A stretch of DNA of 64,000 nucleotides from NCBI RefSeq assembly GCF_030028105.1, contig NC_092379.1, positions 25,661,821-25,725,820 on the forward strand. Direction: 5' to 3'. Each line of letters starts with the position of its first letter. Position 1 is the stretch's first letter. Shown here in pieces: positions 1 through 64,000 of this stretch. The DNA comes from Mobula birostris. Taxonomy: Eukaryota. Under the pieces are notes generated by a model, which saw nothing but the letters and a program-made list of their open reading frames with translations, ran no database searches and was not told the origin of the DNA. Both the position numbers and the translations under genes were made by a program.

Positions 1-150
1 TGGCTCTCCAGGGCTAAGGGCGACTCGGGCGGGTGGTGGGGGGGGGGGGGTAGGGCGATGTGGTTACAATTTAATCAGGAGGGAAGCCAGAGTGACGGGA
101 GCTAGACGACAGTGTCTGCGTTGCGGGGTCAATGAATGGCAGGTTCGTAC

Positions 151-2504
151 TGTCACAAGGTGCGCGCTAGGAAGGATGCAAGTGCAAGGCACAGGCACTA
201 GGAACAGTACTTGGCTAGAGTAGGGACGTGACAGGATACAAACAAGGAGCAGGGACAAGAACGCAGACTTGGCCTAAGTCATGGAGTAGACAGTGATCCC
301 GGACAAGAAACTATGAACTAGGAGCCTGGGCTTGGGAACTCGGAACCAGGACTAGAAACCATGAACTAGGAATCCGTGCCAGATATCGACAAAGACCCAG
401 AACCTGGTTCCTGCGTCGGACTCGGACTCAAGAACTAGGCAAGTACATGACATGGCTTCAGGACAGGACGTAGCTGGGGCTAGAGCTTTGAGTCTTGAGG
501 GTGGGGTCTTGGGTCTTGGGGCTGCAGGCTGGGGTCTTGCGTCTTGAGGCTGCAGGCAGGGGTCCTGGGGCCTGAATCTGCAGGCTGGGGTCTTGAAGGG
601 CGAAGTGCGAGGCTGGGGTCTTGAGGCTTGTGGCTCGAGGCTGCGTTCTAGAGGCTTGAGGCTGTGGTCATGAGGCTTGAGACTCGAGGCTGGGGTGGAG
701 GCTTGAATCTGGAGGCTGGGGTATTGAAGCTTGAGGCTGAAGGTTAGGGTTAGATGAATGAGTGTCGAGGCTCGGGTCCTGGGGCTTGAGGCTGGAGGCT
801 GGGGTCATGAGGCTTGAGCCTCGAGGCTGGGGTCTTGTGGCTTAAGTCTCGAGGCTGGGGTCTTGAGGCACAGGTGGAGGCTGGTGTCTTGCGGCTTGAG
901 CCTGGGTCTTGAGGCTTGACGATGGATGCTTGGGGCTGGAGGATGGGTTCTTGAAATGCAGAGGCTGATAACTTGGAGGTTGGAGCGCAGAGACAGAAGG
1001 GGAACTGTACATGAATGTAGAACCTTGACTCATCCTTCGAAAGCCAGGACTCATCTTTAACACGTTGGGATGGGATCCTGAGGCTTGAGGCTGGAGGCTT
1101 GGGTCCTGAGGTTTGATGCTCGAGTTTGGAGTCTTGAGGCTTGAGGAACGAGGCTGGGGTCTAGTGGATTTAGACTCCAGGCTGGGAACTTGAGGCTTGT
1201 AGCTCGAGGCTGGGGTCTTGAGGCTTGGGGCACGAGGCTGGTGTCTTCACTCACAGGCTGGAAGCTGGTGTCTTGCGGCTTGGGGTTGGGTCTTGAGGCT
1301 TGAGGATGGAAGCTGGGGGCTGGAGGCTGGGGTCTTGGACTGCAGAGGCTGATAACTCGGAGGTTGGAGCGTAGAGACAGAAGGGGAACTGTACATCATT
1401 GTAGAACCTTGACTTATGCTTCCTGAGGCTTGAGGCTCGGGGCTGGGGTCTTGAGGATTGAGGCTTGACGCTGTGGTCTTGAGGCTTGAGGCTCGAGGCT
1501 GGGGTCTTGAGGCTTGCGGCTCGAGGCTGGGTTCTTCAGGATTTAGCTTCGAGGCTGGGGCCTTGAGGCTTAAGGTTTGAGGGCTGGGTCTTGGGGCTTG
1601 ATGTTGGAGCTGCGGGCTGAAGTTTGGGTCTTCGAATGCGGAGGCTGATAACACGGAGTCAAGAGCCCGAAGACAGGCTGGGAACTGTACATCAACATAG
1701 AACTGGGACTTACACTTCGAAAAGCCGGGACTCACGTTTAAAACGACACTAACATGAGAATGCACAGTATATAGACATAGAGCTGGTTCTTATGCATAGA
1801 CAAGCCGGAACTCAACTTTATCACCACACCAAGGCGGGAGAATATCCCTCTGTCGGGTAAGGGCAGAGCGGCCTGACTTACCCAACAGATGCAAAGAAAA
1901 GACAAGACAGATCCCCACACATGTAACGGCAGAACGGCCTGACTTACCCCATGGAGGCGAGATCAAGAGGGGACAGACCCAATCGTAGAGTAAAGGCAGA
2001 ACGGCCTGGCTTTCCCCACGGAGGCGAGGGCAAGATTGGATAAACACCGAAGAACGACAGACTGTTCCATCCCTACATCTGGGATGCTCTGAGTCGCAGT
2101 TACGGCCAACTATCTCAGCTGACTACGGAAACAGCCGGACCCCTACCTTGCTCGGAGTGGCTGATCGCCACTCAGTTGACCCGGGAAATGGCCGACCCAT
2201 ACAGCAAAGATAGTCCAACTACCGACAGCAAGGCTCCATGAAGCGATGGTGCTCTACCACAGCCTAAAGATTGTAAGTGGCCGCTCGAGCCTGTCAACAG
2301 CAGGTTACTCCCAGGAAATCTTGACAACGCAAACCAGCGGCCTACACTCGACGACAAGGCTACTTATATTCCAAGCGCCAAGATGGGAATCAGTTGCCAC
2401 TGATTAACCCACCTGAAACAAGGGACAGCTGGAAGACCCGGAGTCCTGATTACATGGACCGGACCGTGAACCGGAAAGCGGACATCACGGATCGGACCAT
2501 GTCA
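151..2504 (-). repeat. LTR unit A (~2.35 kb) with 28-bp minisatellite and a triplicated internal module
   Basis: TGTCACAAGG start; GAGGCTGGGGTCTT-based repeats; GAACTGTACAT..TAGAAC block at ~1000, ~1385 and ~1682; TATA-like AATATAAG on minus near 2362-2369. Confidence 0.75.
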
Positions 2505-2696
2505 GTCACGCGCACACCACCCCTCCGCCACCCCCACCCCACACTTTCTATGGGAGCCTACGGGCGAGCAAAGTTGTTCTTCAGGAACAAGGACTACTCC
2601 GGCGGATTGCGGAGTTGGGTGTGGAGTGTTCAATCAGAAGGGAAGATACGGTGACGGGAGTATGCTTTGCTGCGTCCATGAATGGCAGTTTCATTC

Positions 2697-4573
2697 TGTC
2701 ACTAGGTGCCGGCTGGTACGGATCCAGGTGCACGATAGAGCGTCTGAAGTACTGGGAACAGGAATTGACTAGTGTGGGGACGTGACAGGATACTGACAAG
2801 GAACAGGGACTAAAACGCAGACCTGGTCTAGGACATGGACTAGACAGGGAACCCGGACAAGGAACTATGAACTAGGAGCCTGGGCTTGGAAAGGCGGGAC
2901 CAGGACCAGGAACACAGAACTAGGAGCCTGCACTTGGACTCCAAGCCAGCAAGTGGACAAAGACACAGAACCTGGCTACTGCCTCGGGCTCGGAAACCAG
3001 AACTTGGCAAGGTCATCATGGTAACAGGACAGGAGGTGACTGGGGTCTAGAGGCTTGAGGCTACAGGATGTGGTCTTGGGTCTTGAGGCTGCCGGTTGGG
3101 GTCTTGGGTCTTGAGGTTGCAGGCTGGGTCTTGGGTCTGGAGGCTGCAGTCTGGGGTCTTGTGTCTTGATGCTGTAGGGTGCGGTTTTGGGAGTTGAGGC
3201 TGCAGGATGGGTTCTTGGGTCTTGAGGCTGCAGGCTGAGGTCTACGGTCTTCAGCCTGCAGGCTGGGGTCTTGGGTCTTGAGCCTCGAGGCTGGGGTCCT
3301 GAGATTGGAGTCTAGAGGCTTGGGTCCTGACGTTTGGGGCTAGAGGCTGGGGTCTTGACGATGAGGCTTGACGCTGGGGTCTTCAGTATTGAAGCTCGAG
3401 TCTGGGGTCTGGAGGATTGTGGCTCGAGGCTGGGATCTTGAGGGTTTAGCCTCAAGGTTGGAGTACTGAGCATTGAGGCTCGAGGCTGGGATGTTGAGGT
3501 TTGAGGTCGAGGCTGGGGTCTTGAGGATTTAGGCTCGGTGCTGGGGTCTTGATTCGTAAGGCTCGAAGCCGGCGTCCTGAAGCTTGAAGCTCGAGGCAAG
3601 GGTCTTATGATTTGAGGCTCGAGACTGGGGTCTTGAGGCTTGAGGTTTGAGGCTGGAGTCTTGGCTTTGATATTGGAGTTGGCGGTGGAGTTTCGGGTCT
3701 TGGAATGCGGAGGCTGATAACTCGAAGTCAGGAGCCCGAAGGCAGGCTCGAAACTGTACATCACCATAGAACCAGGACTTACTATTCGAAAAGCCGGGAC
3801 TCACGTTTAAAATGACACTAACATGAGACTGGACAATACATAGACATAGAGCTGGTTCTTATGCATAGAGAAGTCGGAACTCAACTTTATCACCACACCA
3901 AGGTGGGACAGGTCCCACTGTAGGGTAACGGCAGAGCGGCCGGACTTACAAACAGAGGCAAAGAAAAGACAAGGCAGATCCCCGCACATGTAACGGCAGA
4001 ACGGCCTGACTTACCCAACGGAGGCGAGATCAAGACGGGACAGACCCAATCGTAGGGTAAAGGCAGAGCGGCCTGGCTTTCCCCACAGAGGCGAGGACAG
4101 GATGGGACAAACACCGAAGAACGACAGACTGTTCCATCTCTGCATCGGGGTTGCTCCGAGTCGCATTTACGGCCAGCAACCTCGGCTGGCTACGGAAACG
4201 GCCGGATCCCTACCTAGCTCGGAGTAGCTGACGGCCACTCAGGTGGCCAGGGAAACGGCCGAACCCATGCCGCACAGGCAGATCCAACGACCGACACAAG
4301 ACTCCATGAAGTGAATGTTCTCCAACGCAGCCTAAATATGTCAAGTGGCCGCTCGAGCCTTCCACCTGCCGGTTTCTCCCAGGGAATCTTGACAAGACGA
4401 ACCAGCAGCCCACAATCTACCCCAAGGCTACTCATATTTCAAGCCCGAAGGTGGAAATCAGGAGCCTATGATTAACCCAACTGAAACAAGGGACAGCTGA
4501 AAAGACCCGGAGTCCTGATTCCACGGACCGGGCCGTGGACGGGAATGCGGACATCATGGACCGGCCCATGTCG
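2697..4573 (-). repeat. LTR unit B (~1.88 kb)
   Basis: Colinear with unit A; starts TGTCACTAGG, ends CCATGTCG. Confidence 0.75.
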
Positions 4574-4740
4574 GTCACGCCTCCCCACTTTTGGGCGAGC
4601 AAAGAGGTTCTTCCGGACTAAGGCCGACTCGGGCGGGTAGCGGGTTATGGGTTGGATTGTTCAATCAGGAGGGAAGCCACTGTCACGAGAGTTAGAGGAC
4701 ACTGTCTGCTTTCCTGCGTCCATGAATGGCAGGTTGATTC

Positions 4741-6612
4741 TGTCTCTAGGTGCGCGCCGGGACGGATCCAGGTGCAAGACACAGCGACTGAAGTACTGGG
4801 AACAGTAAGTGATTAGAGTGGGGACTTGACATGATACTGACATGGAGCAGGGACTAAATCGCAGACTTGGTGTAGGACATGGACCAGACAGGGAAACCGA
4901 ACAAGAAACTATGAACTAGGAGCCTGGGCTTGGACGCCGAGCCAGAGACTGGACAAAAACACAGAACCTGGGTCCAGCCTCGGGCTCGGAAAACAGAACT
5001 TGGCAAGGTCATGACATGGCAGCAGGACAGGAAGTGGCTGGTGTCTAGAGGCATGAGCCTTCAGGCTGGAGTCTTGCGTCGTGAGGCTGCAGGCTGGGGT
5101 CTTGAGTCTTGCGGCTGCCTGTTGGCGTCTTGGGTCTTGAAGCTGCAGGCAGGGGTCATAGGTCTTGTGGCTGCAGACAGGGGTCATTGGTCTGGAGGAT
5201 GCAGGCTTTGGTCTTCGGTTTTGAGGCTTCAGGCTGAGGTCTTGTGTCATGAGGCTGCAGGCTGGGGTCTTGGGTCGTAAGCCTCGAGGCTGGAGACTCG
5301 AGGCTTGGGCCCTGACGTTTGAGGCTCGAGGCTGGGGTCTTGAGGTTTGAAGCTTGATGCTGGGGTCATGAATATTAAAGCTCGAGTCTGGGGTCTTGGG
5401 GATTGTGGCTCGAGGCTGGGGTCCTGAGGATTGAGGCACGAGGCTGGTGTCTTGAGGATTGAGGATCGAGGCTGGGATCTTGAGGATTTAGTCTCCGTGC
5501 TGGGGTCTTGTGGCGTAAAGCTCGAGGCTGTGCTCCTGGGCATGAGGATCGAGGCTGCGGTCGTGTGGCATAAGGCTCGAGGCTGTGGTCTTGAGGTTTG
5601 AGGATCGTGGCTGGGGTCTGGAGGCTTGAAGCTCGAGGCTGGGGTATTGAGGCTTAAGGCTTCACACTGCAGTCTTGAGACTTGAGGCTCAAGGCACGGG
5701 ATCTTGAGCCTGGCAGTTCGAGGTTGGAGTCTTGGGGCTTGAGTTTGGAGGCTGGGGCTGGTGTTTTGGGGTCTTGGAATGCGGAGGCTGATAACTCGGA
5801 GGCTGGAGCTCAGAGACAGACTGGGGACTGTACATCAACATAGAACCGGGATTTACCCTTCCAAATCCGGGACTCATCTTTAAAGCGACACTAACGTGAG
5901 AATATTCGGAACATAGAAACAGAGCTGGTACTTAACCTTAGACAAGCCGGCACTCAACTTTATCACCACACCAAGCTGGGACACGTACCTCAACGGGTAA
6001 CGGCAGAACGGCCTGACTTACCCAACTGAGGAAAAGTAATGACAAAACAGATCCCCACGCATGGTAACGGCAGAAGGTACTGACTTACCCCATGGAGGCG
6101 AGGACAAGAGGGGACAAATCTAACCTTGGGTAACGGCAAAACTGCCTGACTTTCCACTCGGCGGCGAGGACAGGAAGGGGCAAACACCAAAGAACGACAG
6201 ACTGTTCCATCTCTGCATCGGGGATGCTCCGAGTCGCAGTTACGGCGTGCTACCCCAGCTGACTCGGAAACAAACGTATCCGTACCTTGCTCGGAGTGGC
6301 TGCCGGCCACTCAGCTGGCCCGGAAGATGGCCGTATCCATACCGCAAGAACATCTGCGACGACCGACAGCAAGGCTCCATGTAGCGATGGTTCTCTAACG
6401 CAGTCTAAAGATTGTAAGTTGCCGCTCGAACCTTCCACCGGCAGGTTACTCCCAGGGACTCTTGACAAGGCAAACCAGCAGCCCACACTCGACCACAAGG
6501 CTATTTCTATTCCAAACCTCAAGATGTGAATCAGGTGGCAATGACGGACCCAACTGAAACAAGGTACAGCTGAAAGAACAGGAGTCCTGAGCCCTCGGAC
6601 CGAAACATGTTA
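4741..6612 (-). repeat. LTR unit C (~1.87 kb)
   Basis: Colinear with units A and B; starts TGTCTCTAGG, ends CATGTTA with a short terminal deletion. Confidence 0.7.
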
Positions 6613-6808
6613 GCTCCGCACCCCCTCCCCCCCCCCACACACACACCTTTAATAGGATCTCCGGGCAACCGAAGAGGTTCTCCAGGACAAAGGAGGACTC
6701 AGGCTCGTGGGAGGGGGGGGGGTGGAACTCAATAAGGAGGGAAGCCAGGGTGACGGTAGTTAGGCGACAGTGTCTGCGTTGCTGACTCCATGAATGGCAG
6801 GTTCGTTC

Positions 6809-8269
6809 TGTCACATGTGCGCGCTGGAATGGACCCAAATGCAAAACACATGCACTGAAGTACTAGGAACTGGACTTGACTAGAGTAGAGACGTGACAGG
6901 ATACAGACAAGGAAAAGGTACAAGAACGCAGACATAGGCTAGGACATGGAACAGACAGGGAACTGTGAATTTGGTGCCTGGGGTTGGGAAGGCGGGACCT
7001 AGACCAGGAGCCACGAACAAGGAGCTTGTGCTTGTACTCCGAGCCAGAGACTGGAGAAGGACCCAGAACCTGGGTCCTACCTCGGGCTCGGATCTCTGAA
7101 CTAGGCAAGGACATCACATTGCTACAGGACAGGACGTGACTGGGGTCTAGAAGCTTGAGGCTTGAGGCTGGGGTTTTGGGTCTTGATGCTGCAGGCTGGG
7201 GTCTTGGGTCTTGAGGCGGCAGGCTGGGGTCTTGCGTCTTGAGGATGGAGGCTGCGATCTTGCGTCTTGAGGCTGCAGGCTGCGGTCATGGGTCTTGAGG
7301 CTACAGGCTGGATCTTGGATCTTGAAGCTGCAGGCTTGGGTCTTGAGTCTCGTGGCTGGGGTCTTGAGGCTTGAAGCTCGAGGCTGCGGTTTTGAGACTT
7401 GAGGTTGGAGGATGGGGGTCTTGAGGCTTATGGCTGGAGGCTGTGGACTGGAGATTGGGGTCTTGAAAGGCGGAGGCTGATAATTTGGAGGCTGGCTCGG
7501 AGACAGACCGGGATCTGTACTTCAACATGGAACCGGGACTTACCCTTCGAAAAGCCGGTACTCAAGTTTAACACGACACTAAACTGAGACTGGACAGCAC
7601 ACATAGAACTAGAGCAGGGACTTATCCTTAGTCAAGCCGGGGCTCAACTTTATCTCCACACCTAGGTGGGACGAGTCACTCGGTCGTGTAACGGCAGAAC
7701 GGTCTGACATACCCAACAGTTGCAAAGATAGGACAAGTCAGATACCCCTGCAGGGCAATGGCAGAACAGCCTAACTTACCCCACGGGGGCGAGGACAAGA
7801 AGTGACAAACACCAAAAAACGACAGACAGTTCCATCTCTTCATAGGGGTTGCTCCGAGTTGCAGTTACGGCGAGAGACCTCTGCTGGCTACGGAAACAGT
7901 CGGATCCCAACCTAGCTCGGAGTGGCTGACGGCCACTCAGCAGTTCCGGGATACAGCTGAATCCATTCCGCAATGACGCCTCCGACTACCGACAGCAAGG
8001 CTCCATGAAAAATGTTTCTCTAACGCAGCCTAAAGATGACAGGTGTCCGCTCCATCCTTCCGCCGGCAGGTTACTCCCAGGGAATACTGACAAGTGTAAC
8101 CAGCAGCCCACACTCAACCCCATGGCTTCTTTATTTGAAGCCCCAATATGGGAATTAGGTGCCTATGATTAACCAAACTGAAACAACGGAAGGCTGGAAG
8201 ACCCGGTGTCCAACGTCCTCGGACCGGACCATGAACCGGAATGCGGACTTCAAGGACCGGGCCATGCCA
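6809..8269 (-). repeat. LTR unit D (~1.46 kb), the 5'-most LTR of the array on minus
   Basis: Starts TGTCACATG, ends CCATGCCA; followed by unrelated sequence (GTGTA...). Confidence 0.75.
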
Positions 8270-8376
8270 GTGTATAAGTCCTGTTCCTACGCCCTTTTCC
8301 CAAGGAGGTGTCCAGGCTCTGTGTTCCGTGTTCTTGTCACCCAATACCAATGCTCTGTCTTGTGCGCTCACGTCTA

Positions 8377-8510
8377 TCAAGACCAAGGTCTTCTGCTTTC
8401 CAGTCCTGACAAGACCAAGTCTCTGTGCTCCAGTCCTGCCAAGATCAAGTCTCCGTATTCAAGTCCTGCCAAGAACAAGTTCTGTGTTCCAGTCCTGCGG
8501 AGATCAAGGC
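8377..8510 (+). repeat. ~30-bp tandem repeat (CCAGTCCTGCCAAGACCAAGTCTCTGTGCT-like), ~4 copies
   Basis: Unit starts at 8400, 8430, 8460 and 8489, with a partial copy from ~8377. Confidence 0.8.
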
Positions 8511-8863
8511 AGAAAAGCAGGACCTTTGACACATCTAGTCTGTAAAACAAATTGAACTACCCTTTTCCCAAAGAGGTGTACCGGATCCATAATCCTCCAC
8601 AGACAAATCATTTCACACTCTCACGAAGCTCTAAGATAAGAAAATTCTACTCAATTTCATTTGAGCCTTTTTCACTAAAGCCATGATCGCCAGTTGTAGC
8701 CCAATCCAACCTCAGTGGAAGAACGTTGTTTTTTGTAAGTGTGAGTCATTGCACTTCGGTATATCTGTAACACATCTCCCCCCACCCAACCCCAATCTAC
8801 TACTTCCAATGAGTAATATTCTAATATATTCAATATTTCCTTATAATTAAGGTGGGGTGTATG

Positions 8864-9425
8864 GGGTGTCAGGGAAGGGTAGCACCTCTGGTGGGGGAAC
8901 ATGTTGCGTCCTTTTCAGGGCGGTTAGTCCACCTTTGGTCCCCACCTGGCACTCAGCTCTCACCTGTGGCTCTCCGTAGCTGTTTGCAAGCGACAGCGGC
9001 CACACCCCGGGCAACGGCTTCGACAAGCCGGCTAAACCAGGTGAAGGTAACCGACAGGTCTAAAACCCTCGGTGTGATAGGGAGTTGTCTATCCCAGCAC
9101 GTGAAGACAGACTCCGGCGGATTGAGCGGTCAACACCTATGGAAGGTCCAACGGTGAAGAAGGCGGTCTCTGCAAGCGTCGTGGAACGTGCAGAGCAGGA
9201 CAAGACACAGAAGACGTCCTGGTCATCCACTGCACCTAGTCCCATCTCCAGCCGTCTAGAGTCTGTCTTGCCACTGGATCCAGATGGGAATTAGGAAGAG
9301 AGAGTGAGGCTGACGCTGCGCAACTCTCCCTCATTTAAATCCAAATCACGCGCTAGTCTCGACACCATCATAATGGTGTCGAAGTCTTCATCGACGTCAA
9401 CGATGGACGAACAACCATAACTAAG
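8864..9425 (+). mobile_element. GC-rich interspersed repeat, possibly an RTE-related short retroposon
   Basis: Shares GATTGAGC, GGTCCAACGGT.AAGAAGGC and GACG.CCTGGTCATCCACTGCA blocks with 20215-20405 (opposite strand); perfect 10-bp hairpin at 9359-9382. The family assignment is inference. Confidence 0.4.
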
Positions 9426-9974
9426 GTAATCCACTCCCAGTAACTTCCTCGTAAATTGTCTCAGTTTTTGTTCAAAGCTATTTACATATTTTCAATAGAT
9501 AGGCCAATGTGCCTAATGATTTATATCCCACACCATCGACCCGTGACGCCACTTTCAATGACTGAGAGTCTTTCATTCGCAGAGCCCTTTTATACTGCAA
9601 ACCCCTCATTGCAGAACATACACTGTGTAAGATCTACCTGATGTGCAGCATCCCACACTTGTCTGCAAGTAATTACTTCTGCTATTCATCATCCCATTTG
9701 ACTAGCTAGTCCAGACCCGGTGCAAGTTCTGATCGTCTTCGTCGTTGTCCACGACATCTTCAATATTTATGCTACCGACGAATGTGCCAAACTCTTAACC
9801 ACTTTCTATTTTAGATCATTGACACGGACAGCATACATAAACGAAACAAACACAAATGCCTGCAGCAGCCCACCAGTTACAAGTCTCCAGTCGGAGAAGC
9901 AAATATCTGCAATGAGTCTCTGTTGTCTCCTACAAAGTCAATGTCTTATTCAACTTACAGTTAAACTTTGAACT

Positions 9975-10240
9975 CTGAGAGCCTGAACATTCTTGACCAA
10001 ACACCCGTTAGAAACCTTATCAAATACGTGTTTAAGTCCATGTAGATAGCATCCACCTCTTTGTCTTTATCAACTTTTGTGGTAACTTCTTCAAAAATGT
10101 TTAAAGTTGCTTTGACACGACCAGGTAGGACGTTTTGCTAAGAGTTCCTTAGTAGTCCATGTCTATCCAAAATCTCATATATTGCCTCCCTTATAACAAC
10201 TCCCAATAAGTTTCGAATTTCTGATGTCGGGCCCACCTGA
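9975..10240 (-). mobile_element. Degenerate CR1-type LINE RT fragment
   Basis: Minus-strand translation gives IREAIYEILDRHGLL and FEEVTTKVDKDKEVDAIYMD, matching the start of CR1 RT, with stops and frameshifts. Confidence 0.7.
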
Positions 10241-12014
10241 TGCCAATGTATTGATTTATTTCAGAGTCATTCTTCAAATACTGAAAAACAGTTTAACGTC
10301 TAATCCGCCGGTTTTCAACCTGTCGAGAATTACTCTACCTGGTCCCGTGCAAATTCTCTGCGTCCCTAACACGCCGTCCGAAGGAACACGTTTTCATATC
10401 CAGGGGATTTATGCAGTCTGCTTTGAATCAAGGCAGCAAGCCACGCCTGTTCAGTAATCTGCGCACGGTTGACACAATCAATGAGGTTTTTCCCTCGTTT
10501 CTGGAGATTCTCTTCTGGGTAAGTACAGATGCACAAAGAATTAGTTAACATCTTTCCCATCCTTTTCAGCCGCAATCCATGCACTAACAATCTAATCATC
10601 CAGGGGCATAATGTTCCGCGTTGTAAACGTTACACTCATTTAATATGTGTATATTTCCTTCGGTTTCTCCTTCACTATGACTACTCTTAGAACATTGTGC
10701 CTTGCTTCATCTCATAACAGATATATTGCATTTGTTTACATCCGGTTATGTTTGCAATGCACGTTTGTTTGTTTTTTTTTCTTAACAATGGTCTCATTAA
10801 ACGTTCTACCTTTACCTGTTGTTTTAACAGGCAATTGAGTATCGGGTAGAAAATTTGCAGGTTGATAAAGAAAACTTTAAGTTGTTCTCATCTGAATACA
10901 GGAATGATTTTTACGACATAAAAAAAGAACATGAAATGTTCATTCTTCGTTTTACTTGACGTTTCTCTCCGTATTCATGCAACATTAGTCATGTATAAAA
11001 ACAGCTAACTGCATCAATATAGTTCGAAAAAGACTCAGTCCCCATTTCTTGTATTTTTCATCGATGACGATGATGATATCTAATCTTTAGAGCTTAATAC
11101 TCAATACCAGAACATTAACGTTGCATTCCTATTGAAGACACCCACCCCGCAACAGAGATCATCTCATAAAAAAAGAAAAGACGCCTTTTTTACCCATGTC
11201 ACGACACACTTCCACCAAAAAGCCAATCTCTAATCTAATATACTAACTCATCTTCAATGCTGAGCGAATGAACCATCTTGACCAAAGTCCATGCAAATCT
11301 TGTGAAATGTTTTGTGAAAGTCCATGCATGAATTCAACATACGAGATCTGATATTATCTGTCAATGTTCTAACATCATAAATTTGCTCTTTTGTACTGTG
11401 CCTCATACCTGACGTCCAGCAACACAGGAACAGCAGGGAATGGATGGAACGGAACGGTCGAGCGAGAGAAACGACAGATAACAATACTGTCGGCTCTTCA
11501 TAACAGATCAAAACCTGTAAAGCTTGCTCAATTATTTTGTCTCCAAGTACATGACGGAATACTGGGACAAACTACACCCAATACTTTAAAAAAGCAGTGA
11601 GTAATGTTGGAGTTCAAAGCACGAACGGAAGGACAATGGAGTCATGAGAGTCTTCATCTTCACACAACCCCTGGAAATTCCATTGTTCTCCTCATGAAAC
11701 ATACATTTGGAGAAAGCATTTTGAAAGAGAGACGGCTCAAGAGAAAAAAAATTCCACAACAAGATTCGTCGCAATCACACCCATCAACTGGTATCTATTA
11801 CCACTCTTCCCAGAATCTACATTGTACAAAATGTACATAACACAATTGCATTTTTGTATGACATTTTCGTCATTTCAGACAAGAAATAAAGACTCTGTAA
11901 AAAATCTACTACTTACTCTAAACTGTTTTTTTTCATTGCTTGTCTTGTGTCATGTGTCTCTCTGTCTCACTTCTTATCCATCCATCCATTCATCTGTGTT
12001 TATACGTATCTTTG

Positions 12015-12190
12015 NNNNNNNNNNNNNNNNNNNNNNNNNNNNNNNNNNNNNNNNNNNNNNNNNNNNNNNNNNNNNNNNNNNNNNNNNNNNNNNNNNNNNN
12101 NNNNNNNNNNNNNNNNNNNNNNNNNNNNNNNNNNNNNNNNNNNNNNNNNNNNNNNNNNNNNNNNNNNNNNNNNNNNNNNNNNNNNNNNNN
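12015..12190. other. Assembly gap (176 N)
   Basis: Run of N flanked by TCCA/TCTA-like simple repeats. Confidence 0.98.
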
Positions 12191-13169
12191 TCTATCTGAT
12201 TGTCTCTCTTCGTCTCCTTAACTTGATTCAGGTAGGTTTACTGTTATATCCGGCGCACTTAGTGTAAAGTGGAGAGAAATAATTGCCACTCCAGATCCAC
12301 GGCACTATAAAACAAATGCAGTATGTAAAGAACAAATGTTGAACAATACGATAAATATAAATACGTAAGAAAACGCCTATGCATAGGTTAATTGTAATCC
12401 GTGACGCAAAGCAAAAAACAGGACTATTTGTACATAAGAAGGCTGCAGGGAAATCATAAAGTAGCCCTCCTTGGGGGGCATGAGATATCTGCAACTTTCC
12501 CAGTGCCTACGTTTTTTTTTCAGTGGCAATAGTGCGAGGAAATTTTCCAAAGGTACCATAATCAACGTATGGTGGGTAATTTTGTTTCAGACACAATGAA
12601 ACTTTCCATTCAGCGGGTAGCCCTGGTAGTTTAATTTTGTATCTAATTATTCGGCTTTCAAGATTTTGTCAAGATCACGGTAGCACCGTCAATTTCGGAG
12701 TTTGGTACTGTTTGAATGAGAACTCATTTTGGAATTCTATTGACTGATTTTAATCTGGCGTACAACGAGAAACAGACGTACTTAGAACAGATCTACAAGC
12801 AGGTCCTTAGAACAGCCATCAAATGCAGTCGATGATTGTTTATGTAGTCTGTTCCTCTACAACAGAGCACGAGCAACGCAGATGCCTCCCCAGCAACTGC
12901 TCATCCTTGAAGTTATTTTTTTCATCCTACACAAAACTTACATTTTCTCCGGTTTCTGAAGATTTTTTTCTTGTGTAGAAAATAGTTAACACCTTAAATT
13001 TCTTAACCCAAAATATATGGCCATACTATTTCCTCAAAAGTATCTGATTTGCCACTTATTTGATCACTCTCCTAATCTGCCTAAGTCCATCTGTAGATTC
13101 CTTGCTTCCTCAGCTCTACCACAACATCCATATACTATCCATAAGCGTGAGCACAAAACCTCTTATTTC

Positions 13170-13575
13170 CTTCATTCAGAAAATGTTTGCCGGTTGGGCA
13201 TACGTCCACCAAGGGCAGTAGAAGTTCTCCTCTCTTCCAGGGGCCTGCAGGTTGCCCTTGAGCAGGATGTGGTAACTGTTTCGCTGACCGCTCACGATCA
13301 GTTGACGTCATGAGAGCAGGTGGTGGTTGGTCGTATGAGCAACTGGCACATATCATAGTTGGTGGTAATGCGACAACTGATGGCATGCAGGCAATCTGTG
13401 AAGGGTAGTAATAATGGGTTGTGTTATCGGTCTTGTAAAGACACCGTTCAGAAGAAGGCAATGAAAAAAAAAAATCTTCTGTTGATGATGTTGCCCAGAA
13501 CAATCTTGGTCATGGTGCTACCATGATCGCCCGCGTTCAATAAATCTTTATGTTATGATAATGATGATGAAATCA
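13170..13575 (+). mobile_element. SINE-like retroposon with RTE/BovB-like GAAGGCAATG..TTGCC segment and (ATG)n tail
   Basis: GAAGAAGGCAATG motif at ~13450 and GATAATGATGATGA tail at ~13557-13570; classification is inference. Confidence 0.4.
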
Positions 13576-14772
13576 TTGACACATATGGTGAAAAGAAGCT
13601 GTCTTCATGCCGATTCCTATGGAGCACCATAAGTCACCGCCAGCCAACCAGAGTAAAGTCAGCTTTAATCCCACACATTACATCCCACCGGTCAATAATA
13701 CCATGAGCAAAAGATGAGAGGTATAGTGGAAGGAGATGTTAGAAGCAAGGCTGTATTTTTACAGAGCAAATCACAGTATTGTACAAGATTTCAAAGGTTG
13801 TGGTGATTTAAAAAATGGTAAATTATTCTAATAAACAACTAAAATATGAAGTAAACTGTGTGAAGTATTTAGTGTTGGAAGATATTTGATTAATTTGGAT
13901 CATTTTAGATTCACATATTGTACGAGAAAGAGACGTTTCCTGTGCTCTAGTGTTTGATGTTCTAAAGTGTCAGATCGAAAAGATGGTTAATTCTTCTATG
14001 GGATCTCTGCTACTGCTAGTCTCTGTGGGTCTCCAACGTGCTTCCTCTCATTTTGCATGTCCCTGTTCATTCAATTAAAGTGTACATTACGGTTGCCAAC
14101 TTTGTGGTGTGGGTATATAATGCAATCAAGGAGAAAACAAATCAGTATTGGAGGTGTTTCTTAGAATCTTCCATTCTGCCTGCAAAGAGTCATCAGTATC
14201 TGTTACTTGCATTACTGATCTGTAGAGCAAGGTGATGCGTGTTCAACAACATTTGTGCTGCAGAAGAATTAGTTATCCGACATTTTCAAACAAAGCTTCG
14301 GTGTGCAAAACTGCCCACCAAGCAGTCTAACAGAAGGAATGATTACAATTCCTTTCATGAATTATATGTGGGCGGCTGTACAAACATAAAATAACGAAAC
14401 AAGCATTAAATGCCTCATTCTGTTCCATTAAAAAAAAAGTCTTATGGTATCTTCAGTCCCCAACCCCAAAATAACTCCGAAATGTTTGCATATGCTGGCT
14501 TTTCATATAATTCAAGGGTCCGTATGTTAACAGGCTCTGTAATGGAAAATGTAATGCTCGCATTAGAATTTCTCAGAAGTGAATCTCAAATGTTATGACC
14601 TCGGTCTCCAGGTCAATAATTATTGCATCCAGCAAAGACTGATTTCAGTTCATCCGGACAACATCTTCCTGTAAATGTTGCGGTGTCACTCGAAGCTTGT
14701 GAAATGCATCATCTTTTTTGTAACAGTAAATATATAAGAGTTGTAAAATCAGTGAGTATAAATTATTTAAAA

Positions 14773-14997
14773 ACGCAAACAACAGGAATTCTGCAGATGC
14801 TGGAAATTCAAGCAACACACATCAAAGTTGCTGGTGAAAGCAACAGGCCAGGCAGCATCTCTAGGAAGAGGTGCAGTCGACGTTTCAGGCCGAGACCCTT
14901 CGTGAGTCCTGACGAAGGGTCTCGGCCTGAAACTTCGACTGCACCACTCCCTTGAGATGCTGCCTGGCCTGCTGCGTTCACCAGCAACATTGATGTC
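14773..14997. mobile_element. Penelope-like element terminal palindrome with minimal hammerhead ribozyme motifs
   Basis: Inverted repeat ~14820-14995 centred at 14907/14908; the right arm has CTGACGA-AGG-loop-CCT-GAAAC (14909-14933). Confidence 0.75.
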
Positions 14998-15177
14998 TTT
15001 AGTATAAATGTTTATTTTTTTCCCCTTAATCCACGTGAGATGCTTTGATTAAACAGCTGAAACTATTTCTCAATCAGGCTGATCCCCCCGGAGAAATACA
15101 TCACGACATAAAAAGGAAGATTACTGCAGATTTTAATGAAAGGTTCAGATCCAAAACACTCTTTTCCTTCACGCAAA

Positions 15178-15247
15178 ATGCACGCTCCTCCAAAGGGCCT
15201 GATTTATTCAATCTACTACATCAGCCTTGCAGCTATCGGGGTCCCAG
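15178..15247 (+). CDS. GPR139/GPR142-like GPCR, exon 1 (MHAPPKGLIYSIYYISLAAIGVP)
   Basis: ATG at 15178 and phase-1 donor CCAG|GTAAC; splices in frame onto the TM1 asparagine of exon 2 (GVP-A-N). Confidence 0.85.
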
Positions 15248-16817
15248 GTAACATTTTACAATATTATTAACAGCAAAAATGTACAATAACTACGTTAGCT
15301 AGAAATTCTCTTTGGAGTTGCATCAATTCATCTGTCTGGATGCCGGCAGTGCAGAAACAGATGCAGTTCCGTCTCCAGATATGTTTCTCAGTGTAACGAC
15401 TTTGGTAAACAATTATTAGATTATTGGCCACTGAATCAGAAGCTCTGCGAGTGTAAAGAAACTTGCAACATTCAAGACGTTTGTCGATACCGTCACATAA
15501 TTCGCCGCTACTCACTTGTTGATGTATGGCTATTGTTAAGTGCATGACGTATGGTACCTTACACATGGAACGTATATTATAGGCGAAATGAATGTTTGAA
15601 ACAGCATACTAATATATTGGAAGGCGTGGGATACGCTCGTACAGATTTTTTTTTTCACAGACAGGCAACCGAAAGGACGAAGTGGTAAGTGTAAGTTATT
15701 TGATTTCTTATTTACATCATGGCAATGTCTTCAGCAAGTTAACTAGGTGCACGTTTTTCTTTTTTTGTTTTTTTTTATGTAGGTGGAATTATTAGGCAGT
15801 AATAATTAGATCATCAATACTTCCCATCACAGTACAATGATAACTGAGCTCACTTTTTATCAGTAAATAATTATATAATTTGGCGGACTAATAAGCTTTC
15901 CCTTCGTAATCTGCCTTGCTGAATTGAATTCGCGATCTCATGGTGACATTGAATGATTATAGTTTCCACTATTCAGTCATAATCCAACAGGCGTGTTAGA
16001 TGCATGTTTTAACAGGGACATTGAGATAATTTCATAGAATAAGTTCAGAACTTTCTTTTTCGAGATATGCTGAGCAAGAATCTGTCGATGTGTTTCCCCC
16101 ATTGAGGTTTTGCTCAATAAATCACCTTTTATTCATGCTCAGATTGGACAGGTTGTTTCTGATCGCTCGGTTGTCCTGTTCTTGTTTCCACTTCATTTGC
16201 ATCTTCTACCTACCACCACTACCCGATCCCACGCACCAAGAACTGCTTACTTTTGAGCTGCGATGATCTTGCGTTTTTTTTTTTTTTTAATTTAATGTGC
16301 TCTGCAGTTTACAGCAGTCGCTACCATTACTTCCGACTTTTACTATGCTCCAAGTCGATGTTCCGGAGACAGTGTTGTGGCGCTGTGAATTATAATTCTC
16401 AAGCGTTATGCCGCACTCAGACAAACTAATTTTATTTATGTGTACAATCATAACGAGCTTTGTCATAATAACTCAAGAATGATTTCTGCCCAGCTGGAGC
16501 GAGAAGGCTTTAGAGCCCTGCTTCACGTTCATGAAAATGAAGATTTGTCATTCAGATGGGGATGAGAAAACATATTGAATCAGACTACTGAGAAAGTTTA
16601 CCATTTTTTATACGACGTGCATTTTTGAGTTCCAATAAATAATACTTTAGATGAAAATTCCTACATATAATAAAACTAAAATTGATGCAGAAATTGTCTT
16701 TGTGGTAAATAGTGAGCCATTTAAAAGTGGAGTAGATAAGATGAAGCAAATACCCTTCCATCCCTTTTCCGCTTCTTCTGTTCTGACTTAAAAATTGTAT
16801 CCCATTATTTTCTGCAG

Positions 16818-17716
16818 CTAATGTGATGACACTGGTAATCCTCTCAAGAGCAAAGTGTGGCCTTTCCAGGTGTGTCAACTGTTACTTGGAGTCTATGGTG
16901 GTGACTGATCTTCTAGTCATTTTCACCGCGGTGATACTCAGCCGGATCAGCGTGACTTACGCACCGGGTACTTTCCTGTCCCTGACCCCGGTGTGCAGCA
17001 TCAGTAGTGTACTCGTTTATGTAGCCAGGGACAGTTCGGTCTGGCTGACCGTCGCATTCACTTTCGACCGATTTGTTGCCATTACTTGCCAGAATCTTAA
17101 AACAAAGTATTGTACCGGGAGATCAGCTGCGTTGATTATAGGCTCTGTCTGTGCTCTAAGTTGTGTAAAGAACATCCCCTTCTACTTTATTTACCAGCCT
17201 TCCTACGTCATTAATGGTGTCCCCTGGTACTGTAATGTGAAATGGAATTTCTATCATTTCCCGATATGGAAAGCCTTCAATTGGATCGATTGCATTCTCA
17301 CACCTTGGCTACCATTCATCTTCATTCTGCTTCTGAACATTTTGACGGTCAGGTATATTGTCATTGCCAGCAGAGCCCGCAGGAGGCTCCGGACTAGCGA
17401 ACTCCAGTGCGATCCTGAGGCAGAAAGTCGCAAGAAGTCGATCATCTTACTCTTCGCCATCTCCGGTAGTTTTATTCTTCTGTGGATGACCTATGTAGCA
17501 AACTTCCTCTATGTCGAAATTACCAAAGATAAATATTCCGCAGGATTCAATTTGAAAGACCCGAAGTTCGTGTTCAGGGAAGTGGGGAACATGTTGCAGC
17601 TGCTGAGCTCTTGCACTAACACGTGTATTTATGCCGTGACCCAGACGAAATTCAGACAGCAAATGTACGATGCGTTAAAGTATCCTTTCAAACTATTTTT
17701 CGCAGTGATTCACTGA
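16818..17716 (+). CDS. GPR139/GPR142-like class A GPCR, exon 2 (spliced product 322 aa)
   Basis: Acceptor TTTTCTGCAG|CT; uninterrupted ORF with ILSRAKCGLS, DLLV (TM2), FDRFVAI (DRY-like), KSIILLFAISGSFILLW (TM6) and SCTNTCIY (TM7). Orthology is not resolved, so no symbol is given. Confidence 0.9.
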
Positions 17717-20214
17717 AGTTGCTGTAATCAAAATTAGAATGGTAGTAACAAAGAAATATTGCTGTTTTTCAGGACATGTATTCCGCAACCCATTAATACG
17801 CAGTCCTATCAGCCCCTTATAGCAACCAGACTACTTCCCTCCTCAACGACAATTAATCCTCTGGCAGATATCGGCTGGAATACCCTCTGAACGCTCAAGT
17901 AATACGCTATAGACAGCTCAGTAAATCTCAAGAATTAACGAGGCAGGTTACAAGAAAATAGCATTGGGATTCTCACCAAAAGCAGAAGTCCCATTAAAAA
18001 AAAAGGTAGTTTGAACTGCATTTGGTTATCCTATTGTTGCTGAAAATGCATTCAGTGTCTTTGATGTAATGCAAAAAAAAAATCAGAACAGTTACGTGAA
18101 ACAACGATTCACCTGGAAGGAATTCATCCATTTATGAACGTTCGGATGGGAAGAAGTTCAAGTTATGATGCATCAAGGCCTTCTGAAGGACCCCAGCACC
18201 CAGGGCATGCCGCTTTCTCCTAATTACCATCACGTAGGAGGTACAGACGACCGAAAGCACACACAGCCCTTCAGAAAAGCTTCTTTTTCTCTGCCATCCG
18301 ATTCCGAAAAAAACATTGAACACGTGAACATTATCTCGCTTTTTAAAAATATTTTATTTCTGTTCTTGCACATTTAAAAAAAAATCTATTCAATATGCGT
18401 ATACTGTAACTGGTTGATTCTTAGATTGACCGATAATTTGGTTGACTCATGTATTCATTTATTCATTTGTTTTCTTTATATCTATTGTATTGAACTGCTG
18501 CAGTTAAGTTAGCAAACATCACCACACTTGCCGGTGATAATAAACCAGACACTGATCGAAACAAGCGCAATGATGAAATGTGTATATATTTTTTTTTATA
18601 TTAGGACGAAAAATACTTAATGGAACAGAAGGGTAAGTATAAATGAAGTACCGGCCAAACAGTGCTACCTCCAGGATACGAGCTCTCGAACATTGTTTTC
18701 CAGTTGTCAGATATACACCCCTGCCTCTGTTTTACACTTTATATATCCACGTTTGTTAACAACTTTAATATTATTGGCTAGATACTTTCATTTTCCATCA
18801 GTACATTCTTCATGACTATTTGGCAGAATTCTATTGATAATTAAAATCTTCGCAACACACTAACTTCCCAGTATTTGCATCTCTATTACAGTGTTGTTTC
18901 CCAATCTATTCTGGCAAAATCGTCTCTCTTATTTCTGTAATGTAATTTACTCCTCTTTACTACTGATACACCTGACTTGAACTTCTGCTTCTCAAATTCC
19001 AAGATGATTTAGATCAGGGGATGATCCATTTCCTCTCCCTCTCCTTTTATCTTAGCTCTCTAATCAATTCCGATTCATTACACAACACCGAATCAAGATG
19101 ATCCCTTGTGGGCTGAACAACAAGGTGATCAAAAGGCCAGGTCGTTGGCATTCTAGATTTTTTTTTCCTCTTGGAATACCGCAAGGACCTGATGTTCCCA
19201 ATCTATCTGCATATTGCAATCTACCATGACGAGCGATTCACTGCACCTTTGGCACGCGTTTTCTATGCACCGTTTCACCACATCCATAACCAGTTTTTTG
19301 GGTGTCTGTATTTAATTCCCATTAGGGTCTTCTTACTCCTGCAGTTGATTCGCACGATCAAAACGATTCAACAGTTTCTGATCATATGCCAATTCTTTCT
19401 ATTGATTTAAATGATTTTCATAAACCCAGTCACGCTACCCGCTTTGTATTCCTGTTTATACTTTCTCAACAAAGTTTATCATTGGACAGTAAGCTACCAG
19501 CTGTAATCTTCTTTCAGCTATGATTCAGTGTTCCATGGAACATTATACTTGCTTATCTGTAACCGTGGCACAAGTTCATCGATGCATCTAGAGGGACCGG
19601 GCATTTCTGGAAGTACAGCGGTTGGAAACGTTTCGCATAATGTCGTAGAGAGCGTGAAGTGGAGGTAGTTCCTGGTTATCCTCTCACCTGAGGGTGTACA
19701 TACAGGTTCAATCTTCATCAGAGGAAAAATAGAGCGCAAATGTGAAGAAATGCTTGTTATTGATGGGAAATACAATATATACGTAGTAAAGAAGGTGGAC
19801 TCTGTCAAGCATCGGATTACCTTTGTGGAGGATCGACTGTGAAGCTGCATTCAACGTTATCAAATTATCCAGTGCTAAACACTTCAACTGTGCGAAATAG
19901 AACACATTGTTTAAAGCAGTCAGCGGTGTGTGTCCGAGATTTCGAGAAGAGGGCCAAGATGAAGAATTGGGGTTAAATCGAAGTTCAAAGTTCAAAGAAA
20001 ATGTAGTATCAAAACATGTATATCACCGTACAAGAAAACAACTTTTTTTTTGTGCGAGTACTGAATAAATCCAGAATAGGGAAAAAAAAAAAAACAAAGA
20101 ATGAGTGCACCAATAAGCGAGTAAAAGACAGTTTAAATACTGTCGTTACGTCGCATCTGGAATTTACAGTTGGCGGACGATTTCCCTCCAGGCCGCTCTA
20201 AAGTATTTGGAAAT

Positions 20215-20405
20215 CATGTACGGGGCAGGTTACAACAGTGGTTTGCCTTTGCCTTCTGCCACGTGAGGTTAAGGAGATCTCCACCTCTTGCAGTGGATGA
20301 CCAGGGCGTCTAAGCGCCCTCTCCTACCGTTACCGCTCCACCAACGCCTGCTGGCCTGCCTTCTTGACCGTTGGACCACCATTCTGTCTCTTCTGCTCAA
20401 TCTGC
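20215..20405 (-). mobile_element. Fragment of the repeat family at 8864-9425, ending in GAAGGCAAAGGCAAACCACTG
   Basis: Shared blocks listed above; GGCAAACCACT resembles RTE/BovB-derived SINE tails. Confidence 0.4.
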
Positions 20406-23279
20406 TATAGCTAGAATTCACACATTGGGATAAGCAGAAGTTTAGCGAGCGTATATCCTTTGGTACAAAAGTCTGATGATTAAGGTCTAATAACCTCCTG
20501 ATCCCGGTGGTAGTGTGTGTGTGTATGTGTGTGCGTGTGCTGAGAATCCAGTACCTTCTTCCTCATGGCGACAGCGAGAAAAGAAAAAAAAAACTGCATA
20601 AACTAGTTGGGTGGATCGCTGATGACTAATGCTGTTTTCCTGACACATCTCATCGTGCAGATGTGCTCATTGGTCGGGAGGTATTGAGAATTGGGGACTG
20701 GGCCGTATCCATATTTTTGCATGGTTTTTCGTCAAGGGCATTGGCCTCCACATACTGGACACTAATTTAGAGAGAAAATACACATCTGAGTAGTTTTTTT
20801 CTTTTTTTATATATATAAAAGGGTCAAAGGTTCAAAGCTCCAATTTTATCGAATTAACCCGAAGGTCCATTTTTTTTCGCAGACGTCCAGGAAAACAGTT
20901 AACTGTCTCAAAGAATGAAAGACGGATACATGTAAGAACACCAAAGCTCCCCCCAGCTCACTTCCCTCCCGTGCGCAAGTGACAGCGAGCAACAATTCCA
21001 CCTCCCCCCACGAACACAAAAAAGGCATCCGTAACGTCATAAACATTCAAGCGTCAGCAAATCAATAGCAAAGGCACAGACTTGCAGTTACCACAATTAA
21101 TTTCGTGTTACACGCGGCTTTCGATATACCGCGGATTCTCTCTCTCCATAATAAGGGAGAAAATGTGGTCTCCATTTTACCATTAAGCGGAGAGACAGAA
21201 CAAACAACCCGCTGGTTTACGATGTTAGAAGTCCATTGCGTCACTAATCTTCGAGCTCTGTCCCCGAAGATCGCAAAGATCCCTGGTCTTCGGGTCAACA
21301 ACAGATATCCCCACTCCCCCGACAACACATGGGTCTCCTGCCGTGATACCGAACCTTGATCTGCCCGTCTCCAGAGCCCTTATATCTTAGACGTCCGAAC
21401 TGGAGCCGGACTCTGAGACCGAACCCGTGGTGTGCTTAAAAAAGTCCAGACCTCAAACCCCGAGATAACTTGTCTATAAATTATTTGCAGGAATAACATG
21501 TCTATGAGTCAGCCTGTAACTTCAGTTCGAGGACTTCAAAAGAAACCTGAACGGGAAAATAACGACATTGAAGACGGATATAGAGCTCTTTCCGAAGATG
21601 CAACCGAAGGAATCACCGTTTAGCGCCATCTTAACTTCGCTCCGCCCCCAATATACAATCATTCACATCTTCACAAATTACTCAGAAAGCAGTGTAGCCT
21701 CCTTGTTTTCAGATTTGTGTAAACATGCGCGCTTCGTCTGGTTGCTCCAGGTTCCAAAGATCATTCCGTCAGTATTTTAGTAATCTGACAACGATACATT
21801 CTACTGTATAAGTGGTAAAAACAGGCATGCAGGAGCTTTGTTGACATAGGTGGGAGTACAATAATTGTAATTAATGCAGGGTTTGGGTAAACATTCGGTC
21901 CATGGTTCGATTGAATACTATGGGCTGACAACCAATTTTGGCAGCTTTCTATGATTCCATGTCTTTCTCTCACACTGAGACTTAATTAAATAATGAAAGG
22001 AAAACTGAAAGATGTGTTTAACTGTTTATTAAACTCATCGTTCAGCGATACACTACCGTGATATTAAATTGCAATAACATTTTCTTAGTTAGAACGTGGA
22101 AGGTAAGGATTCTATACTCGGGAGCCCTTTTCGCAATAGGAACGTGAGGATCTGCATTTAAAATATCGGAGCTTGCTCTTGGGAATTTCTGTACCAATGA
22201 ACAGTGCGGTGCCAGTAGCCTGAATATTCACAGTTCGATTTAACCCGGTGTTGGTTATGAAGGAATTTTGCAGGCGGATTTGATGCTCGCCAACTTTGCT
22301 TTCGGATTCTACCGGAAAACATGGGGGGAAAAATATATATCACACGGTGTAAGTGGATGTCTCTATCAAAAATTTTACTCTTACAATGGAATAAATTATC
22401 CTACGTATATTTAGTTCCAAAATTTAACTACAGAAATAAATATGGAAAACCTGAGTTTCATTTTTAGTGAAGGACACAGCAGGCTTAACGGACTGGAGCA
22501 GCAGTTTCCAAGGTGTGGAGCAGTTCAAGGATTTTAGAAACTGAGAACAAAAAAAATAAGTGTTATGATTTTATTATACTCCTACAGTAACATTAACTGT
22601 TTACAGTCCTCATGAAGAATATACGTATATCTTAAGCATCATTGAGGTTATGACTTTCACGACAAGAAACATAAAGGCGTTTTTTTAATGAGCTTTCAAC
22701 ACCATTTCCTTTTACGTCATACGTCAATCGTTTTGACGATGAAATTGATGTTTTGGCATCAAGTCCGCAGATAATACGAAGTATGATGGAGGAAGAATGC
22801 GTTACATTGTGGAAGTTGAGATGATGGAGGAGGAATAAGACAGAATAGGCAAAGTTGTGGCGGATGGCATTCAGTATTGGCAAGTGTACTGCCATGGGAA
22901 AAGGAGTAAGAGCGAACAGTATTTTCGAAATAGATAGAAAATTCAAAAAGTGGAGGAGCAAAACGACTTGTGAGTTATCGCGAAACATTCATTACAGGTA
23001 ATTTGGCACATGGAGTCGGAGGTGAAAAGGGGAACTGCGATATCTGCATTCATTTTGAGATGACGACCATATAATTGCAAGGCTGTAATGTTCAGGTTTT
23101 ATAAAATCGCGTGAGACCTCAATTCAACTATCATGAGCCGTTCTTTACACCTTATCGAATTAATGATGTGTTGGCGTCGGGGAGAGTACAATTGTACGCA
23201 AAAATGATTTTGTGATTGAAAGTCTTGTCATATGAGGGGCATTCGATGGTTCTCCAACATTACTGAATGATTTTCAGAA

Positions 23280-23670
23280 AATAATTTGTGAACGCACTAA
23301 TACCCACTGGTTGTTAAACGGTTTCAATAGAAAGGATGTGGAGAGGATATTACCTATGCTGGGGTGGTGGAGGGGGAGTTGTCATAGACCAAAAAACACT
23401 GCCTCAGTAATCAGATTCGTCTTTTTTGATGGGAGATGGGAAGGAATCTCTTTGGACAGTGAGTGATAATCGATGGAATTAGTCACTGCAGGCGGCTGTG
23501 GAGGCCAGACAATTAAACATATTTCAGACTGAGGTTGATAGATATTTTATTAGTCAAGGCATGAAGGGATAAGGGGAATTAAGAGATTGGGGATGAGAGG
23601 GGGAAGGGATCAGTCATGATGAACTGCTGGAGCCGAATCCACAGGCCCAATGGTCAAATTCTGCTTCTGA
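23280..23670 (+). mobile_element. Old CR1-type 3' fragment
   Basis: Degenerate similarity to the 3' end of the CR1 at 44700-44937 (GGTGGAAT..., GATCAGTCATGAT, GGGCCGAATGGCC-like). Confidence 0.5.
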
Positions 23671-24022
23671 GTATTGTGGTTTTATTACTAAAATACCATG
23701 ATACTAACTGCGAAGTTCTCCAAATGCCGGTTTATTTGATATCACGTGCACTGAGCATCATCAACCGCAACATCAACCTGCGATCCCATTGTCACTCATT
23801 GCAACTCTATCCATTAGGAGTCCGGCAAAATGATATATAAACATAAAACACCGGACAGCGCAGCATGCCGTGAAGGCCGCAGAGAACTCAGAGACACGAC
23901 TGATGTTGTTGTTGTTTTTTTTTTTTTTTTTTTTGCCTTTTTTTGATTTATTGATCAAGCAACTTTCTAAGATGTCAATACATTTCATGTTCATTGAAAC
24001 CCTGGACAAATCCCACGATATA

Positions 24023-24776
24023 TGTTACGTGCCAGCAGCAATAGATCACAAATTGAGTCAGGGTTTAATGTAAAAAAAACAGTATATTTATTAGTATCTA
24101 CTCAAAATTTAGAAAATGAAACAAAATAAACAGAAGTTAACAGTGTTATGTCTGTGTGGCTCTCAAACTGTTAAGCTTAGGAACAGTTCCTAAAGTCTTA
24201 TGATGGCAAACTAGAAAGGTCCAGTAATCCATGGAATAACTGAGGGGAGGGACTTGTAAATCCACCTTAAAATGTAGCGGGGAGGCGATCACGAAGGATT
24301 CTACAGGTTCCACGCCAGGAAAACGAAGTAACAGTCGTCGGAGATCTTATCCGTCGAGTCGTCCCGAACTCCGTGTAAAAATATCACAAGATGACAGTCA
24401 TGGAACATTCCTTAGCACAAGTGGTTAACACATAACATACCCGAAACCATGTAAGGGTTAACAAAGCTGGTCACCATAGGGTACGGCAAAAAAATCCACG
24501 TATGGAACATACGAACTGGCAGTCACACATTCAATGTGCACTGGGTGCTGTTAATCAACCCAATTCTCAGGGCAAGACAAAGTAGCAGACTTTAATTATT
24601 GGTGGAGCAAGTTACACCCAACAGCTTGCGGTCCAAAGCTCCCTCTCTCTCTCTCTTTCCTTCTGAAAGTCCCAGCGGTCTGTTGCAGTTTGTTATACTG
24701 GCGGCATTGTCCCGCCTCGTCCAGACGTTTAAAGGTGACACACACAGTAAACGAAACCATGGTCAGCTAACGTACA
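24023..24776 (-). mobile_element. Probable solo LTR (~750 bp), unrelated family
   Basis: Near-inverted termini TGTTACGT...ACGTACA and AATAAA on minus near 24065; no clean TSD seen. Confidence 0.5.
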
Positions 24777-26098
24777 GTATTGACTCTCTCCACATCCAGC
24801 ATTTTTAAAATACCATTCTGATACTACCGCCAACTGACAGCTACTCAACAATAACTTCCTCAGGTTCAGACCATCGTTTTCTGCAAATAATAATTAAATA
24901 TCTGTTGAATTATCGCGTGCCACTGGCAAGAAAACAATTTATGACCGATTGTGACATCTGGAGACTCTGCTAACATTCAAGTTGACAGCCACAGTTTCAG
25001 AAACAAATAAGTAGTCAAACTTTGCAAAGAGCGGCAAAGTTGAATGTCTTCATTAGGTATTTTTTTCAAATTCAATTATACTCAGTTATGTGCTGTCTAT
25101 GTCCACGGATGGCACGTCCCGGATACTGATAATGCAGCCTCCAGTAGTCTCCAGAGGGATGCGCTCGCACACGTACACGAGTTTCCAGAATGTCATTCCA
25201 CCTATCGAACACCGGATGGCAGCATCAACGAGCGATACTGGCATCTCGTCGAGTTTTGACGCCTCGTTACATCACCTCCTACATCTCTTCTCCTGGACTG
25301 CAGCAACAAGAATATCGGCGAAAAATGAGCTGGTCTGCACAACAATCGTGCAACCGATTTCGAGCCAAAGAATAAGGGAAATAGACCTACTGTATATAAC
25401 ATGAGTAATGTCTATTGTTGCTGTGGGATATGCTGTCAAAAAAGTTATGAAAATGATTTGGAAATTATCTTCATTTGAAGAGAACGGCAAAAGAACGTTA
25501 TAAATGCAAATAATCCCTGTATTTCTGTAGTCGTTTGCATTTATTGTTGGAATTGGAAAAAAAAAGATTGCAGCACATTTTCTTGCTATGGCAATCGACA
25601 AACTGATATTTGGAACCTTCCCTTCACTTTATTCTCTGGGTGCATGGAAGCATTCGCCACTAATGACCTGAATGTATTTCAGCTGTTTGTTGTTAGAAAT
25701 TCATCATAATTTATTCCTGGACTATGATCACAAACCACGAATGACGTTCGGGTCTTGGGAACTAGAAATGACCCAAAACTTTGAAAGGAAACAATTCTCC
25801 ATGTAGTTCAATACTAAAGGTTCTCGCCAGTCTACAGATACTGAATACAATACTGCATCATGCACGTGGTACAATGGACCTTCTGAAATTCGGAGCAGAC
25901 ACTAACTAAGCATATTTAGATGATATAATCAGGAAAATTGGAAACCGCAAACACACGTGCATAACAACTGTACAGGCGTCATCTGGCATAAACGTATTTG
26001 TTTTCTCTGCGAGTGCTTTGCAATTCTCCAGTATTCTGTGCACAGGACATAGTAATAAACTGGAAAGTCACTGTGTTACAACAGCCAAACACATAATC

Positions 26099-29000
26099 TG
26101 TTGGAAGGGTGTGGCTTGGAACGGACCCAAGTGCAAGACATAGTCACTGAAGTACTAGGGTCATGGCTAGGATACAGGGCGATGGCAGGGACATGGACAG
26201 GAAAACCAGGAACCCGGAACAAAACTGGAGAAAAGAGCTGGATCCCGGGCTTGGACTCTTAGCCAGAGACTGGACAGGGACCAGGTACCTGGATCATTCC
26301 TCTGGCTCGGACCTTAGAACTAGGAAACGGCGAGGCTTGGCTGGCAGGTAGGACGAGGCTGGAGTCTTAGAGACTTGAGCCGAGGCTTGACAGGAGGCAG
26401 GGGACTTGAGGCGAGGCTTGGCAGGAAGCAGGAGACTTGAGGAGAGGCTTGGCAGGAAACAGGCGGCTAGAGACTTGAGGCGAGGCTTGACAGGAGGCAG
26501 GAGGCTGGAGTCTTCAGACTTGAGGCTTGGGGCTAGAGGTGAGGCTTGGCCGGAGGCAAGAGGCTCGAGAATTCAAGCTTGAGGCGAGGCTTGGCAGGAG
26601 GCAGGATGGACTCCGAGCCAGAAACTGGACAAGGATCCAGTACCTCTGTCTTGTCTCTGGCTGTGACCCCAGACCTAGGCAAGAACGAGGTTTGGCAGGC
26701 AGGCAGGACGAGGATGGAGTCTTCAGGCATAAGGCTAAAGGCGAAGCTTTGCAGGAGACAGGAGGCTGGTGCCCTCAGGCTTGAGGCTTGAGGCGAGAGG
26801 CAGGAGGCTAGAGCCGAGGCTTGGCAGGAGGCACGAGGCTGGAGACGAGGCTAGGCAGGAGGCTGGAGCCTTCAGTCTTGAGACTAGGCAGAAGGCTGGA
26901 GACTTCAGGCTTGATGCCAGGCCTGTTCCTCCCGGGCAGGCGCGGTACTCCTGGGCACGCCACGGAACACCTGGGCAGGGCGCGGATCACCTAGGCAGGG
27001 CGCGGTACTCTTGGGCAGGGCGCGGTACTCCTGGGCAGGTCGCGGAACTCCTGGGTAGGGCGCGGATCAACAGACGACAGAGGCAAGGGACAGGAAAGGA
27101 CAGAACCAACCACAGGTAACGGCAATACGGCCTCGGTTATCTGGGCCGAGGCAAGGGACAAAAAGGGAGCTAGGTATATGGTGGCTCCAGGACAAGACTG
27201 CAGGCGAGACGAGGCGAGAGTTACCAGCAAGACAAGGCAAGGCTTCTGGCAAAGCAAGGCGAGATGACAACTTCAGACGAGGCGACAGTTACCGGCAAGA
27301 CAAGGCAGGACTTCAGGTGAGGAAACAGAAAGCAGAGGAAGGGATACAAGGAGTAAGTACAAGATCAATTCAGCAGCCACGCCCTGTACTCTGGAGGTAT
27401 TTATGCTACCAGCCCCAACAGGCATCACAGGCATCAGCTGCCTTAATTAGTGTTTAACAGTAACAAAAACAGGGTCGACAGGAAAACCTGTAGCAAACGT
27501 CGATGCAACGGACCGCGAACCGGAATACGGACTTCACGGACACGATCGTGACGGGAATCCCCCCAACCTTCCCCACGGCAGCTTCCTGGCGGCCAAACAG
27601 AGCATCCAGACTTTGGGCGACCCGGGAGGGTGGGAGGGTGTTTAACAGAAAGGAAACACGGGTGGCAGGAGGGAAACGATAGTGTCTCTGTCGCAGTGTC
27701 CATGGTTGGCTGGATTGTTCTGTTGCACGGTGGTGGCTTGGGACGGACCCATGTGCAAAACACAAGCACTAATGGACTAGGGACAGGAGTCGGATGCAGG
27801 GCGATTTCAAGGACATGGACAGGAAAACCAGTAACCCGGAACAGGACTGGACAAAAGAGCTTGGAGCCAGGAATTGGACTCGGAGCCAGAGACTGGACAG
27901 GGACCCAGTACCTGGGTCTTGCCTCTGGCTCGGACCTCAGAACTAGGCAAGGACGAGGCTTCGCTGGCAGGCAGGACGAGGCTGGAGACTTAGAGACCTG
28001 AGGCGAGGCTTGGCTGGCAGGCAGGACGAGTCTGGAGTCTTAGAGACTTGAGGCGAGGCTTGGCAGGAGGCAGGAGACTTGAGGCGAGTCTTGCCAGGAG
28101 GAAAGAAACTTGAAGCGAGGCTTGGCAGGAGGCTGGAGACTTGAGGCGATGTCTGGCAGGAGGCATGAGACTTGAGACGAAGCTTTTCAGGAGGCAGGAG
28201 ACTTGAGGCGCAGCTTGGAAGGAGGCAGGATGGACTCCGAGCCAGAGACTGGACAAGGACCCAATACCTGGGACTTGCCTCTGACTCGGACTCCAGAACT
28301 AGGCCTGGACGAGGCATGGCTGGCAGGCAGGACGAGGCTGGAGTCTCAGAGACTTGGGGCGAGGCTTGGCAGGAGGCTGGAGACTTGAGGCGAGGCTTGG
28401 CAGGAGGCAGCAGGCTGGAGTCCTCAAGCTAGAGGCGAGAGACTTGAGGCGAGACTTGGCAGGAGGCAGGAGGCTAGAGACTTGAGGCGAGACTTGGCAG
28501 GAGGCATGAGGTTGGAATCTTCAGGCATGAGGCTTGAGGCTAGAGGCGAGGCTTGGCAGGAGGCATGAGGTTGGAATCTTCAGGCATGAGGCTTGAGGCT
28601 AGAGGCGAGGCTTGGCAGGAGGCAGGATGGACTCCGAGCCAGAGACTGGAGAAGGACCCAATACCTGGGACGTGCCTCTGACTCGGACCCCAGAACTAGG
28701 CAAGGACGAGACTTGATAGGCAGGCAGGACGAGGCTGGAGTCTTCAGGCCTGAGGCTAGAGGCGAGGCTTGGCAGGAAGCAGGAGGCTGGCGTCCCCAGG
28801 CTTGAGGTTTGAAACTAGAGGCCAGGCGTGGCAGGAGGCAGGAGGTTGGCGTCCTCAGGCTTGAGGTTTGAGGCTAGAGGCGAGGCTTGGCAGGAGGTAG
28901 GAGGCTAGAGACGGTGCTAGGCAAGAGGCTGGAGCCTTCAGGCTTGAGGCTAGGCAGGAGGCTGGAGCCTTCAGGCTTGAGGCTAGGCAGGAGGCTGAAG

Positions 29001-29809
29001 ATTTCAGTCTTCCAGCTAGGCAGGAGGCTGGAGTCTTCAGGCTTGACGCAAGGCAGGAGGCTGGAGTCATCAGGTTTGTGGCTAGGCAGGAGGCTGAAGT
29101 CTTCAGGCTTGAGGCTAAGCAGGAGGCTGGAGTCTACAGGCTTGAGGCTAAGCAGGAGGCTGGAGTCCTCAGGCTTGGGGTTAGGCAGGCACGTGGGCAG
29201 GGCACGGTACTCCTGGGCAGGGCGCCGATCACCCGGGCAAGGGAGCAGATGACCTGGGCAGGGCGCGGACCACCACCCGAGAGAGGCAAGGGACAGGAAG
29301 GGACAGAACCAGCCACAGGTAACGGCAAGACGGCCTGGCTTACCTGGGCGGAAGCAAGGGACAGGAAGGGAGCTAGGTATTCGGTGGCTTCAGGATAAGA
29401 CTGCAGGCGAGACGAGAGTTACCAGCAAGACAAGAGAAAGCTTCAGGCAATGCAACGCGAGACGAAAAGTTCAGGTGCGGCGAGAGGTACCGGCAAGTCA
29501 AGGCAAGGCTTCAGGCAATGCAAGGCGAGACGAGAGCTTCAGGCGAGGCAACAGTTACCGGCAAGACAAGGCAGGGCTTCAGCCGAAGAAACAGAAGACT
29601 GAGGAAGGGATACAACGAGTAAGGACAAGAGCAATCCAACAGCCACGCACTGGTCTCTAGAGGTATTTATGCCGCCACCCCAACAGGCATCAGCTGCCTT
29701 AATTAGTGCTTAACAGGAACATAAACAGGGTAGACAGGAAAACCTGGAGCAACGGTCAATGGACCGGACCGTGAACCGAAATACGGACTTCACGGACCGG
29801 TCCCTGACA
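26099..29809 (-). mobile_element. Complete non-autonomous two-LTR element: 5' LTR 27721-29809, 167-bp internal region 27554-27720, 3' LTR 26099-27553
   Basis: TGT...GACA termini, flanks TAATC/TAGTC (5-bp TSD with one mismatch), PBS-like GAACAATCCAGC, ATG-MDTATETLSF Gag vestige, PPT GGGGAAGGTTGGGGGG, TATA-like CATAAATA in both LTRs. Confidence 0.8.
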
Positions 29810-32800
29810 TAGTCTTATTATGTAATTCGCGGTGTTCAACTCGACAGAGAAACGTGTTTCTACAACTGTGCCGTCCATTCGTCATCATCGACATCCTTCC
29901 ACAGAGTGCACTGTGTCTGCGTACCCGACCGCTATCGGGACCGGAATAATGCTTACTTTTTCGATTAGGATAGTAGAGACAATCTGATGTCTCCGCTTCT
30001 TCTTCCTTCGTGATTTCTGTGGGCAATCGCTAAGTGATAGATTGTCAATGAATATTACCTGACAAAAAAAAAAAAACGAGATGTCGATGAGCCCTTGTTT
30101 CATATTATTACTCACAAGGAAAAAGAAGGCGAAACGCACATGCCATGCATTTGCTTTGTAGGAATTTTAATCACGCAACATAAAAGAGGAGAAGCCACAT
30201 TTGTTGTTTCGATCTGGAAAATCTGGGTTGCAGTTATATACAGACCGTCTTTTGTAACCCGACAGCCTTTAAATTTTGGGATAGGTGCTCGTCACTTTAC
30301 GGCATAAGGATCCGCGTAGACCTACGTAGGGTTCGCGGCTACGCCGTAACTACGGCGACCATTTAACGCAGAAGTGTAAATTAGGCTTAATTAGCTGCTG
30401 CACTTACAGTGTGTTATCAACTGTTTATATCGTAGCATTATTGGTGCAACAATGGTATTAGATGGGGTGCTGGCTCGGAGAACAGAACCTCTCCAAATCT
30501 TCAAAGGGATTTTTTTCACGATCTTCACGAACAGAAGACGTCTCTGTGTTTAGTTAATTCAAGGAAACGTGCTGTTGTAAATATATAGCAAATCCTTTCA
30601 ATAAATCTCAAACAATAGAATAGATATCGGTACGCCCCAGAACCACTCCCTCGCACTTGTTGGGTGGGGCTAACTGGAAGCAAGGAATTGAAACTTCTGT
30701 ACAGGTCGTATGTTATGCATGAAGTAGTCACAATTTGCCTCTCTTCGGAGGTCAACCTGAAGAGGTACTAGACTTTGGAGTAATTTAGACACATCCCAGT
30801 TAAAATCAACCTTTTCCAAACCTCAACAAGTCATTCGTATTCACCGATAACCCACTGGTCAGCCTCAATGTTAAATGGATTCCATACTAAAATCAGCATT
30901 GTTCGATGAATTTCTTAACAATTTAGCTTTCTTAAAGCTAATCCATTTTCACTTTACGTATCTGTGTTACGGTTTCATGTTGCCTATTGCAATCAGTTCA
31001 GTCTTCACTTATTTCAGCTCTCTTGATTTCAAATTTTGCATAATTTCTTTAATATAATTCGTTCTCTTTTCATTTATGGCCACTTGTCTTTTTATTGTAT
31101 TGTATGAATTTGGAAAATCGGGCAGCTCAAAAAGACGGAAAGGCCAGACAAAATTCTGGTTTAAAGGCCGAAGGCTTGAGATCAATAATCAACCAATACT
31201 CGTACCCATCCTGCAAATCTGAGTAATGTCTTTTCCACAGACGCCAGGCAAATCCTTTCAGTCATTATTGTCATCCCCATTATCAACAATTTTGCGTAAT
31301 GAGCCAAAGCCATCTATTTCCATCTGCATACAATCTACTGACATCTGCATAAAAGTAGACTGTTCTCCTAATGCTACACTTAGCTTTCACCAGGACCTCA
31401 CTTTTATGCACAAGAAGATAATAGTTAATCTGCGTTTCGGTGCAATTCGTGGTTCCGATTACGAGAAAGAAACATATGAAAATGAGGAATCACTAAATCC
31501 TAAATATATAAAAAAAATACATAAAAAAAGGTACAACAGCGTCTATTCCTCAGTGGCTGATCTAATTTTATATAGAGATCAAAGCTTTGTACCTTGTGGG
31601 ATTCAGTCATTTCAACCCAATGAATTGGTGCTCATAAATTGGCTTTCTTGACTCAGACCCTTTGTTGATGTTCCGTCCATCAGACATTTGATGGAACAGT
31701 GATGGATATTGTTAAGCTCAATTGACATCTCGATATAAAAAGGCGTCCACCGTTGCATTTACTTACACCTACAGGGACAAATCAGATCGAATATTACTGG
31801 CACAGAACTGGACAACTATTAACTACAGCAAATGAATTCGATCTTCATACGCATCTTCACTTGTGTAATTCACGGTATAACTAATCCGTCACCAGGATGT
31901 CGACACACAACGCGATACATACGCTGGGGATTGCGGAGGGTTGCTGCTATCGGTTTGTCTAAATTGTATCCTTGTTCAATCCAATTTACTTTTTTTCTGT
32001 TAATTCTCATGCAATTGGAATGTGATTATTGTTTTCCTTCAACTAATGAAACATGTTATTCTCCTTATATACATCGGGTCAGCTTGTTGCAACGGAAATT
32101 GGAGATCAGTCGATACGTTGACCGTTGTCACTGTCCACCAATAACATGGATTCATTTCAATTCTTCATTCCCGTAAATACTACTAGACAATTACTGGACT
32201 GTAGTCACTGCGGGTGGCAGGAAATAACAGCATCCAAAAATAAACTTCGAGTACAAATTCTGGAACGGGGTACACTGTGATTAACTCCGCATTTAATGCT
32301 GCATAAACGCCGAATTTTTGGAAGGCGTGTCGTTAATGGCCAAAAGGTCCGATTGACCGTTGCATTTCAAATAATAAATGGTTAAGAACGTCCCCTCATC
32401 GGATTGAAAAACTGAGAGTCGTGCTTGTTGTGCCAGTCCTCTGTATTTTCCAACTTCCCATCCTTAAGCCACACACCTTCGGAGTAACTTCTCCGTGTAG
32501 GACATTTTGCGGTTCTTAGATTTATTGCCAGGCATGTACGCCGAAGCGAATGACGCCATAGTTCTCGCTGCATCGACGATTTTACCTTCTCAATTGGCAA
32601 TTCTTCTAAAATGTGGCTCGAACCGAATATGTCTCAAATCGAATGCATCTTTTTCTCGATGTGATATCTGTTTTCGAGGAAACGGCGATTGTCGTTTTGC
32701 CACCGAATGAGAATAGTGTTATTTATGGTTGTTCTGGCGGCTCTCTGATGTTATGATAACAATATTGCAGTTGAACATCAGAAACATGAATACACAGTGG

Positions 32801-33039
32801 AATAAATTGGTTAGTATCGACAACTGCATGTTGAGGACTCCAATACCGTTCCTCACTGCAGATGGCATTCACTACGCCGATAGCTACTGCAGACATTCGG
32901 CAACAGATACCAATTCAGTCTCCGACGTGGGAAGATGTAACACATGCAGACTAGATTCATGTTGTTCTACAGATATACTTCCCGTCACAGGGTTAGCCCT
33001 AAAATAACAAAATATACAAAATAATTTAAAAAAAATCTG

Positions 33040-33950
33040 CATCTGCCTGTAGCGACGGATTCCATAGATTCACCACTCTTTGACTAACGCAAATCCTCCT
33101 CATACCCGTTCTAAAAGGACGATCATCTATTTTGAGGCTGTGTCCTCTCCCACCTTAGGAAACATCCTCTTAAAGTCTATGCTATCAAGGACTTTCACTG
33201 TCAGATATGTTTCATGAGGTCACCCCCCATTTTACATATCAAGAGCCATCAAACGCACCTAATGTGACCAGACACATAACCCTGTAATCAATTGTCTAAG
33301 CACTCTCCAGTTTCAGCACATCCTATCTAAGTTATAGGGTCCACACCAAGTTCGGCCTCGGCTATTCTTTTAAATTTTCAATATCGTATCCCTACCTTTC
33401 TATTCTCAACCTCTTCAAATGAATTATAATCTTCCATTTGCCTAACTCACGACTGTCTCCATATGGAAATCTATCTTATGATAATCCTGCACCACAGTTC
33501 ATTGTAATTCCTCTCCATTTCGAAAGCATTCTACCCTCTGTTCTTCTGATATAGTGCTATAGCATACACTTCCCGACACTGTATTTAGATTTATTTTTAT
33601 TGCCCATTTTCTTAATCTGTCTAATTCATTCTGTAGCCTTCTTATTACGTTGAATCTACAGCCCCCTTCAAATGTTCACATCGACTTTAAAATTTTGCAT
33701 CATAGCCATCAATTCCATAAGGTAAAATGTCCAGAAGTATAGTAAAGACCCCCCCCCCAAAAAAAAGTCCCACAGCATACACCCGTGGAACATGACGAGT
33801 CTTCAGCAGCCATGCAGAAACGGCTATCTTCATTCCCACTCGTTGCCTCCTGCCAATCAGCCAGTGCTTTATCCATGGTAGAATCTTCCCTGTGGTAGTG
33901 TGGGTTCGTAGCATTCTTATCCCTGGCGCCATGTAAATGTCCATAATGGA
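33040..33950 (-). mobile_element. Degenerate CR1/L2-type LINE fragment(s)
   Basis: Minus translation WIKHWLIGRRQRVG...VPRV is RT-like; 3' part resembles CR1 tails. Confidence 0.6.
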
Positions 33951-34869
33951 AATCTAACTATCGAACGTCCGCCGGGTCTCATTTGCCTATTCCTACCTTT
34001 ATGTGTTCAAAGAATTCCAACAGATTTGGAAGAAAGTATCACCTCCACCCCCCGCCCCCCCGAGGAAAGAATGCTGAGTACGGCGTATTTTATAATTTGC
34101 CTAGGAGTACACCGTGGTCAGACCTTTAATAAACGATTCCAACATCTTCCCAGACACTGAGGGCAGACTATCTTGCATATATTTTCATTTCGTCTATTTC
34201 TCTACATTCTTAAAAAGTAGAATGAATTTGCAATTATCGAGAGAATTAAATTGAAGCAGGTATATTAAGTAAGCAGGAGTTAGTTCTCTTTAGGAATGGT
34301 TGGCCGCATCACACGGGAGGAGGGTGTTACATGACCAAAAGGACAGTGTAAAAGACATTTGTCTTCCTGTCCGGAGAATGTGTAAGATTAGCTATGAAGA
34401 GCTGGTTGGATGTCGAGAAAGGTGATGACCTCAGTCAAGAAGAAACGGAACAACGAAAAAACATGTGAACCATTGGAAGCTAAATTCAGCAAGATCGCAT
34501 AAGCATCACAAATAAGCCAATGAAAGAAGCCAAACGTACTTTCAATCCAAGGAGGAGCCTGGAAAGAGTTTTTTTTTTTTTTGTTTTTTTTTTTTTTTCC
34601 CGTAGTAGGACGAAAGAGAGTCGCATGATACATCGAGGATGTGTATATCAAGAAAACGGTAGAACAGAACATTTGTCCGGATGCAGGGGATGTTGAATAG
34701 ATGTTAATGAACAACTTACTTCATTGTTTATCAAACAGAACGAGTAGTAAATCAGAGCCCAGGGCCCTGATTTGATCAGAGCTTTTGACACAATGTTGGA
34801 AGTACCGTTCAGACTCTAAAGGAGTATTACCGTGGTTACGTCCGTTGGTCGGATCTGATATAACGCGAG

Positions 34870-35105
34870 TTTCTAGAAAAAACAAGGCTGTTTGATGAAG
34901 ATAGACCTGTGGATATTTTTTGCTTGGTGTTTAGTAAGGCGTTTGACAAGATTCCTCGTGGGAGGGACATCCAGAAGTTATAGGTGCATGGAATCATTTT
35001 GAATCGGCCGTTTGGATTCAGAACTGAATCTATCATAGAACTCTGGCAATATTGGTCGAAGGGAGATATTCTCACCTGAGCTCTGTGATTACTGGTGTTC
35101 CGAAG
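34870..35105 (+). mobile_element. Degenerate CR1 RT fragment
   Basis: GTAAGGCGTTTGACAAGATTCC (KAFDKIP) and GTGATTACTGGTGTTCC motifs. Confidence 0.6.
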
Positions 35106-35214
35106 AGCTCCAGCATCACACGACTAGACACAGGTGAGGAAGAACAATGAAACCCCTGTAAGAGACAGAATCAAGAGGATAGGCGTCAGAATATGACCCT
35201 TGACGAGAGACTGA

Positions 35215-35826
35215 TGTAACGTTCCGTTATTTTGGCTCGTGTATGTCTAGGGGAAATCCCGCCCAGCACCTGCTTCAGCAGTCCCCTCAGGGTCAATCGT
35301 CGCCCGAATCAATCACAAACATCAATCATCAGCCAGCACACCCAGTAAATTTTAACACATACACTTTATAGATATTACTAATTCTAGGGCATTAATATAC
35401 ATGTGATACAGAGAGGAAAGTAATGAAAAAAAAGGCGCCAACACTTATTCAAAGTCCAAGTTCTTCGCGCGCTACCGTTGGAGCTCAAGTTCGACGTCAG
35501 ACGACCACCCGAATTCCGTCGACCCACGGCTCGGGACCACCCGAAGTGATCGACCGGAGCCTCTCCGCACGTCCGCCGTCCTCCTCGTCTCTCCTCCCGA
35601 CTCCCCGCCAAAACTCAGTCCACAGTCATATCATACAGCATGGCATCCGAAAACAAAACGATACATAACCACCCATTGGCTAATAGCACCCTCTTATCAC
35701 CCTCTAAACCACAATAAACTGCTAGCGCAAACTCTCTGCAGCGTTAAAACACAACAAAGCCGCATTCCACAGATTAACATAACAAAAATCGCCATTTTAA
35801 ATGTAACAAAAGAAAGACCCCGTACA
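35215..35826 (-). repeat. Gypsy 3' LTR
   Basis: Direct repeat of 41702-42313; preceded on minus by the PPT. Confidence 0.95.
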
Positions 35827-35840
35827 CTCTCCCCCCACCT
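35827..35840 (-). promoter_or_regulatory. Polypurine tract AGGTGGGGGGAGAG
   Basis: Abuts the 3' LTR. Confidence 0.9.
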
Positions 35841-35848
35841 AAAAAAAG

Positions 35849-38800
35849 TCATGCCCTCATGACGTTAACAGAATTCACTAGTACTCCTTGTAAAACACAA
35901 AACCCAACCCAGGTGCATAAAGCAGTGACATAACTTTGCAGGGCAGTAGAGATTACACCCTGCTCTCCCGGCGCTATATAAGTGAGTCTTTCCGGGGGAT
36001 GCCTACTCCTCTGAGGCCTCAGGACTTCCTCTGTGGACTCTCCCTGTTCAGACACCCCAGGTGACCCCTCGAGCCGATCTGTCGGACCTTCCCCTTCACC
36101 GGGATCCCTCTGCCCCGGTGAGCCCTCTGGCTCGGGTTCTGCCTCCACCCTCTCCTCCCCCAATGCCGGCTGTAATACAGGCGGCTCTGCAACACCCTCC
36201 CTCGGTCCCCCTGACTCAGTGATGGAAGGGCCAAGAGTCTCTTCTCCTGGCACCGGGGAATCAGCGAACGGAAGCAGGTACCACACGTCCGAATCATCAT
36301 CTTCCGATGACGTATCCCTTCTCGAGGTGGGGACCGGCCCCGTTTTCTTCGCAGCGGCCTCTTCCCGCGCCCCGCGCCCTCGCAGAGTCCTCGTACTAGG
36401 AGTAAACTCCCATTCGGACTCTAGGTCCATCTTCACCTCTCGACCCAGAGGCAACAGGTGGTTCCGATGGAGTACCTTGACAGGCCCCTGCCCGCCCTCA
36501 GGTCTCACCCGGTACACCGGGAGATTCGGCATCTGACTCTCCACCACATATGGGGTGGCTGCCCAACGGTCCGCCAACTTGTGCTTACCCTGTAGTCCTA
36601 AATTCCGGATGAGGACTCGGTCTCCCGGCAATAGCTGGACGAACTTTACCTTCTGATCATACCTCCTTTTATTCCGCTGGTTCTGCTTGGTGGCTGCCGC
36701 CTCAGCCAACTCGTACGCCCTTTTCAACTCTCTCCTCATATCGGACACGTACTTCAGACATGGCTTCGAAGGTATTTCCCCCGCTTCAGTCCCAAAACAC
36801 AGATCAATGGGCAACCTCGCTTCCCGTCCGAACATCAGATAGTAGGGCGAGTACCCCGTAGCATCATTGCGAGTACAATTGTAACAATGAACCAAATGGG
36901 CGATGTGCTGACTCCACTTACTCTTCCGTCCAATCTCCAAGGTGCCGAGCATGTCCAGCAGGGTCCGGTTAAACCTCTCGGGCTGAGGATCACCCTGAGG
37001 GTGATAGGGGGTGGTTCTGGACTTTTCAACCCCAAGCATATCCAGCAATTCATGGATAAGCCTGCTCTCGAAGTCCCGTCCCTGATCACTGTGGATCCGC
37101 CGGGGAAGGCCATAATGAACAAAGTACTTCTCCCATAACACCTTCGCCACTGTAGTCGCTTTCTGATCCTTAGTAGGAAAAGCCTGCGCATATCTAGTGT
37201 AGTGATCCGTGAGGACCAAAACATTCGCGGTATTGCTGGTGTCCGGCTCAATAGACAGGAAATCCATACACACCAGGTCCATGGGTCCTGCACTCTGCAA
37301 GTGGGATAACGGAGCCGCCTGCGCAGGCAAGGTCTTCCTCCTGACGCAACGGCTACAGGTCTTACAGTATTCTTCCACCTCCCCCCTCATCCGGGGCCAG
37401 TAAAACCGGTCCTTGACTAATCCATAGGTCTTCTCTACCCCTAAGTGCCCGGAATCATCATGTAGAGCCTGAAGCACAGCCTTTCGATACTTCTCGGGCA
37501 TGACCAGCTGCCAGCGCCGGGGGTGGTCCGGAGGCGAAGTGACTCGGTACAGGACGTGGTTCTTCAGCTTCAACCGGGGCCACTCCTTCAGTAGTAGAGG
37601 AACGGAGGCATGTTTCGCCTTCTCCACCTGCCCCATATCACCCTGGCTAACCGCGTACCAGATAGTGCCAAGGCTTGGGTCATCACGCTGAGCCGCCCGT
37701 ACTTCCTGGTGACTCAACTCCGGCAGCTGCCGGTTCCTCAGAGCAGTCACATTACAGTAACCAGTGGGCAGCGCGTCACCGTCAGCCCCCAGTTGATCTA
37801 CTGCCCGATCCGTTCCCATCTGTGCTCCTACTTCCCCGTCGCTCCCAACTTGACACATGGCCTTTACTCCCTGGGCAGGGACACTCTTCCACTCCTCGGC
37901 CGTGCCCGACTCGTCGTGCGCCCGACGAGACAGGGCATCTGCATCGATGTTCCGACTCCCCGGGCGGTACTTCAGGCTGAACTCATAGGCAGACAAGGCT
38001 GCTACCCACCGGTGCCCAGTAGCGTCCAGCTTCGCCGAAGTCAGGATATAAGTGAGGGGGTTGTTATCAGTTCTCACTTCAAACTGGGCCCCGTATAGGT
38101 AGTCACTCAACTTGTCTACCACCGCCCATTTCAATGCCAAGAACTCCAGCTTGTGAGTGGGATAGTTTCTCTCAGATGGCGACAAGCTCCGACTGACAAA
38201 CGCCACTGGCCTCAATCCGTTTCCCTGTTCCTGGTACAGAACAGCCCCAAGACCCTCGTGACTGGCATCAGTGTGTAGAACATACGGCTTCCGGGGATCA
38301 GCAAAAGCCAACACTGGGGCCTGTGTCAGCGCCCTTTTTAGAGATTGGAACGCCTCCTCACATTGAGCATCCCACCTCACTCCAAAAGGCTCCCCCGGGT
38401 TCAAGTATCCTCCTACCTCCGACCCTCGGTCTCCCTTCCTCCTCCTCCCCCCCATAGGTGGATAGCCACACAACAGCTGGTTCAATGGATGACTCATTTT
38501 CGCATATCCTTTCACGAATCGCCGGTAATATCCGCAAAACCCCAAAAACGAGCGTAAGGCGCTCACCTTCTGAGGTCTCGGCCAGGTGGTGACTGCGGCT
38601 ATCTTATCCGGATCGGTGGCCACTCCATTTCGCGAGATTATGTGCCCAACATAACTGACTGACGTCTTACAGAACTGGCATTTATCCAGGGAAAGTTTTA
38701 ACCCTTCCTCTTTCAGCCGACTCAGCACCTTCAGCAGCCGCTCCTCATGTTCCTCCAACGTAGATCCGAACACTATCAGGTCGTCCAGGTACACCAATAC

Positions 38801-40333
38801 CTCCAGCAGGTTCATGTCCCCCACTGTCCGCTCCATGAGCCGCTGAAAGGTGGCTGGGGCCCCCGAGATACCTTGGGGCATTCGTTCGAACTGGAAAAAC
38901 CCCAGGGGACAGATAAAGGCTGTCTTCTCCTTATCAGTCTCGCTCATCGGAATCTGGTAATACCCATTCCGCAAATCCAATACACTGAACCACTGTGCAC
39001 CACTTAGACAGGCCAATGCATCTTCCACCCTCGGGACCGTATATTGGTCGGGAACAGTGCGGCGGTTCAGGGTCCTATAGTCCACGCACATGCGTACCTT
39101 CCCATTTTTCTTCCTTGCCACCACTATGGGGGACGCATATGGGCTTCGGGCCTCCGCAATAATCCCGGCATCTTTCAACTGCCGCAAGTGCTGCCGCACA
39201 TCCTCCACATCTGCTGGGGCCAACCGCCGCGACCTCTCCCTAAACGGGGTGTCATTTGTTACCCGAATGGTGTGCCGAGTGCTCTTGGAAAACCCTACAT
39301 CAAACTCGCCCTGAGAAAAGACATCCCCTAACTTCAGCATCTTCTCCACCAGCCTGCTCTTATACGCCGGCGGTACAGGGGAGTTTTCAAAATTAAAGGC
39401 CTCCTCGGTCAGCCGCCCCCCGTCTCCCAATAGTTCTCTTCCAGTGGGCTTCACAGGGGCGCTGGACATCACCGTCACCGGGAACAAGTGCGCGAGGGGC
39501 ATCCCGCGCTTAAAGGTGATCTCCCTCTCCGTTATGTTCCGTATCATCACCCCCATCCGCCGTGCCTGTACAGCTGAGGGCCTCTGCAATTCAGGTCTCA
39601 CCAGCGCCCCAGCCGGGAACCAGAACTCCCTTTCCAGGTCGTCGGGGGCGTCTACTAGCAGGGCCTCTCCCGGCGGCAATCCGGGGAATCTGGGGGTTCC
39701 CATCACTAATGCCGCCTCCCCTGGCTGTATCACCTTAGGCCTCGCCTGAGTGCACCACACCGTCCCTCGTTTGCACTCCGGGTCCAGCCCCTGGGGGTCA
39801 CTCACTCCTTCGTACACTCCTCGGAACACGGGGTGTACCGAGAGGGTCTCCAAAAAGTTCTCCCCCCCCTTCTTCTTACAGGCTCCCAAGAGCCGTCGCA
39901 CCAGAGGGGAGTTAGTCCCCACCAACAGGGCAGCACCACCGGTCTCCACCGGATCCGGACAAACCAACACCAGCGTCTCAAAGGCTTCCGATACTCCCAC
40001 ATCTCCCTCTGAAAATTCCACTCTCACTGACAAGTATCCATCGTACGGGTAATCACCATCACTTATGCCCCAAATCTCCAATGCGTTAAACGGAGTTACT
40101 GCCAAATGCTTCAGATATTGGTTGTAGAACGACCGGTACAGTAAGGTAACCTGCGACCCGGTGTCAAGGATGGCTTTCGCAAAGATCCCCTCTATCCGTA
40201 GGGACACGCTGGAACGGGGTCCCACCAGCCCATCAGGAATTTGGGCTTGTTTGTTCCGGGGTTCCATAGGGGTTTTCTGGGAACGTGTTCCTCCCGAGAC
40301 TCCAGTCCGTTCCCTCACTGAGCCTCTCTTAAG
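35849..40333 (-). CDS. pol: Pol (protease-RT-RNase H-integrase), reached by -1 frameshift from gag
   Basis: LDTGSQVT protease, VYLDDLIV RT, HTDAS RNase H, HDDSGH..CSRC zinc finger, D..SDQG..E integrase core; no stops over ~1490 codons; no chromodomain or env seen. Confidence 0.95.
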   Translation of the reverse strand, partial: LKRGSVRERTGVSGGTRSQKTPMEPRNKQAQIPDGLVGPRSSVSLRIEGIFAKAILDTGSQVTLLYRSFYNQYLKHLAVTPFNALEIWGISDGDYPYDGYLSVRVEFSEGDVGVSEAFETLVLVCPDPVETGGAALLVGTNSPLVRRLLGACKKKGGENFLETLSVHPVFRGVYEGVSDPQGLDPECKRGTVWCTQARPKVIQPGEAALVMGTPRFPGLPPGEALLVDAPDDLEREFWFPAGALVRPELQRPSAVQARRMGVMIRNITEREITFKRGMPLAHLFPVTVMSSAPVKPTGRELLGDGGRLTEEAFNFENSPVPPAYKSRLVEKMLKLGDVFSQGEFDVGFSKSTRHTIRVTNDTPFRERSRRLAPADVEDVRQHLRQLKDAGIIAEARSPYASPIVVARKKNGKVRMCVDYRTLNRRTVPDQYTVPRVEDALACLSGAQWFSVLDLRNGYYQIPMSETDKEKTAFICPLGFFQFERMPQGISGAPATFQRLMERTVGDMNLLEVLVYLDDLIVFGSTLEEHEERLLKVLSRLKEEGLKLSLDKCQFCKTSVSYVGHIISRNGVATDPDKIAAVTTWPRPQKVSALRSFLGFCGYYRRFVKGYAKMSHPLNQLLCGYPPMGGRRRKGDRGSEVGGYLNPGEPFGVRWDAQCEEAFQSLKRALTQAPVLAFADPRKPYVLHTDASHEGLGAVLYQEQGNGLRPVAFVSRSLSPSERNYPTHKLEFLALKWAVVDKLSDYLYGAQFEVRTDNNPLTYILTSAKLDATGHRWVAALSAYEFSLKYRPGSRNIDADALSRRAHDESGTAEEWKSVPAQGVKAMCQVGSDGEVGAQMGTDRAVDQLGADGDALPTGYCNVTALRNRQLPELSHQEVRAAQRDDPSLGTIWYAVSQGDMGQVEKAKHASVPLLLKEWPRLKLKNHVLYRVTSPPDHPRRWQLVMPEKYRKAVLQALHDDSGHLGVEKTYGLVKDRFYWPRMRGEVEEYCKTCSRCVRRKTLPAQAAPLSHLQSAGPMDLVCMDFLSIEPDTSNTANVLVLTDHYTRYAQAFPTKDQKATTVAKVLWEKYFVHYGLPRRIHSDQGRDFESRLIHELLDMLGVEKSRTTPYHPQGDPQPERFNRTLLDMLGTLEIGRKSKWSQHIAHLVHCYNCTRNDATGYSPYYLMFGREARLPIDLCFGTEAGEIPSKPCLKYVSDMRRELKRAYELAEAAATKQNQRNKRRYDQKVKFVQLLPGDRVLIRNLGLQGKHKLADRWAATPYVVESQMPNLPVYRVRPEGGQGPVKVLHRNHLLPLGREVKMDLESEWEFTPSTRTLRGRGAREEAAAKKTGPVPTSRRDTSSEDDDSDVWYLLPFADSPVPGEETLGPSITESGGPREGVAEPPVLQPALGEERVEAEPEPEGSPGQRDPGEGEGPTDRLEGSPGVSEQGESTEEVLRPQRSRHPPERLTYIAPGEQGVISTALQSYVTALCTWVGFCVLQGVLVNSVNVMRA

Positions 40334-40339
40334 TTTCCC
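40279..40339 (-). promoter_or_regulatory. -1 ribosomal frameshift signal: G GGA AAC slippery heptamer, 8-nt spacer, predicted H-type pseudoknot
   Basis: Heptamer at 40333-40339 in the gag frame; a -1 shift enters the pol frame (LKRGSVRERTG); stems GGCUCAGU/ACUGGAGUC and GGGAACG/CGUUCCC. Confidence 0.85.
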
Positions 40340-41625
40340 GACACCTCTCCCTTCTTGGTGGCCTGGGGGCCCTCCCCCCTCGGCGCATTTCGTCTCTCAC
40401 AATCCTTCCGTAAGTGGCCAGCTTCCCCACAGTGGTAGCACGCCCCCGGCCACTCACATTCCCGGCGGAAATGCCCCTCTCTCCCACAGTTATAGCACCC
40501 ACTACTCGCCGCCTCTCTCCTCCCGATACGGGCCCCCGAGGACCCCTTGGATTTCTCTGGTCTCATCCCGGCTACCACCTCCTGAACCGCTGAAGACCGT
40601 CCCTGAGGGTCCGAGCCCCCTGGTCGGCCCAAAGCACACTCCTCGGCCCGTACCTCTCGGATCAGCCGTCCGAATGATGGAGGGGAGCTCTGCTTAAATG
40701 ACTGCCGTACACTCCAAGCCACCCTGTCATCCTCCCGGGAACCGCTACATATCTGGCTCATCCTTAACTCCGCCACATCGTCCTCCCTCACTATACCTCG
40801 TCGCAGCAACCCCGTAAGCTTTCCTTCCAGCCTGAAAGCATAGTCGGAGAGCTTTTCCCCTCTTCTCTGCCCCATCCGTTGAAACTCTGCTAAATGCCGC
40901 CAGGGATCCCCTGACAGTCCAAACACTTCCTCCAAAGCGTCTAAACACTCCGATAGGGAAGCCAAGGGGCGTGCCGCTCTCAGATCGCGGACCACCCGGG
41001 CTGCCCCGCCCCTTAAGCTTTCCACCAATCGCTGTCTCTTTTCCTCATCCGAAACTGGCCACACCTCTAACAATTGGGATGTATCTTCAACCCAGGTCTC
41101 ATAGTCATCCTCCCCTTCCGGGGTGGGCTTGGCTCCCGAGAAAATTCTCAGCTTCGGGCGGTGCACCTCAACCCTTCTCGCCAGGGAGATAATGGCAGCC
41201 GTTAACTCGGCAGTCTCCTCAAGCCCATGGGGGCGAGGCCTGGCCAAACCTTCCCACTCCGCACCTCTACCTCTTGCTACGGGCACCCGGCCGGGGGCCT
41301 CAACTAGCTCCTCCGGCACCTCCTCACTTGCGTCCTCGGGGAGGGTATGGAGACCCCACGGCCCCGCCTCCCCCTGGACATGGACTGTCGCTGGTAATTC
41401 TAAAGCCATGACGTCGGCACTCGCCCGCACCAACATCCAGCAAGCCTCCAGTTCTTTCCCACCCCTTCTAGCTACAAGTTCTACCTGCCCGATACCTTTA
41501 ATCAAACTCAACCCTCGCACCAGTACCTCTGCCGGAATGCGATAATCGACCCCGCTTACCACACACGCATGATTCACCGGTACCTCCTCCATTTCACACC
41601 AACTTACAATCTTATCTCGCTCCAT
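40315..41625 (-). CDS. gag: Gag with PNMA-like capsid and two CCHC zinc knuckles (436 aa from MERDK)
   Basis: LRIFSG..YETW..EKRQRLVESLRG PNMA-type motifs; CYNCGREGHFRREC and CYHCGEAGHLRKDC. Confidence 0.93.
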   Translation of the reverse strand: MERDKIVSWCEMEEVPVNHACVVSGVDYRIPAEVLVRGLSLIKGIGQVELVARRGGKELEACWMLVRASADVMALELPATVHVQGEAGPWGLHTLPEDASEEVPEELVEAPGRVPVARGRGAEWEGLARPRPHGLEETAELTAAIISLARRVEVHRPKLRIFSGAKPTPEGEDDYETWVEDTSQLLEVWPVSDEEKRQRLVESLRGGAARVVRDLRAARPLASLSECLDALEEVFGLSGDPWRHLAEFQRMGQRRGEKLSDYAFRLEGKLTGLLRRGIVREDDVAELRMSQICSGSREDDRVAWSVRQSFKQSSPPSFGRLIREVRAEECALGRPGGSDPQGRSSAVQEVVAGMRPEKSKGSSGARIGRREAASSGCYNCGREGHFRRECEWPGACYHCGEAGHLRKDCERRNAPRGEGPQATKKGEVSGNLREAQ

Positions 41626-41679
41626 CTTCACACCACTTACCGCAACCACAAGTACAACTTTCCCGAAAAAAAAATCCAA

Positions 41680-41699
41680 ATCCCTGACGGTAGCCCCCA
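41680..41699 (-). promoter_or_regulatory. Primer-binding site, tRNA-Pro-like with a 2-nt bulge
   Basis: TGGGGGCT[AC]CGTCAGGGAT versus canonical tRNA-Pro PBS TGGGGGCTCGTCCGGGAT, 2 nt after the 5' LTR. Confidence 0.7.
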
Positions 41700-41701
41700 C
41701 T

Positions 41702-42313
41702 TGTAACGTTCCGTTATTTTGGCTCGTGTATGTCTAGGGGAAATCCCGCCCAGCACCTGCTTCAGCAGTCCCCTCAGGGTCAATCGTCGCCCGAATCAAT
41801 CACAAACATCAATCATCAGCCAGCACACCCAGTAAATTTTAACACATACACTTTATAGATATTACTAATTCTAGGGCATTAATATACATGTGATACAGAG
41901 AGGAAAGTAATGAAAAAAAAGGCGCCAACACTTATTCAAAGTCCAAGTTCTTCGCGCGCTACCGTTGGAGCTCAAGTTCGACGTCAGACGACCACCCGAA
42001 TTCCGTCGACCCACGGCTCGGGACCACCCGAAGTGATCGACCGGAGCCTCTCCGCACGTCCGCCGTCCTCCTCGTCTCTCCTCCCGACTCCCCGCCAAAA
42101 CTCAGTCCACAGTCATATCATACAGCATGGCATCCGAAAACAAAACGATACATAACCACCCATTGGCTAATAGCACCCTCTTATCACCCTCTAAACCACA
42201 ATAAACTGCTAGCGCAAACTCTCTGCAGCGTTAAAACACAACAAAGCCGCATTCCACAGATTAACATAACAAAAATCGCCATTTTAAATGTAACAAAAGA
42301 AAGACCCCGTACA
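41702..42313 (-). repeat. Gypsy 5' LTR
   Basis: Identical by eye to 35215-35826. Confidence 0.95.
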
Positions 42314-43367
42314 CTGAAAAACACGAGGAAGTAATCGATACTTTCGGACGACAGTCCGACGATTCAGTCGAGGAGCCGAGGGACGATAGGATCACCAGGA
42401 GAAGAAGGAAGCAAAAGGTTAGACAACGGAATATCGACAAAGCCTCGGCCGAGCGAATGAGTGAGACCACAAGAGAATTCATTTCCTTGCACTGGAACCT
42501 AAATACCGCAGGGCCCCTCACGGCAGGCTAACGACACGAGCTAGGAGCAGAAGAAAGGAAGGACCACAGGAAGAGACAGAAGCTAGAGGTAATACACTGG
42601 AATACCAACAGAAACTCGGAGGAGCGACAGAACACTACGAGAAAATTCACTTCTCCGACACAATGACCCATACACAGTCCTGATTGAGAGTCTTTTTTTT
42701 TTAATAACTACAAAATATGGCGAAAAATCTGCCAGCCAAAGTCAAATTTATATAACTACCCTAGAAACGAAAGGCTTAACAACTCAAGTTAAGATAAGAT
42801 AAAAAAAAAAAAAAAAACAAACAGACAAAAAGCAGGTGTTCTCAAACGCCAGATGCTGTGCTCTCTGGAAATCCATTTGCTTATGCCAGCACCTCCTCCA
42901 GTAAGGCGGGCACCTGATGGCCGAGGAATCTCTTAAGGCTTGACTGAAATAAACACAATGTGGACAGGAAGTTTGAGGTACTGATGTAAGACCTGAATAA
43001 CTCGGATGCCTCTGAAGGTGCCCTGAAGAATTACGAAGGAGATCGCTTAGGGCGGTGCTTTCACATCAGGAAATGTCCTCGCGGTATGGTGCCACGTCTG
43101 AAAAAAAAATATCAAAGCGGATATGTATCTCAATGGAGCTCCGCAGGCAGATCTGTGAAACACAAGGCAGACCTGGAGCTCAAAGCAGTGTTGAGAATAC
43201 CATACAGATCTGCAGTTGGGGGGAAAACTACATTTGACTGGGAAGTACGGCGCAAAACCCGGACCAGCGACACAGAGCTCCTAAACATTGCATAAACCCA
43301 GGAAACACTGCATTCGACGAGGGGACAGAGCACATAACTTGTGTACAAAAAATAAAAAAAAAAAAAC

Positions 43368-44937
43368 ATCCTAGAGTGCTTAAGGAAGTAGACCAAGAAA
43401 TAGTGGATGCATTAGTGATAATTTTTCAAAAATCGTTAGAGTCTGGACTAGTTCCTGAGGATTGGAGGGTGGCTAATGTAACTCCACGTTTAAAAAAAAA
43501 AAAAAGGAGGGAGAGAGAAACCGGGGAATTATAGACCGGTTAGCCTAACGTCGGTGGTGGGGAAACTGCTGGAGTCAGTTATCAAGGATGTGATAACAGC
43601 ACATTTGGAAAGCGGTGAAATGATCGAACAAAGTCGGCATGGATTTGTGAAAGGAAAATCATGTCTGACGAATCTCATAGAATTTTTTGAGGATGTAACT
43701 AGTAGAGTGGATAGGGGAGAACCAGTGGATGTGGTATATTTGGATTTTCAAAAGGCTTTTGACAAGGTCCCACACAGGAGATTAGTGTGCAAACTTAAAG
43801 CACACGGTATTGGGGGTAAGGTATTGGTGTGTGTGGAGAATTGGTTAGCAGACAGGAAGCAAAGAGTGGGAATTAACGGGACCTTTTCAGAATGGCAGGC
43901 ACTGACTAGTGGGGTACCGCAAGGCTCAGTGCTGGGACCCCAGTTGTTTACAATATATATTAATGACTTGGATGAGGGAATTAAATGCAGCATCTCCAAG
44001 TTTGCGGATGACACGAAGCTGGGTGGCAGTGTTAGCTGTGAGGAGGATGCTAAGAGGATGCAGGGTGACTTGGATAGGTTGGGTGAGTGGGCAAATTCAT
44101 GGCAGATGCAATTTGATGTGGATAAATGTGAAGTTATCCACTTTGGTGGCAAAAATAGGAAAACAGATTATTATCTGAATGGTGGCCGATTAGGAAAAGG
44201 GGAGGTGCAACGAGACCTGGGTGTCATTATACACCAGTCATTGAAAGTGGGCATGCAGGTACAGCAGTCGGTGAAAAAGGCGAATGGTATACTGGCATTT
44301 ATAGCGAGAGGATTGGAGTACAGGAGCAGGGAGGTACTACTGCAGTTGTACAAGGCCTTGGTGAGACCACACCTGCAGTATTGTGTGCAGTTTTGGTCCC
44401 CTAATCTGAGGAAATACATCCTTGCCATAGAGGGAGTACAAAGAAGGTTCACCAGATTGATTCCTGGGATGGCAGGACTTTCATATGAAGAAAGACTGGA
44501 TGAACTAGGCTTGTACTCGTTGGAATTTAGAAGATTGAGGGGGGATCTGATTGAAACGTATAAGATCCTAAAGGGATTGGACAGGCTAGATGTAGGAAGA
44601 TTGTTCCCGATGTTGGAGAAGTCCAGAACGAGGGGCCACAGTTTGAGGATAGAGGGGAAGCCTTTTTGGACCGAGATTAAGTAAAACTTTTTCACACAGA
44701 GAGTGGTGAATCTGTGGAATTCTCTGCCACAGGAAACAGTTGAGGCCAGTTCATTGGCTATATTTAAGAGGGAGTTAGATATGGCCCTTGTGGCTACGGG
44801 GTTCAGGGGGTATGGAGGGAAGGCTGGGGCGGGGTTCTGAGTTGGATAATCAACCATGATCATAATAAATGGCGGTGCAGGCTCGGAGGGCCGAATGGCC
44901 TACTCCTGCACCTATTTTCTATGTTTCTATGTTTCTA
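43368..44937 (+). mobile_element. 5'-truncated CR1-type LINE with near-intact RT
   Basis: ORF 43554-44684 with [21 protein letters not shown] and KFADDTKL; (TTCTATGT)n 3' tail. Confidence 0.92.
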
Positions 44938-46327
44938 CAACATGAAGGACCTTACGAACCTTGTTGACCCAGAGAACCTCGGAAAAAGTATCTTGAACAT
45001 AGACTGGAAATTCTCAAACATCCCCTGGGTTTATGTGGTGTGTTGTGAGTCACTTTGTCATGTTCCCAACTCAAATGTCTGGGCCCAGGAGCGGAGGTAG
45101 GACAGTATCCCCAATAAAGGGCGGGAAGATGAGGATGGACAGCACAGGGTTCATGACAGGATAGGTTACAGATACGTGCAGCAAATAGCAGATGGCATTA
45201 AACCCGGCCAAATATGAAGTGTGACTCTTTTACAAGACAAAGGTAAAGTGAACCTCGATGAGCTGAGAGATCTTGGGTTCCAAGGTCGTAGCTTCTTCTG
45301 AATTGTTATAGTGGTTCATAAAGGAGTTAAGTAGCCATGTAACATACTTGTCTTTATTAGTGGAGATACTGAGCTCAAAAGTAAAGATGGCATTTTGAAG
45401 CTTTAAAATGATCGGTTAAGCTGAAATTCAAACTCAAATTTGATACTAATTTTAGGAATATATTCTGGTTGCATCTGAATGGTTGCATGTAGTTCTGTTC
45501 GCTCCATTCTAGAAACGAAGTCGAGGATTTGGCGAGGGGGTAGAAGTTGTCTACGAGAATGCTGCACTGTTATAAGCCATCATGTGCTGTAACGAGAGGC
45601 CGAACAACTCGGATGTCTTTCAATGGAACGGCCACGGCTAAGGGCATACCTGATCGAAAGCTTTCAAGATAATTAAACATAGTAAGATACAGTATAAACA
45701 GAGGACATAGACAGTTTTTTTTGGGGGGTCACAGAGTTGTATGTCCAGTAACAGTAGGCAGGAATTTGCTGTGTGACAGAGTAATTTCAAAGGAGATATG
45801 AGGATCAGCTTTTTTTTTCCCACAAATAATTGTTAATATCTTCAATGCACTGCTAGTCGTGCTGGTGTAGACAGAAGTGATACACTTGGAACTTGAAAGG
45901 GAAGTTTGGAATGGCACTTGGGTGAGTAAATACGATATATATGATAAAATGTGTAGATAGAAATTGTTTTTTATTGGTTATTAATTTGTCAAATTAATTG
46001 GTTGGGCAGCAATATTTGTGTGATGAAATACTTACCGCCATGATCTATTATATTCTGTGTTCTTAGCTGCTCCAGTTTCTCGGCAGCTGAAATAAAACAT
46101 ATGACTGGGGGTGAGAGGAGAGTGAGGTGTGGCGTGGGCTCAGTGAACCAAGGTATATCTGTGGAAGGAAGTTAAGCTTGATACATTGTGGTTTTCCGGT
46201 GGGTTTTTCACCCTTTAAATTTCCAGCATCTGCTGTCGATTTTGAACGTGTTGACATTCTTGAGGTGCGCTTTGGGTTAACGCAGCGAGAGCGCCCACTA
46301 TAGAGCGCTGGTAGTAGCTGGTGCTAA

Positions 46328-46366
46328 AGTTTTTGCGCGCATCTGCTGCTTTCTTGCATCAGTGTG
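46328..46366 (-). promoter_or_regulatory. 23-RSS of V segment 1: CACACTG + 23 bp + GCAAAAACT
   Basis: Heptamer 46360-46366, nonamer 46328-46336, spacer exactly 23 nt, directly after the YLCAITP codons. Confidence 0.92.
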
Positions 46367-46673
46367 GGCGTTATTGCGCAGAGATAAATGGCCGAGTCGG
46401 AGACAAGTACCTCGGAGATATATAAAGGAACCGACCGGTTTTCGCTGTGATAAACTGTGGAAAACCTGTGCGACAAATTAGGCGACTGATCCGCATAACC
46501 AGTTCTCATCCTCTGCAGCAAATATCTCGGTGTTTCCCCGTGGTCTTGAATGTACCAGACAGCAGTATCAGCATTCAAAGTTACAGAATAACTGCAGTTC
46601 ACAATTATATTCTCTCCTTCCACAGCTATTATTTCTGAGGGATACTGGGAGACAGACTCTTTTCCAGAAGATC
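46367..46673 (-). CDS. TCR alpha/delta-type V exon (V1)
   Basis: Acceptor CTTGCAG|GA; VSQYPS..EGENIIVNC..WYIQ..TPRYLL..RFS..SVPLYIS..SDSAIYLCAITP with conserved Cys, Trp and Cys. Confidence 0.88.
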
Positions 46674-46753
46674 CTGCAAGATATAGAAAACGTGTGAGCA
46701 GCGCGAAAGTAATTTCCCCGAAAGACACCCTGAGCAAATAAACAGAGACTCAC

Positions 46754-46799
46754 CGCTTAGCACGAAAATAGTAATAACTATGTAATATGAAAAGAGCAT
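46754..46799 (-). CDS. Leader exon of V1 (MLFSYYIVITIFVLS-G)
   Basis: Hydrophobic peptide, phase-1 donor G|GTGAGT, 80-bp intron. Confidence 0.88.
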
Positions 46800-47220
46800 G
46801 ACAGCAGGTTAGGAATGGGAAGATGCAGGAAGAATTTTTACAGCACGTTCACGCTTCGGCTCAGAGACGGGAAATGAAATGTAGATCAGTCTGTACCATT
46901 GAAGTGACGCTGGGCGTTCCCTTTATTTATGAGTAGCTTATCATAGGCAATGGCGCATCATTCGGACAGCCCCCAACTTCCCTCTCTCTCTACCACAGAA
47001 CAAACGCCACCTATAATTTTCCGAATGAGAAACCTAGCGTTTGCAGAAGTCTATGTGTTGATAAGCAGGATACAGGGGCGAAATAGATTGTGTTGAATAA
47101 AAAAAAAGAAATGCGTCGACCGTCACTACAACAAGGAATTAATTGTGGAATGAGTAAAGGAGTTCCAGAAACTTACAATAGTGCTCATAGGATGATCAGC
47201 GGGGAAAAGGTCAAACAGTG

Positions 47221-47974
47221 TGTAGCACCCCCCCCCCCCCACCCCGGCCACCCTCAGGGTCGCACGGCTCGCTGTATTCTAGGGAAACAGCCTTCGGACC
47301 CGCCAAACTGGGTCATAGTTCGTGTGGATGCTGTGTGAGGTACCCCACACTGCCCAAATAACAGACAATACACCAGATGCAATTAAACGATTTACAGTTG
47401 ATAGGTATAACTGGAGCTATATAATGAAGAGAGAATAAAATATAACGGGAAAACAAAAGGCGCCACACTTATCAAAGTTCAATCTCTTCGTGCACAAAAC
47501 AGTTGGAGCTCAAGGGCCTTCTTCTTCACCCTGCGACCCCTCGGACCACCTCGACCGGCCGCCTGGGACCACCAAAGATGGTCGACCAATCGCTCCACAC
47601 GAGTCCGTCTCCGTCTCCTCGCCGAACGCCCTCCTCTGGGTCCGACCTCGTTAGCGGATATCACAGCACCTCGTCCATCCTCTGTCTCGCTCTCCCGCCT
47701 TCTGCCCCAAAACCCCGCGCATACAGTATCTTCAAATACACCAAAAACCATAAAAACTAACCCAATTTGTTAATCATACATTTGGCTGTCTTATCATACT
47801 CTAAACCAAAACAAGCCACTTGCGCAAGCTTTCTCAGCGTTTAACGTAACCCTCTATTGTTAACCCTCTATTGTTATTTCTCAGCGTAATAAAGCCGCAT
47901 TTCCCAGATTAACGTAACAAAGACGCCATTTTAATTAGCCTCCGCAGTAACATAGAAGTCGAAACCCCCTTCCC
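47221..47974 (-). mobile_element. Solo LTR related to the LTR of the intact Gypsy
   Basis: Shares AAAAGGCGCCA.CACTTAT, GTTGGAGCTCAAG, GGGACCACC and AAAGCCGCATT.C.CAGATTAAC blocks; flanked by (C)AGTG direct repeats; right terminus degenerate. Confidence 0.75.
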
Positions 47975-48142
47975 AGTGTAAAGTTCCTCGGTGTCAACAT
48001 GTTTGAAGATCTATCTTGGCCAACATTATCACCGAACACTTGGTGTAGTTCAGACCCTCCTCCACTTGTTCAGCGATTTTCATATTCCTTTTTGTAGCAA
48101 TGTAATTTTAACTGCTTGCGGTCTAGGCTCGATTCATATTGA

Positions 48143-48635
48143 AACTGTCCATGGAGGGGGTGCAGAGGAGATTTACTAGGGTGTTGCCTGGATGGAAAAC
48201 AAGGCTTAGGAGACAAGATTAGCAGAACTGTGCCTTTTCTCTTTGGAACATAGAAGAAGGAAAGGGAACTTGATACAGGTCTACAAGATTATGAGAGGCA
48301 TAGATAAGGTGGATAGCGAGTACCTGTTTCCCAGGACACGGATAGCTAACACCAGAGGACATATGTGCCAATCTAAGGGAAGGAAATTTAGGGGAGGTAG
48401 TAGGGGTAGGCTTTTCACACAGAGGGTTGTGGGTACCTGGAATGACGTGCCAGGGATAGTGGTGGAGGCTAAAACATTCGTGGTTTTTAACAGGCTCTTG
48501 GACAAGCTATTAGATGAAATAACAATAGAGGGTTACCGATACTGTGGGTTTAGTACTTTGTTTTAAGGAACACATGTGTCGGCACTACATCGAGGGCCGA
48601 AGGGCCTTTACTGTGCTGTAGTATTCTAGTTTCTA
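48143..48635 (+). mobile_element. CR1-type 3' fragment
   Basis: RRRKGNLIQVYKIMRGIDKVD..RTRGH translation and GGGCCGAAGGGCC..TTCTA tail. Confidence 0.8.
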
Positions 48636-49595
48636 CTGTCTAGTAAGATTATTATGCAATGCATACCTGAGAGAAAAGGACGTACAAATCGTTAGGCCAC
48701 GGGATGCCGGCACCTTGAAATTTGAACGCAGTCTCAGACAACTTGAATGAAGTGAGAAATAGACCTTCTAATAATTATTTTCCGCAGTTTTCAGGAGGAT
48801 TTTTTTTTTCTTTTTTTATTTAAATTGGACTAGGCGGAGCCTTTTTCGGTAGCATGCCTTTCATTTTGCCTTCAGTCTGTGTTCATAACCTGCCACTGTG
48901 TTGATTAATTTGAAAATGTACATTCTCTGTAATGCTTCGGTACGTGGCTGAAACTGGACACGATACCTGTGGAGAATAACAAGATGGGTGGATTGTCTCC
49001 AACCTGTTAAGTTCTGATGTTCGAAGATCGTTGTTCCAAAATAATTCTTGATGTATTCTCTTGTGCTCCTTCAAAATGGCTCGATGAGTAGAGCCTTTAT
49101 GAGGAAACTGAAATGCAGAGATGACTATAGCGTTCATGGGATACCAATAATTATGTATTTCTGTGGGAGTTTATCATTTTCGGGTCACTAGAACAATATT
49201 ACTGAACTCTCAGTGAGATCATTCGTGCCCACTATTCAGCAATATTTCAATGCATATTGCCTCCTTCACTTACGGTGCTGCATTGAGATGGTACTCCTTA
49301 CTCACTGCTTACCGAGACGGAAGGAGATCGAGAGAGGACTGGAGAGACCGAGGGCGTGGTAGTGGGAAAGGAGAATGAAGAGCAATAACAGATCATCAAA
49401 ATTCAAGGCAGCAGCATGCGCTGAAATAACGTCAGCTGCGTGTTACAGGAAAATAATGCAGCGTGGATACGCACTTCTGTCTCTCCAAATGTACATGCAA
49501 ATGGTCCCTCATCGTGTTCTCTTTACATATATTTGATCGCAGGCTTAACTACGAGGGATCCATTTTTTTCCCCCTCCTGGGCTGTTTCTAAACTA

Positions 49596-49647
49596 ATGGC
49601 AATGTGGTGTCTGTGGTCTTCACTGACAACAATCCTCCTTGTTTTTG
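49596..49647 (+). CDS. Leader exon of V2 (MAMWCLWSSLTTILLVF-G)
   Basis: Hydrophobic peptide, phase-1 donor G|GTGAGA, 79-bp intron. Confidence 0.88.
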
Positions 49648-49726
49648 GTGAGACTCTGTTTTAGTGGTTCATGCCCGGCTGTGGCTTTGATCCCAAACTA
49701 CGCACATTTTCTACTTTCTGTTACAG

Positions 49727-50033
49727 GAGCCTTCGGAGATGATTCAATGTCTCAGCTTCCCTCAGAGCTGACGGTTGAAGAAGGACGAGATGTAACACTG
49801 AAGTGCAGCTACCCTGAGGGATATAATGGTTACACCGCCTTCTGGTACACCCAATTCTCGGGAGGTGCCCCACGCTTTCTGCTAAAGATATTGTTTACCG
49901 GATCCCAAATCCTGTCACCACGCTTTACAAAGAGGTTTTCGGTTGTTTATCAGAAATCAAGTAAGACTCTCCCTATAACTATCGCCCATATTTTTCTCTA
50001 TGACTCTTCCGTATATCTCTGCGCCATGAAGCC
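49727..50033 (+). CDS. TCR alpha/delta-type V exon (V2)
   Basis: Acceptor TTACAG|GA; MSQLPS..EEGRDVTLKC..WYTQ..APRFLL..RFS..DSSVYLCAMKP; aligns gaplessly with V1 (~42/103 identical by hand). Confidence 0.88.
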
Positions 50034-50072
50034 CACACTGCTGCAGAGTAGCAGCTGATGCGACCATAAGCA
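50034..50072 (+). promoter_or_regulatory. 23-RSS of V2: CACACTG + 23 bp + degenerate nonamer CCATAAGCA
   Basis: Heptamer at 50034-50040 directly after YLCAMKP; weak nonamer at 50064-50072. Confidence 0.8.
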
Positions 50073-50288
50073 TCACTCTAGCAGTTACTGTGTTCGGTCT
50101 CAAGGTGGTGCATCAGTGCTGTATGAATATGCGTCCTGTATGTTCCTGTATGCTTTGCCAAAATACTCCAAATGTTCTCCAAAACATCAATTTAACCTTC
50201 CACAATAAATAATTGAGATATAATTATGAGACAATCCCTCCGCCCCCCGAAATCTATCTCTTTATCTATCTCTCACACTCACTCTCAC

Positions 50289-50310
50289 TATATATATATG
50301 TGTGTATGTA

Positions 50311-50345
<35 letters not shown>
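50289..50345. repeat. (TA)n/(TG)n microsatellite
   Basis: Direct reading. Confidence 0.95.
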
Positions 50346-50346
<1 letters not shown>

Positions 50347-51996
50347 TAGCTGCACACTCCCGTAATTTGTTTTCCTTCCTAACCACTAGTGTCATTTGCG
50401 AATAGAGTTTATATCTTGTTCTGTATCTGCGTGCATTTCCAACAAGAATCCGATTTTCTCTGACAATCCAAAGAGTTATAGGTTTGGGGAAAATTGCACA
50501 ATAGAAGAACCCTGTGGATTACCGATCCGTTACTGAAAATGATGTAGTTGAAACGTACAGCGTTTCTCCATATGAATATGGATTCTCTTATGTTACTGGC
50601 AACTAATAGTCTCCTGGTACTGCTGCCGTAGAGTATTCAGAAGTTTTTGCACTTAATTTCTGCATTAACCCCTTTAACATGCCTGCATGAAATGAAAATT
50701 GCTTGGAAATTACACGACTGAAGCTTGAAGTCACTAGAATACATAAGATTACATATCTGCTCTAGTGACTACTACGTAGCCATAATCCACATCTTTACAC
50801 AGACCTAGCAGATTACTAAAGAACAGGCCGGTCCTGAACTTGTCTGTCGTTGTTTGTCATTAACAGACAGTAGTGTTCGGTATATCCGGCCTCTCTGCTT
50901 AGTTCGATCTTAGCGAGACATTCTGCAGTATATGCCCAATGAATACAATAGGATCTTGTGCATCCAAGCGATTTAATTCCACTTTCGTCTATAATATATC
51001 CAATTAAAGCGCCTTTGTTTCCATAGCCAACTCACCGGAAGCTGCAGCCTGCACTGTCAATCAATGAGAGGTCGGCTGATACGATCATCGCTTTCACTCT
51101 ACAGGGAGCAGGTGCATATACACGGTTCCCCAGTCTGTTTCTCGTAGAGATTCAGTGTCCACTTTGTTATGCACTTATGTGCAATTGCTAGTCAACGCAA
51201 TTATCTATTCATCCAACCATGTGTTTGCAACGCAATGCATGAAAAAGAAATATGCAGACATTATTAATAAGTTCAGTTGCTGTAAAAGCATGTGGAAGAA
51301 AGGTAAGCTGATTACCATTGATTATGAAGTGCTCGTTGGTGGCAGGCGGAGTGGCTTGGATATCGCAGAAAGATTTATCCTTGTGATTTTCAAGTACAAC
51401 CTTCTGTGGAGAATATAAATAATGATGTCAAAAAATGCAAAAAAAAACAACACTCTATAGAGTTTAAAAATAATGATGTAAAATTCTAAGAAGATGTAGT
51501 AATCACAGTTCTTAATCAAAAGCGCCTTCTTCATGAGAGAGGTTAACTAAGATAATACGGACTGGTTCAAGTTGAAAGAACGGTAACAGTACCTCAGGCA
51601 ATCACGAGGTACAGTATTAGTAAGCAGACAAGCATCCCCGAACGTACAATACGTCGTAACATAAAAAGTGATGGGCTACATCAGCATAAGACAAGTAACA
51701 ATCATATGCCTAAGAGCAGAATGATCCGAGTAAAGTGGCCACTGAGTATTTCGGTAGAAGAATCCAAAATATTGATGGGGCAATTGAAAAAAAAAAAAAA
51801 GAACGATCACCTTATTTTGCATTGAGTTTTTCTGTTACGGAATTTGATGCTAAATATCGAAAGAGGAAACAAGAAATAAGACACATCTTTACAGGTCTTT
51901 ACATTTTTTTTTGTTTTGTTTTATCTGGAGGTCAGTGGATGACTTCTCCCAATGAGGCAGTGAATGTTTTCGTAAAACCCTCTGCGTTGTTTCCGT

Positions 51997-54250
51997 ATAA
52001 CCACATAACCATATAACAATTACAACAGGGAAACAGGTCATCTCGGCCCTTCTAGTTCGTGCCGAACGCTTACTCTCATCTAGTCCCACTGACCTGCACT
52101 TAGCCCATAACCCTCCATTCCTCTCCTGTCCATATAGCTATCCAATTTTACTTTAAATGACAAACTCGAACATGCCTCTACCACTTCTGCTGGAATCTCG
52201 TTCCACACAGCCACCGCTCTCTAAATAAAGAAGTTCCTCCTCATGTCACCCTTAAACTTTTGCCCCCTAACTCACAACTCATATCGTTTTGTTGGAATCT
52301 ACCCGACTCTCAATGGTAAAAGCCTATCAACATCAAATCTAATTATCCCCCTCATATTTTAAATACCTCTGTTAAGACCCCCTCAAGCTCTGTGCCCCAA
52401 AGAATAAATACCCAACTTGTTCAACCTTTCTCTGTAACTTAGGTGCTGAAGCACAGATAACATTCTAGTAAATCTTCTCTGTGCTCTGTCTGTTTTGTTG
52501 ACATCTTACCTATAATTCGGTGCCCACAACTGTACACAATTCTCCATATCTTGCCTTACCAATGCATTGTACAATTTTAACATTGCATCCCAACACCTAT
52601 ACTCAATGCTCGGATTTATAAAGGCCAGCATACCAAAACCTTTCTTCACCAAGCTATCCACGTGAGATTCCACCTTCAAGGGACTATGCAACATTATTCC
52701 GATATCTCTTTGATCTATTGTATTCTTCAATGCCCTACCATTTTCCATGTATGTCCTATTTTGATTAGTACTACCAAAATGTTTCACCTCATATTTATCA
52801 GCAATAAACTCCATCTGTCATCTTTCAGCTCACTCTTATAACTGGCCTAAATCTCTCTGCAGCTTTGAAATCTGCTTCATTATCCACAACGCTACCCATC
52901 TTATTATCATCTGCATACTTACTCACCCAATATGCCACCCCATGATGTAACTAATGTATATGACAAACAACATTGGACCCAGTACAGATCCCTGAGGCAC
53001 ACCACTAGTCACTGGCCTCAAATCTGACAAACAGTTATCTACCACTACTCACTGACGTCTCCCATCCAGCCAATGCTGAATCCATTATACTGCTTCAATA
53101 TATAAACCGAAGGATTGAACTTTCCTAACTAATCCTCCGTGTGGAACTTTGTTCAAGGCCTTACTGAAATCCATATACAGAACATCCACAGCATTACCCT
53201 TGCCAACTTTCCTAGTAACCTCTTCAAAAAATCCAGTAAGATTTCCCCCAAACAGGACCTTCCACTCACTGATCCATATTGTCTGCTCCTAATCAGACCC
53301 GGTCTATCCGGATAATTATATTTATCATCTCTAAGAATGCTTTCCATCAATTTACCCACCACTGACTTCAAACGCACAGGCCGATAATTGCTAGGCTAAC
53401 TATCTGAACCCTTTTTAAACAATGGAGCAACAGGAGCCATACGCCAATCCTCCGGCAACATCCCGTTTCTAATGACATTTGAAATATTTCTGTCAGAACA
53501 CCTGCTATTTCAAAAGTAATTTCCTTCGAGGTTTTTTGGGAATATCCTGTCAGGAGCCGGAGACATAACCACTTTTATATTTCTTAAAAACTCAAGTATT
53601 TCCTCTTCTTTAATCATAGTATCCATAACTTCCCTACCTTTTTCCCTTACCTTAAACAATTTAAGATCCTTCTCTTTAGTTAATACCGAAAAAATAAATG
53701 CTCTAAATCTCTCCGGTCTCTTTTGGTTCCACACATATCTGTCCAATCTGATTCCATAAGTGACTAATTTTATTCGTCATTATCCTTTTGCTATTAATAT
53801 AACTGTAGAAACCCTTTGGACTTATTTTCACCTTACTTGCCACAGTAACCTCGTTCTTCATTTAGCTTTTCTAATTTCTTATTTAAGATTTTTTTTTACA
53901 TTCTTTATATTCCTCGAGCACCTTATTTACTTCATATTGCCTATATCTATGGCAGATACCTCTCTTTTTTTCCGAACCAAGTTTCCAATATTCCTTGAAA
54001 AGCATGGCTCTCTCAAACTTTTAACCTTTTCTTCTCATCAGCAGATAAATAAAGATTCTGTACGCTCAAAATTTCACCATTAAATGACATCTAATTCTCT
54101 ATTCCATCCTTCCCATAAAACAATTTGTTCCAAGGCATCGTTTCTAAGTCCTTTCGTATCTCCTCAATGTTAGCCTTTCTCCAGTCAAAAATCTAAACCC
54201 AACGTCCAGACCTATCCTTATCCATAGTTATATTGGAACTAAATTATATT
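51997..54250 (-). mobile_element. Degenerate CR1-type LINE (ORF2 pieces)
   Basis: Fragments LKLYNALVR..CVQLWAPNYR, VVGKLMESILRD and LRNIKVVMSPAPD; (ATAACC)n tail at ~51997. Confidence 0.8.
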
Positions 54251-54764
54251 GTTTCCGTTGGAGTTTGCCCTATCGTTCTGCAAAATCTGCGTTACTGCCT
54301 ACGACATCGTCAATGATCGTTTTTAAATTTCCCTGTGTCTGACGTCACTAATCAGCATTGCTTCTAGATTACACTGTCTTAACTTATGGCATATACCTTC
54401 GTTGAAATGGTTGAATTCGTTCTCTGGGAATTAAAGGTGTTCCTTTAATATATGTTCTCCGACATGATCGTAAAAGAAGGAACTTCATGCAGGATAACCA
54501 CCAAATTATGTTCAAATATTTGGTCTGCATGTTCCGAACATTGTGCTGCATGCCACATCCAAAGTAACTTTGGAGCCATGCTAGCCAGATGTCTTCAGAG
54601 AGAATAATTTTCTCCCAAATACAATCAATTAGAAGAAAAGCCAAATCAGTTTTCGATGAACGTTACAGGCATCCAGATTTGAACCGCGCTTCCATGCATA
54701 TCGTGCTCCAATTCATGTTCCTGGCATTTTTCTTGTATGCATAACTAGTGCTAAACTTGTCCAA

Positions 54765-55400
54765 CACCTCCACCTTCATTGTCATTCAGGGCTCCAATCA
54801 GTCACTGGAGTCGAGGAGACGCTACTGTTGTGAGTATGTGGAGTCATATACTGTGTCCTGTTCTCCCGCTGTTTCCTCCTGCCAACCGGTGAGACCCGAT
54901 GCAAATTGGAAGGCTGGTTCGCCGAGCATCTGCACACATCCAGCTTTAAAAAGTGGGATCTCCCAGTGGCCACATATATTAATTACACTTCCCATTTGTA
55001 TAGCCTCCAAAGTGATGACATAAGCCTTGATTTCTCGATCTTCCGGTAGTGCCCATGCCCTTACCATGCACTCTCCCCTTTTCCTTCTCTCACTGAATTA
55101 GGGATTTCCACCTTTTTTTCCTTCCTTGCCCATCTGTCCTTCTCCAGCCGTTTATATTTGTCTTCAATCAACTTCCCAGCCTTCAACCCTCCCCCTCCAG
55201 GTTTTCCGTATCACTTTTTGTGCACCTATAGTCCATCCACTCACTTTTTAATTCCGACTCCTTATTTGTTAATTTTCTCCAGTACAGCTGAAAGGTCTCG
55301 GCCCAAAACGTCAACTGTACTCTTTTTCATACAGGCTGTCTCGCCTGCTGAGTTTACTTTTTTTTTTTTCCCCAGCATTTTGTGTATGTTGTTAAGTTCC
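54765..55400 (+). mobile_element. Penelope-like relic: GIY-YIG endonuclease remnant plus decayed 3' terminal repeat
   Basis: From 54843, VIYCVLFSRCFLLPTGETRCKLEGWFAEHL resembles PLE VIYCIxCSRCGLLYIGET..RFAEHL; decayed CTGAAAGGTCTCGGCCCAAAACGTCAACTG at ~55288-55317. Confidence 0.7.
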
Positions 55401-58189
55401 GTACAAAATACGTTTAAGCAAATATAAACACTGGTGAAAATAAATATACCGCGAGACAAAAGTGTTGTGAAATCGAAGCCAGACTAAATAGATACATAAA
55501 ATGCGCCAGACGAAGGAAGGAGAATTATCAGTTGAGAAGCAATGACAAAGTTTAAACAGGAATTACTGTGCAATCGACGAGCCAAACTATTACCAACACG
55601 AGCACGGAATTATCAACAAACAGAGAGATAATGAAATGTTGGCCTGATATCTGATAAGAAAAGATGATCCACAATCATGAAATACAAGACACTCACAGAA
55701 GTGAATGAATACAACAATGTGAGGTTACAAATGATGTATTAAATGCGCCTATAAATAATAACTACAAATAGAAGTGTAGAAATGATATTCACAATTCTTT
55801 TCATACAAAGCACATTAGCCTCCATCCATACCTAAACATGCATATCGACCAATTTCTTAAAAGTCCGGAAATTTTGACTAGATGTTAAACGCATATCTTA
55901 CCTCATTGTAAAATTACATATGATTCATCAGTAAATATATAATTTTACTTTTATATAAACTATATATAGGATTGTAACAATATGCATGTTCAATTATATA
56001 ACTGGTTTTAAAGGTTGGAAAGGATGTAAAGAATAGCTGGCAACAGAATCTGTAATTCTAAATCTAGTCGGTTCTTTCAGTGACTACCAAAACATTTGGT
56101 TCTGTCCCGCACTCATAGTTAATAGAAATTCTTAATATATATAAACAACACCCAATACTTGTGAAATTCCTTCAAAATCTGATTGGAGAACTGTAATCGC
56201 CTTATCTATTAACAACCAAAAAAACACTGTCAAAGTTATGAAAATAAAATAAAACATTTTCCCGGGCGATTCCGTAAGGCGACTATAGTTTTGATTAGCT
56301 TTTAAACCGCTCTGTAATTTACTGAATCGGGGAATGCAGGGTATCAAATCGGAAACAAAGAAATGGATTATACTTGTACACACTGTCTATAGAAGACCGC
56401 TTTAAATTATATGATCTTTCATCAATAACGCCGAAGCACTTAACAAAAAAAAAAGGAAAAAAAAATCGGAGAACTGCTTTGTAAAGAGATAAACTGAAAT
56501 TTGGAATGTATAACTGCAGGAAATTTAAAACATAAAGAAATGTGCAATATAGTTAAAATGCATAACAGATCAGTGCAAAAGAATGTAACTCATTAATGAA
56601 TAGGAAACATGGGATGGTAAGCAAAGCAAATAGATCTGCGTGTGCTAGATGGAAAACCTTTGACAGAATTTACATCGTTGAAGAAAATCTGCCAAACTGA
56701 GCGCAAAAGTGAAAATATTACAAATATAATTAGCACATTTGGTATATGCACTGTAACGTGAACCTTTGGCACATACTCTTGTTCCGAAACTGTTCTGGAA
56801 CATTTACAAACAATAGTAAGAACTGAAATGGCATTTTTTGAAATCACACGGAGTACTCGAATGCGCTTCAATTATTTCTACCGAGCAGAGAACGAGTGAT
56901 GCAATAGTCAAGTAAATTTTCTAATGGAATATTAACTATCAACGTAAACAGGATTCAGCACTCTGTACGAGCATATCATATTCTGTTAAGTAGTGCACAC
57001 CACTAAATTTAAAATAACCCAGCCCAAAACAATGATGAACGTATCACTATAGAAGAACGGGTTAACCAATTAATCAATTCGTCTGCATGGAAGACGTCCC
57101 AGTGATCTCAGCAAAATAAACAAAAGGCTAGCAAATTCAATACGATAAACACAGAAAATGCTATGAGAAACCAGATACAAAACAATATCATACATAAACC
57201 AGCAGCAGTTGAACTCAACCTGATTACCTACACAAGCAAAATCGACTGTCAAATTTATTCACTTTAAAATACACACATTAAAAAAAACATATTTTTCAAA
57301 TAATGCAAACGTTATACAATATTAGAGAAAGAGTAACATAATTTGTACTATGACCGATAAGTTATTACAGACAGGGAAACCATAATAACAATCCAGATAA
57401 AACAATAAGGATAAATAAATAAGAATAATTGTGTCAATAGATATAATTGTACAAAAACACATAACACACATAAATTAATAAGTGGTACACATTTTCCTAA
57501 TAGTAATAGTAATATATAGAAAAGGTTAGAATGTCAATTAATAATTGCATAAAACAATTCGACTTACAGAGGAAGACTGGTATAAATCGACAGAGGGGAA
57601 AATACTAAACACCATTGAAATCGTCCGAAAATTCCTTGCAATTAAGGTAGAAGTGCGTATCGATATCCCCGATCCCATCTTACCTTCCGTCCCTCTGCCT
57701 CATTGTGATACGTAATGCACGGTTTGATTCACGGACATGGATCGTGAATATTTTCAAAGAAACAACCAATTGGCTTTTTGAATCAAAACAAATTACATGC
57801 GTGGAATATCTGGAATCTGCAAGTGAGGAAGAAGATTGAGCGGGCGATTAAATGGACAAAGGGGAATATCCAGCAGACGGCTCACAAATCAATATTTTTA
57901 CTATATGCAGTACATATTTTGGGTAGAAAGCAACTTTGAATTTTTGAATTATTGGAAATGGAGGATGCAATTGCTCAGGAAGTTATCAATGCCAATCTCT
58001 TGACGCTTAGTTTTGAGGGACTAGTAGTAATGAATGCAGAGTTGTATTCAATAAACAAATCCTTATGTTAGACACTTTGCTGTTCAGATGCTCAGCGTTG
58101 TGTGAACATACAATGAAATGGCATCTGCTGTGGACCTGTTATACCGATAAGCATTTGGGATGGTATCAAAGTCACTTCTTAGGCAGGAG

Positions 58190-59997
58190 TGTCAGAAGGA
58201 GGTGGCTAGGAACGGGCACAAGTGCAAGACACAGAAACTGAAGTACGAGGCACAGGACTAGGGCACAGGGTGAGGGCAAGTACATGGACACGAAAACCGG
58301 GAATCCGGAACAGGACTGAAGAAGAGAGCTAAGAGCCCGGGCTTGGACTCCGAGCTTGAGACTGGACAAGCACACAATACCTCGGTCTTGCTTCTGGCTC
58401 GAACCCCAGAACTAGACAAGGACGAGGCTTGGCTGGCAGGCTGGACGAGGCTGGAGTCTTCAGGCTTGAGGCTAGGCAGGAGGCTGGAGGATGGAGGGAG
58501 GAGACTGGAAGCTCCTCCTGGGCAGGGCGCGGGTCTCCTTCCGACGGAGGCAAGGGAGAGGAATGAACAGAACCAACCGTAGGTGACGGCAATACGGCCT
58601 GGCTTACCCGACGGAGACAGGGGATAGGAAATGACAGCGTCTCTGTCGCTGGGTACATGGTTGGCTGGATCGTTCTGACATAAGGGGTAGCTAGGAAGGG
58701 AACCACGTGAAAGACACAGACAATGACGTACCAGGGACAGGACTAGGATACAGGGTGAGGGCAAGGACATGGACACGAAAACCGGGAACCCGAAACAGGA
58801 CTGGACAAGAGAGCTTGAAGTCCAGGCTTTACTCCGAGCCACAGACTGGACAAGGACCTAGTACCTGGGTATTGCCTCTGTCCCGGACCCCAAAACTAGG
58901 CAAGTACGAGGCTGGCAGGCAGGACGAGGCTGGAGTCTTCAGGCTTGAGGCTAGAGTCTAGAGGCGAGTCTTCAGTCTTGAGGCTAGGCAGGAGGCAGGG
59001 GTCTTCAGGCTTGAAGCTAGGCAGGAGGCTGTAGTCTTCGGGCTTGAGGCTAGGCAGGCGGCTGGAGTCTTCAGGCCTGAGGCTAGGCAGGAGGCTGGAG
59101 TCTTCAGGCCTGAGGCTAGGCAGGAGGCTGGAGTCTTCAGGCCTGAGGCTAGGCAGGAGGCTGGAGTCTTCAGGTCTGTGGCTAGGCAGGAGGCTGGACT
59201 CTTCAGGTCTGTGGCTAGGCAGGAGGCTGGACTCTTCAGGTCTGTGGCTAGGCAGGAGGCTGGACTCTTCAGGTCTGTGGCTAGGCAGGAGGCTGGACTC
59301 TGCAGGCTCGTGGCTAGGCAGGAGGCTGGACTCTTCAGGCTTGAAGCTAGGCAGGAGGCTATAGTCTTCAGGCTTGAGGCTAGGCGGAAGGCTGGAGGAT
59401 GGAGGCAGCAGACTGGTAGCTCCTCCTGGGCAGGGCGCGGATCTCCACCAGACGGAGGCAAGAGATAGGAAGGGACAGAGCCAACCGTAGGTAGCGGCAA
59501 TACAGCCTGGCCTACCCGATAGAGGCAGGGGAATGGAAGAGACAAAACAAACCGCAGCTAACAGCAAGATGGCCTAGCTTACCCGACGGAGACCAGGGAC
59601 AGAAAGGGAGCTAGGTACGGTCTGTCTCCAGGACAAGACAGCAAGACAAAGCAAGGTTTCAGGCAATGCAAGGGAAGACAGAACTTCACGCGAGGCGAGA
59701 GTTACCGGCAAGACAAGGCAGGGCTTCAGGCGTTGCAAGGCAAAACAAGAACTTCAGGCGAGGCGAGAGTTACCGGCAAGGCTTCAGGCGAGGAAACAGA
59801 AGGCAGAGGATGGGATGCAAGGAGGTAGGACACGCCCTGGTCTCTGAAGGTATTTATGCAGCCAGCCCCAACGAGCATCAGCTGTCACAATTAGATTTCA
59901 ACAAGAACAGAAACAGGGTAGACAGGAAAACATGGAGTAAGTGTCAATGGACCAGACTGTGAACTGGAATACGGACTTCACGGACCGGACCATGACA
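58190..59997 (-). mobile_element. Internally deleted copy of the non-autonomous LTR family: 5' LTR 58676-59997, PBS/Gag start ~58616-58675, truncated 3' LTR 58190-~58615
   Basis: TGTCA...TGACA termini, perfect 5-bp TSD AGGAG (58185-58189 and 59998-60002), PBS GAACGATCCAGCC, MYPATETLSF. Confidence 0.85.
58920..59395. repeat. 33-bp minisatellite (GGCTGGAGTCTTCAGGCCTGAGGCTAGGCAGGA), about 13-14 copies, inside the LTR
   Basis: Direct periodicity; explains the 11-aa repeats in the ORF track. Confidence 0.9.
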
Positions 59998-61483
59998 AGG
60001 AGTTGAATAAACGTTATGTCAGAATTCTATATGATCCGAAATATGTTCAAAATGGAAACGCCAGCCTGTTAAACAACAGAACGTAGTGAACCTCGTTCAT
60101 TCGGGAATGGCTAAACAAAAATTGATTCATATATGAGCACTCCATTTCGCTAGCACAGCCCCATGTATTGTCCCATTCAGTCCTCTTAGCTCTTTATTCA
60201 ACATGTGGCACTGCTGCTGTTGCTAAACAACAACGATATACAGAACGTTAGACTTATTATGGTTTTTCACATCCAAATGGGTCTGTGAAAAAATAGCAAG
60301 ATTTCCATTCGGATTATTTTATTGTTGCTGTTCAACAGGTCAGTAACATCTCCGGTGAGCGCTCTATGGACCTGCAGAATAAGTTTCTCATCTTGCTTTC
60401 CATTTCCCTGCGTCGAACTACAAACATACGCTTAGAACTCGATCATTCTTCACGGTACCCACAGTTGGTTTTCTGATATAGAGCAAGCAAGCATACCAGT
60501 GAAATCTGACGATGACAGGTCAATGCTCTGAACAGATCTTAAACATCGGCTAATTATTTGTTAAATATCCAGTGATTGTGATGTAATTGTTTGTGAGCAT
60601 TACATCATTATCTCGTGATGGGCATGATGTAATTGTATCATGACCGTTGGGTAGTCTGATGTCACGTGATGGCATGGTATAAAAGAAAAAAAAAAAGCCC
60701 GCCACGGTGAAGCAGTTGTCATTTTTATTTTTAGTGTAACGTTGTGCCGGCAGTTTCGCAAATCACTGCCAGTTTTTTTTTTTTTTTTTTTTTTTTTTTG
60801 CACGTTTATGTTTACCTTACTGTAGAGTATTTTAGAGTGATGGCATTGTCAGAGTTGTCCGAGTTCAAAGGATTGGATAAAGTTAATGTCGTTCAACTTC
60901 TAAGGAATGATCGACATTTTAATCTGCGTTCCGGAATTGTGGCATGCACATTTGAGTAAAACCCCCGCCAGGGCGGGAACTTTTGTGCAGTGACTACCCT
61001 CCAGTCAAAAGGACAGTTTTTGAATTTCTTCCTGACTCCTTTGGACAAAGCATCTGTCGGCTGAGATCGACAGAATAGTCATTGCTTCGAAGGAGTCGTT
61101 ATTTCGGGGATGTCTCTCCTTAATGACTGTATAAATCCCACGGACTTTTGAATATACCACTTTAAGTCTGTGCTTGGATGAAAACTCTTTAAAACAGCTT
61201 ATAAGTTTGACTGTGTGTTCGATATAGTCGCCGAACTGTTAACTTCCCGTAAAGCTCGTTCGTTTACTTTTCGATATTTTGAGCAGTGGTTAATAAATAC
61301 CGTTGTTTGTTTATATAACCTGACACAATTTCATATTCATTGTTGCTGGACTGTTTCTTCGGCAGGGGAACGAGTCACAACCGCGAATAAGTCGGACCGT
61401 GACGCAGCGGGAGTATTTAAAAGAGAGCAGATTAATGGAGCGGGCGACGTTGTAGCGGGCGACGGAGTAGAGGGAGACAGCGT

Positions 61484-61722
61484 AGCACACATCAAAGTTG
61501 CTGGTGAACGCAGCAGGCCAGGCAGCATCTCTAGGAAGAGGTACAGTCGATGTTTCAGGCTGAGACCCTTCGTCGGGGCTAACTGAATGAAGAGTTAGTA
61601 AGAGATTTGAAAGTGGGAAGGGGAGGGGGAGATCCAAAATGATAGGAGAAGACAGGAGGGGGAGGAATGGAGCCAAGAGCTGGACAGGTGATTGGCAAAG
61701 GGGATGCGAGAGGATTATGGGA
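61484..61722 (-). mobile_element. Penelope-like 3' terminal fragment with mutated hammerhead motif
   Basis: Near-identical to the left arm at 14814-14905; minus strand reads CCCGACGAAGGGTCTCAGCCTGAAACATCGACT. Confidence 0.75.
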
Positions 61723-64000
61723 CCTTAATCTCTGATCATAATGCATACTCTCCAAACCAGGCAGCATCCTGGTAAATCTCCTCTTTACCCTTCCCAATGC
61801 TTCCACATCCTTCCTATAGTGAGGCGACCAGAACTTGACACTGCACTCCAAGTGTGGCCTTACCAGAGTTTTATAGAACTGCATTATTACATCGCGACTC
61901 TTAAACTCTATCCCTCGGCTTATGAAAGCTATCACCCAATAAGGATTCTTAACTACCCTATCCACCTGTGAGGCAACGTTCAGGGATCTGTGGACATGTA
62001 CCCCCAGATCCCTCTGCTCCTGCACACTACCTAGTATCCTGCCATTTACTTTATACTCTGCCTTGAGGTCTTTCCTTCCAAAGTGTACCACCTCACACTT
62101 CTCCCGGTTGAACTCCATCTGCCATCTCTCAGCCCACTTCTGCATCCTATGAAAGTCTCTCTGCAATCATTGACAATCCTCTATACTATCTACAACACCA
62201 CCAAATTTTGTGTCGTCTGCAAACTTGCCAACCCACCCTTCTACCCCTACATCGATGTCGTTAATAAAAATCACGAGAAGTAGAGGTCCCAGAACAGATC
62301 CTTGTGGGACACCACTAGTCACAATCCTCCAATCTGAATGTACTCCCTCCACCACCACCCTTTGCCTTCGGCAGGCAAGCCAATTCTGAATCTACCTGGC
62401 CAAACTTCCCTGGATCCCATGCCTTCTGACTTTCTGAATAAGCCTACCGTGTGAAACCTTGTCGAATGCCTTACTAAAATCAATATAGATCACATCCACT
62501 GCACTACCCTCATCTATATGCCCGATCACCTCCTCCAAGAACTGTATCAGCTTGTTAGACACGATCTGCCCTTCACAAACCCATGCTAATTGTCTCTCAT
62601 CAGACCATGATTCTGTAAATGCTCAAAGATCCTACCTCTAACAATCTTTTCCAACAGCTTTCCCACCACAGATGTAAGGCTCAGGGGTCTATAAGTACCT
62701 GGACTATCCCTATTACATTTTTAAAGAAGGGGACAACATTCGCCTCCATCCAATCCTCCAGTACCATTCCCGTGGACAACGAGGACATAAACATCCTAGC
62801 CAGAGGCTCTTTCCTCGCCTCGTGGAGCAGCCTGGGGAATATTCCGTCAAGCCGTGGGGACTTATCCGTCCTAATGTATTTTCACAACTCCAACACCTCC
62901 GCTCCCTTAATATCAACATGCTCCAGAACATCAACCTCACTCATATTGGCCTCTCCATCATCAGCTTCCCTCTTATTGGTTAATACCGAAGAGAAGTATT
63001 CGTTGAGCACCTCGCTCAGTTCCACAGCCTCCAGGCACATTTTTCCACCCTTATGTCTAATCGGACCTACCTTCACCCCTGTCATCTTTTTTTTCTTCAC
63101 ATAATTGAAGAATACCTTGGGATTTTCCTTTACCCTACTCGCCAAGGCCTTCTCATGTCCCCTTTTTGCTCTTCTCAGCCCCTTCTTAAGCTCCTTTCCT
63201 ACTTTCCTATATTCCTCAATAGGTCCATCTGAACCCTGCTACCTAAACCTCATGTATGTTGCCTTCTTCCGCCTGACTAGATTTTCCACATCACTTGTCA
63301 CCCATGGTTCCTTCACCTTACCTTTCTTTATCTTCCTTACCGGGACAAATTTATTGCTAACATCCTGCAAGAGACCTCCACACAACGACCACATGTCCAT
63401 AGTACATTTCCCTGCAAAAACATCATCCCAATGCACACACGCAAGCTCTCGCTTTATAGCCTCATAATTTGCCCTACCCCAATTAAAAATGTTCCTGTCC
63501 TCTCTGATTCTATCCTTTTCCATGGTAATGCTAACGGCCAGGGAGCGGAGGTCACTGTCCCCCAAATGCTCACCCACTGAGAGATCTGTGAACTGACCCT
63601 GTTCATTACGCAGTACTAGATCTAATATGGCATTCCCCCTAGTCGGCCTATCCACGCACTGTGACAGGAATCCGTCCTGGACACACTTAGCAAACTCTGC
63701 CCCATCTAAACCCTTGGAACTAATCAGGTGCCAATCAATATTAGGGAAGTTAAAGTCGCCCATGATAACAACCCTGTTATTTCTGCGTCTTTCCAAAATC
63801 TGCCTCCCAATCTGCTCCTCTGTAGCTCTGCTGCAACCAGGGGGGCTATAGAATACTCCCAATAGAGTAACTGCTCTATTCCTGTTCCTAACTTCCACCC
63901 ATACTGACTCAAAAGACGATACTGCTACATTACCCATTCTTTCTGTAGCTGTAATAGTATCCCTGACCAGTAATGCCACCCCTCCTCCCCTTTTTCCACC
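61723..64000 (-). mobile_element. CR1-type LINE ORF2 (endonuclease plus RT, frameshifted), extending past the window end
   Basis: MGDFNFPNIDW and LDLVL..LGDSD endonuclease motifs; [10 protein letters not shown] and KFADDTK RT motifs; 3' UTR missing. Confidence 0.9.

What the first reader, a model, noticed from the sequence alone, without database searches (positions are those of the whole stretch)
1..8269. Shared-LTR tandem array of giant-LTR, near-empty retroelements
Seen: at least four 1.5-2.4 kb LTR-like units alternate with ~170-200 bp spacers that each keep only a PBS-like motif, the first Gag codons and a PPT, giving LTR-int-LTR-int-LTR-int-LTR-int. Established: tandem arrays with shared LTRs are known for plant TRIMs such as Cassandra, whose LTRs are short. 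Inference: this is an analogous vertebrate system, but with LTRs about ten times longer than the internal region. The units are visibly diverged, so the array is either old or built from different family members by recombination. I do not recognise a description of this architecture in vertebrates, but could not search.
Basis: partly seen in the sequence, partly recalled or inferred. Interest (0 to 1): 0.8.

Follow-up and report, generated by a model that had tools for sequence, protein, structure and literature searches.

The report
Old tandem array of near-empty LTR retroelements
Window 1-8269 is a real but old and decayed chain of a gene-less LTR retrotransposon, with 1.5-2.4 kb LTRs sharing 167-196 bp interiors, that grew in place by unequal recombination; this is a known kind of structure with unusual proportions.

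Summary
The structure is real. Four LTRs (151-2504, 2697-4573, 4741-6612, 6809-8269; TG...CA ends) alternate with homologous interiors of 192, 167 and 196 bp. A cut interior at 1-150 implies a fifth LTR upstream.

A sister family in the same window shows that LTR, ~170-bp interior, LTR is the mobile unit. Two separate insertions (26099-29809 and 58190-59997) each carry 5-bp target-site duplications. Their interior is homologous to the array's.

No ORF matches Pfam, and there are no Rfam or tRNA hits.

The array grew in place. In the last ~950 bp of the LTRs, A1 and A2 are the closest pair (998/1000 bootstraps). In the first 330 bp, A2 and A3 are closest (996/1000). So the last duplicated block ran from mid-LTR, through an interior, to mid-next-LTR. 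That is the mark of unequal crossover in the LTR's 28-bp minisatellite.

Divergence is K2P 0.13-0.26, so the array is old. Single-copy short-read contigs bridge three junctions. The LTR is highly repeated genome-wide.

Not supported: "first Gag codons", and a canonical PBS or PPT next to the LTRs.

Shared-LTR arrays are already reported in vertebrates (zebrafish TRIM LTR-11_DR, HERV-K108). Only the ~10:1 LTR-to-interior ratio looks unusual.

Unchecked scan notes report similar arrays elsewhere in this genome.

The parts
1..150 (+). Interior I0, cut at its 5' side by the window start. It implies at least one more LTR upstream.
   Evidence: Aligns with I1-I3 and with the family-B interior. Positions 77-148 match 6735-6806 at 89%.
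151..2504 (+). LTR A1 (2354 bp). Starts TGTCAC and ends CATGTCA. Its 28-bp minisatellite (498-904 and 1071-1601) is enlarged by a duplicated block about 384 bp apart.
   Evidence: Boundaries; tandem repeats; duplication 875-1038 vs 1259-1422 at 90% (D13).
2505..2696 (+). Interior I1 (192 bp): C-rich tract, TGGGCGAGC motif, G-rich/purine-rich tract, and a conserved ~45-nt block next to the following LTR.
2697..4573 (+). LTR A2 (1877 bp). Minisatellite 3040-3664, 80-bp repeats 3758-3918, 66-bp repeats 3920-4109.
4574..4740 (+). Interior I2 (167 bp).
   Evidence: A single-copy contig covers 4501-4930 with 0 mismatches (record 1).
4741..6612 (+). LTR A3 (1872 bp). Minisatellite 5036-5757. About 33 nt are deleted just before its 3' terminus.
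6613..6808 (+). Interior I3 (196 bp), with long C and G homopolymer runs.
   Evidence: A single-copy contig covers 6471-6888 (record 3).
6809..8269 (+). LTR A4 (1461 bp), the last LTR. Short minisatellite 7140-7443. Ends ...CCATGCCA at 8269, and the flank begins GTGTA.
   Evidence: A contig covers 8231-8884 across the end (record 7). About 91-103 contigs per run leave the LTR at about 8266 into heterogeneous sequence (table 7).
26099..29809 (+). Sister family B, a complete two-LTR element: LTR 26099-27553, 167-bp interior 27554-27720, LTR 27721-29809. Its flanks are TAATC and TAGTC. It was used to define the LTR ends and the mobile unit.
58190..59997 (+). Sister family B, second insertion with a perfect 5-bp target-site duplication (AGGAG / AGGAG). 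It is a two-LTR element with a deletion: truncated 5' LTR 58190-~58630, the last ~49 nt of the interior, then the full LTR 58676-59997.
   Evidence: The left flank is not homologous to the interior.

Best explanation
A non-autonomous, non-coding LTR retrotransposon inserted here long ago. Call it family A: LTRs of 1.5-2.4 kb, an interior of about 170-195 bp, TG...CA ends, and presumably 5-bp target-site duplications like sister family B. Its two kilobase LTRs lie only ~0.2 kb apart, so the element is in effect a 2-kb direct duplication. Out-of-register homologous recombination between LTRs (sister chromatid or homologue) added LTR+interior units stepwise. This gave LTR-int-LTR-int-LTR-int-LTR with shared LTRs. 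At least the last step crossed over inside the LTR's central 28-bp minisatellite. The same process in the other direction produces solo LTRs, which would explain why the LTR is far more abundant genome-wide than the interior. The array is now an inert fossil, with no ORFs and 12-25% divergence. Shown here: the unit structure, the homology of the interiors, the LTR ends and target-site duplications in the sister family, the mosaic divergence, and the junctions in short-read contigs. Inferred: retrotransposition by a trans-acting integrase and reverse transcriptase, + strand orientation (about 65-70% likely), the age, and the dominance of solo LTRs.
For: (1) The period, boundaries and homologous interiors come. 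(2) Family B shares the LTR termini and the interior. It occurs as two independent two-LTR insertions bounded by 5-bp flank repeats: AGGAG/AGGAG, and TAATC/TAGTC with 4 of 5 matching. The flanks are unrelated to the interior. This shows that LTR, short interior, LTR is the integrated mobile unit. It persisted while the LTRs of A and B diverged by 32-56% (uncorrected p). (3) No coding capacity or RNA family was found. (4) Mosaic divergence: in the 3' ~950 bp of the LTRs, A1-A2 are closest (p=0.148, 998/1000 bootstraps). In the 5' 330 bp, A2-A3 are closest (p=0.118, 996/1000). All other pairs are at 0.19-0.22. A sliding-window comparison shows that the shifted unit 'A1 3' part + I1 + A2 5' part' is the best match of 'A2 3' part + I2 + A3 5' part' in 18 of 20 windows. 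(5) The oldest LTR pairs (K2P ~0.25) are as diverged as the two LTRs of the family-B element (0.22-0.27). This fits one old founding insertion. (6) Single-copy-depth contigs bridge 4501-4930, 6471-6888 and 8231-8884. LTR bins sum to 10^2-10^4 times single-copy depth, and about 100 contigs per run leave the LTR 3' end into unrelated sequence. (7) The mechanism is established for LTR elements (PMC5932611 Fig. 1A; PMC3625200; PMC4079214).
Against: The array's 5' end and its target-site duplication are outside the window, so a single founding insertion is not shown. There is no tRNA-type PBS next to the 5' LTR and no polypurine tract next to the 3' LTR on the + strand. On the - strand a G-rich tract lies 5-8 nt from the LTR, so orientation and priming are unresolved. 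No autonomous partner was found. The intact Gypsy at 35215-42315 has unrelated LTR ends and a 4-bp target-site duplication. In the interior itself (121 ungapped columns) the I1-I2 pair is not significantly the closest: I0-I3 wins 652/1000 bootstraps. Gene conversion between neighbouring units could mimic part of the mosaic. Depths from Logan contigs are not copy numbers.
Confidence: 0.75

Rival explanations
1. The multi-LTR structure was made before integration, or was copied as a unit. Possible routes are reverse-transcriptase template switching, read-through transcription, or retrotransposition of an already multi-LTR master. In-place events only modified it later.
For: Multi-LTR Cassandra elements with 3-5 LTRs under one target-site duplication are common in pear and are thought to transpose as such. 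Template switching is a proposed route (PMC4079214). Unchecked scan notes report other three-LTR arrays with ~150-170 bp interiors in this genome, one 'under a single target-site duplication'. The 5' end of this array is unseen.
Against: LTRs made in one reverse-transcription event are identical at integration and should then diverge uniformly. Instead the distances are graded (0.12-0.15 vs 0.19-0.22). They are also out of register with the LTR boundaries. That requires at least one later in-place duplication.
Confidence: 0.12
2. This is a generic 2-kb macrosatellite or segmental tandem duplication that only looks like LTR plus interior. It was never a retroelement array.
For: The whole 2.07-kb unit is repeated head to tail and is full of nested tandem repeats of 28, 66, 80 and 384 bp. 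No canonical PBS or PPT is present. No RNA run was listed as holding the stretch.
Against: The array ends exactly at the LTR terminus ...CA. The same LTR-plus-interior plan occurs in family B as dispersed two-LTR insertions with 5-bp target-site duplications and TG...CA ends. Family-A LTR ends abut about 100 different sequences in the reads.
Confidence: 0.06
3. This is an assembly artefact: a mis-joined or inflated repeat.
For: The repeat-rich region sits at the window edge. The only runs that hold it well come from one sample, possibly the one that was assembled.
Against: The units differ by 12-25%, so they cannot be collapsed or duplicated copies of one sequence. k-mer contigs at single-copy depth cross three junctions with 0-4 mismatches (table 8).
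Confidence: 0.03
4. Separate elements inserted next to or into one another (double insertion or nesting), rather than sharing LTRs.
For: The family is abundant. Inter-unit divergence is similar to the divergence between separate copies in family B.
Against: There is no target-site remnant or foreign sequence at any junction. Every LTR is followed by the homologous interior and then the next LTR in phase. The mosaic pattern links neighbouring units.
Confidence: 0.03

Closest known systems
Multi-LTR TRIM arrays: Cassandra in Rosaceae (PMC4079214) and zebrafish Helenus LTR-11_DR (PMC10886601)
   Same: A non-autonomous LTR element with a tiny non-coding interior (tens to hundreds of bp). It has TG...CA ends, 5-bp target-site duplications in family B, LTR-int-LTR-int-LTR chains with shared LTRs, and many more LTRs than interiors.
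   Different: TRIM LTRs are about 100-320 bp, and the elements are under ~1.3 kb in Kojima's survey. Here the LTRs are 1.5-2.4 kb, 7.5-12 times the interior. There is no 5S- or tRNA-like pol III module in the LTR. There is no tRNA-type PBS next to the LTR.
LARDs (large retrotransposon derivatives; stated from my own knowledge, not tested here)
   Same: Non-autonomous, with kilobase LTRs and no coding capacity.
   Different: LARD interiors are several kb and conserved. Here the interior is under 200 bp.
Tandem proviruses with a shared central LTR, e.g. HERV-K108 (PMC3625200)
   Same: A vertebrate example of LTR-int-LTR-int-LTR made by LTR-LTR non-allelic recombination under the original target-site duplication.
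   Different: HERV-K108 is a coding provirus with two interiors and ~1-kb LTRs. Here there are at least four non-coding interiors and longer LTRs, and the last crossover lies inside an LTR minisatellite.
Satellites derived from LTR retrotransposons by unequal exchange (McGurk and Barbash 2018, PMC5932611; maize centromeric retrotransposon tandems, PMC3648361, seen only as a search listing)
   Same: Unequal exchange on the element's own direct repeats turns an LTR element into a tandem repeat.
   Different: Only about five units are visible here. They are old and diverged. There is no sign of satellite-scale expansion or homogenisation.

Membership tests
LTR retrotransposon (structural definition) | Long direct terminal repeats with 5'-TG...CA-3' ends and short terminal inverted repeats | tested here: met
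   The four A LTRs start TGTCAC or TGTCTC and end in the conserved CATG-NCA terminus: TCA in A1, CCA in A4, and mutated to TCG in A2 and TTA in A3. Family B starts TGTTGG or TGTCAG and ends TGACA.
LTR retrotransposon (structural definition) | Target-site duplication of 4-6 bp flanking the whole element | tested here: inconclusive
   Met for sister family B: AGGAG/AGGAG, and TAATC/TAGTC. For the array itself only the 3' flank (GTGTA) is in the window.
LTR retrotransposon (structural definition) | tRNA-complementary primer binding site within a few nt of the 5' LTR | tested here: not met
   The interior starts GTCACGC followed by a C-rich tract. The first TGG motif (TGGGCGA) lies 18-60 nt downstream. 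No tRNA set was available for a formal match. No consistent LTR-interior complementarity was found.
LTR retrotransposon (structural definition) | Polypurine tract immediately upstream of the 3' LTR | tested here: not met
   On the + strand the purine-rich tract ends about 45 nt before the LTR, and the last 45 nt are about 47% purine (hand count from the alignment). On the - strand a G-rich tract lies 5-8 nt from the LTR. Orientation is therefore unresolved.
Non-autonomous LTR element (TRIM/LARD class) | No gag/pol coding capacity between or within the LTRs | tested here: met
   The interiors are 167-196 bp. ORFs of 80 aa or more lie mostly in minisatellites and are not conserved in position. 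The three of 150 aa or more that were scanned have no Pfam hit.
TRIM (terminal-repeat retrotransposon in miniature) | Miniature size: LTRs of roughly 100-300 bp and a total length well under ~1.5 kb | tested here: not met
   The LTRs are 1461-2354 bp. A two-LTR element would be 3-5 kb.
Shared-LTR tandem array made by unequal LTR-LTR recombination | In-phase LTR-int-LTR-int structure with no target-site remnant at the junctions, plus divergence patterns that show in-place duplication | tested here: met
   Junction alignment. Mosaic closest pairs: A1-A2 in the 3' part and A2-A3 in the 5' part, each in at least 996/1000 bootstraps.
Cassandra / Helenus / Ajax (TRIMs with a pol III small-RNA module) | 5S rRNA- or tRNA-derived sequence in the LTR | tested here: not met
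   No Rfam match at gathering thresholds and no ARAGORN tRNA in the window.

The most novel reading that the evidence does not exclude
Families A and B belong to a cartilaginous-fish lineage of non-coding LTR elements. In this lineage kilobase, minisatellite-bearing LTRs flank a conserved ~170-bp interior that lacks a canonical tRNA PBS and an adjacent PPT. Replication would then use non-canonical priming, for example self-priming. The extreme LTR-to-interior ratio would make multi-LTR arrays a regular genomic form of the family rather than a rare accident.
Probability: 0.2. Interest if true: 0.6.

Novelty: new variant of a known kind. Interest (0 to 1): 0.38.

Why it matters
It gives a clear vertebrate case of how an LTR element can turn into a tandem repeat. 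The crossover point is still readable in the divergence pattern. It also shows that non-autonomous LTR elements can shrink the interior to ~170 bp while keeping, or growing, 2-kb LTRs. Annotation pipelines tuned to TRIM or full-length proportions would probably split such elements into 'unknown repeat' and 'satellite'. The missing canonical PBS and PPT, and the possible recurrence of arrays in this genome, are worth a genome-wide look. The locus itself is an inert fossil, and the general mechanism is textbook.

Tried and rejected
- **Rfam and ARAGORN**. I looked for ribozyme, 5S or tRNA modules of the retrozyme, Cassandra or Helenus type. None was found.
- **Pfam on the three largest ORFs**. 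Nothing was found.
- **Interior-to-LTR complementarity for self-priming**. Only short, inconsistent matches appeared, with no conserved position.
- **Consensus folding of the four interiors**. The structure is weak (-8.5 kcal/mol), with 3 compensatory pairs from 4 sequences. This is not evidence.
- **Canonical AATAAA or TATAAA in the LTRs**. None on the + strand. There is only a conserved TATTTATA-like motif about 140 bp before the LTR end, whose reverse complement reads as a TATA box. It does not settle orientation.
- **The 58190-59997 copy as an LTR preceded by an interior remnant**. The upstream flank is not homologous to the interior. The copy turned out to be a deleted two-LTR element.
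- **The intact Gypsy at 35215-42315 as the autonomous partner.** Rejected: its LTR ends and PBS are unrelated, and it has a 4-bp target-site duplication.
- **The flank 8270-9600 as an inverted related LTR.** No similarity.
- **RNA runs**. None was listed as holding the stretch, which is no evidence of silence.
- **Copy numbers.** Only summed contig depths were available. I treat them as orders of magnitude only.
- **Scan look-ups by words.** Three of the five word searches gave nothing useful.
Full report
**What is there**

Window 1-8269 is GC-rich (55% against ~38-40% nearby) and G-skewed on the + strand. Self-comparison shows a ~2.07-kb period, with unit-to-unit identities of 75-85% over up to 1.5 kb (E = 0). 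No long match to this family occurs elsewhere in the window.

Conserved end motifs place the boundaries.

| Part | Coordinates | Length |
|---|---|---|
| Interior I0 (cut by window start) | 1-150 | at least 150 bp |
| LTR A1 | 151-2504 | 2354 bp |
| Interior I1 | 2505-2696 | 192 bp |
| LTR A2 | 2697-4573 | 1877 bp |
| Interior I2 | 4574-4740 | 167 bp |
| LTR A3 | 4741-6612 | 1872 bp |
| Interior I3 | 6613-6808 | 196 bp |
| LTR A4 | 6809-8269 | 1461 bp |

Because I0 is an interior, at least one more LTR must lie upstream. Homology stops exactly at 8269 (...CCATGCCA), and the flank starts GTGTA.

Each LTR has the same plan:
- a ~300-bp 5' domain;
- a 28-bp minisatellite of variable length (about 300 bp in A4, about 1.1 kb in A1);
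- two 80-bp repeats and two to three 66-bp repeats;
- a ~480-bp 3' domain.

LTR length differences come mostly from the minisatellite. A1 also carries a duplicated block about 384 bp apart, at 90% identity (D13).

**Are the units really LTRs?**

The window holds a sister family B, whose LTR termini and interior align with those of A. It gives two independent tests.

- The element at 26099-29809 is LTR (26099-27553), a 167-bp interior, then LTR (27721-29809). It runs from TG to CA, with flanks TAATC and TAGTC, 4 of 5 matching.
- The copy at 58190-59997 has a perfect AGGAG / AGGAG flank repeat.

On closer reading the second copy is not a solo LTR. It is a two-LTR element with a deletion: a truncated 5' LTR, the last ~49 nt of the interior, then a full LTR from 58676. 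Its upstream flank shows no more similarity to the interior than shuffled controls do.

So LTR, ~170-bp interior, LTR, inserted with a 5-bp target-site duplication, is the mobile unit. This plan was kept while the LTRs of A and B diverged by 32-56% (uncorrected p).

Other tests were negative:
- The three ORFs of 150 aa or more in the array have no Pfam hit. The other ORFs of 80 aa or more lie mostly in minisatellites.
- There are no Rfam families or tRNA-like modules.

The 'first Gag codons' have no support.

**Is the assembly real, and is the family dispersed?**

Only Logan contigs were available, so depth is only indicative.

- In four runs of one sample, contigs at single-copy depth cross 4501-4930, 6471-6888 and 8231-8884 with 0-4 mismatches (table 8). 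X1 single-copy depth is about 4.6-6.6.
- The units differ by 12-25%, which excludes a collapsed or inflated repeat.
- LTR bins sum to 10^2-10^4 times single-copy depth.
- The 5' half of interior I2 is covered only by this locus's own contig at 80% likeness or more. The conserved 3' block reaches about 10-25 times single-copy depth.
- About 91-103 contigs per run leave the LTR at about 8266 into sequence with only 0.4 agreement. That means many different flanks (table 7).
- A different species (organism C) carries the LTR family at similar summed depth.

Together these points fit an abundant, dispersed family that is mostly solo LTRs. This is an inference, not a count.

**How the array formed**

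Distances were computed for aligned parts outside the minisatellite.

| LTR part | Closest pair | p distance | K2P | Bootstrap support |
|---|---|---|---|---|
| last ~950 bp | A1-A2 | 0.148 | 0.16 (0.13 without CpG sites) | 998/1000 |
| first 330 bp | A2-A3 | 0.118 | 0.14 | 996/1000 |

All other pairs lie at p = 0.19-0.22.

A sliding window over shifted units was also run. It shows that 'A1 3' part, I1, A2 5' part' is the best partner of 'A2 3' part, I2, A3 5' part' in 18 of 20 windows. The youngest duplicated block is therefore out of register with the LTR. It runs from mid-LTR, through an interior, to mid-next-LTR. That is what unequal crossover inside the LTR produces, most likely in the minisatellite.

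A concatemer made in one reverse-transcription event would not show this pattern. The older pairs (K2P ~0.22-0.26) are as diverged as the two LTRs of the family-B element (0.22-0.27). This fits a founding insertion of similar age, followed by stepwise growth.

At 1e-9 substitutions per site per year, the oldest splits would be on the order of 10^8 years. This is a rough inference and the rate was not measured. Within the short interiors (121 ungapped columns) the closest pair is not resolved.

**What stays unexplained**

- On the + strand the interior begins with GTCACGC plus a variable C-rich tract.
- The first TGG-type motif (TGGGCGA, conserved in A and B) lies 18-60 nt from the LTR.
- A purine-rich tract follows, but it ends about 45 nt before the next LTR.
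- The last 45 nt are the best-conserved part of the interior and are not purine-rich.
- On the - strand a G-rich tract lies 5-8 nt from the LTR.

I favour + orientation at about 65-70%, for three reasons:
- The enhancer-like 80-bp and 66-bp repeats lie upstream of a conserved TATTTATA-like motif, which sits about 140 bp before the LTR end.
- The order is PBS-like motif first, then purine tract.
- The G skew matches the sense strand of the intact Gypsy in the window.

Against this, the reverse complement of that motif reads as a better TATA box, and no AATAAA is present. No consistent LTR-interior complementarity was found. The consensus fold is weak. No autonomous partner is in the window. The intact Gypsy at 35215-42315 has unrelated ends and a 4-bp target-site duplication.

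**Comparison with what is known**

- Shared-LTR tandems from LTR-LTR recombination are a standard outcome for LTR elements (PMC5932611 Fig. 1A).
- Multi-LTR non-autonomous elements are common for Cassandra (PMC4079214).
- In vertebrates, Kojima 2024 lists TRIM-type Helenus families in coelacanth and ostariophysan fishes. That paper notes tandem arrays of zebrafish LTR-11_DR (PMC10886601).
- HERV-K108 is a three-LTR tandem provirus (PMC3625200).

The architecture is therefore not new for vertebrates. I found no description of an element with kilobase, minisatellite-filled LTRs around an interior under 200 bp. It fails the size criterion of TRIMs and has far too small an interior for LARDs. I could not query Dfam or Repbase. 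Five full-text searches found nothing for cartilaginous fishes.

**Recurrence in this genome**

The scan's own index lists unchecked first-reader notes of the same kind elsewhere in this genome:
- s1-145713, 'very long LTRs and ~150-bp internals';
- s1-146358, 'Triple-LTR ... ~170-bp internal regions';
- s1-145903, a three-LTR array 'under a single target-site duplication';
- s1-146198, an LTR family that 'grows a different tandem array in each copy'.

Other notes (NAR-TCR cassettes, L-VJ-C clusters) suggest the genome is a cartilaginous fish. I could not inspect any of these loci, so they are leads only. If they hold, array formation is a regular property of this element type. That would be expected when 2-kb repeats sit only 0.2 kb apart.

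**Verdict**

The interpretation as a shared-LTR array of near-empty LTR elements is sound. The array is old and grew in place by unequal recombination. It is a new variant of a known kind and of moderate interest.

Noticed in passing
window 35215-42315 (- strand): An apparently intact Ty3/Gypsy element. Its two 614-bp LTRs are 100% identical. It has a 461-aa gag ORF (PNMA domain plus zinc knuckles) and a 1489-aa pol ORF (RT, RNase H, integrase). The 4-bp flank repeat is TCAG, the PBS-like sequence begins TGGGGGCTACC, and a PPT is adjacent to the 3' LTR. It is probably a very recent insertion and is unrelated to families A and B.
   Followed up: partly
window 58190-59997: This looks like a solo LTR of family B but is a two-LTR element. 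A deletion removed about 440 bp of the 5' LTR's 3' end and about 118 bp of the interior. The 5-bp duplication AGGAG is perfect.
   Followed up: yes
window 875-1038 vs 1259-1422: There is a duplicated block about 384 bp apart inside LTR A1, at 90% identity. It is younger than any unit duplication, so tandem duplication kept acting at several scales (28 bp, 384 bp, 2.07 kb).
   Followed up: partly
window ~8700-9500: A very high-copy repeat lies just downstream of the array. Its summed contig depth is about 2x10^5 against about 6.5 for single copy in run X1. One weak match lies at 20289-20377 on the opposite strand. It was not identified.
   Followed up: no
window 8378-8498: There are four copies of a 30-bp tandem repeat in the flank right after the array. 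They have no detectable similarity to the LTR minisatellites.
   Followed up: partly
window 16823-17716 (+): An intronless 297-aa ORF has a rhodopsin-family 7TM domain. Its nearest atlas clusters are GPR139-like receptors of chordates.
   Followed up: partly
window 43554-44684 (+) and 63239-63979 (-): These are non-LTR retrotransposon fragments: a reverse-transcriptase ORF, and an endonuclease (Exo_endo_phos_2) ORF.
   Followed up: no
window ~2360-2380, ~4430-4450, ~6500-6520, ~8125-8145 and the B LTRs: A conserved TATTTATA-like motif lies about 140 bp before the 3' end of every LTR in families A and B. Its reverse complement reads TATAAATA. It may be the promoter, and it bears on which strand is transcribed.
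   Followed up: partly
window 12015-12190: A run of N (assembly gap or masked stretch). It was left untouched.
   Followed up: no

What the first reader, a model, noticed from the sequence alone, without database searches (positions are those of the whole stretch)
27363..29671. Covarying PBS and transcript-start complementarity points to tRNA-independent self-priming
Seen: the PBS after the 5' LTR (minus GAACAATCCAGC, 27709-27720) lacks the TGG of a tRNA PBS. Its complement GCTGGATTGTTC is matched 10/12 by GTTGGATTGCTC (29629-29640) and by GCTGAATTGATC (27363-27374), each starting 30 nt downstream of the ATAAATA box. In the 1-8269 subfamily both partners differ: PBS consensus GAACGAACCTGC and GCTGGTT(C/T)G about 30 nt after its TATA-like box (e.g. 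4396-4406). Established: S. pombe Tf1 and the Tf1/sushi group self-prime by pairing the first ~11 nt of the transcript with the PBS. Inference: these mini-elements are self-priming parasites of a sushi-like autonomous partner.
Basis: partly seen in the sequence, partly recalled or inferred. Interest (0 to 1): 0.8.

Follow-up and report, generated by a model that had tools for sequence, protein, structure and literature searches.

The report
Self-priming signature in giant-LTR mini-retroelements
An abundant, protein-less LTR retrotransposon of a jawed vertebrate (probably a cartilaginous fish) lacks a tRNA primer site; the 12 bases after its 5' LTR are exactly complementary, in the family majority sequence, to 12 bases starting 30 nt after the LTR's TATA box. 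That pattern is known from Tf1/sushi elements, which prime reverse transcription with their own RNA 5' end.

Summary
All quoted motifs sit at the stated coordinates on the minus strand. The elements are real LTR retrotransposons: TG..CA ends, 5-bp target duplications (one perfect), a G-rich tract before the 3' LTR, a 167-bp interior and no ORF.

The copies in the window are weak evidence alone. A 10/12 match somewhere in the LTR arises in about 7% of shuffles, and the second subfamily's 9/12 in 58%.

The strong evidence comes from laying contigs of two organisms on the locus. The family majority letters turn the LTR motif into GCTGGATTGTTC. [quoted passage not shown] No shuffle reached 12/12.

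Covariation with the 1-8269 subfamily is real but thin. There is one clean compensatory pair (A:U to U:A), one U:A/U:G to C:G step, and one uncompensated change.

Tf1/sushi-type self-priming is the best explanation (about 0.7). The transcript start is unmapped, the host tRNA set could not be scanned, and no autonomous partner is in the window.

This is a new member of a known kind. Its unusual feature is 1.2-1.9 kb of repeat-filled LTR between primer and PBS. First readers noted similar signatures elsewhere in this genome; I did not check those notes.

The parts
26099..29809 (-). Complete non-autonomous LTR element (family A): 5' LTR, 167-bp interior, 3' LTR.
   Evidence: Self-BLAST and reading of the junctions. 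Flanks GACTA (29810-29814) and GATTA (26094-26098) form a 4/5 target-site duplication.
27721..29809 (-). 5' LTR, 2,089 bp, TGTCA...AACA. About 1.9 kb lies downstream of the putative start, filled with 31-97-bp tandem repeats.
29664..29671 (-). TATA-like box cATAAATA of the 5' LTR. It is conserved in the family majority sequence.
   Evidence: no majority variant in the homologous 27398-27405.
29629..29640 (-). Candidate self-primer (first 12 nt of the transcript) in the 5' LTR. This copy reads GTTGGATTGCTC: 10/12 Watson-Crick, 11/12 counting one G:U.
   Evidence: It is the top-scoring complement of the PBS in the whole LTR.
27709..27720 (-). Primer-binding site GAACAATCCAGC, directly after the LTR-terminal CA, with no TGG. 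A family variant GAACGATCCAGC makes up about 41-44% of depth.
   Evidence: 27716 T>C.
27558..27574 (-). Polypurine-like tract GGGGAAGGTTGGGGGGA, just upstream of the 3' LTR.
   Evidence: Homologous G-rich tracts stand before each LTR in family B.
26099..27553 (-). 3' LTR, 1,455 bp. Its start was defined by 43 X1 and 41 X5 loose-end contigs that diverge after ...CGGACCATGACA.
   Evidence: loose ends at 27541.
27363..27374 (-). The same motif in the 3' LTR. This copy reads GCTGAATTGATC; the family majority GCTGGATTGTTC is the 12/12 complement of the PBS.
58190..59997 (-). Second family-A element with a perfect 5-bp target-site duplication, CTCCT. Its PBS is GAACGATCCAGC at 58664-58675. An 18-nt deletion removed the self-primer motif from its 5' LTR, and a deletion removed the PPT and the start of the 3' LTR.
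1..8269 (-). Family-B tandem array, LTR-interior-LTR-interior and so on, running off the window start. PBS copies lie at 6797-6808, 4729-4740, 2685-2696 and 139-150. Motif copies lie at 8094-8104, 6469-6479, 4396-4406 and 2328-2338.

Best explanation
These are non-autonomous LTR retrotransposons with a very large LTR, a 150-210-bp interior and no ORF. They carry the Tf1/sushi-type self-priming signature.

Inferred cycle:
1. RNA polymerase II starts about 30 nt after the LTR's TATA box, at the G of GCUGGAUUGUUC.
2. This 5' end pairs with the complementary 12 nt that directly follow the 5' LTR. It either folds back across 1.2-1.9 kb of repeat-rich R-U5 or pairs with a co-packaged RNA.
3. The RNase H of a partner element's reverse transcriptase cuts the duplexed 5' end and releases a short RNA primer.
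4. Minus-strand synthesis starts from that primer, with no host tRNA needed.
5. The G-rich tract primes the plus strand, and integration makes a 5-bp duplication.

Because primer and PBS are copied from each other in every cycle, they stay perfectly complementary in the family consensus and drift together between subfamilies.

Shown here: the anatomy, the complementarity, its position, and the abundance and dispersal of the family. Inferred: the start site, the cleavage, and the supply of proteins in trans.
For: - **Real LTR retroelements.** They have TG..CA ends. One 5-bp target-site duplication is perfect (CTCCT) and one matches 4/5. A G-rich tract abuts each 3' LTR. Dozens of contigs run from the LTR end into unrelated flanks.
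- **No tRNA-type PBS.** There is no TGG within 15 nt of the LTR end. No tRNA or tRNA-like Rfam hit exists in the window or the locus.
- **Perfect family-level match.** The family majority sequence in two organisms gives LTR motif GCTGGATTGTTC against PBS GAACAATCCAGC, 12/12. Complementarity stops at the upstream edge of the motif. No shuffle reached 12/12 (0/500).
- **Position.** The first base of the motif lies 29-30 nt after the T of a conserved TATA box in both subfamilies. The PBS starts 0 nt after the LTR.
- **Best site in an unbiased scan.** The motif is the single best PBS complement in both family-A LTRs. Cofolding the 5' 40 nt with the PBS context gives z = -5.3 (A) and -4.5 (C) against shuffles.
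- **Subfamily B.** Its motif, GCTGGTTCGTC, is fixed at depth 15,000-21,000. At the homologous site its PBS is GAACGAACCTGC. Primer position 6 / PBS position 7 changed A:U to U:A, and position 8 changed U:A/U:G to C:G.
- **Literature.** The first 11 nt of Tf1 RNA pair with the PBS and RNase H cuts between nt 11 and 12 (PMC7175516). Self-priming is a common feature of Tf1/sushi elements, vertebrate ones included (PMC10085805, PMC6317226, PMC4600332). The published detection criterion is at least 10 bp of complementarity starting 0-5 bp after the 5' LTR (PMC6317226); it is met here.
Against: - **Transcript start not mapped.** All runs were contigs. The possible RNA run shows no enrichment of R-U5 over U3.
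- **Weak single-copy evidence.** 10/12 occurs in about 7% of shuffles, and an unrelated element reaches 10/12.
- **Imperfect family-B duplex.** It has a U.U mismatch at position 3 and a shortened primer, and 9/12 is not above chance. Its four PBS copies belong to one array. Reads were too few to give a family-B PBS consensus.
- **Long primer-PBS distance.** It is 1.2-1.9 kb; from my own recollection it is much shorter in Tf1.
- **No poly(A) signal.** No canonical AATAAA or ATTAAA lies downstream of the motif, so R cannot be defined.
- **Pretzel helices unclear.** No conserved flanking helices could be shown.
- **Two checks not possible.** No autonomous partner was identified, and the host tRNA set was not available for scanning.
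Confidence: 0.7

Rival explanations
1. A host RNA primes reverse transcription: a tRNA fragment, tRNA half or other small RNA. The LTR motif would then be unrelated to priming.
For: The host tRNA set could not be scanned. Internal or half-tRNA priming is known in other LTR groups (PMC6317226, PMC10886601). At single-copy level the LTR match is near chance.
Against: The family consensus is 12/12, exactly at TATA+30. The PBS differs between subfamilies at scattered positions, and the LTR motif changes to match, which a fixed host RNA would not cause. There is no TGG and no tRNA-like Rfam signal.
Confidence: 0.1
2. The 5'-end/PBS complementarity is a long-range RNA structure with another role, such as packaging, dimerisation or strand transfer. 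The primer would be something else.
For: The duplex extends into the LTR's terminal TGACA in family B, giving 15 bp with two mismatches. A conserved block, GCAGACACTGTCG, downstream of the PBS shows that the interior carries other cis signals.
Against: No alternative primer site exists at the LTR/interior junction. The exact geometry (0 nt from the LTR, starting at the predicted +1, 11-12 nt long) is that of proven self-primers (PMC7175516, PMC4600332).
Confidence: 0.1
3. The match is chance between two short motifs in a repeat-rich, compositionally biased LTR.
For: Shuffles reach 10/12 in about 7% of cases and B's 9/12 in 58%. The control element reaches 10/12.
Against: The family majority is 12/12 (0/500 shuffles). 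It sits at the same aligned position in both subfamilies, bounded by the conserved flanks GGCT and TTGTC, with a compensatory change.
Confidence: 0.03

Closest known systems
Tf1/Tf2 of Schizosaccharomyces pombe and the Tf1/sushi group of chromoviruses, including vertebrate sushi-type elements
   Same: There is no tRNA PBS. An 11-12-nt stretch directly after the 5' LTR's CA is complementary to the predicted first bases of the transcript. Target-site duplications are 5 bp, and a PPT lies before the 3' LTR (PMC7175516, PMC10085805, PMC6317226).
   Different: There is no gag or pol at all. LTRs are 1.3-2.4 kb against a few hundred bp. The primer and PBS are 1.2-1.9 kb apart, across tandem repeats. 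The pretzel side helices were not demonstrated. Membership by RT phylogeny or chromodomain cannot be tested because there is no protein.
TRIM / SMART / Cassandra-type non-autonomous LTR retrotransposons
   Same: Two LTRs enclose a tiny interior that holds only a PBS and a PPT. They are mobilised in trans. They form LTR-interior tandem arrays like Cassandra (PMC7215508, PMC6934838, PMC10886601).
   Different: TRIMs are under 1 kb overall with LTRs of 100-250 bp; here the LTRs are over 1.3 kb. The TRIM, Helenus and Cassandra elements described in the papers read here use tRNA PBSs or have unclear priming, not a self-primer.
Plant Tcn1 and TAR lineages with predicted self-priming
   Same: They are predicted from the same sequence criterion: at least 10 bp of complementarity starting 0-5 bp after the 5' LTR (PMC6317226).
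   Different: They are autonomous plant elements. The host is different and there is no sequence relation.

Membership tests
LTR retrotransposon | Direct long terminal repeats with TG..CA ends, flanked by a short target-site duplication | tested here: met
   Ends are TGTCA...ACA. One target-site duplication is perfect (CTCCT/CTCCT) and one matches 4/5 (GACTA/GATTA). Contigs leave the LTR end into many different flanks.
LTR retrotransposon | PBS next to the 5' LTR and a polypurine tract next to the 3' LTR | tested here: met
   PBS at 27709-27720 and G-rich tract at 27558-27574. Both are conserved in position in A and B.
Tf1/sushi-type self-priming elements | No PBS complementary to a tRNA 3' end | tested here: inconclusive
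   There is no TGG within 15 nt of the LTR, and no tRNA or Rfam hit. The host tRNA set itself could not be scanned.
Tf1/sushi-type self-priming elements | At least 10-11 nt starting 0-5 nt after the 5' LTR are complementary to a sequence in the 5' LTR | tested here: met
   12/12 in the family-A majority sequence, 0 nt after the LTR. Family B has 9 of 11 Watson-Crick pairs, or 15 bp with two mismatches when the LTR end is included.
Tf1/sushi-type self-priming elements | The complementary sequence is the very 5' end of the mRNA | not testable with these tools
   The only evidence is TATA spacing: T at -29/-30 in both subfamilies. The runs are contigs, which cannot show RNA starts.
Tf1/sushi-type self-priming elements | Three-duplex 'pretzel' structure around the primer:PBS helix | tested here: inconclusive
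   Cofolding recovers the central helix with z of -4.5 to -5.3. The flanking helices are not conserved between copies or subfamilies.
Tf1/sushi-type self-priming elements | RNase H cleavage after about nt 11 generates the primer | not testable with these tools
   This needs biochemical evidence.
Tf1/sushi group (chromovirus clade) | RT/IN phylogeny and integrase chromodomain, in the element or its partner | not tested
   The elements have no ORF. No partner is in the window. The autonomous element at 35215-42315 has other LTR ends and PBS, and no chromodomain hit.
TRIM | Total length under about 1 kb with LTRs of about 100-250 bp | tested here: not met
   The elements are 1.8-3.7 kb and the LTRs 1.3-2.4 kb.

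The most novel reading that the evidence does not exclude
An abundant family of protein-less LTR elements (summed contig depth in the tens of thousands) replicates with its own 5' end as primer, even though primer and PBS lie more than 1 kb apart across tandem repeats. That distance may mean priming occurs in trans between co-packaged RNAs. The primer/PBS pair would then act as a private, co-evolving code that separates subfamilies. It would also free the elements from host tRNAs and from silencing by tRNA fragments.
Probability: 0.2. Interest if true: 0.6.

Novelty: new member of a known kind. Interest (0 to 1): 0.4.

Why it matters
Self-priming has been demonstrated experimentally only for fission-yeast elements. 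In vertebrates it rests on sequence signatures of a few autonomous sushi-type elements.

An abundant non-autonomous family that keeps a perfect self-primer/PBS pair shows that the signal alone, without any coding capacity, is maintained by repeated retrotransposition. It offers many natural copies for measuring primer/PBS co-evolution.

It also bears on annotation. Pipelines that require a tRNA PBS will miss or misorient these elements, and their tandem arrays can be mistaken for satellites.

Tried and rejected
- **tRNA search.** ARAGORN on the window found no tRNA genes. An Rfam scan of 25900-30000 at E up to 10 found nothing tRNA-like.
- **Copies outside the genome.** An exact scan of metagenome contigs for the PBS block found nothing. 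An 18-nt LTR word gave 13 loci, all chance matches by BLAST.
- **Transcript start from RNA runs.** All runs are Logan contigs. One 'RNA?' run is flagged as probably DNA. The other shows a flat ratio to DNA depth across U3 and R-U5. No verdict is possible.
- **Family-B PBS consensus from reads.** Depth over 4729-4740 is only about 15-66 and no variants are listed, so nothing could be concluded.
- **Pretzel side helices.** They are not reproducible between copies.
- **Opposite orientation.** On the plus strand the junctions would be C-rich at the PBS position and not purine-rich at the PPT position. Rejected.
- **The window's autonomous element as partner.** The element at 35215-42315 has different termini (TGTAC...TTACA), a TGG-type PBS, a 4-bp target-site duplication and no chromodomain. 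Rejected.
- **Poly(A) signal downstream of the motif.** None is canonical.
- **Papers not held.** Lin & Levin 1997, Atwood-Moore 2006 and Lin & Levin 1998 could not be read.
Full report
**What is at the locus**

The window is from a jawed vertebrate. It holds an intronless rhodopsin-type receptor ORF.

Three GC-rich blocks with positive GC skew belong to one repeat lineage read on the minus strand: 1-8269, 26099-29809 and 58190-59997.

Element A (26099-29809) has these parts:
- a 2,089-bp 5' LTR (29809-27721);
- a 167-bp interior (27720-27554);
- a 1,455-bp 3' LTR (27553-26099);
- ends TGTCA...ACA and flanks GACTA/GATTA.

Element C (58190-59997) has a perfect 5-bp duplication, CTCCT, but carries internal deletions.

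Block 1-8269 is an LTR-interior-LTR-interior array of a second subfamily, B. It has four interiors and runs off the window.

The interiors of A and B align over their whole length: PBS, then a conserved GCAGACACTGTCG block, a C-rich stretch and a G-rich tract next to the following LTR. Only the minus-strand orientation puts a purine-rich tract before the 3' LTR. No interior holds an ORF. The ORFs listed inside the LTRs lie in tandem repeats.

These are real non-autonomous LTR retrotransposons. By size they are not TRIMs.

**Checking the observation**

Every quoted string is at its coordinates. The 12 nt after the LTR's CA are GAACAATCCAGC. No TGG occurs within 15 nt.

The post-TATA motifs are GTTGGATTGCTC (29640-29629) and GCTGAATTGATC (27374-27363), each 10/12 to the PBS complement. 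The first G lies 29 nt after the T of cATAAATA.

I scanned each whole LTR for the best complement of the PBS. The post-TATA site is the unique best hit in both A LTRs. In C, an 18-nt deletion has removed it.

In B the site is only tied or weak. Shuffles show that 10/12 somewhere in a 1.5-2 kb LTR is not rare (33-37 of 500), and B's 9/12 is ordinary (290 of 500). An unrelated, young LTR element in the same window also gives a 10/12.

On the window copies alone the case rests mostly on position.

**The decisive result**

I laid contigs of four runs on 27250-27800 at 80% likeness. About 1,000-1,400 contigs per DNA run fit, from two organisms, with summed depth of 20,000-170,000 over the LTR.

Within the motif, two letters of this copy are private. 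At 27365, T>A holds 99.8% of depth in both DNA runs. At 27370, T>C holds 99.9% of depth in X1 and 97.9% in X5. No other position of 27363-27374 shows a listed variant.

The family majority motif is therefore GCTGGATTGTTC on the minus strand. This is the exact 12/12 complement of the PBS.

The PBS has one common variant, GAACGATCCAGC (about 41-44% of depth). It keeps pairing through G:U.

Complementarity ends exactly at the upstream edge of the motif. The preceding GGCT does not pair with the bases that follow the PBS.

The TATA box is unchanged in the majority sequence. No shuffle reached 12/12. My estimate of the expectation is about 1e-4 per LTR and about 3e-7 for this position.

The same call fixed the LTR start. 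At 27541, 43 contigs (X1) and 41 (X5) run on through ...CGGACCATGACA into unrelated sequence.

**Subfamily B and covariation**

Laying reads on 4380-4760 shows no variant of 10% or more in 4393-4414, at depth 15,000-21,000. The B motif is therefore GCTGGTTCGTC, followed by the same TTGTC as in A and preceded by the same GGCT. The T of TATAAG lies at -30.

The B PBS is known only from the four array copies, whose consensus is GAACGAACCTGC. Read depth there was too low to give a family consensus.

Compared with A:
- primer position 6 / PBS position 7 changed from A:U to U:A, a clean compensatory change;
- primer position 8 / PBS position 5 went from U:A or U:G to C:G;
- PBS position 10 changed without compensation, giving a U.U mismatch;
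- the primer lost one base.

In B the duplex continues into the LTR's terminal TGACA, making 15 bp with two mismatches.

This is the pattern expected of co-evolving partners. By my rough estimate it would arise by chance with p of about 0.05-0.15, and the four PBS copies are not independent.

**How it most likely works**

The geometry matches the published self-priming mechanism. The first 11 nt of Tf1 RNA pair with the PBS, and RNase H cuts between nt 11 and 12 to make the primer (PMC7175516). The mechanism is regarded as common to Tf1/sushi elements from fungi to vertebrates (PMC10085805, PMC4600332, PMC6317226). The element meets the survey criterion of at least 10 bp starting 0-5 bp after the 5' LTR (PMC6317226).

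I infer that the element's RNA starts at the G of the motif. Gag from an autonomous relative would package it. It would then prime itself, with the partner's RT/RNase H doing the cutting and copying.

Perfect complementarity in the consensus, against decayed copies, fits a primer and PBS that are recopied from each other at each cycle.

Confidence is about 0.7.

**What does not fit, or is open**

- The start site is not mapped. All runs were contigs, and the possible RNA run shows no R-U5 enrichment.
- The primer and PBS are 1.2-1.9 kb apart, and the LTR between them is filled with 28-97-bp tandem repeats.
- No canonical poly(A) signal follows the motif, so R cannot be delimited.
- The pretzel side helices could not be shown.
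- No partner is present in the window.
- The host tRNA set was not available. No tRNA gene is in the window, and Rfam finds nothing tRNA-like at the locus.

**Comparison and novelty**

Self-priming in Tf1/sushi elements, vertebrate ones included, is established. Non-autonomous LTR elements and their tandem arrays are also known (PMC7215508, PMC6934838, PMC10886601).

In the papers I could read, I found no description of a non-autonomous, giant-LTR family with a self-primer. Repeat libraries could not be consulted. I therefore file it as a new member of a known kind, with an unusual architecture.

First readers of this scan reported similar signatures on other pieces of the same genome. These notes are unchecked and are not counted as evidence.

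Noticed in passing
35215-42315 (minus strand): A young autonomous Ty3/gypsy-type element. Its 614-bp LTRs are 100% identical. Its 4-bp target-site duplication is TCAG. It has open gag (461 aa, PNMA-like plus zinc knuckles) and pol (1,489 aa, RT-RNaseH-integrase, no chromodomain hit). Its PBS starts with TGG two nt after the LTR. It is unrelated to the mini-elements.
   Followed up: partly
27660-27700, and homologous places in 1-8269 and 58620-58660: A block GC(G/A)AC..AGACACTGTCG, 25-45 nt downstream of the PBS, is conserved between subfamilies A and B and can form a small hairpin. It may be a cis signal, for packaging or part of the priming structure. More contigs share the first ~35 nt after the PBS than share the rest of the interior (depth 2,500 against 100-600).
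   Followed up: partly
26099-29809 and 1-8269 LTR bodies: On the sense strand the LTRs are C/T-rich (about 15-21% A). They are filled with 28-, 31-, 33-, 59- and 97-bp tandem repeats whose number differs between the two LTRs of one element (2,089 against 1,455 bp). LTR sequence is at least 10-100 times more abundant in contigs than interiors.
   Followed up: partly
59831-59860: In element C, an 18-nt deletion removes exactly the self-primer motif and its neighbours from the 5' LTR, while the PBS is kept. This is probably decay after insertion.
   Followed up: no
43554-44684 (+) and 63239-63979 (-): Fragments of non-LTR retrotransposons: an RVT_1 reverse transcriptase ORF and an endonuclease (Exo_endo_phos_2) ORF.
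   Followed up: no
16823-17716 (+): An intronless 297-aa ORF with a rhodopsin-family 7TM domain (E = 3e-18).
   Followed up: no
12015-12190: A run of 176 N (assembly gap or mask), left untouched.
   Followed up: no
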